Origin: Verrucomicrobiia bacterium
GTDB taxonomy: Bacteria > Verrucomicrobiota > Verrucomicrobiia > Limisphaerales > CAIMTB01
Direction: 5' to 3'
NCBI GenBank assembly: GCA_019634625.1
Contig: JAHCBA010000005.1
Location: 136,950 to 200,949 of the forward strand
Length of the DNA: 64,000 nucleotides
In this document: positions 1-64,000 of the stretch, piece after piece
How positions within the stretch are numbered: position 1 is the first letter of the stretch
Layout of the letters: each line of letters begins with the position of its first letter
Notes under the pieces: model-generated
Seen by the model: the letters and a program-made list of their open reading frames with translations, nothing else
What the model was told of the DNA's origin: nothing
Databases searched by the model: none
Translations under genes and position numbers: made by a program

Positions 1-327
1 ACTGCCGTTCACCGCGGTGGTCTGCCCGGGCAGCACGCGCACCTCGGTGACCACGGCGGTGGCGTAACCCGGCCTCGAGAACCGCACCACCTGTTCCCCG
101 GGCGGGACGCCGCCCAACTGGTACCGCCCCTGTCCGTCGGTCACCGTCGCCAGGGTCGTTCCCCGCACCGTGACCGTCACCCCCGCCAGCGGTCGCCCGT
201 CCCAACCTTCGATCAGCGTTCCGGCAACAGAGCCGGTCTCCTGCGCCCATCCCGGCAGAACACCGGCCAGCCCCACGACGAAGGCCAGCACGGCCAAGGC
301 CCAGCTCCGCGGGAACCCGGTTCTCAT
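1..327 (-). CDS. TonB-dependent receptor, 5' portion only (gene continues beyond the left edge)
   Basis: Hand translation of the minus strand from the ATG at 327 gives MRTGFPRSWALAVLAFVVGLAGVLPGWAQETGSVAGTLIEGWDGRPLAGVTVTVRGTTLATVTDGQGRYQLGGVPPGEQVVRFSRPGYATAVVTEVRVLPGQTTAVNGS. This is a signal peptide followed by a carboxypeptidase-regulatory-like beta-sandwich, which typically heads TonB-dependent receptors. It lies 26 nt downstream of the TPR gene on the same strand. It is absent from the ORF track because the window edge truncates it. Confidence 0.6.
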   Translation of the reverse strand, partial: MRTGFPRSWALAVLAFVVGLAGVLPGWAQETGSVAGTLIEGWDGRPLAGVTVTVRGTTLATVTDGQGRYQLGGVPPGEQVVRFSRPGYATAVVTEVRVLPGQTTAVNGS

Positions 328-353
328 GACGTCTGCGGCTCGCATGGGCACGG

Positions 354-1820
354 TCAGGAACGCGCCCGGGCCGCCACCTGTTCCACCCGCTCCAGGTAGC
401 GGGCCACGTTGTCGCGCGGACGGATCCGCTGCGCGCGGCGCAGCATTTCGACCGCCTCGGCGTACTTCTGCTGCTGCACCTTGAGCTGGGCGTGCTTCAG
501 GAGCGCGTCCGCCTCGAACCCTTCGATCCGCGCCGCGGATTCGTACCGGAAGGCGGCCTTCTCCGCCTGCCCGTTCCGCGCCAGGACATCCCCCGCCAGC
601 AGGAGCACGTCGCCATCCAGCGGGTTGCGCCGGGCGATCTCCTCGAGCATGGCGATTCCCTCTTCCGTGTTGCCCGTCCCCACCGCCACCCGCGCCTCCA
701 GCTTCAGCAGGGTCAGGGCGTTGTCCCCTTCCAGTTCTCCCGCCTCGCGGATGGCCGCGATCAACGTGCGCGCCGGCTCCCACGCGCCCCGGCTCACCAG
801 GATGCCCGCCGGACGCAACCCCCGCGAGGCCGTGGCCGCACCGTCCTTCGCGACGGCTTCAAGGTACACGGCCAACGCCAGGTCGGCGTGTTCCCGCATC
901 AGGTACAGGTCCCCGAGCAGCGCCAGTTGGGCTCCGCCCGCGTGCCCGAGCTGACGCAGGATCTCGAGGTTGACGATGGCCGCATCGGACCGCTCCTGCT
1001 GGATGAAGACGTTGGCCTGGAGGGACCACAGGCTTTCCCGCTCGGGGAATTGCTGGATCAACTCGTCGAGCATCGCGACCGCTGCATCGAACTGGTTCAG
1101 CCCGATCCAGGCCTTCACCAGCCCGAGTTTGTAATCCACGTTGTCCGGCTCGAAGATCGTCGCCTGGGAATACGCCCCGGCCGCGGAGGCGAACCGGCTC
1201 TCGTTCAGATACGCGAATCCAAGCAGCCCCAGAATCCGCCCGTCCCACCCGCCCAGGGCCAGCGTCCGGGCCAGCGGCCGGATCGCCTCGGAATACCGGC
1301 CGTCCCGCACCAGCGCCAAGGCCAGGTTCCGCTGCGCCCTCCGGTAGTCCGGAAACTTCGCCAGGGCCTGCTCGTAGTACCGCACCGCCTGCCCGAACTG
1401 CTCATTCTGGAAATACACCGTCCCCAGCGTGTACTCGAACACCGCCGAGCCCGACGGCTGAATGAGCGCTTCCAGCGGTTCCACCGCCTTCAACGGATCC
1501 TCCTGCAACAGCGGCACGATGCGGTCCCGTAACAACGCCTGCTCCTCCGCCGTCATCCGCGGCTCGGCCTCCGAAAGAAACCCGTAGCTCCCGATCAGTC
1601 GCCGCACGAAGTCCGGGTCGTTCCAGATCCCCGACAGCGGATGCTCCACCGGCAGGGGCGCGAAGGTGGTCGGTGCCCTGGACGCCGGCGCCGCCTCCAC
1701 GGCTCCGTCACGGTCCCGCCGCGACCGCGAGGTCTGCGCTGGGGCCGCCATCGCCACCGTCAGCAGCCCGACCAGCAAGGAGAGGCTTCCGGGAATTCTC
1801 ATGGGCTTTCGCATCGGCAT
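354..1820 (-). CDS. Tetratricopeptide-repeat protein, last accessory gene of the TonB-system cluster (TtpD-like position)
   Basis: ORF 354..1922. The start was moved to MPMRKPMRIPGSLSLLVGLLTVAMAAPAQT (signal-like), which removes the overlap with tonB. Repeated TPR-like A/Y/L helices are present (e.g. GQAVRYYEQALAKFPDYRRAQRNLALALVRDGRYSEA). Confidence 0.75.
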   Translation of the reverse strand: MPMRKPMRIPGSLSLLVGLLTVAMAAPAQTSRSRRDRDGAVEAAPASRAPTTFAPLPVEHPLSGIWNDPDFVRRLIGSYGFLSEAEPRMTAEEQALLRDRIVPLLQEDPLKAVEPLEALIQPSGSAVFEYTLGTVYFQNEQFGQAVRYYEQALAKFPDYRRAQRNLALALVRDGRYSEAIRPLARTLALGGWDGRILGLLGFAYLNESRFASAAGAYSQATIFEPDNVDYKLGLVKAWIGLNQFDAAVAMLDELIQQFPERESLWSLQANVFIQQERSDAAIVNLEILRQLGHAGGAQLALLGDLYLMREHADLALAVYLEAVAKDGAATASRGLRPAGILVSRGAWEPARTLIAAIREAGELEGDNALTLLKLEARVAVGTGNTEEGIAMLEEIARRNPLDGDVLLLAGDVLARNGQAEKAAFRYESAARIEGFEADALLKHAQLKVQQQKYAEAVEMLRRAQRIRPRDNVARYLERVEQVAARARS

Positions 1821-1834
1821 TCGTATCGATCCGT

Positions 1835-2497
1835 TCAGGAACCGCTCAACCGGAACCGCAGGGGCAACCGCAGGTACGTCTTCACCGGCTCCCCGTCCTT
1901 CATGCCAGGTTTGAACCGCCATCGCCGCACCGCCTCGAGGGATGGCCGCTCGAATTCGGGATGGGAGGAACTCTCGACCCGCGGATCGTGCACCCGCCCC
2001 TCCTCGTCGAGCAGGAACACCACCGTGACCATCCCCTCCACCCGCGCCCGCCGCAGCTCCGGGGGATACACCGGTGCCACCTGGGAAATCGCCTCGGGCC
2101 GGCGTTCGAGTTCACTGATGTCGAAGACATCCAGCCCGGTTCCCTCGCTCCCCGCCCCAAGCCCTCCGAACCCCATCGCCATCGCCCCGCCCGATCCCAC
2201 CGCCACATCGAGGCTCACGTTGAAGTCCATCGGGGGCGGCGCATCGGCCATCGGCGGCGGCGGCGGTTCCGGCGGGGTCTCCTCGGGAGGCGGCGGCGGC
2301 GGCGGTTCGGGCTCGGTCTCCGGGGCCTGCAGTTGGGCCGCATCCACCCGTCGCAGGGTCAGGTCCTTGTTCAACCGGCTCGACGCCATCTGCGTCAGCG
2401 GCAGCACCAGGAACACCCCCAGTGCCAGCAACCCCGCCAGCACCGTGGACACCCCGAGTCCGATGCGTTCTTCCGGGGGTCGATAAACTCGGCGCAT
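1835..2497 (-). CDS. tonB: Energy transducer TonB
   Basis: N-terminal TM helix (VSTVLAGLLALGVFLVLPL), a Pro/Glu-rich spacer (EPEPPPPPPPEETPPEPPPPP) and a C-terminal TonB fold (YPPELRRARVEGMVTVVFLLDEEGRV...RRWRFKPGMKDGEPV). Confidence 0.9.
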   Translation of the reverse strand: MRRVYRPPEERIGLGVSTVLAGLLALGVFLVLPLTQMASSRLNKDLTLRRVDAAQLQAPETEPEPPPPPPPEETPPEPPPPPMADAPPPMDFNVSLDVAVGSGGAMAMGFGGLGAGSEGTGLDVFDISELERRPEAISQVAPVYPPELRRARVEGMVTVVFLLDEEGRVHDPRVESSSHPEFERPSLEAVRRWRFKPGMKDGEPVKTYLRLPLRFRLSGS

Positions 2498-2544
2498 GGT
2501 CGGTACGATCGCGGTTCGGCAGAGAGGCGTTTCCTCAAACCGGC

Positions 2545-2955
2545 TCAGCCTCCCCCCGGCCGGGCGGCCAGGCTCACGTTCTTTGCGCCGCCAAGAATGG
2601 CCTCATCGATCACCCGCGTAAGCAGCCCGGCGGTCGCCTGCTGATCCGCCTGGATGATCACCGGGAGCTTTTCCTTGTCGGTCAGCCGCTTCACCAGCGG
2701 TCGCACCCCGCTCAACCCGATCTCCCGCCCCCCGTACACCACCTGCCCCTGCGGCGTGACCGCCAGCAGGATGCTGTTCTTGTCGAGTTGCGACGCCGAC
2801 GCCGCCTGCGGCTTGTCCACGTCCACCCCGGTCTCCTCCACAAAGGTGGTCGTCACGATGAAGAAGATCAGCAGGATGAACACCATGTCGATCAGCGGCG
2901 ACACGTTGATGTCGCTCACTTCCTCGGTGTCGGTCACGGAACGTCGGTATCTCAT
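2545..2955 (-). CDS. exbD: Biopolymer transport protein ExbD/TolR
   Basis: Lies in ORF 2545..3426. The true start is [34 protein letters not shown] (ATG at 2955), forming an ATGA overlap with the exbB stop. The upstream Gly-rich extension of the ORF is not coding-like. Confidence 0.9.
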
Positions 2956-3587
2956 GCGCCTGGTGCCATGGAGGGTCTCCCGCCGCCCAACGTCCCGGCC
3001 CGGTTGAACCGCTGGGTCGTCACACTTTCCAACCGGGCCAGAAAGGCCTCGAACTCCGCCCGCCGACGCCGGATCACCTGGATCAGGATCAGCCCGGGCA
3101 AGGCGATGCACAGCCCGACCTCGGGCGGAAACAACGCCTGCGAAATCCCCGCCGCCATCGCCTCGGTGACCTGCCCCCCCCCGCCGCCCGCCGCCAGGGC
3201 CTGGAACGTCACCAGCATCCCCAAGACCGTCCCCAGCAATCCCACCAGCGGCGCCGCCGCCACCAGCGTTCCCAGCCACGCCAGTTGCCGGTCCACCGGT
3301 CCCAGTTCCGCCACCGCCACCTCGGAGAAACGCCGGTGGATGTCCTCCACCGAGGTCACTTCGTCCTGTGTGTACCGGATCACCTCGCCCGCCCATCCCT
3401 CCCCCCGACGCGGTTCCACCACCCATTCCATCCAGGTCCGTTCCTCCACCATCCGCCCCCCGCGCCCCCGCACCGACAGCCAGAGCCGCACCCCGACGAA
3501 GAACATCGTCAGGCAGATCGCCAGCAACGGGAGCATCACCCAGCCGCCCGCCCGCCAGATCTCCAGAATCCGTTCAAGCGTGGCCAT
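2952..3587 (-). CDS. exbB: MotA/TolQ/ExbB proton-channel protein (short form)
   Basis: 211 aa with three TM segments and the conserved block [21 protein letters not shown]...[17 protein letters not shown]. Confidence 0.9.
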
Positions 3588-4989
3588 GCGTCGCCGCCCC
3601 CTTCAACCCGGGCTGCTCCAGGCCGTTGATAAACGCCACCGTCGTCTGTTCCATGCTCCCCAGCACGGCCTTGACCTTCCGGGACAACACCGAGTGCAGC
3701 AGCAACGACGGAATCGCCACGATCAACCCGAACTCGGTGGTGATCAGCGCCTCCGAGATCCCCCCCGCCAGGGTCTTCGGATCGCCCGTCCCGAACACGG
3801 TGATCATGTTGAACGTGTTGATCATCCCCGTGACCGTCCCCAGCAGCCCCAGCAACGGCGCCGCCGCCGCCGACAGCGCGATGAACGGCAGCCACTTCTC
3901 CATCCGTGGCTTGGTCTGCAGCATCTCCTCGTACATCACCTCCTCGATGTACTCCTTCGGCTCGTCCACATGCCCGATCGCCCGCTCGATCATCCTCCCC
4001 ACCGGACCCGCCACGCCGCGCGCCTTCGCCATCGCCTGGTCCCGGTTGCCCGCCTTCAGGGACGCCAGGATCCCCTGCAGGTCCAGGGGCGTCGCAATCC
4101 GGACCCGCGCGAGCTGAAACCATTTCCCCCCGAACATCCCCACCGCGAACAACCCCAGCGCCAGGATCGGCACCATCACCGGCCCGCCCTTCTTCACATG
4201 CTCCACCAGCCCGTCCTTGGTCCGCGCCAGCTTGAGCGCATTGCCTCCCGTGACATCCACCGGCAACGGCCCCGCACCCGATGCCGAAAACGCCCGGATC
4301 CATCCGGTCTCCTGCGGCCCCAGCGGCACCACCGTCGGCCCCGCCGAACCCAACTGCAGTTCCGCCAGTCCCGCCGCGTCGCTCTCCCCGCTCGTGAAAT
4401 ACGCCACCGGTCCCAGCAGCCGGAAGGTCCCCGTCTCCAGACGCCCCGCCGCGGTCAACGCCTTGCCCTCGAATCGCGCCCCCCCCGAAACCTCGCCCAG
4501 CCGGTCCAACGCCAGATCAATCACCCCCAGCATCCCCTCCAGCCGCTCGGACGGCTCCCGACCCAGCCCGGAACCCGACTCTTTCGCCGCTCCGATCCCC
4601 TCCGCCCATCGGTCCACCTCGGCAATGTGAATCCGCGTCTCGAACACCCTCAGATACTCGCCCAGCAGCGCCTCGACGAACCGCACTTCCTCGCCCCGCG
4701 CCCGTGCCAGGGCACGCTCCGCGTTGAGCACCACCAGGGCGTTCTCGTTCGCACGCTCCGCCCGGTCGAGTTCCCGTCGCCGGTCGAGCACCTGCCGCTC
4801 CAACCCGTTCACCGACTCCGCCAGCGGCAGCCGCTCCGCCTCGATGCGCTGACGCAGTTCGGACAACTCCGCCAGAGCGGCCTCGAGCCGGCTCGCGGAT
4901 CCCGCCTGCAACCCGGTCAGGGTCTCGTTCGCCAACGCCGAACCGCCCGCCAGCATCCCCGCCAGAACCCAAAGAAGACTCGTTTTCAT
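3574..4989 (-). CDS. MotA/TolQ/ExbB family protein with a long periplasmic coiled-coil N-terminal domain (TtpC-like)
   Basis: Lies in ORF 3574..5178. The start was moved to MKTSLLWVLAGMLAGGSALA (signal peptide, ATG at 4989). The C-terminal channel block is AAAPLLGLLGTVTGMINTFNMI...GGISEALITTEFGLIVAIPSLL. Confidence 0.85.
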   Translation of the reverse strand: MKTSLLWVLAGMLAGGSALANETLTGLQAGSASRLEAALAELSELRQRIEAERLPLAESVNGLERQVLDRRRELDRAERANENALVVLNAERALARARGEEVRFVEALLGEYLRVFETRIHIAEVDRWAEGIGAAKESGSGLGREPSERLEGMLGVIDLALDRLGEVSGGARFEGKALTAAGRLETGTFRLLGPVAYFTSGESDAAGLAELQLGSAGPTVVPLGPQETGWIRAFSASGAGPLPVDVTGGNALKLARTKDGLVEHVKKGGPVMVPILALGLFAVGMFGGKWFQLARVRIATPLDLQGILASLKAGNRDQAMAKARGVAGPVGRMIERAIGHVDEPKEYIEEVMYEEMLQTKPRMEKWLPFIALSAAAAPLLGLLGTVTGMINTFNMITVFGTGDPKTLAGGISEALITTEFGLIVAIPSLLLHSVLSRKVKAVLGSMEQTTVAFINGLEQPGLKGAATHGHA

Positions 4990-5009
4990 CGCTGTCCCTC
5001 CCCCCGGGT

Positions 5010-5771
5010 TCACGGCAGTTGAACCGGCAATCCCACAAACGTCGGCGGTGCCTCGTCCCGATACATGGCGATCGCCCGCCGCACCGCCGGCCCCACCTCG
5101 GGTCGCACCTCCCATACCCAGCCGTCCGGACCCGGCCGGCCCACGCCGCTGTACCGCCCCGACCGATCCGTGAACCACGCCTGGCCCAGTCCCAGATACA
5201 CGGTTTCCACCTGCACTTCCGCGCCCTCCGGACGTCGCTGCACCTCGCTCACCACCGTCACCGCGGCGTTGAACTTGTCGATCTCGTGCAGGATCCCCAC
5301 CACGTTCTGCAGCCGTTCCATCACCCCGGCCCGGCCGCTGGCCGCCGCCTCCGCCGGGATCCGTCGCACCAGCGGATCAATCTGGCTGCGCAACGGCGCC
5401 GGCAACCGCGGTGCCCATTCCCGGAGTCGTGCCTCGTATCTCCCCACCCGGTCCCGCGCCACCCCCAGCGCCTTCTCCCCCAATTCCAACTCCGCCCGTG
5501 CCTCTGCCAAATCCCGGTCGATCTGCGTCGTGTTGGTGGTGAATCCGCCCAACCGTTCCTCGATCGATCTCAGCTCGCGCTCGTACAATCCTGCCGTCTG
5601 GCGCAATAACTCGCTGTCCCGCTCCCATTCCGTCCGCGTCCGCGACAGCAGTTCCTGGGTCCGAACCCATTCCGTCACCCATTGACGCGCCCCGGCCAGC
5701 GTCCCCTCGGCCGCTGCAAACGCCCCGGCCGGAAACGCCAGCACTCCCATCAGAATGACCATGATCCGCAT
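5010..5771 (-). CDS. DUF3450-like periplasmic coiled-coil protein (TtpB-like first gene of a TonB2-type cluster)
   Basis: Lies in ORF 5010..5900. The start was moved to [19 protein letters not shown] (ATG at 5771). It has a coiled-coil N-terminus and its position directly upstream of the long ExbB matches TonB2-type clusters. Confidence 0.7.
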
Positions 5772-6021
5772 CGCGTGGCACAGTGCCCGCCGCCCGATTG
5801 CGGTATCGCGACCGATCGGTGACAACTCCGTGACAAACCCTCCCCTCCCGAAGCGCCCCGCCCCGCACGCGCCACTCTCCATGCGCACCGAAAAGCACAC
5901 TCCGTTTTCATCGCCGCCAGCGCCATTTCGGGCCAGCTACACTTGCAATCTTCCCGCCTCTCGTCGCAGCGTTCCTCCGGGAGTCGTGGCCCGGAAGTCC
6001 CCAGCCGGCTCCCCCACGCCT

Positions 6022-6894
6022 ATGAAAGCGCCGAGGACCCGTCCCTCCCTTCCCGGATTCACCCTGATCGAACTGCTGGTGGTCATCGCCATCATTGCGA
6101 TCCTCGCCTCCATGCTCCTGCCCGCCCTGGCCAAGGCAAAAAGCAAGGCCCAGGGCATCTCCTGCCTCAACAACACCAAGCAGATGATGCTCGGCTGGCG
6201 CATGTATGTGGAGGACAACGACGAACGCCTACCCGGCGCCTACGCCGCCAAGGGAGGCCCCAACGAGCGCTACGCCTGGGTGGTCGGCATCATGGACTAC
6301 AACGGCGGCAACCGCTCCAACTGGGATGTCAACGAAGACCTCGCCAAAAGCCCCCTCGCCCCCTACATCGGCAACAGCTACGGCATCTTCCGATGCCCCG
6401 CTGACAAATCCTCCGTCCAGGTCACCGCCGGCGATCGCCGCGGCCAGCGCCTCCCCCGTGTCCGCAGCATCTCCATGAATTCATGGGTCGGCGGCAATTA
6501 CGAGGATGTCCGCGCCAATCAGCTCTCCTGGTGGCATGTCACCGCCCCGCGCATGGCTCTCTATCTCAAATCCACCGACATGAAGGATCCCGGCCCGTCC
6601 CAAACCTGGGTCCTCATCGACGAGCGCGAAGACAGCATCAACGACGGCTTCTGGGTGATCTCCATGGACGGCTACCCCAACACCGCCCAGACCAAGATCG
6701 TCGATTACCCCGCCAGCTACCATAACGGCGCCGCCGGCCTCTCCTTTGCCGATGGCCACTCCGAAATCCGCCGCTGGGTCGATCCCCGGACCCGGCCGGC
6801 GCTCCGCCCCAATGGCACCATCCCGCTCAATGTGGCTTCGCCCAACAACCGGGATGTCGTCTGGCTCCAGGAACGTACCACCCGCCCGCAGTAG
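6022..6894 (+). CDS. Prepilin-type N-terminal cleavage/methylation domain protein (DUF1559-like, PVC-typical)
   Basis: Lies in ORF 5755..6894. The start is [40 protein letters not shown], a classic type IV pilin-like leader with a hydrophobic helix. The C-terminus contains FADGHSE (H-X9-DG-like). Confidence 0.85.
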
Positions 6895-7007
6895 CCCCGG
6901 CCACCCCGCGCAACGGATCGGCGCGCCGCCCGGCTCCCCGACTGCCTGGCGGCCCCGCCCGTCTGTGGGCCGGTTGAAAAACGATCCCGCACCCGTACCG
7001 TGCCGTC

Positions 7008-8717
7008 ATGGCTGAGCCGAAGAAGAAGAACCCCGCCGTTCCCCCGCCCGGCGAACCCAACCCGGAGGAGGCTCCCTTCGCGCCGCCGCCGGCCATGATG
7101 GACCTCCTCTCCCGCGAGGAACTTGACCGCCTCTCCACCCTCCAGATCCTCGACCTCATCGCCGGCAAACTGCCCCCCCGCCATTCCGCCCTCCTCGACC
7201 TGGCCTACCTCCGCGACCGCGTCGTCGGCCTCGAGGAAACCAACGACCAGGCCCGCCAGGTCATCGAGAAGTACGACGAGGCCCTCGACAAACTCCGCTC
7301 CCCCGCCCTCCGAGTCGGCACCTTCCTCGCCGCCCTCGAACCCGACCGCGCCCATGTCTGCCTCGGCGGCGCCGACTACATCTGCCGCGTCGATCCCCAA
7401 CTCGCGCTTTCCAGTCTCCAGATCGGACAGCGCGTCCTCTGCAACGAAGCCTTCGCCGTCGTCCAGGGCCTCGGCTTCGACCGCGGCGGCCCCCTCGTCC
7501 GCATCGATGAAGCCCTCTCCGACGGCCGCCTCCGCATCGGCACCGAGGCCGGTACCGCCCCCGTCGTCGTCCTTCGCTCCGCCCTGCTCGCCAAGGAAAA
7601 ACTCAAGCCCGGGCTGGAAGTCCGTCTCGATGCCAATCAACGCGTCGCCCTCGAAGTCCTCGGCGTCGGCAAACGCATCGACCGCTCCCTCGACCGCGTC
7701 ACACCCATCCCCTGGTCCGCCATCGGCGGCCAGGACGAAGCGGTCCAGGCCATCCGCGACACCATCGAACTCCCCTTCCTCCACCGCGACCTCTTCCGCC
7801 GCTTCCAGCACGCCGTCCCCAAGGGCTTCCTCCTCCATGGCCCCCCCGGCTGCGGCAAAACCCTCCTCGGCAAGGCCACCGCCTGGAACCTCCGCCAGCA
7901 GATCCTCGACGCCACCGGGGTCGAACACCCCGAGTTCTTCCTCCACATCAAGGGACCCGAGGTCCTCAATATGTGGGTCGGCGAATCCGAACGGCAGGTC
8001 CGCGACCTCTTCGCCCAATGCCGCGAACGCGCCTCCGAAGGCCACCTCGCCTTCCTCTTCATCGACGAGGCCGAAAGCATCCTCGGCGTCCGGCGCGGCG
8101 GTCGCGTCCACAGCATCCTCTCCACCCTCGTCCCCATGTTCTGCACGGAGATGGACGGCCTCGAACCGCTCTCCAATGTGGTCATCATCCTCGCCTCCAA
8201 CCGCGCCGACCTCATCGACCCCGCCATCCTCCGCCCCGGCCGCATTGACCGGAAAATCCGCGTCCGCCGCCCCGACAAGGACGGCGCCCGGCGGATCTAC
8301 GGCATCTACCTCACCGATTCGCTGCCCCTGGCCGAGCCCTCCGACACCCTGGCCGCCGCCATCGCCGACGCCCATTACGCCCGCCATCCCGACAACGAAT
8401 TCCTCGAAGTCACCTTCCGCAGCGGCCGCCGTGATGTCCTCACCCGCGGCGACGTCGCCAGCGGCGCCATCATCGCCGCCGTCGTCGAACGCGCCAAAAG
8501 CCTCGCCATCAAACGTGCCATCGCCTCCAGCACCGCCGGCGAACTCACCCGCGACGACCTCCTCGCCGCCCTCCGCCTCGAACACGCGGAAAACGACCTC
8601 TTCCCTTCCAGCGACCTGACCGAGGACTGGCTCAAACTCACGGACTTCGACCCCGAAAACGTCGTCCGCCTCGGCCCCATCCGGCCCCGTCGCGAGGAAC
8701 GGAGCGCCGTCGTGTGA
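7008..8717 (+). CDS. mpa: Proteasome-associated AAA+ ATPase (Mpa/ARC type)
   Basis: N-terminal coiled coil (LRDRVVGLEETNDQARQVIEKYDEALDKL), tandem OB-like region, Walker A GPPGCGKT, Walker B LFIDEAE, and a pore-loop-like MWVGESE. It is the first gene of the proteasome operon. Its stop overlaps the next start (GTGA). Confidence 0.9.
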   Translation: MAEPKKKNPAVPPPGEPNPEEAPFAPPPAMMDLLSREELDRLSTLQILDLIAGKLPPRHSALLDLAYLRDRVVGLEETNDQARQVIEKYDEALDKLRSPALRVGTFLAALEPDRAHVCLGGADYICRVDPQLALSSLQIGQRVLCNEAFAVVQGLGFDRGGPLVRIDEALSDGRLRIGTEAGTAPVVVLRSALLAKEKLKPGLEVRLDANQRVALEVLGVGKRIDRSLDRVTPIPWSAIGGQDEAVQAIRDTIELPFLHRDLFRRFQHAVPKGFLLHGPPGCGKTLLGKATAWNLRQQILDATGVEHPEFFLHIKGPEVLNMWVGESERQVRDLFAQCRERASEGHLAFLFIDEAESILGVRRGGRVHSILSTLVPMFCTEMDGLEPLSNVVIILASNRADLIDPAILRPGRIDRKIRVRRPDKDGARRIYGIYLTDSLPLAEPSDTLAAAIADAHYARHPDNEFLEVTFRSGRRDVLTRGDVASGAIIAAVVERAKSLAIKRAIASSTAGELTRDDLLAALRLEHAENDLFPSSDLTEDWLKLTDFDPENVVRLGPIRPRREERSAVV

Positions 8718-10240
8718 TCCAGCCCGCCCCGATCCTTTTCGGACTCGAAACCGAGTTCGGCATCGCCCGCGGCGACCACCCCGACCTCGACGTGGTCGCC
8801 GAGTCCATTGCCCTCGTCCGCAGTGCCGCCGAACCCGGCGTCCTGATGCGCTGGGATTACGCCTCCGAAAATCCCCACCGGGACATGCGCGGCTTCGACG
8901 TCGCCCAGCTCCGCCAGGACGACGACGAGGCCCGTTACTTTGCCCAGGACGCCCGGCGCGAACTCAGCTTCGCCGAGATCAAGAGCGATTTCGTCTTCGC
9001 CAACGGCGCCCGCTTCTACAACGACCACGCCCACCCGGAATACTGCACCCCGGAATGCGCCCGCCTCTCCGACCTCGTCCTCCACGACCGCGCCGGGGAA
9101 CGCATCGTCATGGCCTGCGCCGCCGCCCTCTCCCGCCAGCGCGGCGAAACCGTCCGCCTCTACAAGAACAACACCGACTTCGCCGGCCACAGCTACGGTT
9201 GCCACGAAAACTACCTCATCCCCCGCGCCCTCGACTGGAACATTCTCGCGACCGCCATCCAGGCCTTCCTGGTCACCCGCCAGATCTTCGCCGGAGCCGG
9301 CAAGTTTGCCTTCGAGGAGGAGGACCGCCTGGTCGGGCACGGATTCCAGATCTCCCAGCGCAGCGACTTCTTCAGCGAACTGCAAAGCGTGGACACCATG
9401 CAGCGGCGCCCCATCGTCAATACCCGCGACGAACCCCACGCCGACCCACGCTACTGGCGCCGCTTCCACGTCATCCTCGGCGACGCCAACATGTCCCCCT
9501 TCGCCACCTGGCTGAAGGTCGGCACCACCGCCCTCACCCTCGAGGCGATCGTCCGCGAACCCGCCCACCCCTGGCCAGCCCTCGCCGATCCCCTCGCCGC
9601 CCTCCGCACCATCTCCGCCGACCCGCACTGGCGCTGGGAAATCCGCTGCACCGACCGCTCCCCCGCCACCGCCATCTCCGTCCAGCGCGACTACCTCGAT
9701 GCCGTCCGCCAAACCTGTGACCTGTCCGACCCCGACCGTGCCGCCCTGGTGACCGCCTGGGCCGGGGTCCTCGATGACCTCGAATCCGACCCCGCCCGAT
9801 GCCGGGACCGCCTCGACTGGGTTGCCAAACATGCCCTCATCCGCGAATTCCAGGCGGCCCAGCAGATCCGTGACGACGATCCCTGGCTGCTCAGCCTTGA
9901 CCTCGAGTACCACCGCCTCGACACCGCCGAGGGCCTCTACTTCGCCCTCGAGGACTCCGGCGCCATGCGACGTGTCCCCCCGCCCGCCGATGTCGAACGG
10001 GCCATCCATTCCCCCCCCGACAACACCCGCGCCGCCGTGCGCGGCCTGTGCATCGCCCGCTTCGCCCCCTTCGTCCTCTCCGCCCAGTGGGACCATGTCA
10101 CCCTCCAGACCCGGCGTGGCCCCCTGCGCATCGACCTGACCGATCTCTTCACCCCGGAACGTCTCGAATCCCTCCTTGCCGCCCTGCACGCCGCCGCGAC
10201 ACCGGACGACTTGCGCTTTGCCCCTTCCGACGGAAACTAA
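8714..10240 (+). CDS. dop: Pup-ligase/deamidase family protein, paralog 1 (Dop-like)
   Basis: GLETEFG N-terminal motif, NGARFYNDHAHPEYCTPE, YGCHENYL and NTRDEPHAD. The N-terminal segment RWDYASENPHRDMRGFD resembles the M. tuberculosis Dop segment RWDYEVESPLRDARGFD (from memory). Its position between mpa and the modifier gene is as in actinobacteria. The family call is strong. The Dop versus PafA split is tentative. Confidence 0.8.
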   Translation: MIQPAPILFGLETEFGIARGDHPDLDVVAESIALVRSAAEPGVLMRWDYASENPHRDMRGFDVAQLRQDDDEARYFAQDARRELSFAEIKSDFVFANGARFYNDHAHPEYCTPECARLSDLVLHDRAGERIVMACAAALSRQRGETVRLYKNNTDFAGHSYGCHENYLIPRALDWNILATAIQAFLVTRQIFAGAGKFAFEEEDRLVGHGFQISQRSDFFSELQSVDTMQRRPIVNTRDEPHADPRYWRRFHVILGDANMSPFATWLKVGTTALTLEAIVREPAHPWPALADPLAALRTISADPHWRWEIRCTDRSPATAISVQRDYLDAVRQTCDLSDPDRAALVTAWAGVLDDLESDPARCRDRLDWVAKHALIREFQAAQQIRDDDPWLLSLDLEYHRLDTAEGLYFALEDSGAMRRVPPPADVERAIHSPPDNTRAAVRGLCIARFAPFVLSAQWDHVTLQTRRGPLRIDLTDLFTPERLESLLAALHAAATPDDLRFAPSDGN

Positions 10241-10260
10241 CCGCCAATCTCTCCCCGCTT

Positions 10261-10434
10261 ATGCCCGAGCAGACTCAAAAGACTCGCCCTCCCATCCCGC
10301 GCCCGTCCGGCGGAGGCGGTGAAGGACCGAAAGCCCCCGACATCGAGAAGCCCAATACCGAGGAACTCCTCAAACGCATGCGCCGCGTCGATCCCGATCA
10401 GGCGCGCCGCTACCGCCAGCGCACCGGCGAGTAA
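10261..10434 (+). CDS. ubact: Pup/UBact-like small protein modifier (57 aa, C-terminal Glu)
   Basis: ATG at 10261 inside track ORF 10048..10434. Sequence: MPEQTQKTRPPIPRPSGGGGEGPKAPDIEKPNTEELLKRMRRVDPDQARRYRQRTGE. It is small and disordered-looking, has a basic helical C-terminal half and ends in ...RTGE immediately before the stop. It sits between the Dop-like gene and prcB, exactly where pup sits in actinobacteria. Confidence 0.8.
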   Translation: MPEQTQKTRPPIPRPSGGGGEGPKAPDIEKPNTEELLKRMRRVDPDQARRYRQRTGE

Positions 10435-10458
10435 CCTCGCCCACCCCTGCTAAACTCT

Positions 10459-11238
10459 GTGGGAGACTCCCTACCCCCTCCGCTGGCGGGCGATTTCTTC
10501 GCCCTCCTGGCCCGTCACCACCTCCAGAACCCCGCGCCGGACGCCTCGGCCTCGCTGCCCCCCACCCAGATCCAGGCCACCACGGTCTTCGCCTTCCATT
10601 TCGCCGGGGGCGTCCTGATGGCCGGCGACCGGCGCGCCACCGCCGGCCACCTCATCGTCACCGAGCAGGTGGACAAAATCCTCGAACTGGACGCCTCATC
10701 CCTCCTCGCCATCGCCGGCGTTCCGGCCACCGCCTTCGAGATCGCGCGTACCCTCAAGACGTCGTTCGAATACTACCGGCGCAGCCAGTTGCAGTCCCTC
10801 AGCCTTCCCGCCCGGCTCCGCGCCCTCTCCCGCGCCCTCCGCGATAACCTCCCCCTCACCCTTCAGGGGGTCGGTGTCGTCGCCCCCCTCTTCGCCGGCC
10901 TCGACACCACCTCTTCACCACCCCGGCCCCAGATCTATTTCTATGATCCCCTCGGAGCGCAGTTCCAGGCCGCCGCCTTCGCCGCCTCCGGCTCGGGTGC
11001 CATCACCATCCGCAGTCTCCTCAGTTTTCAGGAACGGTTCGGGTCCCCCACGCCCTCCCGCCTCCCGCGCCGTGAAGCCGTCCAGCTCGCCCTCCGCGTC
11101 CTCACCGTCGCCGCGGAATTCGATACCGCCACCGGCGGCATCCAGCCCGATGCCTCCCGCTTCGCCACCCTCCGCATCCTCGGTCCGGACGGCATCTCGA
11201 CGGTGGACGATGCGGAACAACGTGACGCCCTCGGTTGA
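10459..11238 (+). CDS. prcB: 20S proteasome beta subunit
   Basis: GTG start and a 40-aa propeptide. The mature N-terminus is then TTVFAFHFAGGVLMAGDRRATAGHLIVTEQVDK. This places Thr1, Asp17 and Lys33 exactly as in M. tuberculosis PrcB ([21 protein letters not shown]...K33). Confidence 0.9.
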   Translation: MGDSLPPPLAGDFFALLARHHLQNPAPDASASLPPTQIQATTVFAFHFAGGVLMAGDRRATAGHLIVTEQVDKILELDASSLLAIAGVPATAFEIARTLKTSFEYYRRSQLQSLSLPARLRALSRALRDNLPLTLQGVGVVAPLFAGLDTTSSPPRPQIYFYDPLGAQFQAAAFAASGSGAITIRSLLSFQERFGSPTPSRLPRREAVQLALRVLTVAAEFDTATGGIQPDASRFATLRILGPDGISTVDDAEQRDALG

Positions 11239-11259
11239 CGTCCCACCCGATCCCGGACC

Positions 11260-11997
11260 ATGACTGAAGAACCCTACAGGTGGATCGAGGCGATCGGGAA
11301 CCGCCGCGAATACGTGGAAACCCAGCTCCGGGGCGGTTCGCCCGTCTTCGCCGCCAGCCTCGACGACGGGATCCTGCTCCTCGGCGTCGGCACCGGACAT
11401 TCCAAGGTCTTCGAAATCTTCGACCGCCACGCCCTCGCCGGTCTCGGGCATCCCACCGACCTCGAACGGGTCCGCCAGACGTTGATCGATGCCGCCCACC
11501 TGGAAGCCTTCACCCGCGCCTCGGCGGATGTCTCCCTCCGGCGCCTGGTCAGCTTCGGCCTCGGACCCCAGCTCAAAACCGCCTTCGAACAGCTCTTCAG
11601 CCCGCCCTTCCTCGTCCGACTCCTCCTCGCCGAAGTGGGCCAGCGCCCAACCAACGATCTCCTCGTCCGGCTCGATTTCGACGGTTCCTTCGAACTCCGG
11701 CCCGGCGGCGTGGCGATCGCAGCCGACAGCCCCTCCGGAACCGCCGCAGCCGGGGACTGGCTTGCCCCGCGCATCGATTCGTCCACATCCCTGCCCGATG
11801 CGTCCCTCTGGCTCCTCGAGGCCTGGCATCGCCTGACCGCCTCCGAACCGTTCCCGGCCGACCTCGACCGTCCCCGAACCGCGTGGACCCTCCCCGCCGG
11901 CCGTCAGGTCGAAGCCGCCCTGCTCCGCCGCACCGCGCCCGGCGAAGCCCGCTACCAGCCCCTGGACCCGGCCCAACTCGTGCCCCCCCCCGCATGA
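11260..11997 (+). CDS. prcA: 20S proteasome alpha subunit
   Basis: 245 aa Ntn-fold-like protein without an N-terminal Thr nucleophile, immediately after prcB. It has an ATGA overlap with the following gene. Confidence 0.8.
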   Translation: MTEEPYRWIEAIGNRREYVETQLRGGSPVFAASLDDGILLLGVGTGHSKVFEIFDRHALAGLGHPTDLERVRQTLIDAAHLEAFTRASADVSLRRLVSFGLGPQLKTAFEQLFSPPFLVRLLLAEVGQRPTNDLLVRLDFDGSFELRPGGVAIAADSPSGTAAAGDWLAPRIDSSTSLPDASLWLLEAWHRLTASEPFPADLDRPRTAWTLPAGRQVEAALLRRTAPGEARYQPLDPAQLVPPPA

Positions 11998-13394
11998 CCC
12001 GCGTCGTCGGTCTCGAAACCGAATACGGCTGCCTCTCCGACGACCCCGCCGGCCCGGCGGCAACCGTCGGACTCGTCCGCGGCTGGCTGTTCGAACGTCA
12101 GCGTTACGGACTGCCCGATGTCTTCCAGCGCGACTGGGATGAACCGCCCGGCAACGGCGGATTCCTGTTCAACGGCGGACGCGCCTACGTGGACATGGGG
12201 CACCTCGAATACTGCACCCCCGAGTGTCTCCAGCTCCGGGACCTCATCCTCTACGACCGCGCCGGCGATCTCCTCCTCGACGAAGCCCTCTCCTCCCTCG
12301 GCCTCACCGCACGGGCCGGCTTCATCCGCAACAACATCGACCACTACTCGGGGGCCACCTTCGGCTGCCACGAAAACTATCTCGTCCGCCGCAGCGCCCC
12401 CCTCACCGAGCGCAACGTCCTCTCCGTCCTCGCCTTCCTCACCCTTCGCGTCCTCTATTCGGGCGCCGGCCGGGTCGGCTCCTCCCTCGGCGCCGAGAAC
12501 CGCGGCGATCACCGCCGGCCCGGCGCCAATCCTCATTTCCAGATCAGTCAGCGCGCCGACTACATCAACAACGAGCTGTTCGAGTGGGTCCAGTTCAACC
12601 GCGCCATCATCAATACCCGCGACGAACCCCTCGCCGATCCCCGCCGCTTCCGCCGCCTCCACCTCCTCCACGGCGACACCAGCGTCCTCCCCTGCACCCT
12701 CGCCCTCAAAATCGGCACCACGGCGCTCGTCCTCGATCTCCTCGAAATCGACCACCTGCCCCATCTCTCCCTCGCCGACTCGGTCCAGACTTTCCGCATC
12801 CTGTCCCACCAGACCGACGGCCCCTGGGAGGTCACGCTGGCCGAAGGCGGGTCCGCCGATGCCATCGAGATCCTCGCCCGTTATCAGGCCGCCGCGTCGG
12901 CCGAATTCCGCGGTCGCGATGCCGAAACCGATGCCATCCTTGCCCTCTGGGCCGAAACCCTGGATGCCCTCTCCAAGGACCCCCAACGCCTGATCGGCCG
13001 GGTGGACTGGATCACCAAGCAATGGCTCCTCTCCCAGTTCGTGGAACGGGAGGGCGTGTCCTGGGACGATCCCTGGCTCCGCTCCCAGGACCTCGAATTC
13101 CACCACGCCTCCGTCACCCGTTCCCTCGGCCACGCCCTCGACCGTTCGCCCGATCCCTGGGCCATCCGTCAGGGGGACGCCACCAAGGCCCTCGACACCC
13201 CCCCGGCCGACACCCGCGCCCATGCCCGTTCCCAGCTCATGCGTCGCATCTCCCAGCGAGAGGGTCGCTACTTCGTGGACTGGGAGATCGTGGACATCGA
13301 GGGCTTCGAAACGCTGCACCTCCTCGATCCCTTCTCCCCCCAGCCGCCCGAGCCCAAGCCTCTCTCGGAACCGCCCGATTCAAAGCCCTCCTGA
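11994..13394 (+). CDS. pafA: Pup-ligase/deamidase family protein, paralog 2 (PafA-like by position and length)
   Basis: In the frame of track ORF 11280..13394, starting MTRVVGLETEYGCL (ATG at 11994). Motifs: GGRAYVDMGHLEYCTPE, FGCHENYL, NTRDEPLAD and LHLLHGDTS. The family call is strong. Ligase versus deamidase is not resolved. Confidence 0.8.
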   Translation: MTRVVGLETEYGCLSDDPAGPAATVGLVRGWLFERQRYGLPDVFQRDWDEPPGNGGFLFNGGRAYVDMGHLEYCTPECLQLRDLILYDRAGDLLLDEALSSLGLTARAGFIRNNIDHYSGATFGCHENYLVRRSAPLTERNVLSVLAFLTLRVLYSGAGRVGSSLGAENRGDHRRPGANPHFQISQRADYINNELFEWVQFNRAIINTRDEPLADPRRFRRLHLLHGDTSVLPCTLALKIGTTALVLDLLEIDHLPHLSLADSVQTFRILSHQTDGPWEVTLAEGGSADAIEILARYQAAASAEFRGRDAETDAILALWAETLDALSKDPQRLIGRVDWITKQWLLSQFVEREGVSWDDPWLRSQDLEFHHASVTRSLGHALDRSPDPWAIRQGDATKALDTPPADTRAHARSQLMRRISQREGRYFVDWEIVDIEGFETLHLLDPFSPQPPEPKPLSEPPDSKPS

Positions 13395-13500
13395 ACCGCG
13401 TAGGCCCATCCAGTCAACCGGGCATGAACGACGGCACCCGATCGTCAGGTTCAGTGAACCCGACCGATCGGGCGTCACGCCGACCTTCCCCTCCTTCCCC

Positions 13501-15012
13501 TTACAGGCGGTCGAAGACCAGGATGCGACCGTCCACCGAGGTCATCATCTGGCGATCCCGGATGGTCGCCTGCAGATCCAACGAGTTGCCCCCTTGGGAA
13601 ATGCGAATTCGATAGTCGTCCCCGGCCCGGGACCACTCGCCATCCCCCGTGGTCATCATCGGCGCCAGGATGGAGGACGAACTGGGCCGCGAAGGAGGAC
13701 GTCCTGGAGCCATCCGCGGAGTCGTGGTCGCCAACGGCACGCCGCGCTGCTGCACCCCACCGCCGCCACCGCCACCGCCACCGCCCAGACCGTAGCGATC
13801 CCGATAGAGATCCGCGGTGCTCTCCGTCGGCTGAGCCTGCGGCAAGGCCCGCGCCGCCAAAGATCGTGCCGTCATTCCGGAACCCGACCCAGGAGCCGAC
13901 GGGGCATACTCTCCATCCACCGGAGTCGCTGACGTGGGAGCACTCGCCGATCCCGCCCGGCCAACCACTTCCAGGAGTTTGTGCTCGTCCTTGGCCTTGA
14001 CCTTCAGGAGCGCCCGATGATCCGTGGTGAAGCCCAGCACCATCTCGTCCAAGTAAACGTTCAACGCCCGTCGAAGCAGGTTGAACTCCACCGCGGGCAG
14101 CCGCTCCGACCCGACATTGCGCATCTCCGCAATGCTGCGGCGCACGTTCAAGCGCCAGCGTCCCAGAATGCGCTCGTCCTTGAACCGGTCCGAAACCCCC
14201 GTCCGCAGGTAGGCCTCCAGATCCCGCAAATCCAACTCCAGCAACTCGTTCACGATCTCATGGTTGTCCGCCACCGCCCGAATCCGGGGATGCTCCAGGA
14301 TCTCCATCAGCCCCGCCCGCGACTGGAGCAGTGTCTGGATCTCGGGATCCCGGCCCAGGTCCGCCACTTCCTGCCGCTCCGCCATGCCCAGGAAGGGCGG
14401 ATAGCTGGCCAGCCGGCTGTGCACCGATGGATTGTGGTAAACCATCCCCAGAATGTCCGACGCGAGATAGTGCGCCTCGTCCGCAGGTTGAAACCGCTCG
14501 ACGATCCGGCTCAGGCCCGACTGCTCCATCCCCCGGGCAAATTGGTTCGCAAACCGAAGGGACATCGTCCCCTCATCCTCGTTGGCCAGCTGCGTGGACA
14601 GGTAGCCGGGCACATAGGCCACCATCCCCAGCAGGACCAGCCAGACGGTGCCCACGCCCGCCCCCACCGCCGTCCCCATGCGCCGGTTCAAACGCAGCCA
14701 CCGGGCATAGGAGTATTCGTCCGTGCTGTTCCGATACCGCTTCTGAACCCAGTAATCCACCCCCAGCGCCACCCCCAGAAACACCAGCGACAAAAGCAGA
14801 AACCCCACCAGCGGCGGCAGGTAGAACTGCCAGACCGGATTGGTGAAGCCGATCAACGGAATCAACCCGGCACACCACGCCCCCACGGTCTTCGCCAGCG
14901 CCGCGCTGACCACCAGCCCCGCCAGGCATATCGCGGATCGAATCGCACCCAGGAAGTAGCCAATGACACCTGCCAGGGCCAGGAGCAGTACGCCGACAAT
15001 CCAGATGAGCAT
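13501..15012 (-). CDS. Membrane protein with a CvpA-like N-terminal domain and a long soluble C-terminal region
   Basis: 503 aa with four N-terminal TM helices (MLIWIVGVLLLALAGVIGYFLGAIRSAICLAGLVVSAALA...), a soluble middle region and a low-complexity tail that includes a run of 10 Gly. Confidence 0.7.
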   Translation of the reverse strand: MLIWIVGVLLLALAGVIGYFLGAIRSAICLAGLVVSAALAKTVGAWCAGLIPLIGFTNPVWQFYLPPLVGFLLLSLVFLGVALGVDYWVQKRYRNSTDEYSYARWLRLNRRMGTAVGAGVGTVWLVLLGMVAYVPGYLSTQLANEDEGTMSLRFANQFARGMEQSGLSRIVERFQPADEAHYLASDILGMVYHNPSVHSRLASYPPFLGMAERQEVADLGRDPEIQTLLQSRAGLMEILEHPRIRAVADNHEIVNELLELDLRDLEAYLRTGVSDRFKDERILGRWRLNVRRSIAEMRNVGSERLPAVEFNLLRRALNVYLDEMVLGFTTDHRALLKVKAKDEHKLLEVVGRAGSASAPTSATPVDGEYAPSAPGSGSGMTARSLAARALPQAQPTESTADLYRDRYGLGGGGGGGGGGVQQRGVPLATTTPRMAPGRPPSRPSSSSILAPMMTTGDGEWSRAGDDYRIRISQGGNSLDLQATIRDRQMMTSVDGRILVFDRL

Positions 15013-15202
15013 GCGCCCACCATATCCCCCGCGCCCGCGAAGGCACGTGCAAAATGACGGTCGCAGTCGCCCCGGGCGCAGCCCAGATTTCTGGGACTCG
15101 CCCAGGCCATGCCTCGTGGGGACTCGTACTCAGCCCGAAGGGCGGTACTCGTACTCGTCCTCGAACCCGCACGCACACCGTTTCGAGCGCCACCTTGGCC
15201 GT

Positions 15203-15335
15203 ATCCATGCAGCAGGCGGGAGGTGCGAACTCCGCAACGCATCTCCCCGGAGGGCCGGGTTCCACGAGGCCGCAACGGTGTGGAGCGTTGGGTCGTGGAC
15301 TCGCGGAGCTCGTCCCTCCGGTTCTCCCCCGGACT
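15203..15335 (-). mobile_element. MITE-like repeat, copy 1 (reverse orientation, degenerate termini)
   Basis: The core GGAGGTGCGAACTCCGC...GGAGGGCCGGGTTCCACGAGGCCGCAACGGTGTGGAGCGTTGGGTCGTGGACTCGCGGAGCTCGTCCCTCCGG is the reverse complement of the core of the copies at 20850, 36092 and 38839. Confidence 0.7.
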
Positions 15336-15337
15336 CC

Positions 15338-17770
15338 CTACCGTCGCCCCGCCAGCCACCGCCGGATGGCCAGGCTCTGCGAGTGCTCCGGATCCAGCTC
15401 GATGACTCTCAGGTAATGCGCCCGCGCCCTTCCGCCATTCCCCAACCGCTGCGCATACAGGTTCCCCAAAAGCAGATGCGCCGCCACATGGTCGGGATCC
15501 GTGGTCACGATCCGTTCCGCCTCGATCGCCGCGTCGGTGGGGTACCCGGCGCGCTCGAGGGCCAGCGCAAAGGTCAGTCGTGCCGACAGGGAATCCGGGT
15601 CCAACGACAAGGCCCACTCGCTGGCATCCAGCGATCGCGACCAGTCCCCCGTCTGGAGATGAACCGTCGCCAGATTGCGGTAGGCCTCGTACGCCGCCGG
15701 ATCCAGCCGGATCACTTCCGTGTAGTGCGTCACGGCCGACTCCATCCGTCCTCGGCGGTGCTCCTGAATGCCAAGCAGCATGACCGGCCGAGCCGCTGCC
15801 CGGTCACCCGTCGCGGGCCGGTTCGGACGCTGGTACACGTACCTCGGTATCTCCCGCACGGCCCCGGGCATCGGCTCCACCCCCTCCAACCGACCCGGCA
15901 TAACGTCGGCCGGGCCCGGCGACGAGGGCACGCGCACCACCCGGATGCTCGGCTCGGTCAGCAAGGGGATGCCCATCCCGTCGACAACGGGTGCCGATCG
16001 ATCCACTTCCGCCTGGGTTGCAGCCACCTCCCTGTCCGATGCCCGTTCCGCGCCGTCCTCGGAACGGAACCACGTCGTCGGATTCACCCAACGCCACCGT
16101 CCCGCCTCGCTCGCCTCCCTGTCCTCACCTGCGGACGGCCCAGGTTCCACGCTTCGCCCATCGGAAGCGAACCACTGCATCGGATTGGCCCGACTCCAGA
16201 ACCGCCGCCGTTCGGCTGCGTCGGCATCCGGTCGGGCGATTCCAACCTCCCGCGTTGCCTCGTCGCCAGTCGCCGTCCCCTCCGAAGACACCCCCGGCAG
16301 CACAGGGGCCCAGGCTTCGTCCCGCGTCTCCCGCGCAAACCCAGCGGGCACCGGCACCTCCACCACCTGCAGGGGTTCCGGCGCGGGCCCTTCCACGGCC
16401 AGAGTCACCGGCGGGACCGGTGTCGGGGGCGGCGTCGGCTCGGGCGGAAGACGCAACCCCACCTGCGGCAGCACGCGCAGGGGCGGCTCGGACATCCGAT
16501 CTTCCACCGCTTCCGTCACGGCAACGGGTGGCGGCTCCACGGCCGCCACAAGCCGGTCGGGAACAGCGGGCGGCGGCAACGGCTCCTCCACCACGTTCAC
16601 CTCGGGCACCTCGACCGCGGCAGTCGCAGGGGCAGGGGCAGGATCCGGTTCCACGGGATCCGGATCCACCCGCGGCCCGGGCGCCGTGGAGCGGGAATCG
16701 ATGCCTGCGGACGCCCTGGCGTCAACGGCGCGGGTCGGGGCTGACGGCGGCAGCTCAGAGGGAATGGAAGGGGAAGGCGCCGTGGGCGGCGGCGGTTCCA
16801 GCCGAACGGGGGGAGGGGCATCAATCGTCCCGCCATGTTGCGAGGACTCCGGTGGTAGGCTGGTCCCAGCCCTGGTCGCGGCCAGTTGAACGGGCGCAGC
16901 GGTAGGTTCCTGGGTCGGTTCCTCCGGCACCGCGGGGGTCGAGGAAGGGCCGGCCGTCCCTGTAAGGGGCGTTGCCCCGGCCACGGGAAGTGCGGCGGCC
17001 CCAGGGACGTCCGGCACTGCGGGCGGCGTCTCAAGGTGGCGAAGGATGGCGGCGATTCCCAGGGAACGGGCGGCCTCCGGTCGCAGCGCGGTGTAACGCC
17101 GGTAGGCCTCGACGGCCTGAGGTCGGGCGCCCAACTGCTGGGCCGCCACGGCCAGGTTCAACCACGCGGGAGCGAATCCCGGCTCCCGCTGCGCCGCCTC
17201 GCTGAAACACTGCCAGGCCTCCCGGGCCCGCCGCTGCTGCTGCAGGGCGATTCCCAGCCCGTTCAACGCCTCGACGTCCCCGGCGCGCAACCGCAGCGCC
17301 GTGCCGAAACTTCGTTCCGCCTGGCCCCACTCTCGGACCCGCAGCAATGCCTGCCCATGCGCCCGCCATCCCTCCGCCGACTCGGGTTCGATCGCGATAT
17401 ACGAGCGGAAGGACTCCGCCGCCTCATCCGGGCGTCCCTGTTCCAACCAGAGATGCCCCAGATTGAAATGGGCGGCCCCAAGGCGGGCGTCGAGGCGGAT
17501 GGCGTGCTGATAGGCCCGCAATGCCTCCCCCGGCTGGCGGGCGGCGTGCTGGGCCAATCCAAGATGATTCCAGGCCTGCGCGTTCCCCGGCAGGAACTCC
17601 ACAGCGGTCTGCAGCCGGCGCACCGCGTCCCGCGGACGCCCCTTCTGCAGAAGCCGCTCCCCATCCAGCAAGGCGCGGGGCCCCGGCGGCGTGCACGCCG
17701 TCAGCACCAGCGCCAGGCCCACCGCCACCATCGCGGCACCGCGCCGAATTGGGATTCTTGTCGTCAACAT
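15338..17770 (-). CDS. TPR-repeat lipoprotein with a central proline-rich low-complexity spacer
   Basis: This is the 3' two-thirds of track ORF 15338..18877. The start was set at MLTTRIPIRRGAAMVAVGLALVLTAC (lipobox-like; alternative ATG at 17788). It has an N-terminal TPR block, a roughly 330-aa Pro/Ala/Glu-rich region and a C-terminal TPR block. Confidence 0.75.
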   Translation of the reverse strand: MLTTRIPIRRGAAMVAVGLALVLTACTPPGPRALLDGERLLQKGRPRDAVRRLQTAVEFLPGNAQAWNHLGLAQHAARQPGEALRAYQHAIRLDARLGAAHFNLGHLWLEQGRPDEAAESFRSYIAIEPESAEGWRAHGQALLRVREWGQAERSFGTALRLRAGDVEALNGLGIALQQQRRAREAWQCFSEAAQREPGFAPAWLNLAVAAQQLGARPQAVEAYRRYTALRPEAARSLGIAAILRHLETPPAVPDVPGAAALPVAGATPLTGTAGPSSTPAVPEEPTQEPTAAPVQLAATRAGTSLPPESSQHGGTIDAPPPVRLEPPPPTAPSPSIPSELPPSAPTRAVDARASAGIDSRSTAPGPRVDPDPVEPDPAPAPATAAVEVPEVNVVEEPLPPPAVPDRLVAAVEPPPVAVTEAVEDRMSEPPLRVLPQVGLRLPPEPTPPPTPVPPVTLAVEGPAPEPLQVVEVPVPAGFARETRDEAWAPVLPGVSSEGTATGDEATREVGIARPDADAAERRRFWSRANPMQWFASDGRSVEPGPSAGEDREASEAGRWRWVNPTTWFRSEDGAERASDREVAATQAEVDRSAPVVDGMGIPLLTEPSIRVVRVPSSPGPADVMPGRLEGVEPMPGAVREIPRYVYQRPNRPATGDRAAARPVMLLGIQEHRRGRMESAVTHYTEVIRLDPAAYEAYRNLATVHLQTGDWSRSLDASEWALSLDPDSLSARLTFALALERAGYPTDAAIEAERIVTTDPDHVAAHLLLGNLYAQRLGNGGRARAHYLRVIELDPEHSQSLAIRRWLAGRR

Positions 17771-17833
17771 TCGGTTTGCGGCTAGCATCCTCGCCCGGAC
17801 AAGGCCGGCGTCCGGGCCCATGCTTGTCGCGTC

Positions 17834-18904
17834 ATGACGCGAGTCATACTCATCCTTCTCTCGATTTGTCAGTCGTTTTGTCGGGGTGCTGACGGTCTGT
17901 CGTTCGCCGATCCCGGAGTGTTCGGCGGCGTGAAGCCCGGGCAATCCCGCGTCGTGGTGGTCCGGGACCCCAACGCCACCCAAGCCTTCGCTCCCGCGGG
18001 ATCGGTGGTGACAGAGATGGTAAGACGCGGGGTGACCACCCTCACCGGCGAAGCTTCCGCCTCCGCCGCCTGGCGTTCCCTCATCGCCCCGGACGACATC
18101 GTCGGCATCAAGGTCCACGCTCCGCCCGGACCCTTCAGCGGGTCGCGTCCAGCAGTCGCCGAAGCGGTCATCCGGGGCCTCATCGAGGCCGGTCATCCCG
18201 CCTCCCGGATCGTCCTGTGGGACCGCCGTCTCGAAGACCTGCGCCGGGCCGGCTTCGAGACGCTGGCGACCGCCCTCGGCGTTCAGATTGCCGGGGCCGT
18301 CGATGCCGGCTTCGACCCGGACGTCTTCTACGCCAACCCGCTCCTCGGCCGGCCCGTTTTCGGGGATCTCGAATTCGAACGGACGCGGCCCGGAACGCCA
18401 CGGGAGTCCGGCCCGGTCGCCGGACGTCATTCCCACCTTTCGCGCCTGGTCACCCGGCGCCTCACCCGGCACATCAACATCGCCCCCCTTCTCAATCACA
18501 ACACCGCCGGCGTCAGTGGCATCCTCTATACCGTCGCCAGTGCCGCCACCGACAATTTCGTCCGTTTCGAGGCTCATGCTTCGCTCCTTGCCTCCGCGGT
18601 CCCGGAGATCTACGGGCAACCCCAGCTCGCCGACCGCGTCGCCCTCAATATCGTCGATGCCCTGGTCGGTCAGTATGAGGGGCGTCACCGCAGCCTCCTC
18701 CACCGGGCCGGCGCCCTCAACCAGCTCCGGTTCAGCACCGATCCCGTCGCGCTCGACGTGCTCTCCATCGAGGAACTCAACCGGCTGCGGGTCGCCGCCG
18801 GGGACCCCCCAGGACCCAGCCGCTTCGAACTTTATTCCAACGCCCGCCTTCTTGAACTCGGCACGGATGACCCGCACGAGATTGATCTCGTCATCGCCCC
18901 CTGA
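17834..18904 (+). CDS. DUF362-like protein (function unknown)
   Basis: 356 aa with an N-terminal signal-like segment and coding-like composition. The antisense part of the 1179-aa ORF over this span is low-complexity. The family name is from memory of DUF362 architecture and was not searched. Confidence 0.6.
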   Translation: MTRVILILLSICQSFCRGADGLSFADPGVFGGVKPGQSRVVVVRDPNATQAFAPAGSVVTEMVRRGVTTLTGEASASAAWRSLIAPDDIVGIKVHAPPGPFSGSRPAVAEAVIRGLIEAGHPASRIVLWDRRLEDLRRAGFETLATALGVQIAGAVDAGFDPDVFYANPLLGRPVFGDLEFERTRPGTPRESGPVAGRHSHLSRLVTRRLTRHINIAPLLNHNTAGVSGILYTVASAATDNFVRFEAHASLLASAVPEIYGQPQLADRVALNIVDALVGQYEGRHRSLLHRAGALNQLRFSTDPVALDVLSIEELNRLRVAAGDPPGPSRFELYSNARLLELGTDDPHEIDLVIAP

Positions 18905-19544
18905 CGCCGGAGCCCTCGACGCTCCCTTGCCTGCCCCCGGGCCGGCTCACCGGCTCGAAGTCCACCAGCAGCACCTCCACCCGCGGCTCGTGGTAACGCT
19001 CATCCCGGAATCCCCGCGGCAGCGGAGCCGGCTGCAACTGACCGTCATAGGCGTGCGCCGGTGGAACCGCCACCCCACGTTCCACAGGCGCCAGCGGGTT
19101 GAACAGGCCCGCCAGACCCGCCAGGAAGCCACCCACCCCCCTCCGCTCCGTCCGGCCCGCCTCGGGAAGCGCGCCGCGGGTCCGCGACACCCGGTTCGTC
19201 CGAACCTCGGCTGCCGTCGGCACCCGCAATTCCACCGGCTCGCTGAGCCACTGCACCTCCGCCCCCGTCCCGACCACCCCGGCCACCCCCGCCTCGTTGA
19301 GCGGCATTCCGGGCGTGGCCAGAGGCGGCAGCACCCGCACGGGCAGCGCCGCCGGAATCGATTCCGCGGCGCCCGTCGATTGCCGGAATGCCGGCAGGGC
19401 GGGCGCCACCTCCCGTCCTTCGGTAGCCCCAACCGTCCCCGGCGCCCCTGGGGGGGCGGCCGGGGACGGTTCGGCGGCATTCGCCAAGACCAACGATGTC
19501 GGCAACGCCATTCCCAACAGGACCGCGGCAAATCGAGCGTTCAT
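18891..19544 (-). CDS. Secreted hypothetical protein
   Basis: 217 aa with a clear signal peptide (MNARFAAVLLGMALPTSLVLANA). It is the best of three overlapping same-strand frames. Confidence 0.55.
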   Translation of the reverse strand: MNARFAAVLLGMALPTSLVLANAAEPSPAAPPGAPGTVGATEGREVAPALPAFRQSTGAAESIPAALPVRVLPPLATPGMPLNEAGVAGVVGTGAEVQWLSEPVELRVPTAAEVRTNRVSRTRGALPEAGRTERRGVGGFLAGLAGLFNPLAPVERGVAVPPAHAYDGQLQPAPLPRGFRDERYHEPRVEVLLVDFEPVSRPGGRQGSVEGSGVRGR

Positions 19545-19619
19545 GGCAACCTCGGATCAACAGGGTTCAACAACGACCGAACATAAGGCGCCGCCCCGAC
19601 CCGGGCCAGCCTTTCCCGG

Positions 19620-20489
19620 TCAATCCTCCTCCCGCTCGTCCCCAGACTCTTCCCCCGGCGCGGGCCGGCCCTGCGCCGCATGCCGGCGCTCCGTCACCAG
19701 GCCGCGCCGGCTCCCCTTGGCAAAGGTCACCAACCGCAACCCCCATTCGCTCTCCGCCAGCGGTTCCGCCGCCGCCAACGCCGCCCGGAATCCCAGCCCG
19801 GTGCGGAACAGCGCGTGGTAGATCCGGCGCAGTTCCAATCGGACCGCCGCCGGCAATCCCGCCCGTCGCAGCCCGATCACATTCAAGCCGCATACCCGGT
19901 TGTGGTCCCGCGCGATGCAGAACGGCGCCAGGTCCTTGCTGATGCCGGAGTCCCCCTGCATCAGCGCCAGCGTCCCCACCCGCACAAACTGGTGGATCAG
20001 GCAGTTTGCCGAGATGAACGCCATGTCCTCGATCACCACATGCCCGCCCAGTTGCGCCCCGTTCGCGATGATCACCCGGTCCCCGATCTGGGCGTTGTGC
20101 CCGACGTGGCAGTGCGCCATGAAGAAGCCGCCGGACCCGATCCGCGTCGGCTCGTCCGCCCGGTTGGCGCAATGCACCGTGACATGTTCCCGAAAGGTAT
20201 TGCCCTCCCCGATCTCCAGCCGCGTCGGCTCACCTCCATAGCGCAGATCCTGCGGCGGACCGCCAATGACGCACCCCGCTCCGAAGGAGTTCCCGGCCCC
20301 GATCCGGGTCCATCCCGTCAGATGCACCAGCGGACCCACCCGGCATCCCGGCCCCAGCTCGACATGGCCGTCGATGACCGTGTGCGGGCCCACCTCAGCC
20401 GTCGGATCGATGCGGGCCCGGGAATCAATCACGGCGGTCGGATGATGCGCCACGCCGGAAGTCTGCCCAACCCGCCGCCGACAATCCAC
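19620..20489 (-). CDS. lpxA: Acyl-ACP--UDP-N-acetylglucosamine O-acyltransferase
   Basis: Left-handed beta-helix hexapeptide repeats plus LpxA blocks (HPTAVIDSRARIDPTAEVGP..., QDLRYGGEPTRLEIGEGNTFREHVTVH, MAHCHVGHNAQIGD, GLNVIGLRRAG). The true start may be the GTG at 20453 (VAHHPTAV). Confidence 0.9.
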   Translation of the reverse strand: MDCRRRVGQTSGVAHHPTAVIDSRARIDPTAEVGPHTVIDGHVELGPGCRVGPLVHLTGWTRIGAGNSFGAGCVIGGPPQDLRYGGEPTRLEIGEGNTFREHVTVHCANRADEPTRIGSGGFFMAHCHVGHNAQIGDRVIIANGAQLGGHVVIEDMAFISANCLIHQFVRVGTLALMQGDSGISKDLAPFCIARDHNRVCGLNVIGLRRAGLPAAVRLELRRIYHALFRTGLGFRAALAAAEPLAESEWGLRLVTFAKGSRRGLVTERRHAAQGRPAPGEESGDEREED

Positions 20490-20652
20490 GCTTTCGAGCC
20501 CTCGGAGCCTCTCTGAAAATTCGAAGGGGCCCGGTTTCGAAGAAATGGCCGGATGCCGAGGCGCGGAGGAGGAGGATCGAGCATACCCGACAGCGGGCTG
20601 TGACCCAGGAGCGACGATACAAGCCGGCCAAATCCCATCCCTTACAACAATA

Positions 20653-20758
20653 GGTCAGGCTCACTAATGTTGACCCTACGGCAACGAGACTACGGCAATA
20701 AGTCAGACCCCTATTTGTTGACGCCACTGGCTATATAGTCAGGCTCACAGTTGTTGAC
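20653..20758 (+). repeat. Array of three 21-bp dyad motifs (GTCAGGC-N7-TGTTGAC) in an AT-rich island
   Basis: Units at 20653-20675 (GGTCAGGCTCACTAATGTTGACC), 20702-20722 (GTCAGACCCCTATTTGTTGAC) and 20738-20758 (GTCAGGCTCACAGTTGTTGAC). Each is preceded by an A/T-rich patch (aata, aataa, atata). The array lies upstream of lpxA, which is on the minus strand. Confidence 0.7.
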
Positions 20759-20849
20759 GCCTTGCTCCTGCCCGAAACCCACAAGAATTTCCGTGCGGCC
20801 ATTGGCGAAAGGTTCGCCGAGGATTCCGGCGCCGATCAGGTGCATCCCG

Positions 20850-20998
20850 GAGTTGTGGGTGAGGAGCCAGCGAATCGGAAGGGCGAGCTCTGCGAGTCCT
20901 CAACACAACGCTCCACTCCGTTGCAGCCTCGTGGAACTCGGCCCTCCGAAGCGCCGCTTGGCGTAGTTCGTACCTCCACCCACAACTCCGGGATGCAC
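20850..20998 (+). mobile_element. MITE-like repeat, copy 2 (intact)
   Basis: TIRs are GTGCATCCCGGAGTTGTGGGTG ... CACCCACAACTCCGGGATGCAC. It is flanked by the 10-bp direct repeat GGCGCCGATC (20838-20847 and 21000-21009). Confidence 0.8.
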
Positions 20999-21149
20999 GG
21001 GCGCCGATCCCTCAATGGGCTTTTCTCTTGAGTCGCCCCTCCCCCAATTCCTACGCTGCCCCCCGTCTTTCGCCGTCATGGAACGCGATGCGCGCCTTTT
21101 CCAGGGCTACTCCTCCGATTGGTCGCCGCGCCTGTTCTGAACGCCTTCC

Positions 21150-21815
21150 ATGATCTCTCTCTACCAACTGGCTTGGAGCCCCTACTGCCTCATCCAGCGC
21201 AGGATCCTCGAATTCGGCCGGATTCCCTTCAAGACCGTCGAGGTGTCCGCTGGCGACCGCAAACGTCTGTGGCAGCTAACCCGCGCCCGGTACTATGAGG
21301 TGCCGGTCCTGAAGCACGGCCGCCAGGTGGTCTTCGAAACCGGCCCCGACTCCCAGGTCATCGCCAAGTACCTCGACAACCGCTTCGCCCTGGATCTGTT
21401 CCCCCGCGAGTGCGAGGGCGTGCAGGACATCCTCTGGCGTTACTTCGAGAACGACGTCGAGGCGGTGGGCTTCAAGCTCAACGACATCTACTGGCGCGAG
21501 TTCGTCCCCAAGGCCGATCATTGCGGGTTCGTACGCCACAAGGAACGCCGCTTCGGGCGCGGCTGCCTCGAGGAGTGGCGGGGTCAGCACCCCCAACTCC
21601 TCGCCCGTCTGGAAGTCCTCCTCAACCCGGCCGAGAAGATGCTCGCCGCACGCCCCTTCCTCCTCGCCTCCCGCCCCGTCTTCGCGGACTTCTGCCTCTT
21701 CGGCATCCTCGCCAACTTTCTCTTCACCGGTCACTACGAACTGCCGGCAGCCATGGCCCATCTCCGCGACTGGTACGGTCGCATGCGCTCCCTGAGGCAA
21801 TCCTCCTCCGCGTGA
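21150..21815 (+). CDS. Glutathione S-transferase-like protein (thioredoxin-fold N-terminal domain)
   Basis: 221 aa. The N-terminal motif LYQLAWSPYCLIQRRILEFGRIPFKTVEV...VPVLKHG is typical of GST_N/glutaredoxin-like folds. Confidence 0.6.
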   Translation: MISLYQLAWSPYCLIQRRILEFGRIPFKTVEVSAGDRKRLWQLTRARYYEVPVLKHGRQVVFETGPDSQVIAKYLDNRFALDLFPRECEGVQDILWRYFENDVEAVGFKLNDIYWREFVPKADHCGFVRHKERRFGRGCLEEWRGQHPQLLARLEVLLNPAEKMLAARPFLLASRPVFADFCLFGILANFLFTGHYELPAAMAHLRDWYGRMRSLRQSSSA

Positions 21816-23149
21816 AAAAAAACTTCCTCCTCGACACCAACGTCCTCCTTCACGATCCCAATTCCCTCGTCAGCTTCCAGGACAACAACGTCCTGATCCC
21901 CATCGAAGTCATCGAGGAAATCGACCGCTTCAAGCGCGAATCCTCCGAACTCGGACGCAACGCCCGCACCGTCTCCCGCCTCCTCGATGGCTGGCGTGCC
22001 AAGGGCCATCTCGGCGAGGGCATCCAGCTGCCCGGCGGCGGCACCCTGCGCATCATCTTCGATCCCCAGGGCGCCCCGTCCTCCCCGCCCCATCGCCCCT
22101 CCGCCTCCACCAACGGCACCCCTTCCCGCAGCACGGACAACCGCATCCTCGCCCGCGCCCTCGGCGCCCGGGAACTCGATCCCAGCCTTCCCCTGGTCGT
22201 CGTCACCAAGGACATCAACCTCCGCCTCAAGGCCGATGCCCTCGGGCTCCCGGCGGAGGACTACGAGACGGACCGCGTCCAGCTTTCCGAGCTCTACAGC
22301 GGCCTCATCGAACACGCCGTCACCCCGGAGGCCCTCGCGGAGTTCAAGGCCAACGACCAGCTCCCGCTTCCCACCGATCACCGTTACTCCCCCAACGAAT
22401 ACTGCACGCTCATCGACCAGACCCACCCCAAACGCAGCCTCCTCTGCAAGGTCGATCCCCAGGGCCGCCTCCTCGTCCCCATCGTCGATGCCCGCGAGGG
22501 CGTCTGGGGCATCCGCCCCCGGAATCGCGAGCAGCATTTCGCCTTCGATGCCCTCCTCGACGACCGCATCAAGCTGGTCACCCTCATGGGCAAGGCGGGC
22601 ACCGGCAAAACCCTCCTCGCCCTGGCCGCCGGACTCCGCCGCTCCGTCGTGGACCGTGAGTTCCGCCGCGTCCTCGTCGCCCGCCCCACCGTGTCCATGG
22701 GACGCGAAATCGGATTCCTCCCGGGCACCCTCGAGGAAAAGCTGGCCCCCTGGATGCAGCCCATCCACGACGCCCTCGAACTGCTCGGCGACCTCAACAT
22801 GGGCCAGGAAAACCGCCGCAGCGCCGACCTCATGCGCAATGGCAGCATCGTCGTCGAGGCCCTCAGCTATATCCGGGGTCGCAGCATCCCCCATCAGTTC
22901 ATCGTCATCGACGAGGCCCAGAACCTCACCCCCATCGAAGTCAAAACCATCCTCACCCGCGTCGGCCAGGGCACCAAGATCGTCTTCACCGGCGATCCCT
23001 GGCAGATCGACAACCCCTACGTGGACTCCAGTTCCAACGGCTTCGTCTTCCTCATCGACCGTTTCCGCGACCAGGCCCTCGCCGCCCATGTCCACCTCGA
23101 GAAGGGCGAACGCTCCGAGCTCGCCGAACTCGCCGCCAACCTCCTCTGA
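21812..23149 (+). CDS. PhoH2-type protein (N-terminal PIN domain fused to a PhoH-like ATPase)
   Basis: GTG at 21812 overlaps the upstream stop. PIN segment: KKNFLLDTNVLLHDPNSL...VLIPIEVIEELD-like. PhoH segment: Walker A GKAGTGKT, IVIDEAQN and TGDPWQID. Confidence 0.85.
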   Translation: MKKNFLLDTNVLLHDPNSLVSFQDNNVLIPIEVIEEIDRFKRESSELGRNARTVSRLLDGWRAKGHLGEGIQLPGGGTLRIIFDPQGAPSSPPHRPSASTNGTPSRSTDNRILARALGARELDPSLPLVVVTKDINLRLKADALGLPAEDYETDRVQLSELYSGLIEHAVTPEALAEFKANDQLPLPTDHRYSPNEYCTLIDQTHPKRSLLCKVDPQGRLLVPIVDAREGVWGIRPRNREQHFAFDALLDDRIKLVTLMGKAGTGKTLLALAAGLRRSVVDREFRRVLVARPTVSMGREIGFLPGTLEEKLAPWMQPIHDALELLGDLNMGQENRRSADLMRNGSIVVEALSYIRGRSIPHQFIVIDEAQNLTPIEVKTILTRVGQGTKIVFTGDPWQIDNPYVDSSSNGFVFLIDRFRDQALAAHVHLEKGERSELAELAANLL

Positions 23150-23203
23150 TCCCGCGTTCTCAGAGCGGGCGCTCGGCCGTACCCATGCAGTAAGGGCGGG
23201 CGA

Positions 23204-23695
23204 TCAGCACGAGGTCGGCACCTCCCGCACCACCTTGACCCCGTGCGGAATGGCTCCCGCCACGAATCCCAGGCATTCCACCGCCCCCCGCGGCTTCCCC
23301 GGCAGACAGACCACCAGGCTCCGCTCCACAACCGCCGCCAATCCCCGCGACAGGATCGCATTCGGGGTGAGCTTCAGCGATTCCATCCGCATCGCCTCCC
23401 CGAACCCGGGCAATTCGCACCGGGCCATCTCCCGCACCGCCTCGGGCGTCACATCCCGCACGGCGATTCCCGTCCCGCCCGTCGTCAGGACCAGCGAACA
23501 TCCCTTCTCGATCTGCGCCCGGATCGCCCGCTGAATCTCCCGCCGTTCGTCCGGCACCAGGTCCTCCGCCAGCACCCGCCACCCGTATCCCCCCGCCGCT
23601 TCCCGCAACGCCGGTCCCCCCAGATCCTCGTAATCCCCACGCGAGGCCCGATCTGAAATCGTCACGATCCCGACGTCGATCTGCATGGCCTGCAT
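23204..23695 (-). CDS. mogA: Molybdopterin adenylyltransferase MogA/MoaB family
   Basis: 163 aa. Motifs: VGIVTISDRASRG...LVLTTGGTGIAVRDVTPEA...PGFGEAMR...VVCLPGKPRGAVE. Confidence 0.85.
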   Translation of the reverse strand: MQAMQIDVGIVTISDRASRGDYEDLGGPALREAAGGYGWRVLAEDLVPDERREIQRAIRAQIEKGCSLVLTTGGTGIAVRDVTPEAVREMARCELPGFGEAMRMESLKLTPNAILSRGLAAVVERSLVVCLPGKPRGAVECLGFVAGAIPHGVKVVREVPTSC

Positions 23696-23857
23696 CCTGA
23701 CTCAACGGGAATCCTGAGCGAGCGTTTTGGCGTGATGACGCAACCCATCGGACCTTCCACTCCACGGGGGGGCCTTGTGGAAGACGCCCTCCGCACCGCG
23801 GGCGGGGCGGAAGGCCGGGCTGGAGCGGGCTGACGGGACTCGGATAGGTTCCGCGTC

Positions 23858-25366
23858 GTGACCGGTCGAAGACAGCGCGGATGGTGGCGGCTGCCGAGGT
23901 TGGCCGGTTCCCTGGCGTGCGGGATCGGAATTCTGGCGGTGCGTGCCGCCCACGGGGCGGCGGGCGCTGAGGATGGGGGACTGCGGGCACCCTTGGGCCC
24001 GCGCCAGGAGTGGGTGGAGTTGGGCTGGACCATGGCACCCGGAGCCGTCGCGACGGGGCTCGCGGGGTGGGTGGCCCTGCTCCTGTGGCGCCTGCGGCAG
24101 CGACGACGCGAGGCATCGGAACTGGAGGCGCGGATCGCGGCGCGCACGGCGGAACTGGAAGGCACCAACGCCAGCCTGCGCCGGGAGGTGGCGGAGCGGG
24201 CCCGGGTGGAGGCCGATCTGCGGGAAGGACGCGAGGCCCTGCGCGCCTCCCAGCAACGGTTCCTGAGCGCCTTTTCGAGCAGCCCCGCGGTCATGACGCT
24301 GGCGCGCCTGCGCGACGGAGCGCTGTTCGAGGTGAACGAAGCGTTCCTGTCGGTGACGGGGTTCGCCCGGGACGAAGTGCTGGGACGTTCCACGGTGGAC
24401 CTGGGCATCTGGGTGAATCCGGCCGACCGGGAGGCGGTGTTTCGCGACGTGGGGGAGGACGGTCATGTGCGGGGCCGTGAGGTGGGCATCCGGCTGCGCG
24501 ACGGACGGGAGCGGACGTTTCTCCTGGCGGCGGAACTCGTCGAGATCGACGGGGAACCGAGCATTCTCTCGGCAAGCCTGGACGTGACCGAGCGGCGGGC
24601 CGTCGAGGAACAGTTGCGTCGGGCCCTGGCCCACGAGCGCGAACTGGGCGAGCTGAAAAGCAACTTTGTCTCCCTGGTCTCCCACGAATTCCGCACGCCG
24701 CTCGAAGTCATCCTCTCCTCCGCGGAGATCCTGGAACGGTACCACGACCGGCTTGAGCCCGGCCGACGGGCCGGTCAGGTCGCGGCGATCCGGAAGGCGG
24801 TGCGTCGCATGGCGGAGATGATGGACGAGGTGCTGCTGCTCGGCCGCTTCGAGGCGGGCCGGGTGGAACTGACCCGTACGCCGCTCGATCTGCGGGCGTT
24901 TCAGGGCCGGATGGGGGATGAGGTGCGGGCGGCAACAGGGGGTGACGTGACGTGGGAATTCCATGCGGACGGCGACCTCGAGGGGGCCACGGGGGACGAG
25001 TCCCTGCTGGGTCATGTGTTCACCAACCTGCTCTCGAACGCCGTGAAGTATTCCCCGCCCGGTGTGCCGGTGGGATTCGGCATCCGGCGGGAGGGACGGG
25101 ACGCGGTGTTCGAAGTGTCGGACCGGGGATGCGGCATCCCGGAGTCCGACCAGGCTCGGCTCTTCCAATCCTTTCGCCGCGGCAGCAATGTCGGGAGCCG
25201 CTCGGGAACGGGGCTCGGCCTGGTGATCGTGAAACGGTGCGTGGAGCGGCACGGTGGAACCGTGGCGTTCACCAGTTCGGTGGGGGCCGGCACCACGTTC
25301 ACGGTGCGGTTGCCGCTGTTCGAGGCGACCGGGCGGACCGGATCGGACGAGCCGGGAGACGGGTGA
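23858..25366 (+). CDS. Sensor histidine kinase (TM, coiled coil, PAS, HisKA, HATPase_c)
   Basis: H-box SHEFRTPL, N-box LLSNAVKYS, G-boxes DRGCGIP and GTGLGLVIV. A PAS-like segment is present (FSSSPAVMTLARLRDGALFEVNEAFLSVTGFARDEVLG). GTG start as in the track. Confidence 0.85.
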   Translation: MTGRRQRGWWRLPRLAGSLACGIGILAVRAAHGAAGAEDGGLRAPLGPRQEWVELGWTMAPGAVATGLAGWVALLLWRLRQRRREASELEARIAARTAELEGTNASLRREVAERARVEADLREGREALRASQQRFLSAFSSSPAVMTLARLRDGALFEVNEAFLSVTGFARDEVLGRSTVDLGIWVNPADREAVFRDVGEDGHVRGREVGIRLRDGRERTFLLAAELVEIDGEPSILSASLDVTERRAVEEQLRRALAHERELGELKSNFVSLVSHEFRTPLEVILSSAEILERYHDRLEPGRRAGQVAAIRKAVRRMAEMMDEVLLLGRFEAGRVELTRTPLDLRAFQGRMGDEVRAATGGDVTWEFHADGDLEGATGDESLLGHVFTNLLSNAVKYSPPGVPVGFGIRREGRDAVFEVSDRGCGIPESDQARLFQSFRRGSNVGSRSGTGLGLVIVKRCVERHGGTVAFTSSVGAGTTFTVRLPLFEATGRTGSDEPGDG

Positions 25367-25376
25367 ACCGGACCCT

Positions 25377-26057
25377 ATGACCACCATACTGATCATCGAG
25401 GACGACGCCCAGACGCGGGAGAATCTGCGGACCATCCTGGAGATGGAAGGGTACCGGGCCGTCACCGCGGTGGACGGAGCGGAGGGATTGGAACGGGTGC
25501 GACAGGAGAAGCCGTCGGTGATCCTGTGCGATGTGATGATGCCGGAGGTGGACGGCCATGAGGTGCTGCGGACCCTCCGCCGGGAAAAGGGGACCGCCGG
25601 AATCCCGGTGATCTTCCTCACCGCCCGCGGCGAGCGGAAGGACCAGCGGCTCGGAATGGAACTGGGAGCGGACGATTACCTCGTCAAGCCGGCGGCCGTG
25701 GACGAGGTCCTGCGGGCGGTGCGCGCCCGACTGGAACGGGAGGCGGCCCGCTCGGAAGCCGCGGGCGAACCTGGGGGGTTTCATCCGGATTTCAGTTCCC
25801 CGCTGCCGCTGGAACAGGCGTTCGGCCTGACCCCGCGCGAGGCGGAGGTCCTGCTCTGGGTGGCGCAGGGGAAGAGCAACCCGGAGGTGGGCGGCATCCT
25901 CGGCATGGCGGAAAAGACGGTGAAGGTCCACCTCGGCCACATCTTCAACAAGCTGGGCACCGAAAACCGGAATGCCGCGACGTTGCGGGCCCTCGATGTG
26001 CTGTGCCGCCCTACATCGGCCAGACCACCAGAATCAGGGGAATCGCCACCCCCATGA
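25377..26057 (+). CDS. Response regulator with a LuxR/FixJ-type HTH output
   Basis: Starts MTTILIIEDD (ATG at 25377, in the frame of ORF 25254..26057). Receiver Asp context ILCDVMMPEVDG. HTH: LTPREAEVLLWVAQGKSNPEVGGILGMAEKTVKVHLGHIFNKLG. Confidence 0.85.
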   Translation: MTTILIIEDDAQTRENLRTILEMEGYRAVTAVDGAEGLERVRQEKPSVILCDVMMPEVDGHEVLRTLRREKGTAGIPVIFLTARGERKDQRLGMELGADDYLVKPAAVDEVLRAVRARLEREAARSEAAGEPGGFHPDFSSPLPLEQAFGLTPREAEVLLWVAQGKSNPEVGGILGMAEKTVKVHLGHIFNKLGTENRNAATLRALDVLCRPTSARPPESGESPPP

Positions 26058-27801
26058 CCACGAAAGTGAGCGGAAGCCCCACCCGCCAGTAGTCGCCAAA
26101 CCGGTAGCCACCGGGCCCCATGACCAGCGTGTTCGACTGGTGCCCGATCGGAGTAAGGAACGAACATGAGGCCGCCACCGCGACGGCCATCAGGAACGGG
26201 TCGGGGGACGCCGAGAAGCCGTCGGCGAGACGCATGGCGATGGGGGCCATGAGGACGGCCGCCGCGGCGTTGTTGATGACGTCGGAGAGCGCCTGGGTGA
26301 TGGTGAACAGGAGAATCAGCGCCACAAAGGGGGGCCACGCGCCACTGGCCGACATCAGACCCTGGGCGATCATCCGTGCTCCACCTGTGGCTTCGAGGGC
26401 TTCGCCCACCGGGATCAGGGCGCCCAGCAGAACGATGATGGGCCAGTCGATGCCATCGTACACCTCGCGCAGGGGCAGAATGCCGGTGAGGACAAAGGCA
26501 ACGGCGGCGAAGGTGAGGGCGATGGCCGACGGCAGCCAGCCAAGGAGCATGGCAACGACCGCGGCGGCGAAGAGGGCGACGGAAAGGAGGAGGCGCCGGG
26601 GTTTGCCGAGTCCCAGGTCGCGGCTGGCCAGGGGCAGGCAGCCGAGAGCCGACAGGCTTTCCGCCAGTCCATCGTCATCGCCCTGCAGCAGGAGAACGTC
26701 ACCGGCATGGAACCGGACCTGGTTCAGTCGCTGCCGGAGCCGCCCGCCGTCGCGGGCGACGGCGAGGAGGTGAAGGCCGTGCCGTTCGTGAAGCCGGAGC
26801 TGGGCCACCGTGCGATTCACGATCGGAGCGTCGGATCGGACGACCGCCTCGACGATCTTGAGGTCGGCCGCGGAGGCGAGTTGCTCTGCCACCTTGCCGC
26901 CGCCGGCGAGTTGGAATCCGCTCTTCTCCTGGAGCGTGCGGAGTTCCTCGGGCTCCGCCTCGACGAGGAGGACGTCCTCCGGACGGAGGATGCCGTGAAA
27001 GGCGTGCCCGGGAATGCGGCGGGAGCCGCGGATGACGGCGACCACGGGCACGGCGTCCTCGCAGGCGTCCTGCAGCTCGCGGAGGGTCCAGCCGGCACCC
27101 TTCGCTTCGGCGACAACCTGGAGTTCACTGAGGTAATCGGCAGTCTCGAACAGTTCGTCCTGCGAGGCCTGTCCCTTGCGGAGCGGGGTGAGACGCCAGC
27201 CGAGGAAGACGAGGAAGGCGACCCCGGCAAGAGCGACACCGCCGCCGACGGGAAGGAATGAGAACAGGCCGAAGCTTTCGCCGACGCGGTCGGCACGGAA
27301 GTTCGAGACGATGATGTTCGGGGGGGTGCCGATCAGGGTGGACAGGCCCCCGAGGAGAGAGCCGAAGGCCAGGGGCATCAGCAGCCGGGAAGGCGGAGTC
27401 CGATGTTCGCGGGCGATACGCATGGCCACGGGAAGCAGCAGGGCCAGGGCCCCCACGTTGTTCATGAAGGCCGACATCACCGCCACGGTCCCCACCAGGG
27501 CGAGAAGCTGCCAGGTGATCGCGTCGCCAACCTTGAGAAGCCGGCCGGTCATCCAGTCCACCAGGCCGGACCGCTGAAAACCGCGGGAGAGAACGAGAAC
27601 GGCGGCCACGGTAATGACGGCCGGGTGGCCGAAGCCGAGGAAGGCCTCGGTGGGTTCGACCACGCCGACCAGCACCGCCGCGATCAGGGCCAGCAAGGCC
27701 ACGAGGTCATAGCGCAGCCGACCCCAGACGAAGGCGGCAAGGGTCAGACCGAGGAGGGTAAACACCAGATGCGCATCGGACATCGCGGCCTCCTTTGGCA
27801 A
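26011..27801 (-). CDS. SLC13/DASS-family permease with a central TrkA-C-like domain pair
   Basis: 596 aa with multi-pass N- and C-terminal halves separated by a soluble roughly 200-aa insert (LRELQDACEDAVPVVAVIRGSRRIPG...; LRLHERHGLHLLAVARDG...). The start may be MSDAHLV at 27783. Confidence 0.75.
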   Translation of the reverse strand: MPKEAAMSDAHLVFTLLGLTLAAFVWGRLRYDLVALLALIAAVLVGVVEPTEAFLGFGHPAVITVAAVLVLSRGFQRSGLVDWMTGRLLKVGDAITWQLLALVGTVAVMSAFMNNVGALALLLPVAMRIAREHRTPPSRLLMPLAFGSLLGGLSTLIGTPPNIIVSNFRADRVGESFGLFSFLPVGGGVALAGVAFLVFLGWRLTPLRKGQASQDELFETADYLSELQVVAEAKGAGWTLRELQDACEDAVPVVAVIRGSRRIPGHAFHGILRPEDVLLVEAEPEELRTLQEKSGFQLAGGGKVAEQLASAADLKIVEAVVRSDAPIVNRTVAQLRLHERHGLHLLAVARDGGRLRQRLNQVRFHAGDVLLLQGDDDGLAESLSALGCLPLASRDLGLGKPRRLLLSVALFAAAVVAMLLGWLPSAIALTFAAVAFVLTGILPLREVYDGIDWPIIVLLGALIPVGEALEATGGARMIAQGLMSASGAWPPFVALILLFTITQALSDVINNAAAAVLMAPIAMRLADGFSASPDPFLMAVAVAASCSFLTPIGHQSNTLVMGPGGYRFGDYWRVGLPLTFVVMGVAIPLILVVWPM

Positions 27802-27845
27802 AAAAACGGACCGGAGTCACCTCCGGCCCGTCGTGAACTCCAAAA

Positions 27846-29948
27846 TCAGCGCTCCTGCCGCCCTGGGCTCACGGACTGCTGATCCGGATGGACCAGGCGG
27901 CGTCCGAGGCAGCGGGAACCGCCCAGGCGTCGTCGCCGATGCCGCGGCTGCCGTATCTCGTACAGGCGGTCCGGTCGGACCCCTTCGAGGATCCGATGCC
28001 GGCCGTCCCGCCAGCGAACCGTCAGCTTCATCGGGCCCGGGTTCGGCCCGGTGGCGAAGACCAGCAGCGGTTGACCCCCGGACAAATACCGGCCCCCGCT
28101 GACCGCTTCCCGGGACTGAACCGGACCGGCACCGCCCTGCAGCGTGACGACGGCGCCGATGCCCTCCGTGTTGGGCGGCAGGCCAATGAGGCGAACGGCG
28201 AGCCGGGGCAGGGCCGCCTCGTTCCGGTACACGGCCACCGGACCGTCAAGCGCGTTGATGACCAGGTCGAGATCTCCGTCCCCGTCGAAATCGGCCGCCG
28301 CGAATCCCTGATGGACCCCCGGAATCCGGAATCCCCAGTCGGCCGAGACATCTTCAAACCGCAGCGGAGCCGTCTGTCGGAAGGCAACCATCGGCGTGGC
28401 CAATGACGGATAGAGCCGGTTGTGGTCCCGGAGATCCTGCTGGAACCGGCGCAACCGGGCCTCCGCGTCAAGACCCGGCGGCCACGGCCGTTGGAGGGAT
28501 CGTACCCGGGCCGTGGCATCCAGATCCTGGATGTCCCGCCGATGTCCGGTCGAGATGATGACATCATCAAACCCGTCGAGGTCCACATCGAGGAAGAGCG
28601 GTTGCCAGGACCAGTCGGAGGCGGCGAGTCCGGCGAAGTCGGCGATCTCCGCAAACGTGCCGTTGCCCCGGTTCAGGAAAAGGGTGTTGCGCATCACCTG
28701 GGGACGGTCGAGGAAGGTGCCCGGCAGGCGGCCCTGGGGCGTTTGGGCGAGGGCCTGACGACGACGCAGCGCCGGGTCGCGGGCAAGCATGTCGAGAACG
28801 AGGAAATCCACCTCGCCGTCCCCGTCGAGGTCGGCAAAGTCCACCCCCATCGAATTCTCGCTGGTGTGGCGCAGCGCATCGAGGGGAGCGGCCCGAAACC
28901 GGCCCTGGCCCGCGTTGATCCAGAACCGGTCGGGCGTCCAGTAGTCGTTGCAAACGTAGAGGTCAGGGAGCCCGTCGCCGTTGACGTCGCGGAAGGACGC
29001 GGCGAGCCCCCAGTCGCGCGGCGGACCCGCGAGGGGTTGTCCCGCCTCGTCCAGGAAGGCCCCTCCGGTCCACGAAACGGCCCGAAACCGCCCGGTGCCG
29101 TCATTCAGCAGCAGCACGTCGGGCTCGCCGTACTCGAGGAGCCCGCGGGGCCCGATGAAGAGCCGGTCGCGATACTTCGGATGCAGGACCGTGCGCCCCC
29201 CCACGACGCGGGCCTCGACATTGGGATCGTCCCGCACGTCCTCGGCCCGGTAGCGAACGACGTAGAGATCCAGGGTGCCGTCGCCATCCACGTCGGCCAG
29301 GGCCAGGGTGGTGGTCCCGGGCCAGATCGCGGGAAAGGCTTCACGGGTGGTCTCGCGAAAGCGCCCGTCGCCACAGTTCATGAAGCAACGGAGCCCATTG
29401 GCCAGGGTGGCAACCAGGAGATCGAGGTGGCCATCGCCGTCGAGGTCGGCAAAGACCGCCCCTCGGACCGCCTCGCCGGCGAGGCCCAGGCCGGATTCGT
29501 CCGTAACCTCCCGGAACCGCCAGTCCCCAAGGTTTCGATACAAGGCGCTCCCTCCCGACAGACTGGCCAGGAACACGTCCGGCCTGCCGTCGCCATCATA
29601 ATCCCCCGCCGCCACCCCGGCGCCGTTCTCCAGAACCCGTCGGACCGCCCCGTCTGCCTCGTCCAGACGGTGGACAAAGCGGATTCCGGTACGGTCGGCG
29701 GAGAGTCGGGTGAACCCGACCCGGGCCGGGTCTGCATTCCGGCCGGCGAGGGGCCGGAGGCGGAACCCGTCGCCTTCGGTCCATTCGCCGCCCGCGACAA
29801 CCCCAAGGGCAGGAGCGCAGGGCAGGGCAAAGCCAAAACCTAAGGCCAGGGCGCGAACGGCGGCATGCATCGCGGGACGGGGTTGTTCGGGGAAGTGAAG
29901 CGATGTGGCGGGCGGCAGGGAAGTCCCCGAATTCTTCGGGTATTGCAT
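27846..29948 (-). CDS. FG-GAP/VCBS-repeat protein with an ASPIC/UnbV-like C-terminus (CRTAC1 family)
   Basis: Repeated DxDGDGxxD calcium-binding-like motifs (DYDGDGRPDVF, DLDGDGHLDLL, DVDGDGTLDLY, DLDGDGEVDFL, DFDGDGDLDLV). C-terminal GIGAVVTLQGG...SGGRYLSG. The probable true start is MHAAVRALALGFGFALPCAPALG at 29870. Confidence 0.8.
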   Translation of the reverse strand: MQYPKNSGTSLPPATSLHFPEQPRPAMHAAVRALALGFGFALPCAPALGVVAGGEWTEGDGFRLRPLAGRNADPARVGFTRLSADRTGIRFVHRLDEADGAVRRVLENGAGVAAGDYDGDGRPDVFLASLSGGSALYRNLGDWRFREVTDESGLGLAGEAVRGAVFADLDGDGHLDLLVATLANGLRCFMNCGDGRFRETTREAFPAIWPGTTTLALADVDGDGTLDLYVVRYRAEDVRDDPNVEARVVGGRTVLHPKYRDRLFIGPRGLLEYGEPDVLLLNDGTGRFRAVSWTGGAFLDEAGQPLAGPPRDWGLAASFRDVNGDGLPDLYVCNDYWTPDRFWINAGQGRFRAAPLDALRHTSENSMGVDFADLDGDGEVDFLVLDMLARDPALRRRQALAQTPQGRLPGTFLDRPQVMRNTLFLNRGNGTFAEIADFAGLAASDWSWQPLFLDVDLDGFDDVIISTGHRRDIQDLDATARVRSLQRPWPPGLDAEARLRRFQQDLRDHNRLYPSLATPMVAFRQTAPLRFEDVSADWGFRIPGVHQGFAAADFDGDGDLDLVINALDGPVAVYRNEAALPRLAVRLIGLPPNTEGIGAVVTLQGGAGPVQSREAVSGGRYLSGGQPLLVFATGPNPGPMKLTVRWRDGRHRILEGVRPDRLYEIRQPRHRRRRLGGSRCLGRRLVHPDQQSVSPGRQER

Positions 29949-29961
29949 TCTAGTATATTAA

Positions 29962-30109
29962 GTCGGGCATTATGTTGTGGACGCCACATTCCTGCCCGGT
30001 ACCCCCCATGAATCCGATCGAGCCGCCATGGACGCCCTGATCGCAGATCGTCAACCCAATCTTGCCGGGCGTATTAGATGCAACCCGGTCAACAGTCATT
30101 TGCCAGTCC
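29962..30109. repeat. Two convergent copies of the 21-bp dyad motif in the AT-rich CRTAC1/parB divergent region
   Basis: 29962-29982 GTCGGGCATTATGTTGTGGAC (plus orientation). 30087-30109 GGTCAACAGTCATTTGCCAGTCC, which is the reverse complement of GGACTGGCAAATGACTGTTGACC. Both have adjacent TATTA-type A/T patches. Confidence 0.6.
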
Positions 30110-30349
30110 TATTATTTTATATTGTTGTAGCAATCGGTTGATCGCTCTCCTCTCCTGGACCGGTTGTCCCCGCGATAGTGTCTCCCAACCCGCCAGCAGT
30201 CCGTCGAACTGAGCCTGCAGCGGAAGCGTACAAAACCTCTGGGCCCCAGAAGCCCTTATCCCTCCTCAAGCCAAATCGTTCGATAGGGATCCGGGGAAAG
30301 TCCGGCTGGTTTGACTTGGGGGGGAAGGTTCGGGAGAGTCCGCGCTTCG

Positions 30350-31414
30350 ATGTCCAAACCGGCGCTAGGTCGTGGGTTGTCAGCGTTGCTGGGCGGCAGA
30401 ACGCCCGGCGGGGCCTCGACGGAGTCCGCGCCGGCCGCGTCAGGGCCGCCGGCGGCGCCCAATGCGGCGCCCAATTCGGCGCCTGATGCGACGCCAAGTG
30501 TTGCGCCCCCGCCGATCGGGCCGTCCGGGACCTCCGCCCCCTCCGCGGTCTCGAGGGTGCCGGGAGAAGGCGGGGTGGAGCGGGTGCCGGTCGGGCGGAT
30601 CCGTCCGTCCGCCCTGCAGCCGCGGCGCGATTTTCCGGAGCAGAGCCTGCAGGAACTGACGGATTCGATCCGGGAACAGGGAATCCTTCAGCCTCTAGTG
30701 GTACGGCAACAGGGCGAGTTCCTCGAACTGATCGCAGGAGAACGGCGCTGGCGGGCCGCCCAGCGGGCCGGGATGGCCGAGGTGCCCGTCATCGTGCGGG
30801 AGGCGGACGACACCACGGCACTCGAATGGATGCTGGTGGAGAACCTCCAAAGGGAGGGGTTGAACCCGATGGAGGAGGCCCAGGGGTACGGGGAATTGAT
30901 GGAACGATTCGACCTCACCCAGGAGGCCGTCGCCACCCGGGTCGGGCGAAGCCGTGCGTCGGTGGCCAACGCGCTGCGCCTCCTCAAGCTGCCGGGCGAC
31001 GTTCAGGGCTGGCTGCGGGCAGGCCGCCTTACCGCCGGCCATGCCAAGGCCATCCTTGCACTGCCCCCCGGCGAACCTCAAACCCGCGCCGCCCGACGGG
31101 TGCTCGACGACGGTCTTAGCGTTCGCCAGGTGGAGGAACTCGTCGCCCTGTGGACGGCGAAGCCGGAGTCCGCGCCCTCCGGACCCGCCGCGGCACCCGC
31201 GTCGTCCGGGGCGGGAGGCGGACGGGATCCGCATGTGGCGGCGATGGAGGACCAGTTGCGGCAGCGCCTGGGAACGCGGGTGAACCTGCGGTACCGCCAG
31301 GGGCGCGGGCAGATCGACATCCGGTTCGCCAACGACGCCGATCTCGAACGGGTCCTCGAGGTCATGGGCATCCGCATGGAGGAATCCGACCCTCCGGGAA
31401 ACGGAGCGGTTTAG
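30350..31414 (+). CDS. parB: Chromosome-partitioning protein ParB/Spo0J
   Basis: Starts MSKPALGRGLSALLGG (ATG at 30350, in the frame of ORF 30311..31414). ParB box LIAGERRWRAAQRAG. HTH: LTQEAVATRVGRSRASVANALRLLKL. Confidence 0.9.
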   Translation: MSKPALGRGLSALLGGRTPGGASTESAPAASGPPAAPNAAPNSAPDATPSVAPPPIGPSGTSAPSAVSRVPGEGGVERVPVGRIRPSALQPRRDFPEQSLQELTDSIREQGILQPLVVRQQGEFLELIAGERRWRAAQRAGMAEVPVIVREADDTTALEWMLVENLQREGLNPMEEAQGYGELMERFDLTQEAVATRVGRSRASVANALRLLKLPGDVQGWLRAGRLTAGHAKAILALPPGEPQTRAARRVLDDGLSVRQVEELVALWTAKPESAPSGPAAAPASSGAGGGRDPHVAAMEDQLRQRLGTRVNLRYRQGRGQIDIRFANDADLERVLEVMGIRMEESDPPGNGAV

Positions 31415-31454
31415 GGAAGCCGGGGTGGCCCGGCCAAGGAAACGAAGCGAATTC

Positions 31455-32576
31455 ATGAACACAACAGCATTGCGCAGCGCCTGCGCCGACGCCCTCGAAG
31501 CCGCGTCCGGCCGGGTGCCGGAACTGACGGCATTCCTCGGCCTCGACGGGTTCGTGGACGAAATCATCGCGGTGGTGGACGAGCGGCGAAACTCGGAGGA
31601 CTACTCGCGAATACCCACCATCTCGGCGCTGGCCGAACGGATCGGCGCCGCCGCCGGTCGCAGCACCAACATCGAACTGGTCACCACCCGCACGAAACTG
31701 GGCGGCAACGGACCCATCATGGCCAATGCCCTGGCCGCCTTTGGCGTCCGCGTCACCTATCTCGGCGCCCTGGGTCATCCGACGCTCCATCCGGTCTTCG
31801 AGGAACTGGCGACGCGGGCCGAGGTCCACAGCATCGCCGATCCGGGACGTACCGACGCGCTCGAGTTCGAGGATGGAAAACTGCTGCTTGGCAAGATGTT
31901 TCCCTTGGCGGAAGTGACCTGGGAGGCCATCGAGGAACAGGGCAAGCGGGAGCTGGTCGAACACCACATGGGAAGCACGTCGCTCGTGGGGTTCGTGAAC
32001 TGGACCATGCTGCCGTACATGAGCGACATCTGGGAGGCAATGCAGCGGGAGATCTGCCCGAAGCTGACAGGACCGCGCCGCTCGATGTTTTTCGACCTGG
32101 CGGATCCCGAGAAGCGCCCGTTGAGCGAGCGGAAGCGGGCCCTCGAATTGATCGTCGGGTTCCAGAAGCATTTCGACTGCATCCTCGGCCTCAACGAGAA
32201 GGAGGCCTTCGAGGTGGGGGAGGTGTTGGGGTTGTCCGGTTTTCACCAGGGCCGGACGGATCTTCAGGCCTTGACGGCGGCCATCCGGCGCGAAGTTCCG
32301 GTGGATACCGTGGTCGTGCATCCGACCCGGCACGCCCTCGCCACCAGCGGCGCCGGAGTGGACGATGTGGACGGCCCATTTGTGGCCAAACCCCTGATCA
32401 CCACCGGGGCGGGCGACCATTTCAATTCCGGGTTCGTGCTCGGGAAACTCCTCGGCCTGACCAACGGCCAGGCCCTGCTGTGCGGCGTGGGGACCAGTGG
32501 ATTCTATGTGCGGACGGGGCGCAGCCCGGCGGTGTCGGACCTGATCGGGCTCCTGCGGGACTGGCCGACGGCGTGA
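31455..32576 (+). CDS. PfkB-family carbohydrate kinase-like protein
   Basis: Starts MNTTALRS (ATG at 31455). It has the C-terminal PfkB signature TTGAGDHFNSGFVLG and the GGNGPIMANALA motif. Confidence 0.7.
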   Translation: MNTTALRSACADALEAASGRVPELTAFLGLDGFVDEIIAVVDERRNSEDYSRIPTISALAERIGAAAGRSTNIELVTTRTKLGGNGPIMANALAAFGVRVTYLGALGHPTLHPVFEELATRAEVHSIADPGRTDALEFEDGKLLLGKMFPLAEVTWEAIEEQGKRELVEHHMGSTSLVGFVNWTMLPYMSDIWEAMQREICPKLTGPRRSMFFDLADPEKRPLSERKRALELIVGFQKHFDCILGLNEKEAFEVGEVLGLSGFHQGRTDLQALTAAIRREVPVDTVVVHPTRHALATSGAGVDDVDGPFVAKPLITTGAGDHFNSGFVLGKLLGLTNGQALLCGVGTSGFYVRTGRSPAVSDLIGLLRDWPTA

Positions 32577-32592
32577 CCGGCGGGGCCCGCGG

Positions 32593-32774
32593 TTTCAGAC
32601 AGGCTCCCTGGCGGTGCACCCCGGGTGGTGGGTGAGGAGGCAGAGAATCGGAGGGACGGGCTCCGCGAGTCCCCAATCCATGGCACCCCTCCCCTGGGGC
32701 CTCATGGAACCCGGCCCTCCGGGGCCACGCTTCGCGAGGCTCGCACCTCTCTCCCCACAGCTCCTGAAGGCATC
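32593..32774 (+). mobile_element. MITE-like repeat, copy 3 (diverged, with the 5' extension TTTCAGACAGGCTC)
   Basis: GTGCACCCCGGGTGGTGGGTGAGGAGGCAGAGAATCGGAGGGACGGGCTCCGCGAGTCC...GGAACCCGGCCCTCCGG...CGCACCTCTCTCCCCACAGCTCC. The extension TTTCAGACAGGCTC recurs in reverse at the partial copy at 55838-55907. Confidence 0.7.
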
Positions 32775-32813
32775 GGTTTCCGACGCCGGCCCAATTTCCG
32801 GCTTGCCCTGAAG

Positions 32814-32831
32814 CGACTACCCGCGTAGTCG
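32814..32831. promoter_or_regulatory. Candidate BlaI-type operator dyad
   Basis: CGACTAC-CCGC-GTAGTCG is a perfect 7-bp inverted repeat. It lies 22 bp upstream of the blaI-like start codon. Confidence 0.35.
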
Positions 32832-32852
32832 GGTGGGAACACCACAGTCGTC

Positions 32853-33224
32853 ATGAAGAAGGTTCCGCGCATTTCAGAAACCGAGTGGCAGATCATGAAG
32901 ATCGTCTGGTCCCGTGGCCCGTGCACGGCCAACGAGATCCTCGAGGCGTTGAATTCCCGTGAGCCCTGGCATCCCAAGACGGCGCGGACGTTGATTGGCC
33001 GGCTGGTGAAGAAGCGGGCACTCACCTACAAGGAGGACGGCCGGGCCTACATTTACCGGGCGGGAATCAGCGAGGAGGATGCGGTGGCCCACTACAGCCG
33101 GTCGTTCCTGGAACGGGTGTTCGACGGGGCCCTGGCGCCCATGGTCGCCCACTTCGTTCAGCATGAGCGGCTCTCCCCCACCGATCTGAAGGAGCTGCGG
33201 GATGTGTTGACCGGCAGGGACTAG
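32853..33224 (+). CDS. blaI: BlaI/MecI/CopY-family transcriptional repressor
   Basis: 123 aa winged-helix protein: ISETEWQIMKIVWSRGPCTANEILEAL...WHPKTARTLIGRLVKKRAL. Confidence 0.85.
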   Translation: MKKVPRISETEWQIMKIVWSRGPCTANEILEALNSREPWHPKTARTLIGRLVKKRALTYKEDGRAYIYRAGISEEDAVAHYSRSFLERVFDGALAPMVAHFVQHERLSPTDLKELRDVLTGRD

Positions 33225-33227
33225 GCC

Positions 33228-34880
33228 ATGCAAGGGCTCGCCGAAGCGGCGGGCTGGCTGTTCGGCTGGCTCCTGCGCAACTCCGCCCATGCCGCCATCC
33301 TGGCGGTCGTGGTGTGGGGGTTGGAGCGGACCGTGGGGAGGAGCCTGCCGCCGCGCTGGCGATACGCCATGTGGCTGGTGGTGGTGGCAAGACTGCTGCT
33401 GCCTGCCGCGCCGGAAAGCTCGTTCAGCCTCTTCAACCTGGTGGACCTCGCCCCGGCGAATGTGGCCGGCGTGGCATTGCAGGTGCTGGGCCTGCCCGCG
33501 CCCCTGGTGGTCTCCCACGAAGCGCTCCCCGATCCCCTCGTCGATACTCCCGGGTGGTTCGTGTGGGCGCTGGCCCTGTGGTTCCCGGGAGCGCTCATCC
33601 TGGCCTTTCTCGTCTGGCGGGATCATCGTCGGCTCGTCCACGCCTTGCGCGCCACCTCGCCCATCCTCGATGCGGAGGTGCTGGACCTGCTCCGCCAGAG
33701 CAAGGCGGTGATGGCGGTGCGCGAACGGGTGACGGTCGTCGAGACTTCCGGAATCACCTCCCCCGCCATCTCGGGATGCTGGCGGCCGCGCCTGCTCCTG
33801 CCCAATGGTCTCCTCAGCCGGCTCACCCCGGACGAGATCCGGTTTCTCTTCCTCCATGAACTCGCTCACGTGAAACGCGCGGACCTGGCGCTGAACTGGG
33901 TCCTGGCGGCCATCCAGATCCTCCACTGGTTCAACCCTGTCGTCTGGCTCGCCCTCCGGCGCCTGCTCGCCGTCCGGGAGGAAGTCTGCGACAGCATGGT
34001 CCTCCGGTCGTGCTTTCCGGGCGCCTCCCGGGAGTACGGGCTCACTCTCCTGCGCCTGCTGGAGGAGTGTGCGCCGAAACGCCTCGTCCCCGCCCTGGCA
34101 GGCGTCCTCGATGACGTGAGGACCCTCCGGAAACGCATCGTCTGCATCCGCGACTTTGGCGTCCGCGATCCGCACCCGGCGGTGCCTGCCGGATTGACTC
34201 TGGCGGTCGCCCTGGCCGGGCTGACCGAGCGCACCGAGAACGGGGCGGATTGGGTGCGGCGCCACCAGTCGGCCGCGGCGGAATGGACCATCCCCAAGGC
34301 ACCCCACAACGAGCCTGCCCCAACGGCTCCTGCAAGTGTCCCGCTGGCAACACCCGTCCCTCCGGCGCCCCGGCCAGCTTCGGAGGCCCCTCCCCCTGAA
34401 GACACGCCCCGGCGAGCCGATCTGTCGGCGCGATTTCTGGGAACGCTTTCGATGGTGATGCAGCAAACCCTGGCCGACCTGCTCCCAGACGCATCGGGAT
34501 CGACCCGGTCTGCCGGGTCCGCCGAACCCCCGACGTCACCCAACGCCACCGCGGCAGTCGCTTCACCCGGAGCCTCCGCGGCCAGTGCCGGCCCGCCCCA
34601 GCATCCCCACCCGGCTCCAATCCCTCCCCCGCTCGCCGCACCCCGACTGGTCCAGACGCCTGCCTCCGGCGGGGCCGGTTCGGCGCCGCGCCCAGGCACC
34701 CGGCCTTACCCTCTCCCGCCCGTTGACCAGCGGGGCGATGTGATCCGCCCGCCCAGGCCAAGCCGCGAAGCCACCTCCGGTGTGGGAGGTACTGTGCGAA
34801 GCTTCGAAGGCATCATGACTCCCGGCATCCGCTCGCCCGGAACGCCGACGCGCTGGGGGCGCATCCCCGAAGACGGCTGA
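33228..34880 (+). CDS. M56-family (BlaR1-like) membrane metallopeptidase with a Pro/Ala-rich C-terminal region
   Basis: TM helices followed by the HEXXH motif in FLFLHELAHVKRADL. The last roughly 200 aa are Pro/Ala/Ser-rich low complexity, with no recognisable penicillin-binding sensor domain. Confidence 0.8.
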   Translation: MQGLAEAAGWLFGWLLRNSAHAAILAVVVWGLERTVGRSLPPRWRYAMWLVVVARLLLPAAPESSFSLFNLVDLAPANVAGVALQVLGLPAPLVVSHEALPDPLVDTPGWFVWALALWFPGALILAFLVWRDHRRLVHALRATSPILDAEVLDLLRQSKAVMAVRERVTVVETSGITSPAISGCWRPRLLLPNGLLSRLTPDEIRFLFLHELAHVKRADLALNWVLAAIQILHWFNPVVWLALRRLLAVREEVCDSMVLRSCFPGASREYGLTLLRLLEECAPKRLVPALAGVLDDVRTLRKRIVCIRDFGVRDPHPAVPAGLTLAVALAGLTERTENGADWVRRHQSAAAEWTIPKAPHNEPAPTAPASVPLATPVPPAPRPASEAPPPEDTPRRADLSARFLGTLSMVMQQTLADLLPDASGSTRSAGSAEPPTSPNATAAVASPGASAASAGPPQHPHPAPIPPPLAAPRLVQTPASGGAGSAPRPGTRPYPLPPVDQRGDVIRPPRPSREATSGVGGTVRSFEGIMTPGIRSPGTPTRWGRIPEDG

Positions 34881-34887
34881 TCGCCTG

Positions 34888-35310
34888 TCATCGCGCCCAG
34901 GACACGCGGTCCGCACGGAGGCGGTCGAGGAGCAGTGCGTCGGCCGCTGGAAACGCGTGGGCGTCGAGGCCATCGGGACCAATCCAGCGCAGGGCCGCGC
35001 ATCCCAGCGGTTGCGGCTCCCCTTCGAGCACCCGGGCCCGATAGAAGCGCAGTCTCACCTGCTTCCCCGGATACTCGAACTCGATCTCCTGATACAGCCC
35101 GTCCACGCCCGCCTCGATCCCCAACTCTTCGTGGAGTTCGCGTCGGAGACAGGCTTCCCAGGGCTCGCCCGGTTCCCTCTTGCCACCCGGAAACTCCCAA
35201 AGCCCGGCAAGGTGCGAACCGGGCGGGCGTTGGGTGATGAGAAGGCGCCCCTCCCGGAAAATCAGCCCGGCAGCCACCTCGATGGGAATCCGGGCCGTGG
35301 GTGACGACAC
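34888..35310 (-). CDS. NUDIX hydrolase, MutT-like (8-oxo-dGTP diphosphatase type)
   Basis: 140 aa. Nudix box GGKREPGEPWEACLRRELHEELGI. Confidence 0.8.
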   Translation of the reverse strand: MSSPTARIPIEVAAGLIFREGRLLITQRPPGSHLAGLWEFPGGKREPGEPWEACLRRELHEELGIEAGVDGLYQEIEFEYPGKQVRLRFYRARVLEGEPQPLGCAALRWIGPDGLDAHAFPAADALLLDRLRADRVSWAR

Positions 35311-35311
35311 G

Positions 35312-36025
35312 TCAGGGCACCGAATCGACCGGCGCGCCGTTGCCGGCCAGTTGGGGATGCGACCGGATCAACGACTCGCGCTGCTGCATGGCCTGCTGGG
35401 CGAAGGCGCCGGCGTCGCGGTCACGCAGAACTTCATCGTAGAGGCGGAGGGCGATCTCCGGTTGCCCCCGGCTCGCGTGAATGCGGGCCAGGGCAAGCCG
35501 GGCCTGTCCGGCCACGCTGTCACCCGCGTACTCCACGATGACCGCCTGATAACGGGCCACGGCGTCATCGATCCGATCCAGGGCATCGAGCGAGGCAGCG
35601 ACACCGTAGGCGGCCTGGGCGGCGAGCGATCCCGAACGTTGGCGTTCGCCCGCCTTCTCGAATTCGGAAAGGGCTTCCGAGTACTGACCCGCCTCGAAAA
35701 ACGCCCCCGCCGCCAGCAGTTGCGCCCGTCGCCCGGCCATCGAGGAGGGATACTGGTCGGCCACCCTCAGATAATCGGCCGCTCTGGGGGCCGTCTCCGA
35801 AACGCCGGGGCGGGCGCGCAGCGCGAGCAGGGCGGCATTGGCCTTCGACTCCCGGTCCGCCCGCACGTTCCGCCAGACCAGCAGCACGGAAACCCCCAGG
35901 ATGATCACCACCAGGGCCGCGATCAGCCGGGCCTGATGGATCTCGAGCCAGGCCATCACCTGCATCATCCGATCCTGCTCCGGGGGGGGAGCCACGGGCG
36001 TCGGTTGGGTCGCTGCCGAAGACAT
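35312..36025 (-). CDS. Single-pass membrane TPR protein (YfgM-like architecture)
   Basis: Lies in ORF 35312..36103. The start was moved to MSSAATQPT (ATG at 36025). It has a TM helix (LIAALVVIILGVSVLLVW) followed by TPR-like helices. Confidence 0.65.
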   Translation of the reverse strand: MSSAATQPTPVAPPPEQDRMMQVMAWLEIHQARLIAALVVIILGVSVLLVWRNVRADRESKANAALLALRARPGVSETAPRAADYLRVADQYPSSMAGRRAQLLAAGAFFEAGQYSEALSEFEKAGERQRSGSLAAQAAYGVAASLDALDRIDDAVARYQAVIVEYAGDSVAGQARLALARIHASRGQPEIALRLYDEVLRDRDAGAFAQQAMQQRESLIRSHPQLAGNGAPVDSVP

Positions 36026-36091
36026 AGAGCCGGCAAGAGTCTCGCCGGGGAAACAAAACTCAAGAGCGAATTCACGAACGGGCTCGCGCCG

Positions 36092-36240
36092 GTGCATCCC
36101 CAAGTTGTCGGTACCGAGCCAGCGAACCGGAGGGACGAGCTCCGCGAGTCCTCAACCCAACGCTCCACACCGTTGCGGCCTCGTGGAACTCGGCCCTCCG
36201 AAGCGCCGCTTGGCGGAGTTCGCACCTCTACCGACAACTC
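36092..36240 (+). mobile_element. MITE-like repeat, copy 4 (intact)
   Basis: GTGCATCCCCAAGTTGTCGGTACCGAG ... CTCTACCGACAACTCCGGGATGCAC. It is flanked by the 9-bp direct repeat GGCTCGCGC (36081-36089 and 36242-36250). Confidence 0.8.
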
Positions 36241-36303
36241 CGGGATGCACTGGCTCGCGCGCTCGCGCGAGCCCGGAGATCCGTTGTCAAATGGGATCGG
36301 GAC

Positions 36304-37695
36304 GTGCTGCCATGCCGCATGCACCCGCTGTCATCCTCCCCGGGTCGGCCCGTCCCGAAATCCTCCCGTCGCCGCTTCCTCGCCTCCGGTTCCGCCGCAG
36401 CAGCCGGCGCCGCGTTGTCCGGGCTGCCCCTGCCCGCCGTGCATGCCTCGGGCAGCGACACCCTCCGAATGGCGCTGATCGGCTGCGGCGGGCGCGGGAG
36501 CGGTGCCGTGGCCAACGCGCTCGAAGCCTCCGGCGGGCCCGTCCGGCTGGTCGCCATGGCCGACCTCTTCGAGAATCGCCTCACCGGTTCCCACCACGCG
36601 TTGTCCGGGGCCTATGGCGACCGGATCGACGTGCCGCCGGACCGGCGGTTCATCGGGTTCGATGCCTTCCGACATGCCATCGACTGCCTGCGTCCCGGTT
36701 CGGGCGACATCGCCCTGCTCACCGGCTATGCCGGGTTTCGTCCGGCCCAGCTCGAGTACGCGGTCCAGCGCGGGGTGCATGTGTTCATGGAGAAATCGTT
36801 CGCCACCGATCCACCCGGCGTGCGCCGCATCCTGCGCGCCGGCGAGGAGGCCGATCGGAAGGGCCTCAAGATCGCGGCCGGCCTGATGTGCCGCCATTCC
36901 CGCAACCGCCAGGAACTGATCCGCCGGATCCGCGATGGAGAGCTGGGTGACATCCTGATGATCCGCGCCTACCGCATGGAGGCGTCCGGGCCGCTCGGAC
37001 GAAAACCGGAAGCGATCCCGGAGATCGAGTGGCAGCTCCGCAATTTCACCAAGTTTCTATGGGTCTCGGGCGGCCTGTTCGCCGAAATGGACATCCATCA
37101 AGTGGACGAGATCTGCTGGATCAAGGACGCCTGGCCCGTGAACGCTCATGGCGTCGGAGGCCGCGTCGCCAACAGCACGGATTGCAGCCAGAACCTCGAC
37201 TCCTTCTCCGCCGAATGGACCTTTCCTGACGGCACGCGCGCCTTTGACGTGGTCCGCTACATCCCGCGCTGCCACGACGAATTCGCGACCTACATTCATG
37301 GCACGCGCAGGGCCGCCCAGTTCTCCGGCAACATCCACGCCGCCACGGTCCGGATCTTCAAGGACCAGCGCATCGAGAGGGGCAATCTCGAATGGGAGGC
37401 ACCCCGCGAGGAAACCACCGCCTGGCAGGCCCAATGGAACGATCTGCTCCACGCGATCCGTCACGACCTGCCCCTCAATCAGGCCCGCCCGGCCGCCCTC
37501 TCAAATCTCACCATGATCCTGGGCCGCGCCGCCATTCACATGGGCCGCATCGTCTCCTGGCAGGAAGCCATGACCTCATCCTTCCAGTTCTGCCCGAACC
37601 TCGAGGATCTTTCCCTCGATGGGCCCGTCCCCGTGCAAGCGGACACTTCCGGCCGCTACCCCGTTCCCATTCCGGGTCAGTGGATCGAGATCTGA
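36304..37695 (+). CDS. Gfo/Idh/MocA-family oxidoreductase with a twin-arginine signal
   Basis: Tat motif SRRRFLASGSAAAAGAAL. Rossmann N-terminus LRMALIGCGGRGSGAV. Confidence 0.8.
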   Translation: MLPCRMHPLSSSPGRPVPKSSRRRFLASGSAAAAGAALSGLPLPAVHASGSDTLRMALIGCGGRGSGAVANALEASGGPVRLVAMADLFENRLTGSHHALSGAYGDRIDVPPDRRFIGFDAFRHAIDCLRPGSGDIALLTGYAGFRPAQLEYAVQRGVHVFMEKSFATDPPGVRRILRAGEEADRKGLKIAAGLMCRHSRNRQELIRRIRDGELGDILMIRAYRMEASGPLGRKPEAIPEIEWQLRNFTKFLWVSGGLFAEMDIHQVDEICWIKDAWPVNAHGVGGRVANSTDCSQNLDSFSAEWTFPDGTRAFDVVRYIPRCHDEFATYIHGTRRAAQFSGNIHAATVRIFKDQRIERGNLEWEAPREETTAWQAQWNDLLHAIRHDLPLNQARPAALSNLTMILGRAAIHMGRIVSWQEAMTSSFQFCPNLEDLSLDGPVPVQADTSGRYPVPIPGQWIEI

Positions 37696-37810
37696 CCGCG
37701 CTGCCGTATATCCAGCCTGCCCTCCCGAGGTTGCCGCGAGATCGCTGCTCAGCCCCGCAGTCCGCCAAAGGGTTGTTGCTGGCAACCAGCATCCCCGGGA
37801 CCATTCCGCC

Positions 37811-38470
37811 ATGAGTATGCCATCTTGGCTGGGAACCGGTCTGGGATTGGCGCTGGTGTTTGGCGCTTGTTCCAAGCCGCCCGAGCCCCCGGCGGCTGCC
37901 CCGCCTCCGCCGCTCCCGGAAGTGTCGGCCGAGGAACGTGCCGACGTTCTGGCCAGGGGCCGTGCGATCGCCGGCGAAACCTTTGAGGTGCTGCGCGGCA
38001 ACCTTCAGACCGCCATCCAGGCGGGCGGTATCCGCAACGCCCTGCCATTCTGCTCCATGGCCGCGTCCCCGTTGACCGCGGGAATGGCCACGAAGCATGG
38101 GGTCACCCTCCGCCGGGTCACCCACAAGACCCGCAATCCTGCCGGCGCCGCCACCCCTGCGGAGTTGGCTATCCTCGAAACCTTCAGGCAGGCACTCCGG
38201 GGTCCTGGCATCACCCCAACCAACCCGCCCCCGCCGATGGTGACCAACTTCGATGCACGCACCCTCTCCTTCTTCGCGCCCATCGTCATGGCCCACGAGC
38301 TCTGTCTCAAATGCCACGGGGAACCCGGACGCGACATTCTTCCGGAGGACTATGACATCATCCTACGGTTATATCCGCAGGATCGGGCGACGGGGTTCGA
38401 GATGGGTCAATTGCGCGGGGCATGGAGAATTGACTTCCCAAGGGCGCTTTCGGATCGGCCGGCGGAATGA
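37811..38470 (+). CDS. DUF3365/Tll0287-like lipoprotein with a c-type heme motif
   Basis: Starts MSMPSWLGTGLGLALVFGAC (lipobox; ATG at 37811, in the frame of ORF 37619..38470). It has a single CXXCH motif (CLKCH). Confidence 0.7.
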   Translation: MSMPSWLGTGLGLALVFGACSKPPEPPAAAPPPPLPEVSAEERADVLARGRAIAGETFEVLRGNLQTAIQAGGIRNALPFCSMAASPLTAGMATKHGVTLRRVTHKTRNPAGAATPAELAILETFRQALRGPGITPTNPPPPMVTNFDARTLSFFAPIVMAHELCLKCHGEPGRDILPEDYDIILRLYPQDRATGFEMGQLRGAWRIDFPRALSDRPAE

Positions 38471-38602
38471 ATCGTGTGGGCCGTGCCACCGGGCCATGGA
38501 TGCGCGCCATTGAATTCTCGATGAGCCATTGGCTGCTTGGGCACGTTGGATCTTCCTCGGCTACAGCAAGCGTTACTCCGGCACCCAGCGCTGAGCATTC
38601 AC

Positions 38603-38645
38603 GAAAAAGCCACGTCGCCGTCCCGGCTTAAGGTCGGGACGGCGA
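38603..38645 (-). terminator. Intrinsic terminator (minus strand)
   Basis: 11-bp GC-rich stem TCGCCGTCCCG / CGGGACGGCGA (38615-38625 and 38635-38645) with a 9-nt loop. On the minus strand it is followed by a T-run (CTTTTTC, plus-strand 38603-38609). It lies 22 nt downstream of the small ORF stop. Confidence 0.7.
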
Positions 38646-38666
38646 GGTGGTTTCGAGCGTCGGGCC

Positions 38667-38756
38667 CTAAAGGACCGCGGCGAAGGCCCCTCCGAGAATC
38701 AGGGCTCCGAACACCCACCAGAGGGCGATTTCAAGACGACCGGGGCAAGCATTCAT
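38667..38756 (-). CDS. 29-aa hydrophobic small protein (candidate, unannotated size class)
   Basis: Hand translation: ATG at 38756, MNACPGRLEIALWWVFGALILGGAFAAVL, stop TAG. It has one predicted TM helix and is followed by the terminator at 38603-38645. It is too short for the ORF track. Confidence 0.4.
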   Translation of the reverse strand: MNACPGRLEIALWWVFGALILGGAFAAVL

Positions 38757-38838
38757 AATCGAAACTTTGTGACGTCCAAGTTACATATCGGTTGCTTGAT
38801 GGCAACGCCCAAGTCACGGATTCGTGACAATCAATCCG

Positions 38839-38997
38839 GTGCATCCCGGAGTTGTGGGTGAGGAGGCAGCGAATCGGAGGGACAAGCTCAGCGAGTCCTC
38901 CATCCATTGCACCACTCCGCTGCGGCCTCGTGGAACTCGGTCCTCCGAAACGACGCTTCGCGAAATTCGCACCTCTCCCCACAACTTTGGGATGCAC
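38839..38997 (+). mobile_element. MITE-like repeat, copy 5 (intact)
   Basis: GTGCATCCCGGAGTTGTGGGTGAGGAGG ... CCTCTCCCCACAACTTTGGGATGCAC. The direct repeat GTGACAATC lies on both sides (38824-38832 and 39000-39008). Confidence 0.8.
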
Positions 38998-39215
38998 GGG
39001 TGACAATCCCGAATCCTGAATTCTGAGGGAGCGTTTCGGCTTGAGGGCTGCCGAGGTCGTTTGGGGGGGGCTCAAGATTCAAATTGCCGATGCGAGGAAG
39101 GTCAGACGGGAGAGTTCAGGCGGGTTGGGGTTGGAAGGTTGGGAGAGGCCATTAAGACGGGAATGGCCTTGGGAGGTCGGTCAGCCGGCAAGCCCTATCC
39201 TATATCCTATAGTGC

Positions 39216-39337
39216 GCCCGGCACCTAGATGTTGACGCGCCGCGACGAGGCCACCCGCCGCGGTCACAAGGGAATTCTGACGAGTACCGGGCCGAAGCAC
39301 GCCGTCATCGTCAGCAGTCATCAATATAACGCCTGAC
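39216..39337. repeat. Dyad-motif copies in duplication unit 1
   Basis: 39216-39236 GCCCGGCACCTAGATGTTGAC (plus orientation). 39317-39337 GTCATCAATATAACGCCTGAC, the reverse complement of GTCAGGCGTTATATTGATGAC. Confidence 0.6.
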
Positions 39338-39506
39338 CGATTATATTCATTGTCAATTGTCAAAATCACGATGGACTGGCTTGCGGGCTGATTTCTGGGC
39401 CGATGCGACAGATCGGGCAGGGGGGCGCCACGTCTCGGTTGGCCCGGGTCGCCGCTGGCCTCGACCTCCCCCCAAAATTCCTGGGCCGGGGAACGCAGCC
39501 CGGTCA

Positions 39507-39826
39507 CGATCAGATCAATGCCTCGGGTCGCAGCACCAGCTTGCCGGCCAAGCCGCCCTTCTTCAGGACCGTGCTCTCCTCCTGGAGGCGGTGAGCGGCG
39601 GCAGTTTCCGACAGGGGGAGAATCCGGTCAATCCGCGGGCGGTACTGACCACCGGTCAGCCAGCGGTTCAAATCCTGCGCCGCGTTGCGCTGCTCGTCGG
39701 GTGAGGCGGCGAACATGACGAAGCCGTGGAGGGAACAGCCCTTGACGTAGAAGGGTCCCACGGGGAACGGGGGGCGGGCCTCCCGGCCGGCCATGAGCAC
39801 GGGCGGCCAGCGCGGATTGTGAGCCT
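39507..39826 (-). pseudogene. Displaced 3' fragment of the quinone oxidoreductase gene (last roughly 96 codons)
   Basis: Track ORF 39510..39800 is identical to the Qor C-terminus except for one D/E change. It has no N-terminal two-thirds. There is a 10-bp deletion relative to the full copy just upstream of the homology end. Confidence 0.75.
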
Positions 39827-39832
39827 GGCATG

Positions 39833-40020
39833 TGGATGTTGACGCGCCGCGACAAGGCCACCCACCGCGGGCACAAGGGAATTCTGACGAGAACAGGACT
39901 GAAGCGCGCCGTCATCGTCAGCAGTCAGCCATATAGCGCCTGACCTTTTATTGGCATCGAGTCATCCATAGAAAGCCTGACCTATTATCTTTTTATCGAG
40001 TCATCAATAAAACGCCTGAC
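39833..40020. repeat. Dyad-motif copies in duplication unit 2, including three tandem iterons (37-39-bp period)
   Basis: 39833-39853 GCCTGGCATGTGGATGTTGAC (plus). In reverse orientation: 39924-39944 GTCAGCCATATAGCGCCTGAC, 39961-39981 GTCATCCATAGAAAGCCTGAC and 40000-40020 GTCATCAATAAAACGCCTGAC. Each is followed by a TATTAT-like patch. Confidence 0.7.
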
Positions 40021-40187
40021 GTATTATTTATCGAATCGCAGCGGACTGGCCAGCGGGGCTGGTTTCGGGCCCGATGCGGCAGAACTGGCAGGGGGGGCGC
40101 CAGATCTCGTTTGACCCGGGTCGCCGCTGAGCTCCGCGGGTGGGCTAGCCCCCCCCATTCCAGGGCAGGGAACGCCACCCGGTCAGA

Positions 40188-41192
40188 TCAGATTAGTGCC
40201 TCGGGTCGCAGCACCAGCTTCCCGGCCAAGCCGCCCTTCTTCAGGACCGTGCTCTCCTCCTGGAGGCGGTGAGCGGCGGCAGTCTCCGACAGGGGGAGAA
40301 TCCGGTCAATCCGCGGGCGGTACTGACCACCGGTCAGCCAGCGGTTCAAATCCTGCGCCGCGTTGCGCTGCTCGTCGGGCGAGGCGGCGAACATGACGAA
40401 GCCGTGGAGGGAACAGCCCTTGACGTAGAAGGGTCCCACGGGGAACGGGGGGCGGGCATCCCGGCCTGCCATGAGCACGTACCGTCCGCGGGCGGCCAGC
40501 GCGGCAACCGCCAGGTCGAAGTCCGGTTCGCGCGTGGTTTCCCACCAGACATTGACCCCGGCGGGGGCGACCTTCTTGAGTTCGGCAGCCACATCCTGCG
40601 TGCGGTAGTTGAAGACCGCGTCGGCGCCGAGCTGGCGGCAGAGCTCGACCTTGGCATCGCTCCCGGCCGAGCAAAAGACCCTGGCACCCAATGCTTTGGC
40701 GATCTGGAGTACGGCTGTGCCCACACCGCCGCTCCCACCCTGAATGAAAATGGACTCGCCCTTCTGCAGCCTGGCCTCCCGCACCAGGCCCAGATGGGCG
40801 GTGATGCCCACCAGGGCACCTGCAGCGGCCAGATCGTCGCTCACCCCCGCAGGCGTCGGATAGGCCCAGACCTCGTCCACGGCGACCTGCTCCGAAAAAG
40901 TCCCATGCCGCCCGAGGAGACCCTGGTTGCTGCCCCAAACGCGGTCGCCCACCCGGAACTGTTTCACGTCGAGACCCACGGCTTCGACCACGCCGGCGAA
41001 GTCGCACCCGACGACAAACGGGAGCGGGATCTCCATGGGCACCAGCCCGGACCGCAAATAGGTGTCGATCGGGTTCACGGCGACCGCATGGACGCGGACC
41101 CGAAGCTGATTGGCCTTGATGGCGGGGAGGGGCAGTTCCCCGTACTGGATTACCTCCGGGGGTCCGGTCCGTTCGAGGTAGGCGGCTTTCAC
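40188..41192 (-). CDS. qor: NADPH:quinone oxidoreductase (zinc-type ADH/MDR superfamily)
   Basis: Lies in ORF 40188..41285. The start was set at the GTG at 41192 (VKAAYLERTGPPEVIQYGELPLP). Rossmann motif GGSGGVGTAVLQIAKALGA. Confidence 0.85.
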   Translation of the reverse strand: MKAAYLERTGPPEVIQYGELPLPAIKANQLRVRVHAVAVNPIDTYLRSGLVPMEIPLPFVVGCDFAGVVEAVGLDVKQFRVGDRVWGSNQGLLGRHGTFSEQVAVDEVWAYPTPAGVSDDLAAAGALVGITAHLGLVREARLQKGESIFIQGGSGGVGTAVLQIAKALGARVFCSAGSDAKVELCRQLGADAVFNYRTQDVAAELKKVAPAGVNVWWETTREPDFDLAVAALAARGRYVLMAGRDARPPFPVGPFYVKGCSLHGFVMFAASPDEQRNAAQDLNRWLTGGQYRPRIDRILPLSETAAAHRLQEESTVLKKGGLAGKLVLRPEALI

Positions 41193-41429
41193 GCCGCCAC
41201 GTTGGCGCAGGCCCGGTTCGGGAGCAACGCCGGAGCCACCTCGCAACGTGGGTTCGACCGAACCCGGTCGCTGGACGGATGGCACCGACGGAAATTGTGT
41301 GCATATGCACGCTGTTTAGGATGATTTCAACGGCGGCTCCGAAGGGTTGCGCTTCCATGGGGTGTCGCCCTCGCGAACCGGGACGTCCGGGGCTTGGAAT
41401 GTGGGCCGGATCAGGGCTTGATCTCGCCC

Positions 41430-42560
41430 ATGAAGTCCCCCTTCGTCGGCGCATTCCGCATCCTATTGGTAGCGATCCTCGGCCTCTCCGGACTGGCCCG
41501 GGCGGAAACCTGGCACGTGTATTTCGGTACCGGCGGACCGGGGGCGAAGGGCATTTACCGGTCCAGCTTCGATACTGCTTCGGGCCGCCTCGCCCCGGCG
41601 GAACTCGCCGCCGAGATCGCGTCTCCGGGTTTCCTGGCGGTTCACCCCGACGGCACAAAGCTGTACGCCGTGGCCGGCTTTCCCGGCGGGCCCGGCGTGG
41701 CCGCCTATCGGATGGCACCCGACGGGTCCCTCGCTCCCCTTGGCACGTCACCGACGGGCGACGGCGGCGGCGCGCATGTGGCGGTCCATCCGAGCGGACG
41801 ATTCCTGCTCACGGCCCAGTATGGCGGCGGGTCCGTGGCGGTGTTTCCTCTCGATGCCGAAGGCCGCCCGGGTGTCGCCACGCTGCATCGCCATGAAGGG
41901 GGCTCGCGCGTGGTCGCCAACCGCCAGAACGCCCCTCACCCGCACTGGTGCGGATTTTCGCCCGACGGCCGTTATGCCCTGGTTCCGGATCTCGGCATGG
42001 ACGGAATCGTCATCTACCGGGTGGACGTCGAGCACGGCACGCTGGAACGGCACGGCTTTGCGGCGTCGGTGCCGGGTGGCGGTCCCCGCCACATGCGCTT
42101 CTCCATCGACGGACGGTTCATCCATCTCCTCAACGAGCTATCCCTGTCGGTGACTTCCTTCGCCTGGGATGCCGCCTCGGGAACAGCACGGCGCCTCGGC
42201 ACAATCCCGGCCCTCAGTGAAGAGGCCAAGGCCAAGGAGGCCTTCAACTCCGCCGCCGAGATCCTGGTCCATCCGAGCGGCCGGTTCGTGTATTCCTCCA
42301 ACCGCGGCCACGACACCGTCACCGTCTATCGAGCGGATCCGGAAACGGCGGGGCTCGAGGTGATCCAGGTGCAACCCATCCGCGGCGCCTTTCCCCGCAA
42401 CATCAACCTGGCCCCCGGCGGAGGCTGGCTGCTGGCCGCCGGGGCCGACTCGAACACGGTCGCCGTCCATCGCGTGAACTCCGATACCGGCGAGCTCACC
42501 TACCAGACCCGGGGCATCATCAATGTCCCCGCCCCGATCTGCATCGTGTTCGCCCGTTGA
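41430..42560 (+). CDS. Lactonase, seven-bladed beta-propeller family (6-phosphogluconolactonase-like), secreted
   Basis: Starts MKSPFVGAFRILLVAILGLSGLARA (ATG at 41430). Family-typical blocks: GIYRSSFDTASGRL, HPDGTKLYAV, NYGGGSV-like (QYGGGSVAV), HPHWCGFSPDGRYALVPDLGMD. Confidence 0.75.
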   Translation: MKSPFVGAFRILLVAILGLSGLARAETWHVYFGTGGPGAKGIYRSSFDTASGRLAPAELAAEIASPGFLAVHPDGTKLYAVAGFPGGPGVAAYRMAPDGSLAPLGTSPTGDGGGAHVAVHPSGRFLLTAQYGGGSVAVFPLDAEGRPGVATLHRHEGGSRVVANRQNAPHPHWCGFSPDGRYALVPDLGMDGIVIYRVDVEHGTLERHGFAASVPGGGPRHMRFSIDGRFIHLLNELSLSVTSFAWDAASGTARRLGTIPALSEEAKAKEAFNSAAEILVHPSGRFVYSSNRGHDTVTVYRADPETAGLEVIQVQPIRGAFPRNINLAPGGGWLLAAGADSNTVAVHRVNSDTGELTYQTRGIINVPAPICIVFAR

Positions 42561-42681
42561 TCCGCACGATCAAACCCGGTCCCGATGGGCGCCCGCCATT
42601 TTTCGATTCACGCCATCGCGCCCCGGGGGGATATAGGGAGCGCCGGTCCGAAACCTCGAATCCTCCTTCCACGGCACGGCG

Positions 42682-45660
42682 ATGATCGCTCCCATCCTTC
42701 TCCTTCTCGTCCTGGGCGGCATGGTGGTGGCCGGTCTGGTCACGCTGGTATGGCTCTGCGTTCAGGTGTCCCAACTGCGGCGACGGGTGGACCACCTGGA
42801 ACGGGCAACCCATCCCGAACCGGCGCCAGAACCGCAGGACCTCCCCACGGCGGATGCCGCTCCAGCCTGGCGCGATGAACCGCCGGTCCCTGCCCCCGCC
42901 GGGGCACCGACCTTCGAGAATGCTGGCGCGGAGACGTTCTCGTCGTCCTTGGCCCCCGATGACGGGCCGCCGGTGCTGCCTGCCGAGGCGCCGTCGATAC
43001 CCTTCGCTCCGCCTCCCGGTCAGACTGCGGCAGGTCGTCCATGGGGTTCCGTGGACTGGGAGCAATTCATGGGGGCGCGTCTTTTCGCGTGGCTGGGCGG
43101 GCTGGCCCTGTTCCTCGGCGTGGCCTACTTCGTGAAGTACTCGTTCGAGCGCGACCTCATCCCGCCGGCGGGCCGGGTGCTGATCGGGCTGGCCACCGGA
43201 CTGGGCCTGGTCGGAGGCGGATTGCGTTTGTGGCGGACGGCGTATGGCGTCACGGCTCAGACCTTGTGTGCCACCGGCGTGGTGATTCTCTACGCGGCGC
43301 TGTTTGCGGGGCACGCTTTCTATCGCCTGCCCTGGCTGCCGCAGAGTCTCACCTTTGCGGCGATGACGTTGATCACCGCGGGCGCCTTTCTCCTCGCGGC
43401 ACGGCTCCAGGCCCAGGTGGTGGCGGTGCTCGGGCTGCTGGGCGGATTTCTCACGCCGATCCTGCTGTCGTCGGGACAGGACCAGGCTCTGGCACTTTTC
43501 ACCTATATCGCGTTGCTCAATGCGGGCCTGATGGCGGTGGCCCTGCGACGCCGCTGGGAATACCTCGTCCTGCTGGGTGCCATCGGCACCTGGCTCCTGC
43601 AATGGGGCTGGGCGGGACGGTTCCTGACCCCCGACCGGTTGTGGACGGGCTGGGCGGTGTTCGCGGGTTTCAATGCACTCTTCGCCCTCGGCCTCGGTCT
43701 GGCGAAGCGGTGCGACCGCGCCAGCGACTGGTGGTCCGGCGCACTGACCGTCACCGCAGTCTCAACCCTCGGCTGGGTGGGTGGCATGCTGCTGGGAACG
43801 GACGCTGGAACCCGACCGGCTCCGTTGTTTGCGATGGTCCTGGCCGCCGATGTGGTGCTCCTGGCCGCCGCCTGGTGGCGCGCCCGCTGGACGTCGGCCC
43901 ACGTGGTGGCGGGGATGATCGCCTTCGGATACGTGGCCCTGTGGCAGGCCCGGTTCCTGACGCCCGAGCTGCTCGGATGGGCGCTCGGGTTGAGTCTTGG
44001 GTTTGCGGTGCTGCATGTGGGGTTCCCGTTGTTGCTGGTGCGATGGCAGTCGGATCGCGGAACCCAGGTGGTCCGTTCCGCGCAACTCTTCCCGCCGCTC
44101 GCCCTGTTGATGCTTGCCCTCCCGTTGCTGCGTCTCGCGGAGGCCTCGTTCGCCCTGTGGCCGGTGCTGCTGCTGGTGAACCTGCTGGCGCTGGCCCTCG
44201 CCGTCTGGGCCCGCGGCCTGTTCGGTGCGGGGGCGGCCGCCATGCTGACCCTGTTGACCACCGGGCTTTGGATCGGGCGCATCGCCAGCGTGCCGACACC
44301 TCCATTGGGCTTCACTCTCCTGATGGTCGTGGGTGCGGCCGTCCTCTTCGGGGCGGCTGCCTGGTTCCTTTGGGAACGGGCCCGACGGACCTCCGAGCCG
44401 GACGATGCGCAGTCGGCGATGCTCCGCCAGTTCCCGGTGATCACCACGCTGATGCCGTTTCTGCTGCTGGCCCAGGTGGTGGTGGTGCTTCCCATCCCCG
44501 ATCCCACACCGGTGTTTGCCGCCGCCCTCGCTCTGGTCGGCGTCCTGCTCGTCCTGGCCCTGCGCCTGCGAATCGAATTCCTGCCCCTGGCGGGACTGGG
44601 CGGGCTGGCGCTGCTCCAGCATGTCTGGTGGCTGGATGAACTGTCAGGGGCAACCCATCCCGGACGGGCCCTCGTCGGGTGCCTGGTATTCCTCGCCTGC
44701 TTCGGCGGCCTGCCGTGGTGGGCGCGGCGAACCATGGAAACCCTGCGATGGCCCTGGGTGGCGGTGGCGCTGGCGGGCCTGCCCCAGTTCCACCTCGTGT
44801 ACCGCCTGATCGAACGGTACTGGCCCAACGAGATCATGGGGCTCATCCCGCTGGCCTTCGCCGTGCCGCCCGCCCTTGCGCTGGCTGGGTTGGTCCGCTC
44901 GCGCAACCAGCAAAGCCCCTGGCACCTCGAACGTCTGGCGTGGATGGGAGGCGCCACACTGGCCTTTGTCACTCTCGCCTTTCCCATCCAGTTCGAGCGG
45001 CAATGGCTCACACTCGGGCTTGCCCTCGAAGGTGCGGCGCTCCTCTGGCTGTTCCGCAAAGTCCCGCACCCGGGCCTGCGCCTGGTCGGGGTGGTGATGC
45101 TCTCGGTGGTCTTCCTGCGGTTGTGCATCAATCCGGCCGTCCTCGAATACGCCGTGCGCGGCCCGCACGGCCTCTGGAACGTCTGGCTCTATACCTACAG
45201 CCTGGCGGCCGCCGCCATGTTCCTCGGTGCCCGGGCCCTCCAGCCGCCCGACGACTGCCTCGGACCCCTTCCCGGCCGCGCCTGGCTGGCCGGCCTGGGT
45301 ACCGTGCTCGTGTTTGCCCTGGTGAACCTCCAGATCGCCGACTACTTCACGCCCGTGGGCGAATGGGTGCGGTTCGACTTCTCAGGCAACTTCGCGCGCG
45401 ACATGACCTACACCATCGCCTGGGCTCTCTTCGCCCTCGCCCTCGTCGGCATCGGGATCGGCAAGCGGCTGGTCGTCGCGCGATGGGCCGGACTCGCGCT
45501 CCTTGGCGTCGCCGTGGCCAAGCTGTTCCTTCACGACCTCGCACGACTCGACCAGTTGTACCGCGTGGGCGCCTTGATCGCCGTGGCCCTGGTCGCCATC
45601 ACGGCGTCCGTCCTCTACCAGAGGTTCATCGCCAGGGAATTGTCTCGACCCGCCCCGTGA
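42682..45660 (+). CDS. Large polytopic membrane protein (DUF2339-like)
   Basis: 992 aa. It has an N-terminal TM helix with a coiled segment and a Pro-rich linker. After WEQFMGARLFAWLGGLALFLGVAYFVKY there are more than 20 predicted TM helices. Confidence 0.7.
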   Translation: MIAPILLLLVLGGMVVAGLVTLVWLCVQVSQLRRRVDHLERATHPEPAPEPQDLPTADAAPAWRDEPPVPAPAGAPTFENAGAETFSSSLAPDDGPPVLPAEAPSIPFAPPPGQTAAGRPWGSVDWEQFMGARLFAWLGGLALFLGVAYFVKYSFERDLIPPAGRVLIGLATGLGLVGGGLRLWRTAYGVTAQTLCATGVVILYAALFAGHAFYRLPWLPQSLTFAAMTLITAGAFLLAARLQAQVVAVLGLLGGFLTPILLSSGQDQALALFTYIALLNAGLMAVALRRRWEYLVLLGAIGTWLLQWGWAGRFLTPDRLWTGWAVFAGFNALFALGLGLAKRCDRASDWWSGALTVTAVSTLGWVGGMLLGTDAGTRPAPLFAMVLAADVVLLAAAWWRARWTSAHVVAGMIAFGYVALWQARFLTPELLGWALGLSLGFAVLHVGFPLLLVRWQSDRGTQVVRSAQLFPPLALLMLALPLLRLAEASFALWPVLLLVNLLALALAVWARGLFGAGAAAMLTLLTTGLWIGRIASVPTPPLGFTLLMVVGAAVLFGAAAWFLWERARRTSEPDDAQSAMLRQFPVITTLMPFLLLAQVVVVLPIPDPTPVFAAALALVGVLLVLALRLRIEFLPLAGLGGLALLQHVWWLDELSGATHPGRALVGCLVFLACFGGLPWWARRTMETLRWPWVAVALAGLPQFHLVYRLIERYWPNEIMGLIPLAFAVPPALALAGLVRSRNQQSPWHLERLAWMGGATLAFVTLAFPIQFERQWLTLGLALEGAALLWLFRKVPHPGLRLVGVVMLSVVFLRLCINPAVLEYAVRGPHGLWNVWLYTYSLAAAAMFLGARALQPPDDCLGPLPGRAWLAGLGTVLVFALVNLQIADYFTPVGEWVRFDFSGNFARDMTYTIAWALFALALVGIGIGKRLVVARWAGLALLGVAVAKLFLHDLARLDQLYRVGALIAVALVAITASVLYQRFIARELSRPAP

Positions 45661-45688
45661 CCTCCTCCCCGACGACCCGCATCCATCA

Positions 45689-47266
45689 TTGGACATGTAC
45701 CGCTGCTCCTTACCCCGGTCCCGCTCCCTCCGCATCGCCGCGCTCACCGCATGCCTCGCCCTGACCGCATTCGATGGACCCGCGTCCCCGGAACTCCCCG
45801 CCCAGGCGTTCTTTGGCATTCGTGCCGTGGATGATCGGACCGGACGCGGCATCCCGCTGGTCGAATTCGAGACGGTCCATCGGGTGCGGTTCGTGACCGA
45901 CAACGCCGGCTGGGTGGCGTTCCTCGAGCCCGGCCTGATGAATCGACCGGTCTTCTTCCACGTTCGCAGCCACGGGTACGACGCGCCCAAGGACGGGTTC
46001 GGGTACGCTTCGGTGGTCCTGACTCCGCGACCGGGAGAACGGGCCGAGGTGCGAATGCGCCGTGTCAACGTCGCCGAACGCCTGTACCGCGTCACCGGCG
46101 AAGGACTCTTCCGTGACAGCGTCCTTCTCGGCGAACCGACCCCGCTGCGGGAACCTCTCGGAACCGCCCAGGTCGCCGGACAGGATTCCGCCTTCTCAGT
46201 CCTTTATCGCGGTCGCATCCACTGGTTCTGGGGCGACACCACGCGCGTCCGCCATCCCCTGGGCCAATTCTGGATGGCCGGCGCCGTCTCCGATCCCCCC
46301 GGACAGGGTGGCCTCGCCCCCGACGTCGGCGTGGACCTGCACTATTTCGTCAACGCAGAGGGGTTCAGCCGTCCCATGGCCCGCATGGGGGTCGATCGCG
46401 GCCTGATCTGGGCGGATGGCTTCACCACCGTGCGCGACGCTTCGGGTCGGGAACGCCTCGTCTGCCACTACGCCCACATGGAATCCCTCGAAAAGATCCT
46501 CGGCCATGGAATCGCCGTGTACGACGACGCCCGCGAGACCTTCGAACGGATCGCCGAGTTCGACCTCAGGGAACTCTGGCGCTGGCCGGCCCAGGCCCAT
46601 CCCGTCCGGCACACTGACGAAGGCGTCGAATACCTGTTGTTCGGAGAGGTCTTTCCAACCTCGCGCGTGCCGGCGACCTGGGAAGCCTTCATCGATCCGG
46701 ACCAGTACCAGGCCTGGACCTGCCTCGCCTCCGGTTCCACCCGGGAAGACCCGGTGCCCGACCGTGACGCCTCCGGGACCCTCCGCTGGGGCTGGCGCCG
46801 CGATGTGCCCCCGGTGGATATCGGGCTCGAGGCGACGCTCCTCGCGCGCGGCCTCATCCGGCGGAACGAGGCCCGGTATCACCCGCGGGATGCAGCCTCG
46901 GACCGAACGGTCACCCTGCACCGGGGATCGATCCATTGGAACCCGCATCGCTCCCGCTGGGTCGCCATCGCCGTCGAGATCGGCGGCACCACCTCGCACC
47001 TCGGGGAGGTCTGGTACGCCGAGGCGCCCGCCCCGACCGGCCCGTGGCGCAAGGCCGTCCGGATCGTCACTCACAACCGGTACAGCTTCTACAATCCGGT
47101 CCATCATCCCGCCTTCGATGAACAGGAAGGTCGCCGGGTGTATTTCGAAGGCACCTATGTCAACACCTTCTCAGGCAATCCGGACGCCACACCGCGGTAC
47201 GACTACAACCAGGTCCTGTACCGCCTCGACCTCGATGACCCGGCCCTCGTCGCCGCCCGGGAATAG
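45689..47266 (+). CDS. Secreted hypothetical protein
   Basis: 525 aa with a signal-like N-terminus (LRIAALTACLALTAF) and coding-like composition throughout. I recognise no motif. Confidence 0.6.
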   Translation: MDMYRCSLPRSRSLRIAALTACLALTAFDGPASPELPAQAFFGIRAVDDRTGRGIPLVEFETVHRVRFVTDNAGWVAFLEPGLMNRPVFFHVRSHGYDAPKDGFGYASVVLTPRPGERAEVRMRRVNVAERLYRVTGEGLFRDSVLLGEPTPLREPLGTAQVAGQDSAFSVLYRGRIHWFWGDTTRVRHPLGQFWMAGAVSDPPGQGGLAPDVGVDLHYFVNAEGFSRPMARMGVDRGLIWADGFTTVRDASGRERLVCHYAHMESLEKILGHGIAVYDDARETFERIAEFDLRELWRWPAQAHPVRHTDEGVEYLLFGEVFPTSRVPATWEAFIDPDQYQAWTCLASGSTREDPVPDRDASGTLRWGWRRDVPPVDIGLEATLLARGLIRRNEARYHPRDAASDRTVTLHRGSIHWNPHRSRWVAIAVEIGGTTSHLGEVWYAEAPAPTGPWRKAVRIVTHNRYSFYNPVHHPAFDEQEGRRVYFEGTYVNTFSGNPDATPRYDYNQVLYRLDLDDPALVAARE

Positions 47267-47356
47267 CCGCAGTGCATCGCATTGGCGGATTCGACGGAAC
47301 TCCGGCTGATGGACCGTCGTCTGGCAGGCGGACGATCTGCGAACTCCGGCCAGGTT

Positions 47357-47653
47357 TCAGCCCCCCGCCATGGCGCCGACAATCAGGAGCGGTTCGTGGC
47401 CGTCCCGCACCGGGACGGGCAGTTCGGCGTCAGGCGGTTGATGGGACCAATCCTCGCGGCAGGCGTAGAAGCGGATAAAGGGGCGGCGCTTCAGGGTGTG
47501 GTGGTCGCGGAGGGTGCCGCGCAAGGTCGGGTACCGGATTTCCAGGGCAGCGAGAACGGTCGCGAGCGTGATCGGTGGGGGAACATCGAGACACACGTCG
47601 CCCTGGACCCGGGCCAGATTGCGAAGGTGGTACGGAAGAGTCACCCGGATCAT
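47357..47653 (-). CDS. MoaD/ThiS-family beta-grasp protein ending in Gly-Gly
   Basis: Lies in ORF 47357..48316. The start is [10 protein letters not shown] (ATG at 47653), with an ATGA overlap with the upstream BNR gene. It is 98 aa and its C-terminus is ...[10 protein letters not shown] followed directly by the stop. Confidence 0.75.
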
Positions 47654-48765
47654 GGAAGGGTCTGGACCTCGATGGAGAGAACCGCCGGCAGATCGCGCAC
47701 GATGGGTTCCCAGGTGTCTCCGCTGTCGGACGAGGCATAGACCTGGCCGCCGGTGGTGCCGAAGTACACCCCGCACGGGTCGAGCGCGTCCACGGACATG
47801 GCCTCGCGGAGCACGTTCACGTAGCAGTCGCGTTGCGGCAGACCGCGCGTCAGGGGTTCCCAGGATTCGCCCCCCGAACGGCTGCGATAGACGCGCAGCC
47901 TGCCGTCCGGCGGGTAGTGTTCGGAGTCGCTCTTGATGGGGACCACATACACGGTGTCGGGCTCGTGGGCGTGAACCTGGATGGGGAACCCGAAATCCGA
48001 GGGAAGATCCCCGCTGACTTCGCGCCACGACCCGCCGCCGTCGTCGCTGCGCATCACATCCCAGTGCTTCTGCATGAACAGGACGTCCGGACGGGATGGG
48101 TGCAGGGCGATCCGGTGGACGCAGTGGCCCACCTCGGCATCGGGGTCCGGCAATTCGAATTGCGACTTCAGACCCTTGGTGGCCGGCTCCCAGGTCTCGC
48201 CGCCGTCGTCCGTTCGGAATGCGCCTCCGGCCGAGATGGCGACGACCATCCGCCCCGGTCGGGTGGGGTCGAGCAGGATGGTATGGAGCCCCATGCCGCC
48301 GGCGCCCGGGGACCACAAGTGACCCTTCACCGAGCGGAGGGCGGGGAGTTCGGCCCAGGTGCGACCGCCATCCGTCGAGCGGAAGAGGGCGGCGTCCTCA
48401 CCTCCCGCCAGGACGGTGTCCGGATCGGTCAGAGACGGCTCAAGGTGCCAGATGCGCTTGAACTCCCACGGGTGCTGGGTGCCGTCGTACCATTGGTGGG
48501 TCCCCGGGGTCCCGTCGTAGCGGAACTCGTTCCCGACCGGCTCCCAGGTAGTTCCGCCATCATCGGACCGCTGCAGGGTCTGCCCGAACCACCCGCTGGT
48601 CTGCGAGGCGTAGAGCCGGTCGGGCGTCACCGGAGAGCCCTTGACGTGGTAGATCTCCCAGCCGCCAAAAAGGGGTCCCTCCACCTTCCAGTTCCGGCGC
48701 GCACCGTCGGAGGTAAGGATGAACGCCCCTTTGCGGGTTCCAACAAGAACTCTGATGGTGCTCAT
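47650..48765 (-). CDS. BNR/Asp-box repeat beta-propeller protein (sialidase-fold, Ycf48-like)
   Basis: Lies in ORF 47650..48939. The start is [21 protein letters not shown] (ATG at 48765). It has repeated Asp-box motifs ([57 protein letters not shown]). Confidence 0.8.
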
Positions 48766-49155
48766 AATGCGACGGGATCTGAGGTGGACGGGGTTATGAC
48801 AGGCGGACGGTGACCATGCAAACCGGCGCAGCTTCCAATGCGCCTTCTTCGGGTCGGAGCCGGATGGCCGCCGTCTCGTTCGGGAGTGCGGACCGCTCAC
48901 CTCCGTGTCGGGTTTCGGAATGCATGAGCACCCAGTCATGACGAACGGGCGAGACGATCCGGGACAGGTATCTCCCTCGTGCCCCAGAAGCCCGAATCCA
49001 CGGCGAGCCGGAGCGCCCGCTTCGCTCCTTCCTCAGTCGCCGTTCGCCGACTGGGGGGTGGGACTGGGGGGTGGGAGAGGAGGATACGCCGCAACCGGGA
49101 ACTTAAGACCGGCAGTTGGGTGGATGTCGACGTCTAGAACGTGCCCGTAGAATGT

Positions 49156-49499
49156 GCCCGACACGTTATACTTGACTGCTGACCCAACAAGAGTCTGACA
49201 CTTAGTTGTTGACTTCTCTGACATAAAGTCTGACACATACTTGTTGACACTGTGGTTCCTCCGGAAACCTTGGAGTTCTCATCTGGCCATGGTGGATACC
49301 ATTGCAGCTTGGCAGTTGCCCCGACGGTCAACAGCTATTGGCCTGCGTTACTGAAATAAGTTGCTGACATTGCACGCACACACTCTCTCTCTGCTGCTCT
49401 GCCTCCACCCCCTACACCCCCAGCCCGGCATCCCCTAAAATTCCTATCGGCTCACTGGAGATGATCCTGCCGCGTGTCGTCAACATTAGGGTGCCGGGC
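49156..49499. repeat. AT-rich island with five copies of the 21-bp dyad motif
   Basis: Plus orientation: 49156-49176 GCCCGACACGTTATACTTGAC, 49193-49213 GTCTGACACTTAGTTGTTGAC and 49228-49248 GTCTGACACATACTTGTTGAC. Reverse orientation: 49326-49346 GGTCAACAGCTATTGGCCTGC and 49479-49499 GTCAACATTAGGGTGCCGGGC. The island lies between the fdhD 3' end and the BNR gene start. Confidence 0.65.
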
Positions 49500-49654
49500 T
49501 CATTGACTGTAGCGGTTTGGAAGGCTCACGCTGAAGCGTGGACGCCCAACCAACCCGGCAGGGCGGCGACTCGGGGGTACCGGGTTGGCCGCACTTCGTT
49601 TGGTGTGCGGACTTCATGAATGACTCTCTTCCGCGCCTACCGTTGGGTCACCCG

Positions 49655-50518
49655 TCACGAGGGCAGTCGGGCCGTGATGCGCCGGCGATCGGTGTAGAGG
49701 TTGAAGCGCCCGTCGCGGAGGAAACCGACCAGTGATTGACCGGCCGAACGGGCGAACTCGACGGCCAGACTCGACGGGGCGCCGACGGCCGCAACCACGG
49801 GGATCCCGGCGGCGAGCGCCTTCTGTACAATCTCGAAGGACACCCGGCCGCTGACCAGCAGAAGGGTGGTGTCGAGGGGCAGTCTGTCGTTCAGGAGGGC
49901 CCGGCCCAGCAGTTTGTCCACGGCGTTGTGCCGTCCGACGTCTTCGGACAGGTCCACCAGGGACCCGTCGGCCTCGAAGAGACCCGCGGCGTGCAGGCCC
50001 CCGGTTCGGCCAAACAGGCTCTGTCCCTGCCGGAGCCGGTCGGGCATTGAGAGAAGGGTTTCCGCGGTGAGCCGCAGGGCCGATCGGACCGGGGGAAAGC
50101 GGGTGCGGATGGCCTTGATGGTGGCCTTGCCGCAAAGGCCGCAACTCGATGCGCCGAAGACGTGACGGGTCAGTCGGGCCAGATCCACCCGCACGCCGTC
50201 CGCGAGGAAGACTTCGAGGACGTTGCCATCATGATTGCGGGGATTGTGCCGTGTACTGAAGAGGTCCTCGCGACGGCGGATGACGCCTTCGGTCAGGAGA
50301 AATCCCGCCGCAAGTTCTTCATCGTTTCCGGGGGTGCGCATGATGACGGCCACGGGTTGACCGTTAACCCGCAGTTCGAGGGGTTCCTCCCGCGCCACAT
50401 CGTCGAAGGCGGCATCGCCCGTGCGGATCCCGCTCCAGCGTCGGACGCGCATTCGACGGAGCCCCGGGGAAAGCGAACGGGAGCCAGGGCGGATCGGGCG
50501 ACCGGGGGAAGGGGGCAT
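49655..50518 (-). CDS. fdhD: Formate dehydrogenase accessory sulfurtransferase FdhD
   Basis: Motifs: EEPLELRVNGQPVAVIMRTPGNDEELAAGFLLTEG, SSCGLCGK, GGLHAAG, EDVGRHNAVDK. The true start may be MRVRRWSG at 50452. Confidence 0.85.
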   Translation of the reverse strand: MPPSPGRPIRPGSRSLSPGLRRMRVRRWSGIRTGDAAFDDVAREEPLELRVNGQPVAVIMRTPGNDEELAAGFLLTEGVIRRREDLFSTRHNPRNHDGNVLEVFLADGVRVDLARLTRHVFGASSCGLCGKATIKAIRTRFPPVRSALRLTAETLLSMPDRLRQGQSLFGRTGGLHAAGLFEADGSLVDLSEDVGRHNAVDKLLGRALLNDRLPLDTTLLLVSGRVSFEIVQKALAAGIPVVAAVGAPSSLAVEFARSAGQSLVGFLRDGRFNLYTDRRRITARLPS

Positions 50519-50562
50519 CGGGGGTGGGGGACTGCCGGGAACCGCAGGGGCGCTGGGGGGCG

Positions 50563-52836
50563 TTACGGGCGCTCGATGCGGACGATGGCGTTGTAATCAG
50601 GGACCCCGCCGACCGAATCGACGACGCCATGGGGAATCAGGACGTTGCCCTCGGGCCAGTGGACCTGGAGGCTGCCGCGGGCAATCGAGGCCGGGAAGAC
50701 GCGGGCTTCGAGTCGGCCCACCTCACTGACCAGCACCACGCGGTCCCCGTTGGCGACGTTCAGTTCGGCGGCGTCGGCGGGATGCATGAAGACCGCATCC
50801 CGATCCGCACCCGTGAGGGGATCGCGTTCCGCGTGGATCAGCGTGTTGAACTGTTTGCCCCGGCGCGTGGAGACGTGGAAGTGGCGGGCCCCGGTCTGGC
50901 CGCTGGAGCGGATGGCACCGAGCACACCGGAATCGGCGGGTAGCGCGACGACCTTGAAATGGCCCTTGCCGTCCGCAGTGCCGAACCGGCCTTCTTCGCA
51001 AAGGCGCTCGCCGCCCCACTGGATGGCGTCGCCGGTCTTTCGGAGGTGCTGGACGCCGTCGTAGAACGGGATGACGCGGGCGATTTCCTCGCGGATGGCC
51101 TGTCCCGACTGGCAGCCCAGGAGATGTGCACGTTCCGGATGCGTGGCGGCCGCGAGGTCGCGGAGGATGCGCCATTCGGCACGCGCTTCCCCGACCTGGC
51201 GCGGGATTTCAGGGCTGAACATCACCCTTCGCTCGGTGCTGGTCTCGATGCCGCCATCGTCCTGTTCGAACCGCGTCTTGGCCGGGAGCAGGATCACCTC
51301 CTCGCCCGGTTCGAGCAGCATCTGGTCGGTCACGATGATGTCCTGATGCACCCGGAGCGGCACCCGCTGCATCGCCCGGGCCACCTGGTCCGGGGCCGGC
51401 AGGGTGCGGAGGAAGTTTCCACCCACGCAATACAGCGTGTCCAGAGCGTCCCGGGCGCAGGCCTCCACCATTTCGACCGCCGTCATGCCGGTCCAATCCG
51501 GCACCGGGAATCCGTACTGCGCCGCCAGCGCCCCGGCATTTTCGGAGGTCACCGGTTTTCCTCCGGGAAACGCGGTCGAATAGCAGCCCATCTCGGCGCC
51601 GCCCTGAACCGAACTGTGTCCGCGGATCGGCATCAGTCCGGTGCGGGGACGCCCGACGTAACCCATCGCCAGACCGAGGTTGAGGATCATCGAGACCGCA
51701 TCCCCCCCGCGGGCGTGCTGGGTGATGCCCATGCTCCACACGAAGACCGCATTGCGCGAGGCATGGAGGAGGGCGGCGAACTCCTCGAAGTCGGCGCGGG
51801 AAAGTCCGGACGCCGCCTCAAGGGCGGACGGGTCCTGGCCGAGCACCGAGGCGCGGAACGCGTCCCAGTCGGCGGTGTGGGTCTCGACAAAGGCGCGATC
51901 GTACCAGTCGCGCTCGATCAGGACGCGGAGGACGCCTTGCAGGAAGGCGATATCGCCACCCTGGGCGACGGGAAACCACCAGTCGGCGATGGGGGTGCCG
52001 AAGACCGCGCTGCGGGGGGTGCTGGGAACCCAGTACCGGATCATGCCCGGTTCGAGGAACGGATTCACCATGGCCACCCGGGTTCCGCGGGCGCGGGCTT
52101 CGTCGAGGTACTTCATGGTGACCGGCTGGTCGTTGGCCGGGTTGGAGCCGAAGAAGACAATCAGATCGGTGCCGTACCAGTCGCGGTAGCTGCAGGTGGA
52201 CGCCGCGTAACCGAGGGCATGTTTCATCGCGCCGGTGCTGGGGGCGTGACACAGACGGGCGGCGTTGTCCACATGGTTGGTGCCGAGAAACCGCGCCGCC
52301 TTCTGCGCCACATAGTACACCTCGTTGGTGACGCCCCGCGACGTGACGAAAAAGGCCAGCCGTTCCGGATCGCTCCGGCGCCACCGGTCCGCAATTCGCT
52401 GCTGGGCGTCCTCCCAGGAGATCCGCCGGAAGCCCTTCTCCCCCCGGGCCCGATGCATGGGAAACCCCAGCCGGCCCAGGGCGCACAATTCTGCGTTGGA
52501 TCGGCCCCGCAACGCCCCCACATCCGCCAGGATGCCCGGATCGAAGGCCGGCATGGTGTTCAGCCGGAGCAGGCTCAGGCGGGTCAGGCACAGATGCACG
52601 CCGTCGAGGGTCCAGTCGTGCAGGCCGGCCACGCCCAGGGCGCAGCCGTCACAAACGCCCTGCGACAACACCTTCCACGCATACCCGAGATTGTCCCGGT
52701 TCGCCCAGGCCGCCCGGAACATCTCCCGGAAATGTTTCGGTTTGGTCGCCCCCAACCCGAATGGCACGGGCAGGCCACCAGCGGGCGCGGCGTTCAAGAC
52801 GCGTTGTCGCGCGCTCGGGGCGATCGTGTCGGGCAT
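50563..52836 (-). CDS. FdhF/YdeP-family molybdopterin oxidoreductase
   Basis: Lies in ORF 50563..52893. The start was set at MPDTIAPS (52836). N-terminal YdeP-type block KPKHFREMFRAAWANRDNLGYAWKVLSQGVCDGCALG. It has molybdopterin-domain length and a C-terminal beta-barrel (RVVLVSEVGRLEARV). It is adjacent to fdhD. Confidence 0.8.
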   Translation of the reverse strand: MPDTIAPSARQRVLNAAPAGGLPVPFGLGATKPKHFREMFRAAWANRDNLGYAWKVLSQGVCDGCALGVAGLHDWTLDGVHLCLTRLSLLRLNTMPAFDPGILADVGALRGRSNAELCALGRLGFPMHRARGEKGFRRISWEDAQQRIADRWRRSDPERLAFFVTSRGVTNEVYYVAQKAARFLGTNHVDNAARLCHAPSTGAMKHALGYAASTCSYRDWYGTDLIVFFGSNPANDQPVTMKYLDEARARGTRVAMVNPFLEPGMIRYWVPSTPRSAVFGTPIADWWFPVAQGGDIAFLQGVLRVLIERDWYDRAFVETHTADWDAFRASVLGQDPSALEAASGLSRADFEEFAALLHASRNAVFVWSMGITQHARGGDAVSMILNLGLAMGYVGRPRTGLMPIRGHSSVQGGAEMGCYSTAFPGGKPVTSENAGALAAQYGFPVPDWTGMTAVEMVEACARDALDTLYCVGGNFLRTLPAPDQVARAMQRVPLRVHQDIIVTDQMLLEPGEEVILLPAKTRFEQDDGGIETSTERRVMFSPEIPRQVGEARAEWRILRDLAAATHPERAHLLGCQSGQAIREEIARVIPFYDGVQHLRKTGDAIQWGGERLCEEGRFGTADGKGHFKVVALPADSGVLGAIRSSGQTGARHFHVSTRRGKQFNTLIHAERDPLTGADRDAVFMHPADAAELNVANGDRVVLVSEVGRLEARVFPASIARGSLQVHWPEGNVLIPHGVVDSVGGVPDYNAIVRIERP

Positions 52837-52920
52837 GCGCGGGAGTATGCGCAACGCCGTCGCGGGAATGAAGTGGGAACGTGATGGCGCCACCTCCCGG
52901 AACCCGGTCCTTCCTCAATT

Positions 52921-52940
52921 GTCAAATGTATTGATTTGAC
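52921..52940. promoter_or_regulatory. Perfect dyad GTCAAAT-N6-ATTTGAC in the ydeP/NUDIX divergent region
   Basis: GTCAAATGTATTGATTTGAC has 7-bp perfect arms and is the only A/T-rich patch in this intergenic region. The outer GTCA...TGAC resembles the 21-bp motif family but with N12 spacing. Confidence 0.45.
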
Positions 52941-53499
52941 CCCGTTGCCTTCCTATCCCTCTTCCGTGCAACCGTTCGCCTGCTTTTGCCATTGTCCCCG
53001 CTGCGCCCATCCCGCCACTCCGCCCCGGACCGCTCCTGTCCCCTGCCGGTTCCAATGTGATTCCTGCGGATTCCAATACTACTTCAACGCCACGGTGGCG
53101 GTGGCGGTGTTCCCACGACGCGACGACGGCCGGGCGCTGTTCATCCGCCGGGCCAAGGATCCCGGACGCGGATGCCTGGCGCCTCCCGGAGGGTTCATCG
53201 ACATCGGGGAGACCGCCGAGGAGGCGGCCCGTCGAGAGTTGCGGGAGGAGGTCGGGCTGGAACTCGACACCCTGGAGTTCCTCTGTTCGGCGCCCAACGA
53301 GTACACCTACGCCGGGGTCACCTACCCCGTGCTCGATTTCTTCTTCACCGCCCGGACCGCCAGCACCGGGGGGCGAATCGCGGCGGACGAAGTGGCGGAA
53401 TGCGCCTGGCTCGATCCCCTCGAGGTGGATCCCTCGACCATGGCCTTTCCATCTATGCAGGACGCCCTGCGGATCTGGCAGGCCCGGCTCACCGCCTGA
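52936..53499 (+). CDS. NUDIX hydrolase with an N-terminal zinc ribbon
   Basis: Nudix box GGFIDIGETAEEAARRELREEVGL. Zinc ribbon CPRC...CDSC. The start codon is uncertain (TTG at 52936 per the track, or GTG near 52966). There is no ATG before the domain. Confidence 0.7.
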   Translation: MTPLPSYPSSVQPFACFCHCPRCAHPATPPRTAPVPCRFQCDSCGFQYYFNATVAVAVFPRRDDGRALFIRRAKDPGRGCLAPPGGFIDIGETAEEAARRELREEVGLELDTLEFLCSAPNEYTYAGVTYPVLDFFFTARTASTGGRIAADEVAECAWLDPLEVDPSTMAFPSMQDALRIWQARLTA

Positions 53500-54117
53500 C
53501 CCTTCGCGCAGCGGACAAACCGAGAGGCGTTCCGGCAACTCGCCGGCTTCCAGGAGTCCAGGCCAGCCTGTGAACCCGGAAGCGCCGGGTTTACAGACAC
53601 GTCCCTCCGGTTCCCCAAGTCCCCAAAGGCCTCCGGACACTGTCTCCTCCACGGCCACCTTGTCCGCCGTCCGTCCGGAGTGTGTCCGGATTCGGCGCCA
53701 CTGGGCAGAAGTCTGCAGCCGACGGTCAGGAATCCGCATCCGCACCCGGTTCGCTCCGCCCCAGCCGGATGAGCGCCGCGAATGCCACCTTCAGCGCCCG
53801 GTTCATCCCACACCGGACGACCACGCTCCATGCCCGGCATCGCCCTTGGAAACACCATCCGGAACGGCGTTCCGTCGCGGTCCATGAATGTCCGTCACGG
53901 ATTCCATCGCCCTGAATCAGCGTTCCCAGCCAGTCCATGCACGACTGTCCCCTGCCCGGCATCCCCGTCCGGCTGCCCTGGGACATGGCACGTCCGGTGC
54001 TCTCGAAGCCCATCCGTCACCACGGCCTGAAGCCTGTCCGTACGGACGGGAGTTCAGTGCGCCAAGGAGTGACGGCTGGTCGTCATCCCACGCAGTCCAA
54101 CCCTCCGTTCGCACCCC

Positions 54118-55827
54118 ATGAAGACATCGCCCCTGGCCGCCCACCCGAAGGCCCGTCCATCAGCCCGAGCCGCCTCCCCCTGCGGCCGCGCCTCCGCGAA
54201 GCGCCCATCTCCCTTCGCCACACTCCTGGCCCTGATCGCCCTCCTGATCGCTCCGGGCACGCTTCCCGGCCTTTCCTCATCCGCTCATGCAGCGACCTTC
54301 GACCTCTCCACCGCGACGATCGAGGACATCCAGGCGGCCATGAACGCCGGGGCCCTCTCCGCGGAACAGCTCGTCTCCCTCTACCTCGCCCGCATCGATG
54401 CCTATGACCGGAAGGGTCCCCGGCTCAATTCGATCATCCTCGTCAACACCAATGCCCTCGCCGAAGCGCGCGCCCTGGACCAGGAACGCAAGGCCAGAGG
54501 ACCCCGTTCGCCCCTGCACGGAATCGTCGTGATGCCCAAGGATGTGTTCGACACCTTCGACATGCCGACCAGCGGCGGATATCTCCCCATGGCCCGCTCC
54601 CAGCCTTCCCGCGACGCCTTTGTCATCGACCGCCTCCGCAAGGCGGGCGCGATCATCCTCGCCAAGCTCAATCAATCCGACTGGTACGGTGTGGCGGCCT
54701 CCGGGGGCAGCACCCTCCAGGGCCAGGTCCTGAGTCCCTACAATCCCCGCAAGTACGGCGGTGGATCGAGTTCCGGCACCGGCGCCGCCATGGCTGCGTG
54801 GCTCGGCACGGTCGGACTCGGCAGCGATACCAGCGGCTCGATCGTCAATCCCACCGCCCATGGCTGCCTTGTCGGCATCGCCGCCACCCAGGGACTGATC
54901 AGCCGCACCGGCATGATGTGGAGTGCCCCCGGCCAGGAGAAGGGCGGACCCATGGGACGCAGCGTGTACGACTGTGCCGCCGTCCTCGACGCCATCGCCG
55001 GATACGACCCGGCGGACCTCATGACGGAATCCTCCATCGGCCGCATCCCCGCCGCACCGTACACCTCCTTCATCCATCCCTCGGGCCTTGTCGGCGCCCG
55101 CATCGGTGTCCTCCGCGAGATGATCCGCGAAGGGGCCATGCACACTGAAGGGCTCGCCCTGACCGCCAGGGCCCTCGCCGATATGAAGAACGCCGGCGCC
55201 CTCCTCGTGGATCCGGCTCTCTCCGGCCTGAATCTCATCGCGGTTCAGCAAGGAGCCGGCGAGGCCGCCTTCACCCGTGCCGTCGCCATCGACGCCTACC
55301 TCGCCCGTCTTCCCGATACCGCTCCAATCCGCTCGGTCCAGGAGATGATCACCAAGGGCGGGAGCATGGTGAAACCGGCCATCGTCGAGACCGCTGCCAT
55401 CACCGACCTCGACCGCAACGCCGCCTTCATCGCCATGAAGAAGCAGCAGGTCATGCTGCGTGACGCCCTGGTGGAACTCATGGACCGCCACGCTCTCGAC
55501 GCCATTGTCCTTCCCTACCGCACCACCACACCGGCCGAATTCTCCAGCGATCCCAACGCGCGCCTGAGCAGCGGTGCCAGCGACGAAACCCGCAACAGCC
55601 TGCATTCCTTCACCGGACTGCCCACCATTCTCGTCCCTGGAGGATTCTTTCCCTCGGACGGCATGCCCTTCTCGATCCAGTTTCTCGGACGCCCCTACTC
55701 CGAACCCACCCTCATCCGCATCGCCAGCGGCTACGAATCCGTCACCCGCCATCGCAAGGCCCCGTCCCTCACCCCGCCTCTTCCGGGGGAGGTCATCGAG
55801 TACAATCTCGTGACGTCCTCCCGCTGA
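54118..55827 (+). CDS. Amidase (amidase-signature family), secreted
   Basis: Signal peptide, then the amidase signature GGSSSGTGAAMAAWLGTVGLGSDTSGSIVNP. Confidence 0.85.
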   Translation: MKTSPLAAHPKARPSARAASPCGRASAKRPSPFATLLALIALLIAPGTLPGLSSSAHAATFDLSTATIEDIQAAMNAGALSAEQLVSLYLARIDAYDRKGPRLNSIILVNTNALAEARALDQERKARGPRSPLHGIVVMPKDVFDTFDMPTSGGYLPMARSQPSRDAFVIDRLRKAGAIILAKLNQSDWYGVAASGGSTLQGQVLSPYNPRKYGGGSSSGTGAAMAAWLGTVGLGSDTSGSIVNPTAHGCLVGIAATQGLISRTGMMWSAPGQEKGGPMGRSVYDCAAVLDAIAGYDPADLMTESSIGRIPAAPYTSFIHPSGLVGARIGVLREMIREGAMHTEGLALTARALADMKNAGALLVDPALSGLNLIAVQQGAGEAAFTRAVAIDAYLARLPDTAPIRSVQEMITKGGSMVKPAIVETAAITDLDRNAAFIAMKKQQVMLRDALVELMDRHALDAIVLPYRTTTPAEFSSDPNARLSSGASDETRNSLHSFTGLPTILVPGGFFPSDGMPFSIQFLGRPYSEPTLIRIASGYESVTRHRKAPSLTPPLPGEVIEYNLVTSSR

Positions 55828-55837
55828 CTTCCATCCG

Positions 55838-55907
55838 GTGAATCCTGGAGTTGTGGGTCGGGGCGCGAACTTCGTGAAGCGTTGCTCGCCTGAGAGCCTG
55901 TCTGAAA
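55838..55907 (-). mobile_element. MITE-like repeat, copy 6 (internally deleted remnant, reverse orientation)
   Basis: GTGAATCCTGGAGTTGTGGGTCGGGGCGCGAACTTCGTGAAGCG... matches the reverse complement of the right arm. It then joins directly to CCTGTCTGAAA, the reverse complement of the TTTCAGACAGG extension seen at 32593. Confidence 0.55.
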
Positions 55908-56020
55908 TCCCGATGTCATCGGCCAAAGGGTCCGCGGGTGGATGGGATCCTCGGGATCCAAGGCAGTGGCCATCTCCTGCGCCGCACCTGCGCCGTCTCC
56001 ATGCTGGAAGGCGGCGGCGT

Positions 56021-57103
56021 TCAGTCCCACGGGAAACGGAGCTGGCGGTCGGGGGCATCCACCAGGCCCCCGACACCGAGGCCGAGAAGTCGCAGTGGGC
56101 GGTGGACGAGACGTTCCCGGCCTAGAAGATGACAGGCGAGCCGGTAGAGCTCGGACGGCGTCCGGACGGGTTCCTCGAGGGTGATCTGGCGGGAGAGGGT
56201 GGTGAAGTCGCCGTACCGGACTTTCACCTGAACGGTCAGGGCGGCGAGCCGTCGGCGCTCCAGTTTGCCGGCAATCTCCCCGGCCTGCTCCCTCAGGCAG
56301 GTCCTCAGGGTCGGGCGATCGTCGGTGTCCACGCGAAACGTCTCCTCGGCGCTGATGCTCTTGATGGCGTCGTCCAGGTCCAGCGGGCGGTCGTCCTCGC
56401 CCAAGGCATACCGGCGCAATTCGGCCGCCCACGAACCGGCCCAGGGGCGAAGGTCGCCGGGATGATCCTGCAGGTCGCCCACCGTCCGGATTCCGGCCTG
56501 GGCGAGATGCCGTTCCGTCACCGGCCCGATCCCGTGCAGGGCCCGCACCGGGAGAGGGCGGAGGAAGGCGACCTTGTCGCGTTCGTGAATGACGGTCAGG
56601 CCATCGGGCTTGCGGAAGTCGCTGGCCAGTTTGGCGAGGAGTTTGTTGGCGGCCACGCCGACGCTGGCGGTGAGCTGACGCCGGGATCGGATGGCTTCCC
56701 GGATCTCCTCGGCGAGGGGCACCGCGAGGTCGATCGCCGCATCGGGATCGTCCGCGCGGCAGCGCCGGGAAACGTCCAGGTAGGCCTCGTCCACGGACAC
56801 CTGCTGGACAAGGTCGCCGACGAAGTCCCGCACGAGTTCCATGACGAGCCGGGACTCGGCGCGGTAGGTGTCCATCCGCGGCGGCACGAAGATGCCATCG
56901 GGACAGAGCCTGCCGGCGGTGGCGCTGGGCATGGCGGAACGCACGCCGGACTTCCTGGCCTCGTAACTGGCGGCGCAGACCACGCCACGCCGGGTCGGAG
57001 GGGCGCCGACGATCACCGGCCGCCCGCGCCACTCCGGCCGGTCGCGTTGTTCCACCGAGGCGAAGAAGGCATCCATGTCGAGATGCAGGATCACCCGGAA
57101 CAT
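56021..57103 (-). CDS. dinB: DNA polymerase IV (Y-family)
   Basis: Lies in ORF 56021..57124. The start is MFRVILHLDMDAFFASVEQRDRPEWRGRPVIVG. Additional motif: VSVDEAYLDV. Confidence 0.9.
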   Translation of the reverse strand: MFRVILHLDMDAFFASVEQRDRPEWRGRPVIVGAPPTRRGVVCAASYEARKSGVRSAMPSATAGRLCPDGIFVPPRMDTYRAESRLVMELVRDFVGDLVQQVSVDEAYLDVSRRCRADDPDAAIDLAVPLAEEIREAIRSRRQLTASVGVAANKLLAKLASDFRKPDGLTVIHERDKVAFLRPLPVRALHGIGPVTERHLAQAGIRTVGDLQDHPGDLRPWAGSWAAELRRYALGEDDRPLDLDDAIKSISAEETFRVDTDDRPTLRTCLREQAGEIAGKLERRRLAALTVQVKVRYGDFTTLSRQITLEEPVRTPSELYRLACHLLGRERLVHRPLRLLGLGVGGLVDAPDRQLRFPWD

Positions 57104-57220
57104 CGGGCCGGACCCTGGACCCAACCCGTCCGAAACACGAGCCCCCGGGCCGTGGGGTCCAGTCCGTACCGGGATGATGGGGTGGCGGGGAGCGGGGCGG
57201 GGTGTTAGAACGGCGGTCGC

Positions 57221-58354
57221 ATGACGGGTGGCGCGTTGTTCTTCGGTTCGCTCCGGCTGGGGTCGAACCTGTTTCTTTCGCCTCTCGCGGGGTACACCAA
57301 CCTGCCTTTTCGCACGTTGGTCCGCGAGGTGGGCGGGGTGGATCTCTGCACCACCGACCTGGTGAACGCCCGGTCGCTGATCGAGGGGAATCCCAAGGCC
57401 CTGAAGCTCATTGAGTCGAACGAGCGGGACCGGCCGCTGGCGGTGCAGTTGTTCGGGGCCGTTCCCGAGGAGATGCGGGAGGCGGCACGGAGGCTGGAGC
57501 AGCTCGGGGTGAGTTCTATCGACATCAACATGGGTTGCCCGGTGCGGAAGGTCTGCCGGGTGGGCGGGGGATCAGCGATGATGTCCGAGCTGGGCCGCAC
57601 CCAGAGGCTGGTGGGCGGGATGGTCGAGGCGGTGCGGGTGCCGGTGACGGCGAAGATGCGGCTGGGCTGGGACGAGGAGAATCTGACGGCGCCGGATCTG
57701 GCGCGGGCGTTGGAGGAGGTGGGGGTGGCGGCGGTCTTTGTGCATGGGCGGACGCGGGCGCAGGGCTTTTCGGGGACGGTCAGTCTGGAGGGGATCCGGC
57801 GGGTGGTGGAGGCGGTGGAGCGGATTCCGGTGATCGGGAACGGGGATGTGACGACGCCGGAGGCGGCGCGGGCGATGATCGAGGCGACGGGATGCGCCGG
57901 GGTGAGCATCGGGCGCGGGGCGTTCTACGATCCCTGGATCTTCCGGAGGACGCGGTCGTATCTCGACACGGGGGTGTGTCCGCCCGAGCCGTCGTTCGAT
58001 GAGCGGGTGCGGCTGATGCGACGGCACCTGGAGCTGATGACGGAAGTGTTCGGGGAGAAGCACGGGTGCGTGATGTTCCGCAAGGTGGGGCCGTGGTACG
58101 CACGGCGGTTTGGTCCGGCGAGCGTGTTCAACAAGGGGGTGGTGCAGTTGACCTCCCGGGCGGAGTTCGAGGGTTTGCTGGATCGCTATTGCGCCTGGCG
58201 GGCGACCTTCTGCGACGGGACCGGCGAGCTGCTGCCGAGGTTTCGTCCGGCGCCGCTGGCGACCGGGTTTGTGGAGACCGGATGGGAGGCGGGCCCGGCG
58301 GTGGCGGAGCGCGGGGCAATTCCGGTGCCGCGGGGTCCGGTCGAAGTCTGGTGA
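57221..58354 (+). CDS. dusB: tRNA-dihydrouridine synthase (DusB-like)
   Basis: Motifs: LSPLAGYTNLPFRTL, IDINMGCPVRKV, VTAKMRLGW, VHGRT. Confidence 0.85.
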   Translation: MTGGALFFGSLRLGSNLFLSPLAGYTNLPFRTLVREVGGVDLCTTDLVNARSLIEGNPKALKLIESNERDRPLAVQLFGAVPEEMREAARRLEQLGVSSIDINMGCPVRKVCRVGGGSAMMSELGRTQRLVGGMVEAVRVPVTAKMRLGWDEENLTAPDLARALEEVGVAAVFVHGRTRAQGFSGTVSLEGIRRVVEAVERIPVIGNGDVTTPEAARAMIEATGCAGVSIGRGAFYDPWIFRRTRSYLDTGVCPPEPSFDERVRLMRRHLELMTEVFGEKHGCVMFRKVGPWYARRFGPASVFNKGVVQLTSRAEFEGLLDRYCAWRATFCDGTGELLPRFRPAPLATGFVETGWEAGPAVAERGAIPVPRGPVEVW

Positions 58355-58366
58355 GGGCCGCGCGCC

Positions 58367-61036
58367 ATGGATCACGCGCCGCGATCGAGGTTGCGTCGGA
58401 GCCGTCGGCGCGGGGCGGAGGAGGGCGGGCTGGACGAGGGCCGCACGGGGGGCGGCATGGAACGGGGCGGATGGGTGCCCTGGGTGGCGGGCTGGGTGAC
58501 GGCCCTGGCATGGGTGGGGGTGCTGCTGGGTTACGGGCTGGCGGCGTCGCCGGCCTTCGAGACGATGCCGCTGCACTTCCGGGCGACGGAGAACATCGCG
58601 TTGCTGGCCAGCGGGAGGAACGAGCCCTACGCGCTGCCCCTGGTGGTGGAACATCGCGGGCCGGGACGTTACCGGCACCGGATCGAATGGGATCTTCCCC
58701 GGTACGACGGGCCGATGGGCCGGCTTGGGGAGGATCGACACGTTCCGCGGTTCGATCTGCCGGAGGACGGGCTGCTGCAAGTCGGGGTGTATCTCGACCG
58801 GGTGGCGGGAGATCATGCGCCGTGGCTGGGCGAGGAACCCCTGGGCCTGGTGTCGGGATGGTTGCGGTTGCCGGGGGGGCGCGCGTTCCGGTTGGAGCGG
58901 CCGGAGCAGGCCCGCCGCGGTCACCTGTTAAGATTTGTGGCGGAGGTTCCGGGGAGCGATGGGACCGAACCGACCGATGGAGAGAGCCCGACGAGTGTCG
59001 GGATGATCATCGAGACACGCGATGGCGGGCCGCGGTATCTGCGGGGTTGGGTGCGGACCCTTTCGGGTGGATCGGAGGAGGCGGGCACGCCGCCCCTTGG
59101 GCGACTGGTGGTGCGGCTGGGGTCGATGCCGGGACAGGCGCCCGGGACGACGAACCTTTTCTATCCGGAAGGGATCGCGGCGACGCCGCTGGAGGAACCG
59201 GTGCCGTCGCGGGTCGCGCTGCTGGCCCGGGTGTCGGGGATTGGGACGGCGACGGTGCTGTGGATCTGGGGGGTGGCGGGCGCGATGGCAGGGCTGGGGA
59301 TGGGATGCCTCGCGGTGCTGGCGAGGGGGAATGGTCGATGGCCGGGTCGATGGGGATTGGCAGGGGTGACGGCCGGAGTTCTGGGGTTTGGGCTGCCGGC
59401 GGTGCACTGGGTGCCGCCGTTGCACGGAGCCGACGAAGCACGCCATGCGATGTCCTATGCGCGGGCGATCGAGGATCCGGCGTTGCTGGATGCGGTCGTG
59501 GCGATGACGGGCAAGGAGTGGGTGGGCGGGTTGGTGGCGCAACCGGACGCGAAGCTGACGACGGGGAGCCTGCGGGAGGCGGACGGACTTTATTTCAACC
59601 GCGGCGCGCTGGAGCCCGGGCGGATGGACGCGTGGATCCAGGATTACCGGTGGCGATCTCCGTGGGTGGCGCGGTTGTGGGGGGCGACGGCATGGATGAC
59701 GGAAGGGAGGCCGGCGGCGGAGCGGCTGCTGTGGGTGCGGGCGGGGCAGGTGGGAATGGGCGCGGTGCTGCTGGGGATCGGGGCCGCGCTTGCGGCAAGG
59801 GCGGCACCCGGGGGCGGGGGACGGCTGCACGTGGGGTGGGTGCTGCTGTGGATGCCGTTGGCCGTGGTCCTGGGGACGGTCAGCAACTACGCGGTCCTGA
59901 TTGGCGTGGCGGGACTCCTGGGGGGCGCGGTGACGGCGACGTGGTGGCGACGGGACTGGGACCCGTGGGTGGCGGGGACGCTTGGCGTGGCGTTGGGATT
60001 GGCCTTCCACACCTCGCTGAACGCGATTCCCTGGGTGGCGGCGGTGGCGTTGTGGCTGGGGCACCGGCCTTGGAGGCAGGGGTGGCAGGCGCGCGAGGGT
60101 GTCCCGCGTGCCGGGTGGGGAACGCGGTCGATGTGGGTGGGGTGGGGTTGGGTCGCCGCCGGGTTTGCCGTGTGCCGAGGGCTCACGACGGAGGCGTTCG
60201 ATGCGGAGCTGTTCCGTCGGGCCGGGTGGGGGGAGGGTGAAATGGGGAACCGTCCCGGGTGGCGGGAACCGGCGTTGCTTTGGGGGCTGTTCTGCGGAGG
60301 CATGGCGCTGCTGGAAGCGGTCGCGGGCCGAGTGGGGGCAGGGTGGCGGACCGAAGCCAGGGAGCGATGGCGGCGGGCCGGGTGCGTGGGCGGATGGCTG
60401 GTCTTGGTGGGTGGGGTGGCGGTGGCGCTGGTGTCTGTCGTCCGAACCCCGCCCGTCCTGCCGGACCGGGAAGGTCCGTGGCGCCATTACCCGGTGGTGC
60501 CAAGCACGGGATGTCCGGTGCGGACCGTCGGGGAGATTCAGTTTCCGGCGACGGAGGTGGACCGTGGGAGGCAGGTGCGGGAGGTGCTGGCGGTGTGGGC
60601 GGCCAATCTGACGCCAATGCCAAGGGATGTGATTCTGGTGCGGGCGTTTTGGACCGGACTGTTGATGGGGGAGGTGCGGGTGGCGGGATGGGTGGTTGGG
60701 ATGGGGATGTCTCTGGCGCTGGCCGGGGTGGTGCGGCTCGGTTGGGGGGTGGTGAGGGGACGGGATGGAGCCGGCGGTGTGTGGCTGGTCTTTGCGGCGG
60801 CGGCCGTCGTGGTGTGCCTGGCGTTGCTGGCTGCGGCGTACTGGCCGCGCAATCTGCATGCCCGTTACGCCATGCCGTTGGGGATGCTGACCCTGGCCGG
60901 GGCCAGTCTGGGCGCGTGTCCAATTCTGGACCGGCTCCAGCGGCACCACCCGGCCTGGGCGGTGGGGTGTCTGACCGTGCTGGCCCTGCTGGTGCAGGGG
61001 GCATGGGTGGCAGCGCTGTCAGGGCGGTACTTCTGA
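58367..61036 (+). CDS. Large polytopic membrane protein, function unknown
   Basis: 889 aa with a soluble roughly 230-aa region after the first TM helix, followed by many Trp/Gly/Ala-rich TM helices. The start may be the internal MERGGWVPWVAGW (58457). Confidence 0.6.
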   Translation: MDHAPRSRLRRSRRRGAEEGGLDEGRTGGGMERGGWVPWVAGWVTALAWVGVLLGYGLAASPAFETMPLHFRATENIALLASGRNEPYALPLVVEHRGPGRYRHRIEWDLPRYDGPMGRLGEDRHVPRFDLPEDGLLQVGVYLDRVAGDHAPWLGEEPLGLVSGWLRLPGGRAFRLERPEQARRGHLLRFVAEVPGSDGTEPTDGESPTSVGMIIETRDGGPRYLRGWVRTLSGGSEEAGTPPLGRLVVRLGSMPGQAPGTTNLFYPEGIAATPLEEPVPSRVALLARVSGIGTATVLWIWGVAGAMAGLGMGCLAVLARGNGRWPGRWGLAGVTAGVLGFGLPAVHWVPPLHGADEARHAMSYARAIEDPALLDAVVAMTGKEWVGGLVAQPDAKLTTGSLREADGLYFNRGALEPGRMDAWIQDYRWRSPWVARLWGATAWMTEGRPAAERLLWVRAGQVGMGAVLLGIGAALAARAAPGGGGRLHVGWVLLWMPLAVVLGTVSNYAVLIGVAGLLGGAVTATWWRRDWDPWVAGTLGVALGLAFHTSLNAIPWVAAVALWLGHRPWRQGWQAREGVPRAGWGTRSMWVGWGWVAAGFAVCRGLTTEAFDAELFRRAGWGEGEMGNRPGWREPALLWGLFCGGMALLEAVAGRVGAGWRTEARERWRRAGCVGGWLVLVGGVAVALVSVVRTPPVLPDREGPWRHYPVVPSTGCPVRTVGEIQFPATEVDRGRQVREVLAVWAANLTPMPRDVILVRAFWTGLLMGEVRVAGWVVGMGMSLALAGVVRLGWGVVRGRDGAGGVWLVFAAAAVVVCLALLAAAYWPRNLHARYAMPLGMLTLAGASLGACPILDRLQRHHPAWAVGCLTVLALLVQGAWVAALSGRYF

Positions 61037-61129
61037 GCGGCCGACGGGAAGGTCGTCGCCCTCGCCAGCGAAGGGGCGGCACCGATCTCGGTTGGGTTTC
61101 GCCTCGGATCGCTTTTCGCGGCGCCCCGG

Positions 61130-62407
61130 GTGAGAGTCGGTGTCATGAGCCTCACCTTCGACAACTGCGGTTCCGGTCTCGCGGGATGGTTGGGGATATG
61201 GATGGGGACGGCGGTGGCCGCGTCGGCATTTGCCGAGGAACTGCTCCAACCCGACCTGGCGCCACCGACCGGGCCAACAAGGCAGACGTTCGTGGTTCGC
61301 GACGCCGGGGGGGTGCGCGAGGCCATGGGCCGGGCCCGGCCGGGCACGACCATTCTGTTGAGGCCGGGGCGGTATCCGGGGGGATTCCATTTCCGGGGCC
61401 TGCAGGGAACCGCCGAAGCGCCGGTCGTGTTGGGCGGTCTCGACCCCGAGGATCCGCCGGTGATCGAGGGGGGAGCCAACGGCATCCACCTGTCGGAACC
61501 GGTTCATGTGGAGCTTCGGGATCTGGTGTTTCGCGAGGCCAGCGGGAACGGGTTGAACATCGACGACGGCGGCACCTTCGAGACGCCAGCCAGGAACGTG
61601 GTGCTCCGGCGGCTCCGGGTGGAGGACGTGGGGCCGACGGGAAACCGGGATGGGATCAAGTTGTCCGGGGTGGTGGGGTTCCTGGTGGAAGCGTGCGTGA
61701 TCCAACATTGGGGCAGCGGCGGTTCGGGCATCGACATGGTCGGGTGCCACGACGGGCTGATCGTCGGGAACGTCCTCCGGCACACCGAAGCGGTGGCGGC
61801 TTCGAACGGAAGCGGCGTGCAGGCGAAGGGGGGCACGAGCGGCGTGACAGTGCGCCGCAATCGGTTCGAGCACGCCGGGGCGCGGGCGGTGAATATCGGT
61901 GGCAGCACGGGACTGGAGTTCTTCCGGCCGCCACTCGTGCACGGCACCGAGCACTGGGAGGCCCGGAACATCCGTGTCGAGGGCAATACCTTCATCGGGT
62001 CCTCGTCTCCGATCGCCTTCGTGGGTGTGGACGGCGCCGAGGTTCGGTTCAACACAATCTACCGGCCGCAACGGTGGGCGATCCGCATTCTTCAGGAGAC
62101 CACGGCCCCGGGGTTTGTCGCGTGCCGCGGAGGGCGGTTCACGGACAACCTCGTGGCGTTTCACTCGGCGTCCTGGTCGGGGGGCGGGGTGAATGTCGGC
62201 TCCAACACCGCCCCCGGGACATTCCTGTTCGCCCGCAATTGGTGGCACTGCATGGACGACCCGGCTCGGAGCCGTCCGACGCTGCCGGTCCCGGAGACGG
62301 ACGGAATCTACGGAACGCCGCTGGAGTTCCGGGATGTCGGGGCAGGCGATCTGCGTCTGGCCGGATCGAGCCCCGCCCGCGTTGCAGGGGCGGAGGCTTT
62401 GCCTTGA
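61130..62407 (+). CDS. Right-handed parallel beta-helix repeat protein (pectate-lyase-fold), secreted
   Basis: Signal-like N-terminus. Periodic beta-helix turns are present (NGIHLSEPVHVELRDLVFREASGNGLNIDD..., GIKLSGVVGFLVEACVIQHWGSGGSGIDMVGCHDGLIVGNV...). Confidence 0.7.
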   Translation: MRVGVMSLTFDNCGSGLAGWLGIWMGTAVAASAFAEELLQPDLAPPTGPTRQTFVVRDAGGVREAMGRARPGTTILLRPGRYPGGFHFRGLQGTAEAPVVLGGLDPEDPPVIEGGANGIHLSEPVHVELRDLVFREASGNGLNIDDGGTFETPARNVVLRRLRVEDVGPTGNRDGIKLSGVVGFLVEACVIQHWGSGGSGIDMVGCHDGLIVGNVLRHTEAVAASNGSGVQAKGGTSGVTVRRNRFEHAGARAVNIGGSTGLEFFRPPLVHGTEHWEARNIRVEGNTFIGSSSPIAFVGVDGAEVRFNTIYRPQRWAIRILQETTAPGFVACRGGRFTDNLVAFHSASWSGGGVNVGSNTAPGTFLFARNWWHCMDDPARSRPTLPVPETDGIYGTPLEFRDVGAGDLRLAGSSPARVAGAEALP

Positions 62408-62435
62408 GCCGGGCCAGGGGTCAGATCTGGAGACG

Positions 62436-63959
62436 CTAAGGCGCAGGGCTGCGCGGGGCGGCGTTGGTGCCAGCGGGTGGGCGGGGGGCGGCAGGGCCAC
62501 GGGCAGGCCCTTGGGCAGCGCCGGGCAGCCCCAGGGCGGTACGGAGCTGGGCCTCCAGAACCGGGTCGAGGAACCCTGTCCGGGGATCGAGCATTTCATC
62601 GAGGACGCGTCGCCGGATTTCCGGGAGGGGATCGAGATCGACGCGGTCCACCCGGACCTTCTCACTGCCCCGCATGGTCTCGAACTCGGTGCCCCGGGCG
62701 TAGGTCTGGTAAATGCGGTTGGCGATGCGGGCGTACCCGTCGGCCTGGTCCATTTCACCCACCGCCACAAAGTAATAGGACCGCTGGAGATAGCCCTCGA
62801 TGATCAGGGTGGTCTTGTTGCGGGACGTCTCGCCGGCGTACTCGGTGACGCGCGCAACGGCGTACTCGTCGAGGGTCATGCCCTCGGGGACGGCGCCGGG
62901 GTAGGTTTCCTGAAGTTTGCGGAACCAGCGGTTGGCCTCGGTGATGCGGTTGTGGGTGAACAGTCCCCAGGCCGCTTCGCGAAGGAAGTTCCGGTGCCCG
63001 GTCTGGATGTTCTGCCGCATTTCCTCGTCGTCGCGGATCATGTCCTCGTAGGCCTGGTTGGCTTTCTCGACGAGGGCGAGATTGGGGCCGATGTCGTAAC
63101 GGGGCGCGTCGTCACCGGCCTTGTTCACAGCAAAGAGCCGCCCCCGGATGCAGGCGAGATGGAGGGACTGGTAAATGACGCGCCGAAGCTGGATGAGCTG
63201 CTCGCGGGTGCGGGCGTTCTCGAGACCGAGCATGGCCCAGTAGATCGCGTGGGACTCGGGCAGGCGCCATTCGAGGGGACCGTAGGTTTCGTCCACGCGG
63301 CGCATGAAGGCGGGGTCGAGCTTGTATTCCTGGCGCAGGATCCGGACGCGTTCCCGCTGCTCGTCGGTGCGGGGTTCGATGAGTGAATCCCAGTCGGGCC
63401 GCCCGTCGCCGAGGAGTCCGGCCATTTCACCGGCCCATTGCGTCTTGTAGATCCAGTGGGCGTCGTCGAGGTCGGCGCCCATCTTGTGCTGAAAATGCCA
63501 GGCGAGTTCGCGGTAGATCAGGGGATCGTGCGGGTTGTAGCGAAGACCCTCGTCCCGGAGCAGTTCGATGCCGCGCCGGACCCAGGGCCAGCGGGCGGGC
63601 AGATCGGGAATCTGGACGGAGACGTTGTACGACATGTTCCAGGCGAGGTGGACCCAGACCTGGGGGATGTTGGGCTGCAGTTTGCTGATCCAGTCGGCGA
63701 GCTGGACCATCTCGAAGTACTTCCCGTCCTGCTGGAGTTCGTCCATGCGGATCCAGAGGGCGTTGGCGATGAGCCCGCGGAAGCCACCCAGGGCGACGGT
63801 GGTGAAGGCGAGGACCGGCGGAGCGTTTTCGAGCGGGGTGGCGCGGGTCAGGCCGAGTTCTTCGCGGTCGCGATTAAGGGTCCGCTGGGCCGTCGAGGCG
63901 CCCAACAGCGCCAAGACCGTCACGGCGAGCAGGGACCAGTGGAGAAGGCGGCCGCGCAT
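62436..63959 (-). CDS. Membrane-anchored conserved hypothetical protein
   Basis: 507 aa with an N-terminal TM helix (WSLLAVTVLALLGAS) and an alpha-helical Trp/Tyr-rich body. I recognise no motif. Confidence 0.6.
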   Translation of the reverse strand: MRGRLLHWSLLAVTVLALLGASTAQRTLNRDREELGLTRATPLENAPPVLAFTTVALGGFRGLIANALWIRMDELQQDGKYFEMVQLADWISKLQPNIPQVWVHLAWNMSYNVSVQIPDLPARWPWVRRGIELLRDEGLRYNPHDPLIYRELAWHFQHKMGADLDDAHWIYKTQWAGEMAGLLGDGRPDWDSLIEPRTDEQRERVRILRQEYKLDPAFMRRVDETYGPLEWRLPESHAIYWAMLGLENARTREQLIQLRRVIYQSLHLACIRGRLFAVNKAGDDAPRYDIGPNLALVEKANQAYEDMIRDDEEMRQNIQTGHRNFLREAAWGLFTHNRITEANRWFRKLQETYPGAVPEGMTLDEYAVARVTEYAGETSRNKTTLIIEGYLQRSYYFVAVGEMDQADGYARIANRIYQTYARGTEFETMRGSEKVRVDRVDLDPLPEIRRRVLDEMLDPRTGFLDPVLEAQLRTALGLPGAAQGPARGPAAPRPPAGTNAAPRSPAP

Positions 63960-63960
63960 G

Positions 63961-64000
63961 TCAGACGTTGGATTGGGCCGTGGCGAGTTCCCGGCGGGTG
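63961..64000 (-). CDS. 3' end of an unidentified upstream gene (runs off the right edge)
   Basis: The minus-strand frame ends ...TRRELATAQSNV then TGA at 63961-63963, 1 nt before the next start. It is too short to identify. Confidence 0.3.
   Translation of the reverse strand, partial: TRRELATAQSNV

Follow-up and report, generated by a model that had tools for sequence, protein, structure and literature searches.

A probable UBact-proteasome operon in a Verrucomicrobiota bacterium, a Gram-negative counterpart of the actinobacterial Pup-proteasome system

Introduction

Does a diderm bacterium carry, within a single compact locus, a complete set of genes for ubiquitin-like protein tagging and proteasomal degradation, and what would each of these genes do? 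This question is raised by positions 7008-13394 of the window, the whole 64,000-nucleotide stretch of DNA that was analyzed, where six closely spaced genes lie on the plus strand in the order mpa-dop-ubact-prcB-prcA-pafA. An earlier note, made from the sequence alone, had read the locus as a complete operon for UBact-type tagging and a 20S proteasome in a diderm, PVC-like genome, and we found that the profile matches, the neighboring genes, and the related loci support this reading. We consider it highly probable (about 85%) that a Verrucomicrobiota bacterium carries here, on its chromosome, a UBact-proteasome operon that is the Gram-negative equivalent of the Pup-proteasome system of Actinobacteria.

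Lehmann, Udasin, Livneh, and Ciechanover reportedly described UBact loci in Gram-negative phyla, including Verrucomicrobia and Nitrospirae, in 2017 (BBRC 483:946). The system is already known: reports of Pup-type systems in verrucomicrobia date from 2008 (PMC2588565), and the name UBact dates from 2017 (Lehmann et al., as cited in PMC12751074), in agreement with the claim of the earlier note that UBact sets, including those of Verrucomicrobia, were reported in that year. The curated models PF20513 and NF033388 now name the modifier automatically. The locus is an intact, ordinary copy of the UBact-proteasome operon. The analysis shows which genes it holds, the families to which they belong, that their catalytic motifs are intact, and that order and sequence are conserved in many species.

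Locus layout

The six genes are as follows:

7008..8717, plus strand, Mpa/ARC-like proteasomal AAA+ ATPase (569 aa; Pfam AAA and OB domains)
8714..10240, plus strand, Dop-like member of the Pup-ligase/deamidase family, gene 2 (508 aa; PF03136)
10261..10434, plus strand, UBact modifier (57 aa; PF20513 and NF033388)
10459..11238, plus strand, 20S proteasome beta subunit, PrcB-like (259 aa; PF00227)
11260..11997, plus strand, divergent 20S proteasome alpha subunit, PrcA-like (245 aa; orthologue-profile match)
11994..13394, plus strand, second Pup-ligase-family paralogue without a Dop-loop, gene 6 (466 aa; PF03136)

The co-directional packing described earlier was found just as claimed, with 4-nt overlaps between the ATPase gene and gene 2 (GTGA, 8714-8717) and between the alpha-subunit gene and gene 6 (ATGA, 11994-11997), and remaining intergenic gaps of 20, 24, and 21 nt. 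An independent gene call (Logan assembly, run SRR12908348) gave lengths of 508, 57, 259, 245, and 466 aa, the same as in the window. The overlaps and short gaps fit a single transcript, and we infer co-transcription from this spacing; no informative promoter or terminator signals were found at the locus.

The modifier and the origin of the locus

The third gene product passed the cutoffs of both UBact models (PF20513, 83.5 bits against 27.8; NF033388, 84.6 bits against 35), which, together with the translation, confirms the previously described 57-aa modifier ending in RYRQRTGE. UBact was the sole family matched: a search of all Pfam-A at E<=10 gave no match to the Pup family, and BLASTP returned no alignment with M. 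tuberculosis Pup. The N-terminal half is rich in Gly and Pro, and the conserved C-terminal half reads KPNTEELLKRMRRVDPDQARRYRQRTGE. UBact orthologues were identified by tblastn in 62 related loci (54-84% identical to the window UBact), all encoded, as in the window, between the Dop homologue (here at 8714-10240) and prcB (10459-11238), and their C-terminal halves are strongly conserved. In the orthologue comparison, differences from the window UBact numbered 906 at third, 331 at first, and 171 at second codon positions. The terminal residue in close relatives is Q or E, with Q in most; because the window UBact ends in Glu, no deamidation is required before ligation. Covalent attachment of UBact to substrate lysines is predicted by homology. 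No experimental evidence of UBact conjugation in any organism was found in the literature searched, the coverage of which was limited, and within that coverage the searches agree with the statement in the earlier note that the system lacks biochemical characterization.

Could the locus instead be an ordinary Pup system, acquired recently by horizontal transfer of an actinobacterial Pup-proteasome cluster or present through mis-binning of an actinobacterial contig? The gene order is the actinobacterial arrangement, and one analysis places the origin of pupylation in Actinobacteria with horizontal spread (PMC7947786), but the modifier fits UBact and not Pup. High G+C content (67-69%) would likewise suit such an origin, yet it is uniform along the window. 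Moreover, gene 2 and gene 6 are 34-41% identical to the actinobacterial Dop/PafA references, from which their clades are separate in a neighbor-joining tree, and none of the five enzyme and proteasome components reaches the cutoff of its actinobacterial NCBIfam equivalog model. The locus is flanked by genes characteristic of diderm PVC bacteria; within the window these include a pair of ExbB genes, ORFs resembling ExbD and TonB-C, a DUF1559/prepilin gene, and LpxA, the same genes (TonB/ExbBD, lpxA, prepilin/DUF1559) from which an outer-membrane-bearing host had been inferred earlier. Of the best 80 related loci, nearly all carry the label of a Verrucomicrobiota, Limisphaerales, or Pedosphaera MAG, and the NCBI entry 100% identical to gene 6 is a 'proteasome accessory factor PafA2 family protein' from a 'Verrucomicrobiae bacterium'. 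These relatives answer the question, raised in the earlier note, of whether the contig is actinobacterial: it is not. Modifier type, identities, G+C, flanks, and relatives effectively refute an actinobacterial origin, whether by recent transfer or mis-binning, and we regard its probability as close to nil. The host is a diderm Verrucomicrobiota MAG, and any transfer of the locus would have been ancient.

A collection with one genome per species holds at least 583 stretches that encode a Dop-like relative, and the order mpa-dop-ubact-prcB-prcA-pafA is retained wherever a related locus extends far enough. Fourteen of the 76 informative related loci (~18%) have mpa-dop alone, without UBact, prcBA, or pafA nearby, and the modules are thus separable.

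The ATPase and the proteasome

The N-terminus of the ATPase is a coiled coil, and the protein also has a pair of OB domains, an AAA module, and a C-terminal domain, with Pfam matches to AAA, Prot_ATP_ID_OB_N, and Prot_ATP_ID_OB_C. Its best solved relative is M. tuberculosis Mpa (309 bits, residues 68-555 aligned), and its score against TIGR03689 (pup_AAA) is 407.9 bits, below the equivalog cutoff of 504.75. Translation, Pfam, and the Mpa alignment bear out its earlier description as an Mpa/ARC-type ATPase with Walker A GPPGCGKT, Walker B LFIDEAE, a coiled coil, and an OB region.

The beta subunit matched PF00227 (75.4 bits) and scored 131.3 bits against TIGR03690, below the cutoff of 191.9. 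Cleavage of its propeptide of ~40 aa is predicted after ...QIQA, giving a mature start TTVFAF (Thr1), with Asp17 and Lys33 in place in mature numbering. Across 58 relatives, conservation extends to the Q[AG]|TTVF junction, GDRRAT (Asp17), and Lys33, so that both translation and conservation uphold the Thr1/Asp17/Lys33 assignment made earlier. The alpha subunit gave no Pfam match, including PF00227, even at E<=10, and scored 48.5 bits against TIGR03691 (cutoff 139). Nevertheless, a profile built from 35 orthologues matches the Rhodococcus (1q5q; E 4e-12) and M. tuberculosis (3hf9; E 7e-10) alpha subunits, and the matches to alpha subunits of these two organisms span E 4e-12 to 8e-10. Homology to proteasome alpha subunits is therefore supported at the level of sequence profiles, although the curated thresholds are unreached, and the alpha subunit that the earlier note had placed after the beta subunit is borne out by the orthologue profile while PF00227 stays silent on it.

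The tail of the ATPase (...RSAVV) contains no GQYL or HbYX motif and no Tyr, and a [VI][VI]-type tail without Tyr is found in 54 of 54 complete relatives. In M. tuberculosis, Mpa needs its GQYL tail for gate opening (PMC8142254). Since GQYL is missing from the window ATPase and the alpha subunit is very divergent, docking of the ATPase on the 20S particle is not established by homology; the conserved [VI][VI] tail suggests that docking works through an element of a different kind.

Pupylation in Corynebacterium, which lacks a proteasome, is a reversible regulatory modification. UBact might similarly be a reversible regulatory modifier that is not mainly degradative, with the ATPase and 20S particle working largely independently of the tag. 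The missing docking motifs, the divergent alpha subunit, and the separability of modules in the mpa-dop-only loci would fit this, as would the fact that robust degradation with wild-type M. tuberculosis Mpa and 20S has not been reconstituted either (PMC8142254). However, UBact lies between dop and prcB, its linkage to a proteasome with intact Thr1/Asp17/Lys33 is conserved across many species, and the ATPase retains the coiled-coil, double-OB, AAA architecture of Mpa together with a tail conserved in a way that suggests other docking. We therefore consider a mainly regulatory role improbable and favor a degradative UBact-proteasome pathway.

The two ligase-family enzymes

The earlier note had made its reading depend on profile searches placing 8714-10240 and 11994-13394 in the Pup-ligase/deamidase family; both were assigned to it (PF03136; 493 bits for gene 2 and 367 bits for gene 6, cutoff 25). 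This also confirms a Dop/PafA homolog at 8714-10240, with GLETEFG, YGCHENYL, and NTRDEPHAD in its translation, and a second at 11994-13394 after the alpha subunit. GLETE, the catalytic Asp in an NG.R.Y.D motif, CHENY, and NTRDEP occur in both proteins alike.

For gene 2, Dop was the best model (TIGR03688 Dop, 431.5 bits; TIGR03686 PafA, 335.2 bits), with a score below the TIGR03688 equivalog cutoff of 492.3, and among solved structures Dop (E 9e-100) was again closer than PafA (E 2e-63). The alignment with Dop spans the full length and includes a Dop-loop (RWDYasENPhRDmRGF) aligned to that of A. cellulolyticus Dop. The catalytic motif YNDHAHPEYCTPE is Dop-type, with the D-H-A-H-P-E-Y active-site neighborhood present, and lies 88 residues from GxExE, compared to 82-83 in Dop references. 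Gene 2 is predicted to remove UBact from substrates and, in relatives where UBact is Gln-ended, to deamidate it.

Gene 6 is assigned clearly to neither PafA nor Dop. Its equivalog scores are close (Dop 275.6, PafA 262.8; PafA cutoff of 551.3 unreached), as are its matches to solved structures (Dop 209 bits, PafA 191 bits), and its AF2 model (pLDDT 87.8, pTM 0.90) is equally similar to both (TM 0.76-0.79). We compared it with the PafA-specific residues of Hecht 2020, Table 1 (post-Asp insertion, Gly-Ser, Ala-Thr-Ala, and helical alpha-loop residues; PMC7947786) and did not find them: the catalytic-Asp region VDMGHLEYCTPE is without the one-residue insertion of PafA and has CTP where PafA has ATA, and the alpha-loop YINNELFEWVQFNR is invariant, matches neither enzyme, and has V-Q where PafA and Dop conserve T-T. 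In the AF2 model, this loop forms a helix at 195-206 as in PafA, at pLDDT <50. The PafA-like features are the absent Dop-loop, deletion of which shifts activity towards ligase over hydrolase (PMC7947786), and a C-terminal VDW...DPFS motif. The phylogeny of the ligase paralogues that the earlier note had proposed was run as a neighbor-joining tree: both clades are distinct from the actinobacterial references, with bootstrap 98/100 for the gene 2 clade, whereas the node joining gene 6 to the PafA side has a support of only 21/100. We tentatively presume that gene 6 is the UBact-protein ligase, in a PafA-like role.

It is also conceivable that the two enzymes do not divide the labor as Dop and PafA do, and that gene 2 performs both ligation and removal of UBact or that gene 6 is a specialized hydrolase or regulator. 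Gene 6 is marginally closer to Dop in scores, has Dop-length spacing after the catalytic Asp and the Dop-like CTP, and lacks the alpha-loop Thr-Thr whose mutation reduces PafA activity, and engineered Dop variants can perform mixed Dop-PafA reactions (PMC7947786). This is countered by the missing Dop-loop of gene 6, its PafA-like C-terminal motifs and side of the tree, and the invariance of its ATP-binding, Mg-binding, and catalytic residues across the clade. Furthermore, a Glu-ended modifier still requires an ATP-dependent ligase, and gene 2 shows every Dop hallmark. We hence regard such an arrangement as unlikely, and retain gene 2 as the Dop-like enzyme and gene 6 as the presumed ligase.

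Gene 6 combines a Dop-type catalytic-Asp neighborhood with an invariant alpha-loop without Thr-Thr, a combination that would belong to the possible mechanistically distinct system considered below.

Proposed mechanism and implications

We propose that gene 6, by homology, would use ATP to phosphorylate the gamma-carboxylate of the C-terminal Glu of UBact, and would then move UBact onto the epsilon-amino group of a substrate lysine to form an isopeptide bond. The N-terminal coiled coils of the hexameric Mpa-like ATPase may bind the conserved, helix-forming C-terminal half of UBact, after which the ATPase would pull the disordered Gly/Pro-rich N-terminus through its OB rings and AAA pore (WVG pore loop) and unfold the substrate, passing it into a 20S particle of the form alpha7-beta7-beta7-alpha7, in which the beta subunits would autoprocess to expose Thr1. 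The Dop-like gene 2 would undo tagging and, in Gln-ended relatives, first convert Gln to Glu, an activation step that would be unnecessary for the window UBact, which is already Glu-ended. A bolder proposal, which we find doubtful though worth stating, is that the verrucomicrobial UBact system is mechanistically distinct from the Pup-proteasome system, with a separately diverged ligase in gene 6 and an ATPase that docks on a divergent alpha-ring via its [VI][VI] tail.

As a discovery, the locus brings nothing that the reports of 2008 and 2017 and the curated models had not already provided. It shows a complete ubiquitin-like tagging and proteasome pathway as a standard, widely conserved trait of Limisphaerales/Pedosphaera-type Verrucomicrobiota, and it offers a well-defined candidate for reconstituting UBact tagging biochemically for the first time; its UBact is Glu-ended and requires no deamidation step. 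Such a reconstitution could help to show which of the two paralogues is the ligase, how the 20S particle is engaged by an Mpa-type ATPase lacking GQYL, and why some relatives have mpa-dop alone.

Comparison with known systems

The closest known counterparts are the UBact-proteasome loci of Gram-negative phyla, which share the curated UBact match, the RTG[EQ] end, the place between the Dop homologue and prcB, and the presence of Mpa, PrcB, PrcA, and a second ligase-family gene. Verrucomicrobia, the phylum of the host, is reportedly among those first listed for UBact, with the same gene order. We found no substantive difference; the window UBact is Glu-ended, and most close relatives are Gln-ended.

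The Pup-proteasome system of Actinobacteria (M. tuberculosis Mpa, Dop, Pup, PrcB, PrcA, and PafA) matches the locus in its six functional parts and in their order, with common enzyme families, folds, catalytic residues, and a Glu/Gln C-terminal attachment residue. By contrast, no sequence similarity to Pup could be detected in the window modifier, the ATPase tail is without GQYL, the alpha subunit is too divergent for PF00227, and the residues that PMC7947786 lists as PafA-specific are missing from the PafA-like enzyme. Moreover, the window pafA overlaps prcA by 4 nt, whereas the actinobacterial pafA lies kilobases away, and the host is a diderm, unlike actinobacterial Pup-proteasome hosts.

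The PafA/Dop homologues of Planctomycetes are likewise PF03136 members from a PVC phylum and are deep-branching relative to actinobacterial Dop/PafA, but they are described as single copies and have been proposed to modify membrane proteins, whereas the window encodes two paralogues with a full proteasome and ATPase (PMC7947786; PMC2588565). Finally, archaeal PAN-20S with SAMP/ubiquitin-fold modifiers likewise pairs a coiled-coil/OB AAA+ unfoldase and a Thr1 20S particle with a small protein tag. The window tag, however, has no beta-grasp fold and is served by a glutamine-synthetase-like ligase and not by E1 chemistry, and its ATPase differs from PAN in having a double OB domain and no HbYX tail.

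Organization of the operon

According to the gene models of the window, all six genes of the operon (mpa-dop-ubact-prcB-prcA-pafA) lie exactly where the earlier note had placed them:

7008-8717, +, gene 1, ATPase, 569 aa
8714-10240, +, gene 2, first Pup-ligase-family gene, 508 aa
10261-10434, +, UBact modifier, 57 aa
10459-11238, +, proteasome beta subunit, 259 aa
11260-11997, +, proteasome alpha subunit, 245 aa
11994-13394, +, gene 6, second Pup-ligase-family gene, 466 aa

The start/stop overlaps are genuine (GTGA at 8714, ATGA at 11994), the other intergenic spacings are 20, 24, and 21 nt, and an independent gene call (Logan assembly, run SRR12908348) reproduced the lengths of the five downstream genes. 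Scans of 6700-13700, which are uninformative for this phylum, found no promoter-like sites, and terminator-like sites as often as expected from shuffled sequence. The proposed membership of 8714-10240 and 11994-13394 in the Pup-ligase/deamidase family held, with PF03136 matches of 493 and 367 bits, respectively. Overall, our findings confirm the original observation and support its interpretation as a UBact-type tagging and proteasome operon.

The locus is a typical example of a system that has been described before, and it is already annotated. Pup conjugation systems beyond actinobacteria, with verrucomicrobia explicitly included, were reported by Iyer, Burroughs and Aravind (2008; PMC2588565), the name UBact was given in Gram-negative phyla by Lehmann et al. 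(2017, as cited in PMC12751074), and Hecht et al. (2020; PMC7947786) noted that homologues of Dop and PafA occur sporadically in Verrucomicrobia. Within the limited collection of literature searched, we found no experimental work on UBact.

Related loci

When a single genome of each GTDB species was scanned, at least 583 stretches were found to encode a relative of gene 2. The best 80 of these (L001-L080; 62-77% identity) are nearly all labelled Verrucomicrobiota, Limisphaerales, or Pedosphaera MAGs, and among them every contig that reaches far enough shows the order mpa-dop-ubact-prcB-prcA-pafA.

As a separate observation, 14 out of 76 informative related Verrucomicrobiota loci carry mpa and dop with no UBact, prcB, prcA, or pafA, as judged over up to 8 kb downstream (L040, L014, L016, L020, L023, L025, L028, L035, L042, L044, L056, L060, L063, and L069). 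One of these is on a complete 6.0-Mb chromosome (L040:7980-11004, OY969763.1), where an aminotransferase-like ORF directly follows dop. In such genomes, the remaining components are either encoded elsewhere or have been lost.

Genomic neighborhood and host

The following features surround the operon:

1835-5376, -, TonB-C-like ORF, ExbD-like ORF, and two ExbB genes
5686-6894, +, DUF1559/prepilin-type gene directly upstream of mpa
13501-15012, -, convergent 503-aa ORF, predicted membrane protein with a Gly-run
19620-20654, -, LpxA
32829-34880, +, BlaI/BlaR1-type repressor-sensor pair

G+C is uniform over the window (62-71% in 2-kb blocks). An identical copy of gene 6 (100%) is present in NCBI on a 213.8-kb contig of a 'Verrucomicrobiae bacterium' MAG, under the name 'proteasome accessory factor PafA2 family protein'. 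The ExbB/ExbD/TonB-C-like, DUF1559/prepilin, and LpxA neighbors, the Verrucomicrobiota labels of the relatives, and this identical protein together bear out the diderm PVC host that had been deduced from the neighboring genes.

One of the two ExbB genes has a long N-terminal extension (600 aa). The DUF1559/prepilin gene keeps its position upstream of mpa in the closest relatives only (e.g. L001, L004, L005, L007, and L018), which is probably synteny with no functional link. The ORF at 13501-15012 has no Pfam match, and tblastn found no counterpart of it in the 80 related loci; it therefore appears lineage-specific, and we did not count it as a member of the system. The Pfam scan took in the window ORFs other than those at 37.7-39.5 kb and the last few (54-64 kb), and an Rfam scan of the whole 64-kb window gave no match that reached a family's gathering score.

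The UBact modifier

The 57-aa ORF matches UBact in Pfam (PF20513, 83.5 bits) and passes the cutoff of the NCBIfam equivalog NF033388 (UBact). Across 62 orthologues, its C-terminal half, KPN.EELLKRMRKVDPDQA.RYRQRTG[EQ], is highly conserved, and differences from the window UBact are concentrated at the third positions of codons (906, with 331 at first and 171 at second positions), a pattern that shows this short reading frame to be a genuine gene under purifying selection. Close relatives differ in the last residue: RTGQ, which needs deamidation, is the ending in most of them, and RTGE is that of the window UBact and about ten others (L001-L005, L007, L011, L045, L046, and L062). In L010, the C-terminus of UBact is divergent or truncated (ending in ...PAAARIT).

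The two Pup-ligase-family paralogues

Gene 2 scores better against the models and structures of Dop than against those of PafA, has a complete Dop-loop and a Dop-type catalytic-Asp motif (YNDHAHPEYCTPE), and forms a clade with 98/100 bootstraps in a neighbor-joining tree of 130 Pup-ligase-family sequences (Kimura distances, 100 bootstraps). By every test applied, gene 2 is Dop-like.

Gene 6 is ambiguous between Dop and PafA. It shows much the same identity to Dop (35%), PafA (34%), and gene 2 (35%), scores marginally higher to Dop than to PafA, lacks the one-residue insertion that PafA has behind the catalytic Asp, and carries CTP at the place of ATA in PafA. Most positions of its alpha-loop, ISQRADYINN.LFEWVQFNRAIINTRDEPLAD (residues ~183-215; window 12540-12640), are invariant among 118 homologues; in this loop, V-Q (V199/Q200) replaces two threonines that are conserved in both PafA and Dop (PMC7947786), and EPLAD stands for EPHAD. 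The AF2 model of gene 6 (pLDDT 87.8, pTM 0.90) renders the alpha-loop as a PafA-like helix, yet with pLDDT below 50, and a Foldseek search of the PDB with this model scores Dop and PafA alike (TM 0.76-0.79) and so cannot tell ligase from hydrolase. The gene-6 clade, with 84/100 bootstraps, is solid like that of gene 2, and the tree puts it on the PafA side, through a deep joining node with only 21/100, which makes orthology to PafA no more than possible. Three points favor a ligase: the absence of the Dop-loop, whose experimental removal shifts activity toward ligase (PMC7947786), the presence of a PafA-like C-terminal VDW...DPFS motif, and the placement in the tree. Our best inference is that gene 6 would act as the ligase.

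The ATPase and the proteasome subunits

Gene 1 contains the AAA domain and both proteasomal-ATPase OB domains (Pfam) and aligns with M. tuberculosis Mpa over residues 68-555 (309 bits). Its C-terminus reads ...RSAVV (window 8640-8717), and tails of this [VI][VI]-type, with small hydrophobic residues at the end and no Tyr, occur in 54/54 complete relatives; they therefore contain no GQYL or HbYX gate-opening motif. The beta subunit is matched by the Proteasome family (Pfam) and has a propeptide of roughly 40 aa followed by a conserved Q[AG]|TTVF junction, cleavage at which would give Thr1, Asp17, and Lys33. The alpha subunit (11260-11997) has no Pfam match, PF00227 included, even at E<=10. Solved bacterial alpha subunits were recovered only by an orthologue profile (A1, 35 orthologues), which finds those of Rhodococcus and M. 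tuberculosis at E 4e-12 to 8e-10.

Comparison with the actinobacterial Pup-proteasome system

For gene 1, gene 2, the beta and alpha subunits, and gene 6, the expected actinobacterial equivalog models are the best in NCBIfam, all below their cutoffs, which is consistent with a lineage separate from that of the actinobacteria. In contrast to the actinobacterial system, the modifier has no detectable similarity to Pup (Pfam at E<=10; BLASTP to M. tuberculosis Pup, no alignment), the alpha subunit is unusually divergent, and pafA (gene 6) overlaps prcA by 4 nt. Gate opening by M. tuberculosis Mpa depends on its GQYL tail (PMC8142254), whereas the window ATPase, like all 54 complete relatives, has a Tyr-free tail that ends in small hydrophobic residues. 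We consider it rather unlikely that the UBact branch is mechanistically distinct from the Pup-proteasome, a distinction that would comprise an atypical ligase active-site loop and another mode of docking between the ATPase and the 20S proteasome.

Follow-up and report, generated by a model that had tools for sequence, protein, structure and literature searches.

A glutamate-ended UBact gene in a six-gene proteasome operon of verrucomicrobial type

The window, as we call the whole 64,000-nucleotide stretch of DNA analysed here, holds a complete and apparently intact UBact-proteasome operon. Six co-directional, tightly packed genes occupy positions 7008-13394 of the + strand and encode, in order, a Mpa-like ATPase, a Dop-like enzyme, the small modifier UBact, the proteasome subunits PrcB and PrcA, and a PafA-like enzyme:

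7008..8717, + strand: Mpa/ARC-type proteasomal AAA ATPase, 569 aa, with the domains Prot_ATP_ID_OB_N, Prot_ATP_ID_OB_C and AAA
8714..10240, + strand: Dop-like deamidase/depupylase homologue (paralogue 1), 508 aa, Pup_ligase at 493 bits
10048..10260, + strand: spurious upstream extension of a 128-aa ORF, made up of 193 nt of the Dop 3' end and a 20-nt spacer, set apart by its GC3
10261..10434, + strand: UBact gene, 57 aa, ending RTGE and then TAA
10459..11238, + strand: 20S proteasome beta subunit PrcB, 259 aa, PF00227 at 75 bits and TIGR03690 at 131 bits
11260..11997, + strand: divergent 20S proteasome alpha subunit PrcA, 245 aa, recognized by TIGR03691 and PDB matches
11994..13394, + strand: second Pup_ligase paralogue (paralogue 2), 466 aa, candidate PafA-type UBact ligase, Pup_ligase at 365 bits

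The translation of the 57-codon ORF reads MPEQTQKTRPPIPRPSGGGGEGPKAPDIEKPNTEELLKRMRRVDPDQARRYRQRTGE. A preliminary description made from the letters alone had placed its start at an ATG lying 20 nt past the upstream stop and its final Glu directly before its own stop. Both placements are accurate: the Dop-like gene stops at 10240, the ATG stands at 10261, and the gene closes with GGC GAG TAA at 10426-10434 (GAG-TAA at 10429-10434), giving a protein that ends in ...RYRQRTGE. The mechanical ORF list indeed offers a single ORF at this position, the 128-aa ORF at 10048-10434. The 71 extra codons of that ORF were said to overlap the Dop-like gene; they do so in another frame, but the overlap covers only 193 nt (about 64 codons), and the rest is the 20-nt spacer.

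Composition and comparison with relatives separate the small gene from this extension. In the 57 codons GC1/2/3 is 0.74/0.54/0.75, values that resemble those of coding sequence in a genome of 68% GC. Across 10048-10260, GC3 is 0.52 in the frame of the extension and a coding-like 0.83 in the Dop frame, and the extension translates into a low-complexity Pro/Arg string. To place the ORF among its relatives, 80 loci were collected from GTDB species representatives with the upstream 508-aa Dop-like protein as query. Because the loci were fetched by the Dop protein, the synteny test is independent of the small ORF. The fetched Dop loci are 62-77% identical to the query protein, and almost all are labelled as Verrucomicrobiota, Limisphaerales or Pedosphaera MAGs. 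At least 300 nt follow the Dop match in 77 of the 80, and these served as the usable loci. An ORF ending in RTG[EQ] lies within 500 nt past the Dop match in 60 of these 77, so that the loss of a conserved in-frame ORF at orthologous loci, which the preliminary description had named as grounds for giving up the gene, is not what the relatives display. An ATG stands at the conserved MP[DE]Q start in 59 of the 60 syntenic copies. The previous in-frame stop lies at a varying distance in these relatives, giving ORFs of 57-97 aa, and the conserved block always begins at MP[DE]Q.

Variation among the syntenic copies falls mainly on third codon positions. Codon-position entropies at positions 1/2/3 are 0.33/0.20/1.21 over the last 36 codons (59 copies) and 0.42/0.39/1.33 over the first ten codons, a pattern that points to purifying selection on a protein. 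The exact UBact protein also occurs on the public Logan contig SRR12908348 (locus L081), where the gene call likewise gives 57 aa and the neighbouring genes are the same. Genes of this size had been described as routinely missed by annotators; here that does not hold, given this public call and the homologues that NCBI records already name. Two relatives depart from the common arrangement. In L010 (about 7500-7700) the UBact frame is broken after ...KKVDP and continues as ...AAARIT followed by a stop, either a pseudogene or an assembly error, and in L054 (about 4661-5900) roughly 1 kb is inserted between Dop and an intact UBact.

Two other readings of the ORF can be weighed against these data. 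One is that the true gene is the 128-aa ORF at 10048-10434, beginning at a GTG inside the Dop gene. Its standing as the sole entry of the ORF list at this position speaks for it, whereas the composition and translation of the extension, an upstream open stretch that varies from 0 to about 40 codons in relatives while the ATG at MP[DE]Q is nearly constant, homologues that are mostly 56-58 aa long, and the public 57-aa gene call all count against it, making this reading extremely improbable. The other is that the frame is open by chance in a GC-rich intergenic spacer and is no gene at all. Many spurious ORFs do arise in high-GC DNA, and a Shine-Dalgarno-like sequence is not visible in the 20 nt before the ATG at 10261. 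However, E-values of 1e-24 to curated profiles, at least 605 homologues, the syntenic conservation and the third-position-biased variation in 59 copies effectively refute this already, and we give it next to no credence. The 57-codon ORF is a real gene, and the 71-codon extension is non-coding in its frame. The proper annotation of the tag gene is thus 10261-10434 and not the 128-aa ORF.

The product belongs to a family with curated models. It scores 83.5 bits to the Pfam family PF20513, "Prokaryotic ubiquitin-like protein UBact" (gathering score 27.8), and 84.6 bits to the NCBIfam equivalog NF033388, "ubiquitin-like protein UBact" (cut-off 35), covering profile positions 2-54 of 54. A large protein collection contains at least 605 homologues. 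PF20513 is present in all of the best 120 of these, several NCBI records among them are named "ubiquitin-like protein UBact", and the sources among the homologues listed include Verrucomicrobiales, Limisphaerales, Candidatus Methylacidithermus pantelleriae and Nitrospira. Among the same best 120 of at least 605, 95 are 56-58 aa long, with a modal length of 57, and the C-terminal endings are RTGQ in 88 and RTGE in 32. The statement in the preliminary description that an R-[T/S]-G-[E/Q] ending marks the UBact family is thus borne out, since all 120 end in RTGQ or RTGE and both profiles match at about 84 bits.

Of the columns in an alignment of 30 UBact members, 25 are invariant, and the Y51-R52-Q53-R54-T55-G56 block is among them in its entirety. 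The residue after this block alternates: 10 of the 60 syntenic copies end in Glu, as do the closest relatives of the window's UBact among the matches listed, and the swap between Gln and Glu among close relatives amounts to a single-base change (GAA/GAG versus CAA/CAG).

The family criteria used here derive from the curated models of Pfam and NCBIfam together with the set of homologues. The window's protein matches the profiles over their full length, has 57 aa and an RTG[EQ] ending, and combines a Gly-rich N-terminal half with the KRMR[KR]VDPDQA[KR]RYRQRTG core. Its gene is linked to Dop/PafA, Mpa and proteasome genes in a host of Verrucomicrobiota type. That the host is Gram-negative, of a group such as Verrucomicrobia or Nitrospirae and not Actinobacteria, is indicated by the labels of the closest Dop loci, and a DUF1559 prepilin-type neighbour is consistent with it. 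There is no difference of substance from the family; the window's copy simply falls in the Glu-ended minority. Judged by its sequence and neighbours, the window's gene is an ordinary member of the described UBact family, in agreement with it on every point that could be tested.

The family itself has been described before. Verrucomicrobial and nitrospiral proteins were listed as Pup orthologues by Iyer et al. 2008 (PMC2588565), and the name UBact comes from a bioinformatic description by Lehmann, Udasin, Livneh and Ciechanover 2017 (BBRC 483:946), as that work is cited in PMC12751074 and PMC5751360. With the proteins listed in 2008 and named in 2017, the finding is already known. The identification from raw sequence was correct, yet it is no discovery, and pipelines now call and name the gene.

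In an AlphaFold2 model built on the 30-member family alignment, residues 1-32 have no secondary structure (pLDDT 52-57), and helices are predicted at residues 33-43 and 45-55 (pLDDT 80-87), in agreement with the disordered N-terminal half and helical C-terminal half proposed earlier from the letters. The layout is the same as that of the "bihelical unit" predicted for Pup-like proteins by Iyer et al. (PMC2588565). By direct count, residues 33-57 contain 8 basic and 5 acidic residues, and the helical half is net basic.

UBact and Pup (PF05639) share several general properties. Both have about 60 aa, a disordered N-terminus with a Gly run and a two-helix C-terminal half, and both end with a penultimate Gly followed by Glu or Gln. 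The gene order is likewise shared, with pup lying between dop and prcB, mpa upstream and pafA downstream. Corynebacterium glutamicum provides a close parallel to the window's locus, as its Pup ends in Glu and dop is retained (PMC3511204). The two proteins differ in their exact endings, which are G-G-E/Q in Pup and R-T-G-E in the window's UBact, and in the charge of the helical half. The equivalent segment of Pup, counted in a Pup sequence that was validated with Pfam, has about 2 basic and about 11 acidic residues, compared with 8 and 5 in UBact. Since the helical half is basic in UBact and strongly acidic in Pup, the binding interfaces must differ.

Profile comparisons place the two proteins in separate families. 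UBact has no match to PF05639 at E up to 10, and a control Pup scores 79.7 bits to PF05639 and nothing to UBact. A UBact profile search at E up to 10 finds no Pup chain in the PDB and returns chance matches only. Aligned by hhalign, the UBact alignment and Pup give the alignment that biology would predict, anchored at the C-terminus (LL...R.Y.Q..G[EQ]), but with a probability of 2.3%, a value at which the alignment is no evidence of homology. The comparison with Pup and UBact profiles that had been proposed as a check therefore came out in two parts: similarity to UBact is very strong, but similarity to Pup is not significant. Strict membership in the Pup family was considered and rejected, given the lack of a PF05639 match, of a PDB Pup chain and of a G-G-[E/Q] ending. 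The window's protein is a UBact that probably works in the manner of Pup. The claim that the gene encodes a Pup-like modifier is supported by the UBact profiles, by the Dop and proteasome neighbours and by the second Pup_ligase paralogue.

Two members of the Pup_ligase family flank the tag and proteasome genes. Published discriminators between Dop and PafA are a Dop-loop of about 40 residues, present only in Dop, and the "alpha-loop" region (PMC7947786). Paralogue 1 (8714-10240) scores 431.5 bits to the NCBIfam Dop model TIGR03688, below its equivalog cut-off of 492.3, as against 335.2 bits to the PafA model, and the PDB scores are 338 bits for Dop and 218 bits for PafA. Residue 100 of paralogue 1 aligns with residue 63 of paralogue 2. 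Where the Dop-loop would lie, paralogue 1 thus has about 37 N-terminal residues more than paralogue 2, and these precede the shared ...Y-[ND]-D-h-[AG]-H-x-E-Y motif. By its better Dop scores and this segment, paralogue 1 is classed as Dop-like.

Paralogue 2 (11994-13394), which is called as a 466-aa gene on the Logan contig L081, begins at an ATG that overlaps the PrcA stop (ATGA). It matches the PafA model TIGR03686 end to end (positions 2-446 of 457) and the Dop model only from position 81, with no Dop-loop region present. In score it comes close to a tie and leans slightly toward Dop, at 275.6 bits for Dop versus 262.8 bits for PafA in NCBIfam and 209 versus 190 bits in the PDB. Because of this near tie, the assignment as a ligase rests on architecture and operon position, and paralogue 2 is best described as a candidate PafA-type UBact ligase.

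The remaining genes of the operon encode the presumed unfolding and degrading machinery. All of the operon's machinery scores below the NCBIfam actinobacterial equivalog cut-offs. The Mpa-like ATPase combines two OB domains and an AAA module with a coiled-coil-like segment at its N-terminus, and scores 407.9 bits to TIGR03689 (pup_AAA), for which the equivalog cut-off is 504.75. The end of its gene runs into the Dop start, stop and start overlapping in GTGA. The C-terminus, encoded at 8670-8717, reads ...RPRREERSAVV, and in relatives with the ATPase directly upstream of Dop the tail follows the pattern ...RPR[KR]x5-6[GSRQ][IV][IV], without a tyrosine. GQYL is the docking motif of actinobacterial Mpa, and proteasome-docking tails of the GQYL/HbYX type occur in Actinobacteria and archaea. 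As the tail found here is unlike that type, docking to the 20S core may work differently.

PrcB carries a 40-residue propeptide, so that Thr1 of the mature chain (TTVFAF...) is T41 of the precursor. The mature sequence read from the translation, TTVFAFHFAGGVLMAGD(17)RRATAGHLIVTEQVDK(33), has Thr1, Asp17 and Lys33 all present; the catalytic residues are intact and the N-terminal nucleophile arrangement is preserved. PrcA is very divergent: it has no match in Pfam, the Proteasome family included, and scores 48.5 bits to TIGR03691 against a cut-off of 139. In the PDB it matches Rhodococcus and Mycobacterium alpha subunits with E = 5e-7 to 1.5e-4, over residues 13-156 alone.

The arrangement of the operon recurs among relatives. 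In a tblastn survey of the 80 related loci the commonest order is Mpa-Dop-UBact-PrcB-PrcA-PafA; it is complete in 25 of the 80, and most of the others are truncations of the same order at contig ends. In another 15 related loci, the stretch of up to 6 kb downstream of Dop contains neither UBact nor proteasome genes nor a second paralogue. Mpa and Dop are adjacent in 13 of these (L014, L016, L020, L023, L025, L027, L040, L042, L044, L056, L060, L063 and L069), and within the loci L028 and L035 Dop stands without a Mpa-like ATPase as well. Five MAG records with typical verrucomicrobial Dop-UBact loci (L021, L026, L038, L051 and L066) carry the labels Klebsiella sp., Akkermansia muciniphila, Methylomirabilota, Haliangiales or Omnitrophota; these odd labels are probably binning or labelling errors and not true occurrences.

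Known pupylation offers a model for how such an operon may work. A Pup that ends in Gln is first deamidated by Dop, which also strips Pup from substrates, and dop is hence kept where Pup ends in Glu (PMC3511204; PMC2588565). Threading of Pup into the proteasome is the work of Mpa, which binds it (PMC3511204; PMC2588565). It is very likely, in our assessment, that the window encodes UBact as a Pup-like, largely disordered modifier in a six-gene operon and that this modifier acts by a pupylation-like mechanism. Counting against this reading are the lack of significant similarity between UBact and Pup, the reversed charge of the helical half, the slight lean of paralogue 2 toward Dop, the machinery's scores under the actinobacterial cut-offs and an ATPase tail without GQYL. 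The gene itself, its family, its operon context and the intact catalytic residues of PrcB are direct results; that the tag is conjugated, what each paralogue does and that substrates are delivered to the proteasome we infer from the same analogy. The PafA-like carboxylate-amine ligase would use ATP to phosphorylate the gamma-carboxylate of Glu57, and the activated carboxylate would then form an isopeptide bond with lysine side chains of target proteins. Following Pup biochemistry (PMC3511204), a UBact with a terminal Glu should be ligation-competent as translated. Since the window's UBact ends in Glu, no deamidation step would be needed, and the Dop-like enzyme would serve mainly as a de-conjugating hydrolase. 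The Mpa-like ATPase may recognize the two-helix C-terminal half of UBact, thread the disordered N-terminal half and feed the tagged substrate to the 20S core.

An alternative is that UBact is real and conserved but exerts its effect without covalent attachment to targets; it might, for instance, regulate the Mpa-like ATPase, the proteasome or the Dop/PafA-like enzymes, or serve one of them as an adaptor. Several observations would suit such a role: the charge of the helical half is reversed relative to Pup and similarity to Pup profiles is absent; the 15 related loci described above keep Mpa-Dop, or Dop only in two cases, with no adjacent UBact, proteasome or ligase; and the literature searched cites the 2017 bioinformatic description but yielded no experiment that demonstrates UBact conjugation. 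On the other hand, G-[E/Q] stands directly before the stop in all of the best 120 homologues, with Gln and Glu interchanging, as one would predict were the reaction to take place at the carboxylate or amide of the last side chain. Moreover, the operon encodes two paralogues of the carboxylate-amine ligase family, a trait it shares with pupylation loci (PMC2588565). The invariant terminus, the interchange and the paired paralogues together support conjugation, and a non-covalent UBact appears quite unlikely.

The pupylation-like reading leaves some room for differences in detail. UBact tagging may be mechanistically distinct from pupylation and no simple copy of it, as suggested by the basic recognition helix, a candidate ligase that is equidistant from Dop and PafA, and an ATPase tail without the GQYL/HbYX tyrosine, along with some relatives in which Mpa-Dop stands with no tag, ligase or proteasome next to it. 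We regard such a departure as rather improbable. As a minimal system for reconstitution, a locus that is Glu-ended and independent of deamidation would be convenient. In the literature searched UBact conjugation is still a bioinformatic prediction, and a copy that ends in Glu and has every partner gene beside it is therefore a sensible choice for such work. This value is a trait of the whole UBact family and no discovery from this window, and little is gained here beyond good annotation.

The surroundings of the operon are ordinary chromosome. Flanking genes include those for TPR proteins, ExbB/MotA-type proteins, a DUF1559 prepilin-type protein, PhoH-PIN and a histidine kinase. Neither an Rfam nor a tRNA scan produced a match anywhere in the 64-kb window, and a promoter and terminator scan of 5600-13800 gave no more matches than shuffled sequence, so the limits of the operon are not set by that scan. 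Two features lie directly on either side of the operon:

5755-6894, + strand: DUF1559 / prepilin-type N-methylation protein, of a type typical of Planctomycetes and Verrucomicrobia
13501-15012, - strand: ORF convergent to the operon, 503 aa, with no Pfam or NCBIfam family

The cleavage/methylation motif of the first lies at residues 101-122 of the listed ORF, which puts the probable true start about 90 codons past 5755. The 503-aa ORF was considered as an accessory factor of the operon and rejected, as it has no family and, among the fetched loci, occurs only on the near-identical Logan contig L081.

The composition of the two strands is uneven across the window. GC skew runs from -0.14 to -0.30 over the first 24 kb and from +0.13 to +0.30 at 56-64 kb. 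This compositional strand bias follows gene orientation, and the confirmed genes at 5755-13394 are all on the + strand. The coding strand is unusually C-rich, with C at 71% of the third codon positions of Dop.

What the first reader, a model, noticed from the sequence alone, without database searches (positions are those of the whole stretch)
20653..20758. Recurrent 21-bp dyad motif GTCAGGC-N7-TGTTGAC arrayed in AT-rich islands at five or six intergenic loci
I count about 17 copies, always inside sharply AT-rich patches of an otherwise very GC-rich sequence:
- 20653-20758 (3 copies)
- 29962-30109 (2, convergent)
- 39216-39337 (2)
- 39833-40020 (4)
- 49156-49499 (5)
- a related perfect dyad at 52921-52940

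All copies keep the outer GTCA...TGAC half-sites 13 nt apart (GYCWGRC-N7-TGWTGAC). Most have a TATTAT or TATATA-like hexamer 0-2 nt beyond the GCCTGAC end when read on the opposite strand.

In that 'sense' reading (GTCAACA-N7-GCCTGAC-n-TATTAT), the units point towards lpxA, the CRTAC1-family gene, parB and the BNR-moaD pair. They could therefore be a shared promoter or operator module with an unusual upstream element. The spacing to the TATTAT is 15-16 nt, and there is no canonical TTGACA.

Alternatively they may be iteron-like binding sites for one DNA-binding protein, or the ends of a second small repeat family. Tandem periodicity is 35-49 bp.
Basis: seen in the sequence. Interest (0 to 1): 0.65.

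Follow-up and report, generated by a model that had tools for sequence, protein, structure and literature searches.

The report
Inserted promoter-like repeat arrays, Verrucomicrobial genome
The 21-bp motif is real and far above chance, but it belongs to a young family of non-coding DNA insertions in one uncultured Verrucomicrobium lineage, not to the original control regions of the neighbouring genes, and what it does is still unproven.

Summary
There are 17 copies of GTCAACA-N7-GCCNGRC in five AT-rich islands, against about 0 expected even from shuffles of the islands themselves. A TATTAT-like hexamer usually follows each copy at fixed distance. Copies sit in tandem (35-48 bp period), mostly as two arrays reading outward from a 67-80 nt core that is itself weakly conserved.

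The organism is an uncultured Verrucomicrobiae MAG. Its closest available relative (ParB 76%, LpxA 86%, BNR 94% amino-acid identity) has the same gene order. It lacks the islands at all three orthologous spacers tested (101 vs 479 nt, 193 vs ~660 nt, 170 vs ~890 nt). It carries a homologous two-unit module at a different place. One island is flanked by a 9-bp direct duplication of the empty-site sequence. parB and lpxA keep conserved promoter-like sequences next to the inserts.

So this is a lineage-specific, insertion-polymorphic mosaic repeat, not an ancestral shared promoter or operator. The near-invariant blocks around a diverged N7 argue for sequence-specific protein recognition. The geometry fits a sigma-70-family promoter (blocks at -34..-28 and -20..-14, hexamer at -12..-7) but the -35-position block is non-canonical. 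Accessory outward promoters is my best guess (~0.4). Promoter-independent binding arrays or transposon-end remnants remain open. Interest is moderate.

The parts
20654..20674 (-). Unit A3 (outermost of array A): GTCAACATTAGTGAGCCTGAC, then c-TATTGT
   Evidence: PWM 29.0; sequence
20702..20722 (-). Unit A2: GTCAACAAATAGGGGTCTGAC, then TTATTG
   Evidence: PWM 26.2
20738..20758 (-). Unit A1 (next to the core): GTCAACAACTGTGAGCCTGAC, then TATATA
   Evidence: PWM 28.3. A 20701-20779 is 71% identical over 79 nt to D 49192-49269
20759..20834 (.). Core of island A. No second array follows; a MITE of the other repeat family is inserted at 20835
   Evidence: TCCTGCCCGAAACCC matches B 29990-30004. MITE junctions
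20501..21017 (.). DNA present in the window but not in the sister species between GST and lpxA (island A, about 150 nt of unique sequence, and the nested MITE)
   Evidence: Flank alignments to L216 end at 21018 and 20500. The sister has 18 nt here
29918..29926 (+). Left copy of the 9-bp direct duplication GGGAAGTCC flanking island B
   Evidence: The single copy GGAAAGACC in sister L214 9946-9954 aligns to both copies
29927..30294 (.). Island B insert (368 nt) between the CRTAC1-family gene and parB
   Evidence: Absent from the sister: spacer 101 nt against 479 nt
29962..29982 (-). Unit B-left: GTCCACAACATAATGCCCGAC, then t-TAATAT
   Evidence: PWM 23.5
29983..30049 (.). Core of island B (67 nt)
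   Evidence: Similar to the A, C1 and D cores plus adjacent units at 60-69% over 49-85 nt
30050..30070 (+). Unit B1: GTCAACCCAATCTTGCCGGGC, then g-TATTAG
   Evidence: PWM 17.7. B 30049-30115 is 66% identical over 67 nt to the sister's two-unit module L214 16286-16220
30088..30108 (+). Unit B2: GTCAACAGTCATTTGCCAGTC, then c-TATTAT
   Evidence: PWM 23.2
30295..30303 (+). Right copy of the 9-bp direct duplication GGAAAGTCC
39216..39236 (-). Unit C1-left: GTCAACATCTAGGTGCCGGGC, then gcac-TATAGG
   Evidence: PWM 25.0
39237..39316 (.). Core of island C1 (80 nt)
39317..39337 (+). Unit C1-right: GTCATCAATATAACGCCTGAC, then cga-TTATAT
   Evidence: PWM 28.8
39823..39843 (-). Unit C2-left: GTCAACATCCACATGCCAGGC. 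No hexamer follows, because the duplication junction lies at 39816
   Evidence: PWM 23.8. 39816-39951 is 86% identical to 39209-39344
39844..39923 (.). Core of island C2 (duplicate of the C1 core)
   Evidence: family D4
39924..39944 (+). Unit C2a: GTCAGCCATATAGCGCCTGAC, then ct-TTTATT
   Evidence: PWM 23.1
39961..39981 (+). Unit C2b: GTCATCCATAGAAAGCCTGAC, then c-TATTAT
   Evidence: PWM 25.7
40000..40020 (+). Unit C2c: GTCATCAATAAAACGCCTGAC, then g-TATTAT
   Evidence: PWM 29.9
49156..49176 (-). Unit D3 (outermost, degenerate): GTCAAGTATAACGTGTCGGGC
   Evidence: PWM 20.6
49193..49213 (-). Unit D2: GTCAACAACTAAGTGTCAGAC
   Evidence: PWM 30.7
49228..49248 (-). Unit D1 (next to the core): GTCAACAAGTATGTGTCAGAC, then TTTATG
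   Evidence: PWM 28.2
49249..49326 (.). Core of island D (78 nt)
49327..49347 (+). Unit D4 (weak): GTCAACAGCTATTGGCCTGCG
   Evidence: PWM 17.6
49479..49499 (+). Unit D5: GTCAACATTAGGGTGCCGGGC, then TCATTG
   Evidence: PWM 24.8. The unit with about 60 nt upstream resembles B 29991-30075 and C1 39213-39292
49015..49654 (.). Approximate extent of extra DNA between the fdhD stop and the conserved BNR upstream region (island D lies inside it)
   Evidence: The sister spacer is 170 nt against about 890 nt. No units in L217. The left limit is uncertain
30311..30339 (+). Not part of the repeat: conserved promoter-like sequence next to parB, TTGACT-17-GAGAGT, 10 nt before ATG 30350
   Evidence: Nearly identical in sister L214. 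TTGACA-type equivalents lie upstream of parB in more distant relatives
20460..20488 (-). Not part of the repeat: conserved promoter-like sequence next to lpxA, TGGATT-17-CAGACT, 6 nt before GTG 20453
   Evidence: Conserved in sister L216 as TGGATA-17-CAGGGT. Homology resumes exactly at the insert boundary 20500

Best explanation
The motif is the recognition module of a lineage-specific family of non-coding DNA insertions, a mosaic dispersed repeat.

Each island holds 1-4 tandem copies of a ~28-bp module, GTCAACA-N7-GCCNGRC-N-TATTAT. In most islands two arrays read outward from a short, weakly conserved core. Islands were added to intergenic spacers after this lineage split from its closest sampled relative. 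Array length changes by gain or loss of whole units.

Shown:
- The modules are real.
- The modules are insertion-polymorphic.
- Multi-unit blocks were copied between loci.
- The modules are not the neighbouring genes' ancestral promoters.

Inferred:
- The two near-invariant blocks are contacted by a protein, because N7 between them has diverged freely.
- With the hexamer placed at -12..-7, the blocks fall at -34..-28 and -20..-14. The modules therefore most likely act as accessory, outward-reading sigma-70-family promoters. They would need a specific sigma factor or an activator, because the -35-position block is not TTGACA-like.
- These promoters would add transcription into whatever lies beside the insertion: lpxA, CRTAC1, parB and BNR on one side, antisense or orphan RNA on the other.
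For: Real and non-random.

Protein-recognition pattern: the blocks are invariant or nearly so (G1 T2 C3 G15 C17 G19 in 19/19; A4 C6 C21 in 18/19). N7 carries 0.1-0.7 bit per position. The hexamer is intermediate.

Promoter geometry: the hexamer starts 0-4 nt, mostly 1, after block 2. This puts GTCAAC 15-17 nt upstream of it.

Insertion: the sister species keeps the gene order but has spacers of 101, 193 and 170 nt against 479, ~660 and ~890 nt. It has no units at those sites. A 9-bp direct duplication of the empty-site sequence flanks island B.

Dispersal of pre-formed arrays:
- The two-unit module B 30049-30115 is 66% identical to a module at a non-orthologous site in the sister, with the same 38-nt spacing.
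- A 20701-20779 is 71% identical to D 49192-49269.

Unit-number change: C2 has two more units than its tandem duplicate C1.

Native promoter-like sequences are retained beside the inserts.

Restricted distribution: 0 units in 279 kb of more distant Verrucomicrobia. Nothing comparable was found in JGI metagenomes, IMG/VR, plasmids or phages.
Against: - No transcription data exist, so promoter activity is inferred from geometry only.
- GTCAAC matches TTGACA at 2 of 6 positions. The consensus sigma-70 scan finds only two 9-of-12 matches in the four island regions, no more than shuffles give.
- In the hexamer the fourth position (T26, 17/19) is better conserved than the sixth (T28, 13/19). That is not the usual -10 pattern.
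- Promoters 35-48 bp apart would occlude each other.
- Three outward ends face 3' ends of convergent genes and a fourth faces no convincing gene. No conserved or structured RNA and no convincing ORF lies downstream.
- Apart from units and a short core piece, the inserted DNA is not shared between islands. No common termini or inverted ends were found, and only one island has a clear target duplication. The way the islands spread is therefore unexplained.
- 'Insertion here' versus 'deletion in the sister' is decided mainly by island B.
Confidence: 0.45

Rival explanations
1. The arrays are binding sites (iterons) for a sequence-specific DNA-binding protein and have no promoter role. Examples are a transposase or recombinase that recognises repeated subterminal sites, a plasmid-type partition or replication protein, or a nucleoid or silencing protein. 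On this reading the TATTAT tract serves bending or spacing.
For: - Two invariant 7-bp blocks separated by a free AT-rich 7-mer.
- Tandem copies in inverted arrays around a core, as in transposon ends with several transposase sites or in plasmid centromeres.
- Presence at places with no gene to drive.
- Poor match to the TTGACA-type -35 that native promoters of this clade use.
- All islands lie within 20-50 kb around parB. None lies in 0-20 kb or in 50-71 kb.
Against: - No candidate protein gene lies nearby.
- The spacing of 35-48 bp is irregular and differs from the ~22-bp register of classical iterons.
- The outermost units lie 35-190 nt inside the insert boundaries, not at the termini.
- The inverted arrays are only about 60% alike.
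- A hexamer with A at position 2 kept at fixed distance is not needed for simple binding.
- No canonical parS or DnaA-box cluster is present.
Confidence: 0.25
2. The islands are decaying remnants with no present function. They would be leftovers of a larger mobile element or of small inserted cassettes, with units kept alike by recent copying and gene conversion rather than by selection.
For: - The family is young and narrow: only this organism and its sister have it.
- Several units are degenerate (49156, 49327, 30050).
- The rest of each insert is unique, non-coding and unstructured.
- In the sister, the two units lie in the middle of a high-GC3 reading frame of unknown family. This looks like a disrupted or decayed gene.
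Against: Neutral decay should hit the blocks and N7 alike. Instead six block positions are 19/19 and three more 18/19, while N7 is close to random, also across the two species. That pattern indicates selection or biased conversion on the blocks.
Confidence: 0.2
3. One reading: an ancestral shared promoter or operator that co-regulates lpxA, CRTAC1, parB and the BNR gene as one regulon.
For: A shared motif with a -10-like hexamer lies upstream of these four genes, and arrays point towards their 5' ends.
Against: - The motif is absent from all three orthologous spacers of a relative with the same gene order.
- parB and lpxA retain conserved promoter-like sequences between the island and the start codon, and BNR retains a conserved proximal upstream region.
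- The implied 5' leaders are about 80-380 nt. Native promoters in this clade appear to lie 6-10 nt from the start codon.
- The arrays are bidirectional. About half of the outward ends face 3' ends or no gene.
Confidence: 0.05
4. The islands are chromosome-maintenance sites: unusual parS-like centromeres, or parts of the replication origin. This is suggested by the position around parB and by a change of GC-skew sign across the window.
For: - Islands cluster around parB at roughly 9.2-9.4 kb intervals.
- GC skew is negative at 1-23 kb, near zero at 24-55 kb and positive at 56-64 kb.
- No canonical parS lies in the window.
Against: - The sister species, whose ParB is 76% identical, lacks the islands at the same sites.
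- Canonical parS is also missing near parB in every related locus examined, so its absence here says nothing.
- There is no DnaA-box cluster and no dnaA gene.
- The regular spacing is partly produced by later MITE insertions.
Confidence: 0.03

Closest known systems
Correia repeat enclosed elements (CREE) of Neisseria
   Same: Both are small non-coding dispersed elements with an inverted-repeat-plus-core layout. They sit in intergenic spacers and are present or absent between close relatives. CREE can create a promoter at either or both ends that reads into neighbouring genes (abstract of PMC2649163).
   Different: CREE have defined ~26-bp terminal inverted repeats and a TA target duplication (my own knowledge, not checked here), and they have no internal tandem arrays. 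Here no shared termini were found. The repeated unit is internal and tandem, and the one clear duplication is 9 bp.
BOX elements of Streptococcus pneumoniae
   Same: Both are composite repeats in which a short module (boxB) forms a tandem array of variable copy number between other modules. Copy number changes between loci and strains, and effects on expression of neighbouring genes have been reported (PMC3049150).
   Different: BOX elements are predicted to fold into stem-loops when transcribed, and they have boxA and boxC ends with similarity to an IS terminal repeat. The units here do not fold. Their arrays are inverted around a core, and each unit carries a -10-like hexamer.
Putative mobile promoters (Matus-Garcia, Nijveen, van Passel 2012)
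   Same: Homologous promoter-like sequence is found upstream of unrelated genes within one genome and is interpreted as propagated regulatory DNA (PMC3488235).
   Different: That set was defined by at least 80% identity over 50-100 nt. The islands here share only 60-71% over 49-85 nt. Only about half of the outward ends are upstream of a gene.
Transposon ends with several transposase-binding repeats (Tn7, Mu, Tn402/Tn5053, IS21)
   Same: Several ~20-bp direct repeats at each end, with the two ends in inverted orientation (my own knowledge).
   Different: No transposase gene is present. The units are not at the insert termini, there is no conserved terminal dinucleotide, and the two arrays are only 67-80 nt apart. 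This is a resemblance only and was not tested further.
Plasmid iterons and type II centromeres (for example parC of R1, two iteron arrays flanking a promoter core)
   Same: Tandem short repeats on both sides of a core in an AT-rich stretch (my own knowledge).
   Different: There is no adjacent rep or par gene for these sites. The spacing is irregular at 35-48 bp. There are several copies on a chromosome, and they are absent from a close relative.

Membership tests
Sigma-70-type (housekeeping) promoter | -35 hexamer close to TTGACA | tested here: not met
   The block at the -35 position is GTCAAC(A), 2 of 6 matches. The consensus scan finds only two 9-of-12 matches across the four island regions, no more than shuffles give. 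Native promoters of the clade use TTGACT or TTGACA.
Sigma-70-type (housekeeping) promoter | -10 hexamer close to TATAAT, with A at position 2 and T at position 6 | tested here: inconclusive
   T23 A24 T25 T26 R27 T28, with A24 in 15/19 and T28 in 13/19. The best-kept position is the fourth (T26, 17/19), which is atypical.
Sigma-70-type (housekeeping) promoter | 16-18 nt between the two hexamers | tested here: met
   Mostly 15-17 nt between GTCAAC and the hexamer, most often 16.
Sigma-70-type (housekeeping) promoter | A transcription start about 7 nt downstream of the -10 | not testable with these tools
   No transcript data for this organism are available in the tools.
MITE (miniature inverted-repeat transposable element) | Terminal inverted repeats shared by all copies | tested here: not met
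   No inverted repeats at the insert ends. After masking the units, only a 15-nt core piece and a few 10-14-nt matches are shared between islands.
MITE (miniature inverted-repeat transposable element) | Target-site duplication of fixed length | tested here: inconclusive
   A 9-bp duplication (8 of 9 identical) flanks island B and is single-copy in the empty site of the sister. Junctions of A and D could not be resolved.
MITE (miniature inverted-repeat transposable element) | Small, non-coding, multi-copy, present or absent between relatives | tested here: met
   Inserts are about 330-640 nt with no convincing ORF. There are five islands in 64 kb, and all three orthologous sites in the sister are empty.
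REP / BIME-type palindromic repeats | The unit forms a stable hairpin | tested here: not met
   Units fold at -0.5 to -3.9 kcal/mol with z-scores between -1.8 and +0.8. Arrays are no better than shuffles.
Putative mobile promoters (PMC3488235) | At least 80% identity over 50-100 nt upstream of non-homologous genes | tested here: not met
   Between independent islands identity is 60-71% over 49-85 nt. Only the C1/C2 tandem duplicate reaches 86%.
Plasmid-type iterons / replication origin | Regular ~22-bp register, adjacent initiator gene, DnaA boxes | tested here: not met
   Periods are 35-48 bp. Neighbouring genes are lpxA, GST, CRTAC1, parB, ADH, BNR and fdhD. There is one DnaA-box-like hit against 3.05 expected.
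parS centromere of ParABS | 16-bp palindrome TGTTNCACGTGNAACA, conserved with ParB | tested here: not met
   No match with up to 3 mismatches. The islands are absent around the 76%-identical ParB of the sister.
Known RNA families | Match to an Rfam covariance model | tested here: not met
   No hit at gathering scores in the whole window. At E<=1 in 38400-40300 the only hit is a chance miRNA match inside the other repeat family.

The most novel reading that the evidence does not exclude
The 28-bp module is the cognate promoter (or promoter plus operator) of a so far unidentified sigma factor or activator confined to this Verrucomicrobial lineage. Ready-made arrays of it spread through the genome by an unknown insertion route that leaves 9-bp duplications but needs no terminal inverted repeats. 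The result would be a self-propagating 'promoter array' that places essential genes such as lpxA and parB under an additional common control and creates antisense or orphan transcripts elsewhere.
Probability: 0.2. Interest if true: 0.65.

Novelty: new variant of a known kind. Interest (0 to 1): 0.4.

Why it matters
Dispersed intergenic repeats that carry promoters or protein-binding sites can rewire expression quickly. Almost nothing is known about them, or about promoters in general, in Verrucomicrobia.

This family is unusually informative for three reasons:
- Its unit shows a clear selective footprint: invariant blocks around a free spacer.
- It sits directly upstream of essential genes.
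- A sister genome supplies clean empty sites.

If the modules fire, they define a new promoter class for an uncultured lineage and a case of promoter spread. If they only bind a protein, they mark an unknown chromosomal or mobile-element system.

There is also a practical point. Together with a second repeat (a MITE), these islands break short-read assemblies and mislead start-codon calls. The CRTAC1 start is one example.

Tried and rejected
- **Inward-firing promoter.** On the opposite strand the block reads TGTTGAC, which contains the canonical TTGAC. No nAnnnT hexamer lies 16-18 nt downstream, except one case at D. In arrays the next AT tract is only 8-10 nt away (reading).
- **Other known site types.** By reading, spacing or sequence does not fit any of these:
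  - sigma-54 (-24/-12), which needs an invariant GG
  - ECF-type promoters (AAC...CGT), where the spacing is 13-14 nt, not 16
  - MerR-type, Pho-box, LytTR, IHF, dif/Xer or inverton sites
- **Small RNA or small-protein cargo downstream of the arrays.** Four downstream segments fold no better than shuffles. Rfam finds nothing. No ORF has coding-like GC3 except antisense to ADH.
- **Wider distribution.**
  - The 14-base pattern in IMG/VR gave only single chance hits.
  - The module with its hexamer gave 24 single hits in IMG/VR.
  - The two-unit pattern in JGI metagenomes gave 11 unrelated perfect tandem repeats.
  - blastn of islands D and C2 against plasmids and phages gave nothing.
- **Extending the genome.** Two look-ups failed because the start codons I guessed were wrong. 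One look-up added 7 kb to the right, with no units.
- **ORF beside the sister's units.** No match in Pfam, NCBIfam, PHROGs or PDB, and no homologue in the window.
- **Common insert termini.** A recurring CCGAATTC-like motif near some boundaries was seen by eye, but it did not survive the masked-alignment test.
Full report
**1. The observation**

The window is 62-72% GC. The reported stretch 20653-20758 contains three direct copies of GTCAGRC-N7-TGTTGAC.

- I read the motif on the strand where it is GTCAACA-N7-GCCNGRC followed by TATTAT, and call that the 'sense' strand. On it I collected 17 units. A PWM built from them finds exactly these 17 above score 17, plus one weak reverse-strand echo.
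- Local AT-richness does not explain them. In 1000 dinucleotide-preserving shuffles of the five islands (1110 nt, 49-55% GC) the exact pattern never appeared, against 8 observed.
- In unselected control DNA the PWM hits 5 times in 1.06 Mb, and 0 times in 279 kb of more distant Verrucomicrobia.

Small corrections: island B has three units, not two. The C2 array starts at 39823. The palindrome at 52921-52940 is a different feature.

**2. Anatomy**

The logo of 19 units, including two from a sister species, is.

- G1 T2 C3, G15, C17 and G19 are invariant. A4, C6 and C21 are kept in 18 of 19.
- The seven bases between the blocks are AT-rich but otherwise free.
- One base after block 2 comes T-A-T-T-R-T, moderately conserved.
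- After that, conservation is lost.

Units are tandem, with start-to-start spacings of 36 and 48 (A), 38 (B), 37 and 39 (C2), and 35 and 37 (D).

Except in A, two arrays read outward from a 67-80 nt core. The cores of A, B and D share short stretches such as TCCTGCCCG..ACCC.

Similarity between islands extends over whole multi-unit blocks:
- A 20701-20779 matches D 49192-49269 at 71% over 79 nt.
- B 29991-30075, C1 39213-39292 and D 49420-49504 match each other at 60-62% over 80-85 nt.

Arrays were therefore copied between loci as blocks. They were not built up independently at each place.

C1 and C2 are not independent. They belong to a 607-678-bp tandem duplication that also carries 300 nt of the 3' end of the alcohol-dehydrogenase gene. 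C2 has two more units than C1, so unit number changes.

Units do not form hairpins.

**3. Gene context**

Pfam and GC3 give this map:

| Island | Left neighbour | Right neighbour |
|---|---|---|
| A | lpxA (-; start GTG 20453 from the 277-aa NCBI product) | GST (+) |
| B | CRTAC1-family gene (-) | parB (+; ATG 30350) |
| C | about 0.75 kb (38471-39215) with no convincing gene: a MITE of another family and a 29-codon ORF | 3' end of ADH (-) |
| D | BNR/sialidase-like gene (-; start 48765 from the 371-aa product) | 3' end of fdhD (-) |

Outward arrays face 5' ends in four cases: lpxA, CRTAC1, parB and BNR. Three outward ends (C1+, C2+, D+) face 3' ends of convergent genes, and C1- faces no convincing gene.

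Because most islands fire both ways, 'pointing at genes' carries almost no information. Only island A is one-sided. It faces lpxA rather than GST.

**4. Organism and relatives**

ParB matches at 100% a protein annotated from a Verrucomicrobiae MAG (contig 213.8 kb). Identical Logan contigs come from SRR12908348 and SRR12908349. In the GTDB species set the best ParB is 61% identical, from Verrucomicrobiota/Limisphaerales MAGs. None of those loci has a unit.

The closest relative is an organism assembled from SRR12908357, with ParB 76%, LpxA 86% and BNR 94% identical. Three of its contigs cover the orthologues of islands A, B and D, with the same gene order.

**5. The key comparison**

| Spacer | Sister | Window | Units in sister |
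|---|---|---|---|
| CRTAC1-parB | 101 nt | 479 nt, using the orthologous CRTAC1 start ATG 29870 | none |
| GST-lpxA | 193 nt | ~660 nt | none |
| fdhD-BNR | 170 nt | ~890 nt | none |

- Island B: homology with the sister stops at 29926 and resumes at 30295. The sister's single GGAAAGACC aligns to both GGGAAGTCC (29918-29926) and GGAAAGTCC (30295-30303). This makes a 368-nt insert flanked by a 9-bp duplication.
- Island A: homology stops at 21018 and resumes at 20500. The sister has 18 nt where the window has 517 nt. That 517 nt includes a nested MITE with its own target duplication.
- Island D: the right flank is conserved and the left limit is unclear.

The sister is not free of the family. 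It has two tandem units with TATTGC and TATTAT hexamers at L214 16227 and 16265. This site corresponds to window ~36.1 kb, where the window has no unit. That pair is homologous to the B pair and has the same 38-nt spacing.

Together this shows a family shared by two sister lineages but sitting at different places. It is mobile, or at least insertion-polymorphic, DNA.

**6. Native promoters are still there**

- parB: directly after the B insert comes TTGACT(30311-30316)-17 nt-GAGAGT-10 nt-ATG. It is almost identical in the sister. More distant relatives have TTGACA-17/18-nAnnnT 6-10 nt before the parB start.
- lpxA: the conserved sequence resumes exactly at the A insert boundary. It contains TGGATT-17-CAGACT-6-GTG.
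- BNR: its proximal upstream region is also conserved.

So the islands were added upstream of working control regions, and the clade's normal -35 is TTGACA-like, unlike the motif. That these sequences are the active promoters is inference from conservation and consensus, not shown.

**7. What the module does**

The contrast between invariant blocks and a free spacer holds across copies that are otherwise only 60-70% alike, and across two species. This is the footprint of sequence-specific recognition, not just recent copying.

With the hexamer placed at -12..-7, block 1 lies at -34..-28 and block 2 at -20..-14. This is the layout of a sigma-70-family promoter with a 15-17 nt spacer. It is the most economical reading, and I give it about 0.4.

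Against it:
- The upstream block is unlike TTGACA, so a specific sigma factor or activator would be needed.
- The hexamer's conservation profile is atypical.
- Promoters 35-48 bp apart exclude each other.
- No structured RNA or coding cargo lies downstream.
- The consensus scan finds only two 9-of-12 matches, no more than shuffles give.

The main rival, at about 0.25, is that the units are binding sites for some other protein, such as a transposase, partition, replication or nucleoid protein. A third possibility, at about 0.2, is functionless remnants. The selective footprint argues against that one.

Origin or centromere roles and the ancestral-regulon reading are unlikely (and section 5).

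**8. How it spreads**

This is unresolved.

- For transposition: one clean 9-bp duplication.
- Against a classical MITE: no shared termini, no terminal inverted repeats, and unique filler DNA in each insert.

The second repeat family in the window is a textbook MITE with ~27-bp inverted ends and 9-10-bp duplications. A transposase making 9-bp duplications is therefore probably active in this genome. Any link to the islands is speculation.

**9. Comparison with known elements**

The nearest functional analogues are these:
- Correia elements of Neisseria: inverted repeat plus core, and promoters at either or both ends (PMC2649163).
- Pneumococcal BOX elements: a tandem, copy-number-variable internal module with effects on neighbouring genes (PMC3049150).
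- Putative mobile promoters (PMC3488235).

The islands fail the defining features of each (see the membership table). I therefore file them as a new variant of the general kind 'dispersed mosaic intergenic repeat with regulatory potential', not as a member of any named family.

**10. Verdict**

The motif is real, strongly non-random and probably functional at the level of protein recognition. It is lineage-specific inserted DNA, not the native promoter or operator of the flanking genes. The promoter reading is plausible but unproven. Interest is moderate (0.4). It would rise if transcription starts or a cognate protein were found.

Noticed in passing
window 15215-15326 (-), 20835-21011, 32608-32784, 36087-36263, 38834-39010, partial 55835-55886: A second repeat family of about 180 nt. 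It has ~27-bp terminal inverted repeats (GTGCATCCCGGAGTTGTGGGTGAGGAG ... CTCCACCCACAACTCCGGGATGCAC) and 9-10-bp target duplications: GGCGCCGATC, GGCTCGCGC and GTGACAATC. This is a classical MITE. Logan contigs of the same organism end inside its copies. It was not found in 36 kb of the sister species.
   Followed up: partly
window 39209-39815 and 39816-40485: A tandem duplication of 607-678 bp carries island C together with the last 300 nt of the alcohol-dehydrogenase gene (96% identical). It leaves a truncated ADH fragment at 39508-39807. The two copies differ by two motif units.
   Followed up: partly
window 52921-52940: A perfect 20-bp palindrome, GTCAAATGTATTGATTTGAC, lies in the divergent spacer between the molybdopterin oxidoreductase and NUDIX genes. 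It shares the GTCAA half-site with the motif but is not scored by the PWM. It is not present in the sister's orthologous spacer (L217).
   Followed up: partly
window 7008-13400: A UBact-proteasome gene cluster: a proteasomal AAA ATPase, a Pup-ligase-family protein, a 62-aa UBact (10246-10432), a proteasome subunit, a following gene with no Pfam hit, and DNA-level similarity suggesting a second Pup-ligase paralogue (9001-9914 against 12170-13104), which has no Pfam confirmation.
   Followed up: partly
window 30311-30350 and 20451-20488; parB-upstream stretches of loci L001-L003, L008 and L013 (within ~9800-10000; 6600-6650 in L002): Promoter-like sequences of this clade lie only 6-10 nt before the start codon: TTGACW-17/18-nAnnnT, for example GAGAGT or CACTCT. 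This suggests leaderless or near-leaderless mRNAs for parB and lpxA.
   Followed up: no
window 29870-29957: The automatic gene call for the CRTAC1-family protein (700 aa, ATG 29948) starts inside the inserted island. Comparison with the orthologue puts the start at ATG 29870, where the signal peptide MHAAVRALALG begins. A 49-aa ORF called across the island is probably spurious.
   Followed up: yes
window ~20790, ~30016, ~39277, ~49288: The island cores are spaced 9.2-9.4 kb apart. No units lie in 0-20 kb or in 50-71 kb. This is probably chance, since later MITE insertions contribute up to 560 nt to the intervals, but it is unexplained.
   Followed up: no
whole window: GC skew is negative at 1-23 kb, near zero at 24-55 kb and positive at 56-64 kb. 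This would fit a replication origin or a rearranged segment somewhere in the middle. No dnaA gene and no DnaA-box cluster was seen.
   Followed up: partly
L214 15918-16447 (- strand): In the sister species a reading frame with coding-like GC3 runs in the same frame on both sides of the two motif units and has one apparent frameshift at a G run. It has no match in Pfam, NCBIfam, PHROGs or PDB. It could be a gene disrupted by the units, or a gene driven by them.
   Followed up: partly
window 49049-49074 and 49135-49160: Two 13-nt tandem duplications lie inside the island D insert: GACTGGGGGGTGG twice and TAGAAYGTGCCCG twice. G-rich and C-rich inverted stretches (49053-49084 against 49404-49426) lie left of the leftward array and in the right half of the island (22 nt, 73% complementary).
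   Followed up: no
window 38671-38757 (- strand): A 29-codon ORF encodes a hydrophobic peptide, MNACPGRLEIALWWVFGALILGGAFAAVL. It lies about 460 nt downstream of the leftward unit of island C1, with a MITE in between. GC3 is 0.66, so coding status is doubtful.
   Followed up: no

Follow-up and report, generated by a model that had tools for sequence, protein, structure and literature searches.

The repeats of about 163 bp that recur in the 64,000 nucleotides analysed here (the window) are very probably MITEs of an ISKra4-like insertion sequence (IS) that are mobilised in trans, and their interior would be a captured palindromic repeat of Verrucomicrobiota. The elements encode nothing, and they would be cut and pasted or copied by an ISKra4-like (p-MULT4) DDE transposase supplied in trans, with each insertion duplicating 9 bp of the target. 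According to this model, the terminal inverted repeats (TIRs) alone derive from the IS, and a pre-existing palindromic repeat (the core) came between two IS ends and was then amplified with them as one long hairpin. The capture may have occurred by insertion of the core into a minimal MITE, or by IS ends assembling around the core. As a kind of MITE these elements are ordinary, and their composite build is slightly unusual.

Copies of the repeat family in the window

There are six loci of the repeat family in the window, and all of them were recovered by a repeat search and an nhmmer profile. The family is real, as had been predicted, in that the 22-mer GTGCATCCCGGAGTTGTGGGTG has five matches with at most three mismatches in the window and none in 100 shuffles. 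Three of the loci hold intact copies of about 163 bp; of the remaining three, one has diverged, another lacks recognisable ends and the last is a remnant (Table 1). The unit length in the window is 159-163 bp. The original prediction had placed six copies at these loci, of which those given as 20850-20998 and 36092-36240 were shifted or short by about 10 nt. Its 22-bp TIRs are indeed present, but the true TIR is 24 nt long with a terminal C, and both 22-nt TIRs are perfect in the copy at 20838-21000 (the 20840 copy) only; the other copies carry 0-3 mismatches.

Flanking direct repeats likewise exist as claimed, with a length of 9 bp rather than 9-10 bp and with some changes of position. The repeat GGCGCCGATC is found at 20828-20837 and 21000-21009, not at 20838, and the right copy of GGCTCGCGC does not begin at 36242. 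An offset of 1-2 nt from the TIR had been proposed for all three flanked copies, but an AATC duplication (an AATC-AATC slip) has moved the left copy of the third repeat, GTGACAATC, to a distance of 6 nt from the TIR.

Table 1. Positions of the repeat copies and of their parts in the window
Feature	Position	Strand	Description
Intact MITE copy	20838-21000	+	between divergent lpxA-like and GST/PhoH genes
24-nt TIRs of the 20838-21000 copy	20840-20861; 20977-20998		terminal dinucleotide + GTGCATCCCGGAGTTGTGGGTG at 20840-20861; reverse complement at 20977-20998
Left 9-bp target-site duplication of the 20838-21000 copy	20829-20837		GCGCCGATC
Right 9-bp target-site duplication of the 20838-21000 copy	21001-21009		GCGCCGATC
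Nested inner palindromic repeat (core) of the 20838-21000 copy	20876-20948	+	left arm 20876-20900, loop 23 nt, right arm 20924-20948
Intact MITE copy	36090-36252	+	between divergent TPR_21 and oxidoreductase genes
TIRs of the 36090-36252 copy	36092-36113; 36229-36250		both GTCGGTA type, as in the IS
Flanking direct repeat of the 36090-36252 copy	36081-36089; 36252-36260		GGCTCGCGC
Intact MITE copy	38837-38999	+	downstream of Tll0287-like gene
TIRs of the 38837-38999 copy	38839-38860; 38976-38997
Direct repeat of the 38837-38999 copy	38824-38832; 39000-39008		GTGACAATC
Diverged MITE copy	32612-32775	+	degenerate TIRs; between ketohexokinase and blaI-like genes
Copy without recognisable TIRs	15218-15342	-	between TPR and OEP-like genes
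Remnant, right third of MITE with its TIR	55835-55907	-	between convergent amidase and dinB-like genes

Two of the six window copies lack a duplication. No target duplication was found for the diverged 32612-32775 copy, and neither recognisable TIRs nor a duplication were found for the 15218-15342 copy. Over 105 nt the interior of the latter nevertheless shares 90% identity with the 36092 copy, and simple MITE decay does not explain this combination of a well-preserved interior with unrecognisable TIRs. A stretch of 21 nt (TTTCAGACAGGCTCTCAGGCG / TTTCAGACAGGCTCYCWGGCG) is joined to the 55835 remnant (55887-55907) and is also present immediately to the left of the 32612 copy (32593-32613). This stretch represents either part of a longer variant element or flanking DNA that was copied along.

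The window copies differ from one another by about 16%, and thus the amplification is not recent. Three copies nevertheless retain intact 9-mers, which suggests transposition from masters that had already diverged.

Element ends and target-site duplication

A metagenome scan with the degenerate TIR GTGCATCCCNNAGTTGTSGGKR yielded at least 120 loci, and these permit the ends of the element to be defined. A direct repeat of at least 9 bp flanks 16 of 44 elements, compared with 1.2% in a flank-permutation null. The repeats lie exactly 2 nt outside GTGCATCC on both sides, and therefore the true ends read C-N-GTGCATCC.., giving a TIR of 24 nt with the consensus C-N-GTGCATCCC-NN-AGTTGT-S-GGTR. Among 74 ends, 70 start with C. 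When the offset is fixed at 2 nt on either side, the flanking 9-mers are identical in 9 of 37 elements and differ by no more than two mismatches in 22 of 37, a set that includes both the full-length IS at locus L205 and the 20840 window copy. Thus the consistent flanking duplications that the original prediction anticipated are present.

For prokaryotic Mutator-like families, ISKra4 among them, Guerillot et al. 2014 (PMC3942029) describe inverted repeats of 18-39 bp with a cytosine conserved at the terminus, as well as direct repeats of 8-9 bp. The hallmarks that were tested agree with this description, since the inverted repeat is 24 nt long, the terminal base is C and the direct repeats measure 9 bp. 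Promoter-proximal targeting has been described for some ISKra4-type members (PMC3942029); no positional signal of this kind was detected in 71 outward flanks.

The probable partner insertion sequence

There are at least seven full-length IS of 2188-2192 bp bounded by these TIRs among the metagenome loci, together with at least 35 other short elements of 85-267 bp that fall into several size classes. Many single TIR matches lie at contig ends among the metagenome matches listed, as expected for repeats. The TIR consensus of the IS is GTGCATCCC(G/C)(A/G)AGTTGT(C/G)GGT(G/A), and the window TIRs differ from it at 0-2 positions (20-22 of 22 match). IS with TIRs matching GTGCATCCCGGAGTTG, for which the original prediction had proposed a search, therefore do exist, and they carry an ISKra4-like transposase gene and a DruA-like ORF. 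The matching IS and the 9-bp duplications also support its proposal of target-site duplication by a transposase acting in trans. Catalysis would be due to the ISKra4-like transposase, and the partner IS may reside in the source genome.

The 2.19-kb IS encode a transposase of 414 amino acids and a DruA/DUF4338-like protein of 285-334 amino acids (PF14236). The best family for the transposase is NCBIfam ISKra4 (NF033572, E 4.6e-56), where its score of 190.7 bits lies below the curated cut-off of 205; it passes Pfam UPF0236 (37.8 vs 24.3). The nearest annotated plasmid relatives found by tblastn are named 'ISKra4 family transposase' and share about 27% identity over 99% of the length. More than 900 unnamed relatives are present in metagenomes, most of them by themselves on contigs of roughly 2.2 kb. 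Through its link to the MITEs, this abundant environmental ISKra4-like family acquires defined ends, a duplication of 9 bp and derivatives that are non-autonomous.

There is no transposase in the window, as had been stated from the sequence, and tblastn found no trace there of either IS protein. A full-length IS was found neither in the window nor in the 10 kb beyond it.

The DruA/DUF4338-like ORF occurs as an accessory gene of the ISKra4-like IS (L113 74-931; L164 1427-2431). A domain of the same kind is fused to an ISAs1-like transposase at L080 955-2322, within an IS that adjoins a decayed core-bearing element. The domain thus seems to be a recurrent transposon accessory. The DruA-like ORFs of L013 and L051 were considered as the same IS and rejected because they lack matching TIRs.

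The other MITE classes share only TIRs with the IS. A second class of 194 bp belonging to the same IS carries another long palindrome, which is also found without TIRs in a Verrucomicrobiae genome locus (L041) and partly in another (L052). The core-bearing 159-bp MITE family was not seen among the metagenome matches listed (at least 120 loci).

The inner palindromic core

The interior of the MITE contains an independent palindromic repeat of 65-100 nt in which two conserved arms of 25 nt enclose a variable loop. Its anatomy is CGGAGGGACGAGCTCCGCGAGTCCC, a loop of 8-107 nt and then GGGCCTCGTGGAACTCGGCCCTCCG; the remainder of the MITE interior is lineage-specific flank of about 45 nt. When genomes were scanned with a 23-nt pattern taken from the interior, 103 loci (129 matches) were recovered from 34 species-level MAGs; almost all of these carry a Verrucomicrobiota label, and one MAG alone accounts for at least 54 of the matches. 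In an nhmmer comparison only profile positions of about 35-115 recur in the 103 genome loci, without the window TIRs. The outer TIRs around the core are seen in the window only, as compared with these loci. Conservation of the arms is high. Mismatches at arm positions 8, 13 and 22 are fixed and little compensated, and the search pattern inflates the conservation of the right arm.

Cores in other MAGs sit within other outer arms, for example CCCATGAAC..GTTCATGGG. A solo right arm, GGCCTCGTGGAATCTGGCCCTCCG, is found at L226 6767-6848, about 3.2 kb past the right end of the window, inside a different inverted repeat, CCATGGGTC..GACCCATGG, that resembles the CCCATGAAC..GTTCATGGG arms around cores in those MAGs. 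The core also occurs elsewhere as solo arms and in tandem arrays, with a period of 107 at L020 and of about 90 at L030 and L099. Two short contigs with a Verrucomicrobiota core, L080 (JBGTMU010000229.1, labelled Longimicrobiales) and L088 (labelled Bifidobacteriaceae), belong to MAGs of unrelated phyla, and here mis-binning is likely rather than true occurrence.

The core is read in frame in several genes, all of them in other genomes and none in the window. Five kinase genes (Ser/Thr kinase-like) in ORFs of 949-1257 amino acids (L023, L035, L077, L093, L103) read through it as GGTS(S/A)ASP...GPRGTRPSE. In the hemL gene of L066 it forms a 26-amino-acid insert between residues 303 and 306 of PDB 2cfb_A, a GSAM structure. 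In-frame cores are also observed in long ORFs at L085, L095, L097, L034 and L043, and more than one reading frame and orientation is used. The recurrent pseudo-peptide (..PRGTRPSE..) that the original prediction dismissed as conservation at the nucleotide level is the translation of the right arm, and it is a nucleotide-level artefact as was proposed.

No target duplication was found for the core (k = 2-5), and its flanks show no complementarity beyond a T...A/G preference. Insertion of the core into the centre of pre-existing palindromes was also considered and rejected, since flank complementarity and folding energy equal those of permuted controls. All-against-all clustering of 3272 ORFs revealed no gene accompanying the core, whether RAYT or another, and no full-length IS that has core arms as its ends was found. 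Pfam assigned the ORFs lying between cores to IS4 transposases or housekeeping genes only.

An IS4-family IS, which encodes a 405-amino-acid transposase (DDE_Tnp_1 + DUF4372) and has ends ..CTCGTGTCCAG.., is inserted in the core left arm at L020 1678-6364, L084 3052-4414, L099 (both strands) and L030 262. The insertion site is the same 9-10-bp GAGCTCYGCG in both orientations, with duplications CGCGGAGCTC or AGCTCTGCG. Because insertion occurs at the same site at several separate loci, the IS appears to target the core specifically, which would provide a ready marker for the core.

Tentatively, and with slightly more doubt than conviction, we consider that the core could be an undescribed, self-propagating palindromic family of Verrucomicrobiota (Limisphaerales/Pedosphaera-like) that makes no target duplication, is tolerated in frame within essential genes, builds tandem arrays, serves as the dedicated target of an IS4-family IS and has repeatedly become cargo between ISKra4-type ends. 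MITEs of this IS family would then systematically be TIR pairs around host palindromes rather than deletion derivatives of the IS.

Genomic context and relatives

All six copies are intergenic on a rough GC3-based gene map, in agreement with the original prediction. Two copies lie in divergent spacers, two in co-directional spacers and two downstream of genes; convergent spacers are among those occupied. The genes beside the copies are unrelated (TPR protein, lpxA-like, GST/PhoH, ketohexokinase, blaI/blaR, oxidoreductase, Tll0287-like, amidase, dinB), and no gene theme is evident.

The ARC ATPase encoded in the window has 100% identity to a protein from a Verrucomicrobiae MAG, and the relatives of the host are Limisphaerales/Pedosphaera-like. 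In a close relative (L231), whose PhoH protein is 93% identical and whose flanks are 78-87% identical at the nucleotide level, the lpxA-GST spacer has 23 nt versus 522 nt in the window and the element is absent. Its OEP-TPR spacer has 126 nt versus 262 nt in the window, and no element was detected there. Since more than the element differs in these spacers, neither is a clean empty site; next to the MITE at 20840, L231 also lacks 333 nt. In more distant relatives no copy was found in about 21 kb around the proteasome genes, and where ARC identity is about 83% the synteny is lost at the compared site.

In short-read assemblies of the same organism, contigs begin and end within copies. One contig (L224) equals window positions 32629-36116, another (L232) spans copy 2 to copy 3, and contigs break inside the 32612-32775 copy. 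The MITEs break short-read assemblies of this lineage, and in annotation they yield spurious ORFs and 'conserved peptides'.

Several other features of the window can be noted. A complete Pup-proteasome cluster (ARC ATPase, two Pup-ligase family genes dop/pafA and proteasome subunits) is located at 7008-13394 and is kept in relatives L227 and L229. A sequence of about 28 nt (AATAGGTCAGGCTCAC-N-TTGTTGAC) occurs as three direct copies at 20649-20760, within the 333 nt left of the 20840 MITE that the close relative lacks, and a fourth copy is inverted near 39951 (39951-39986). These copies may represent another small repeat or serve as operator-like sites. At 39209-39951 and 39508-40485 there are direct repeats of 300 nt (96%) and 136 nt (86%), with a period of about 607-678 nt. 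The ORF at 39510-39911 is a fragment that corresponds to the C-terminal portion of the gene for zinc alcohol dehydrogenase at 40188-41285, and the arrangement is a partial tandem duplication.

Alternative explanations

On either strand the element folds into a single long hairpin (-94.5 and -98.1 kcal/mol, z ~ -7). The original prediction was correct on this point, but the self-complementary interior is a separate and much more widespread repeat nested in the MITE, and more than mere filler. Such very stable predicted hairpins, together with the fact that in both co-directional spacers the element is oriented as the genes, might indicate a structured non-coding RNA gene or a cis-regulatory RNA (a terminator or processing site) that is kept in multiple copies for a host function. 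We judge this very unlikely. Both strands fold equally well, the position relative to genes is inconsistent, promoter or terminator signals around the copies do not exceed chance, and the target duplications and matching IS account for the copies. There are no Rfam matches at gathering score in the window, and a permissive search of a copy gave only sub-threshold miRNA hairpin models. Among five window copies, the alifold covariation term is unfavourable (+5.3) with few compensatory pairs, and the mismatches in the arms are conserved rather than compensated. Thus the structured RNA that the original prediction named as a refuting alternative finds support neither in Rfam nor in covariation. 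It is extremely improbable that the copies are independent in situ deletion remnants of full-length IS that never transposed as short units. An IS losing its interior would also leave TIRs and duplications, but all copies share an interior of 115 nt without similarity to the IS interior, which independent deletions could not create.

Another possibility is that the inner palindrome is the unit that matters. It would then be a REP/REPIN-like or RPE-like repeat with its own mechanism (a RAYT-like enzyme or recombination), and the outer arms would be a lineage-specific extension of the hairpin rather than transposase substrates. The core alone is conserved across the 34 MAGs, it lies within other outer arms in other genomes, and the 15218 copy keeps the interior without TIRs; the lack of target duplication, the arrays and the in-frame insertion in genes point in the same direction. 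However, 20-22 of the 22 positions in the outer arms agree with the ends of a coding IS, and the 9-bp duplications occur at the exact offset of that IS. A mere extension of a hairpin would not produce such ends and duplications, and the neighbourhood of the cores, in the loci examined, yielded no RAYT-like or other recurrent gene. As an account of the 163-bp unit, this explanation is therefore improbable, although it probably holds for the core itself. For the whole unit, mobilisation as a MITE by the ISKra4-like IS is preferred.

Comparison with known systems

Bacterial MITEs that are mobilised in trans by DDE IS include the Correia/NEMIS elements of Neisseria and RUP of Streptococcus pneumoniae. 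Like these, the window element is short (about 160 bp), non-coding, intergenic, multi-copy and hairpin-forming, its TIRs match an autonomous IS, and its target duplication has a fixed length that fits that IS family. Unlike these, its partner is ISKra4-like (Mutator-like), and neither MITEs derived from ISKra4 nor this Verrucomicrobiota repeat turned up in the literature searched. A further difference is that it takes only TIRs from the IS and has an independently widespread palindromic repeat as its interior.

The partner IS resembles ISKra4 / p-MULT4 in its best family match, in inverted repeats within the range of 18-39 bp, in the terminal cytosine and in the 9-bp repeats (PMC3942029). Some members of that group carry an extra ORF of unknown function (PMC3942029), and the partner IS likewise has an accessory ORF. 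It differs from ISKra4 in that its transposase is only about 27% identical to annotated ones and below the NCBIfam cut-off, its accessory ORF is DruA/DUF4338-like, and promoter-proximal targeting was not seen.

REP, BIME and REPIN elements associate with RAYT transposases, and REPs are targets of IS1397 or IS621. The core shares with them two inverted arms of about 25 nt around a variable spacer, the lack of a target duplication, mosaic and tandem arrangements, and its role as target of a specific IS. In contrast to them, it has no GTAG-type 5' motif, its arms are not themselves conserved hairpins, and no RAYT gene was found adjoining the cores in 819 kb of loci.

The Rickettsia palindromic elements (RPE) are scattered palindromic repeats that are tolerated in frame in protein-coding genes. 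The core differs from them in phylum and sequence, in arms that are much more conserved than the loop, and in its tandem arrays and solo arms; no homology is claimed. Like RPE, the core is a scattered palindrome of about 70-100 nt with no identified transposase, and it lies in frame in kinases and hemL. If it is confirmed to be mobile in its own right, it would be the second clear case, after Rickettsia, of in-frame palindromic DNA in housekeeping genes.
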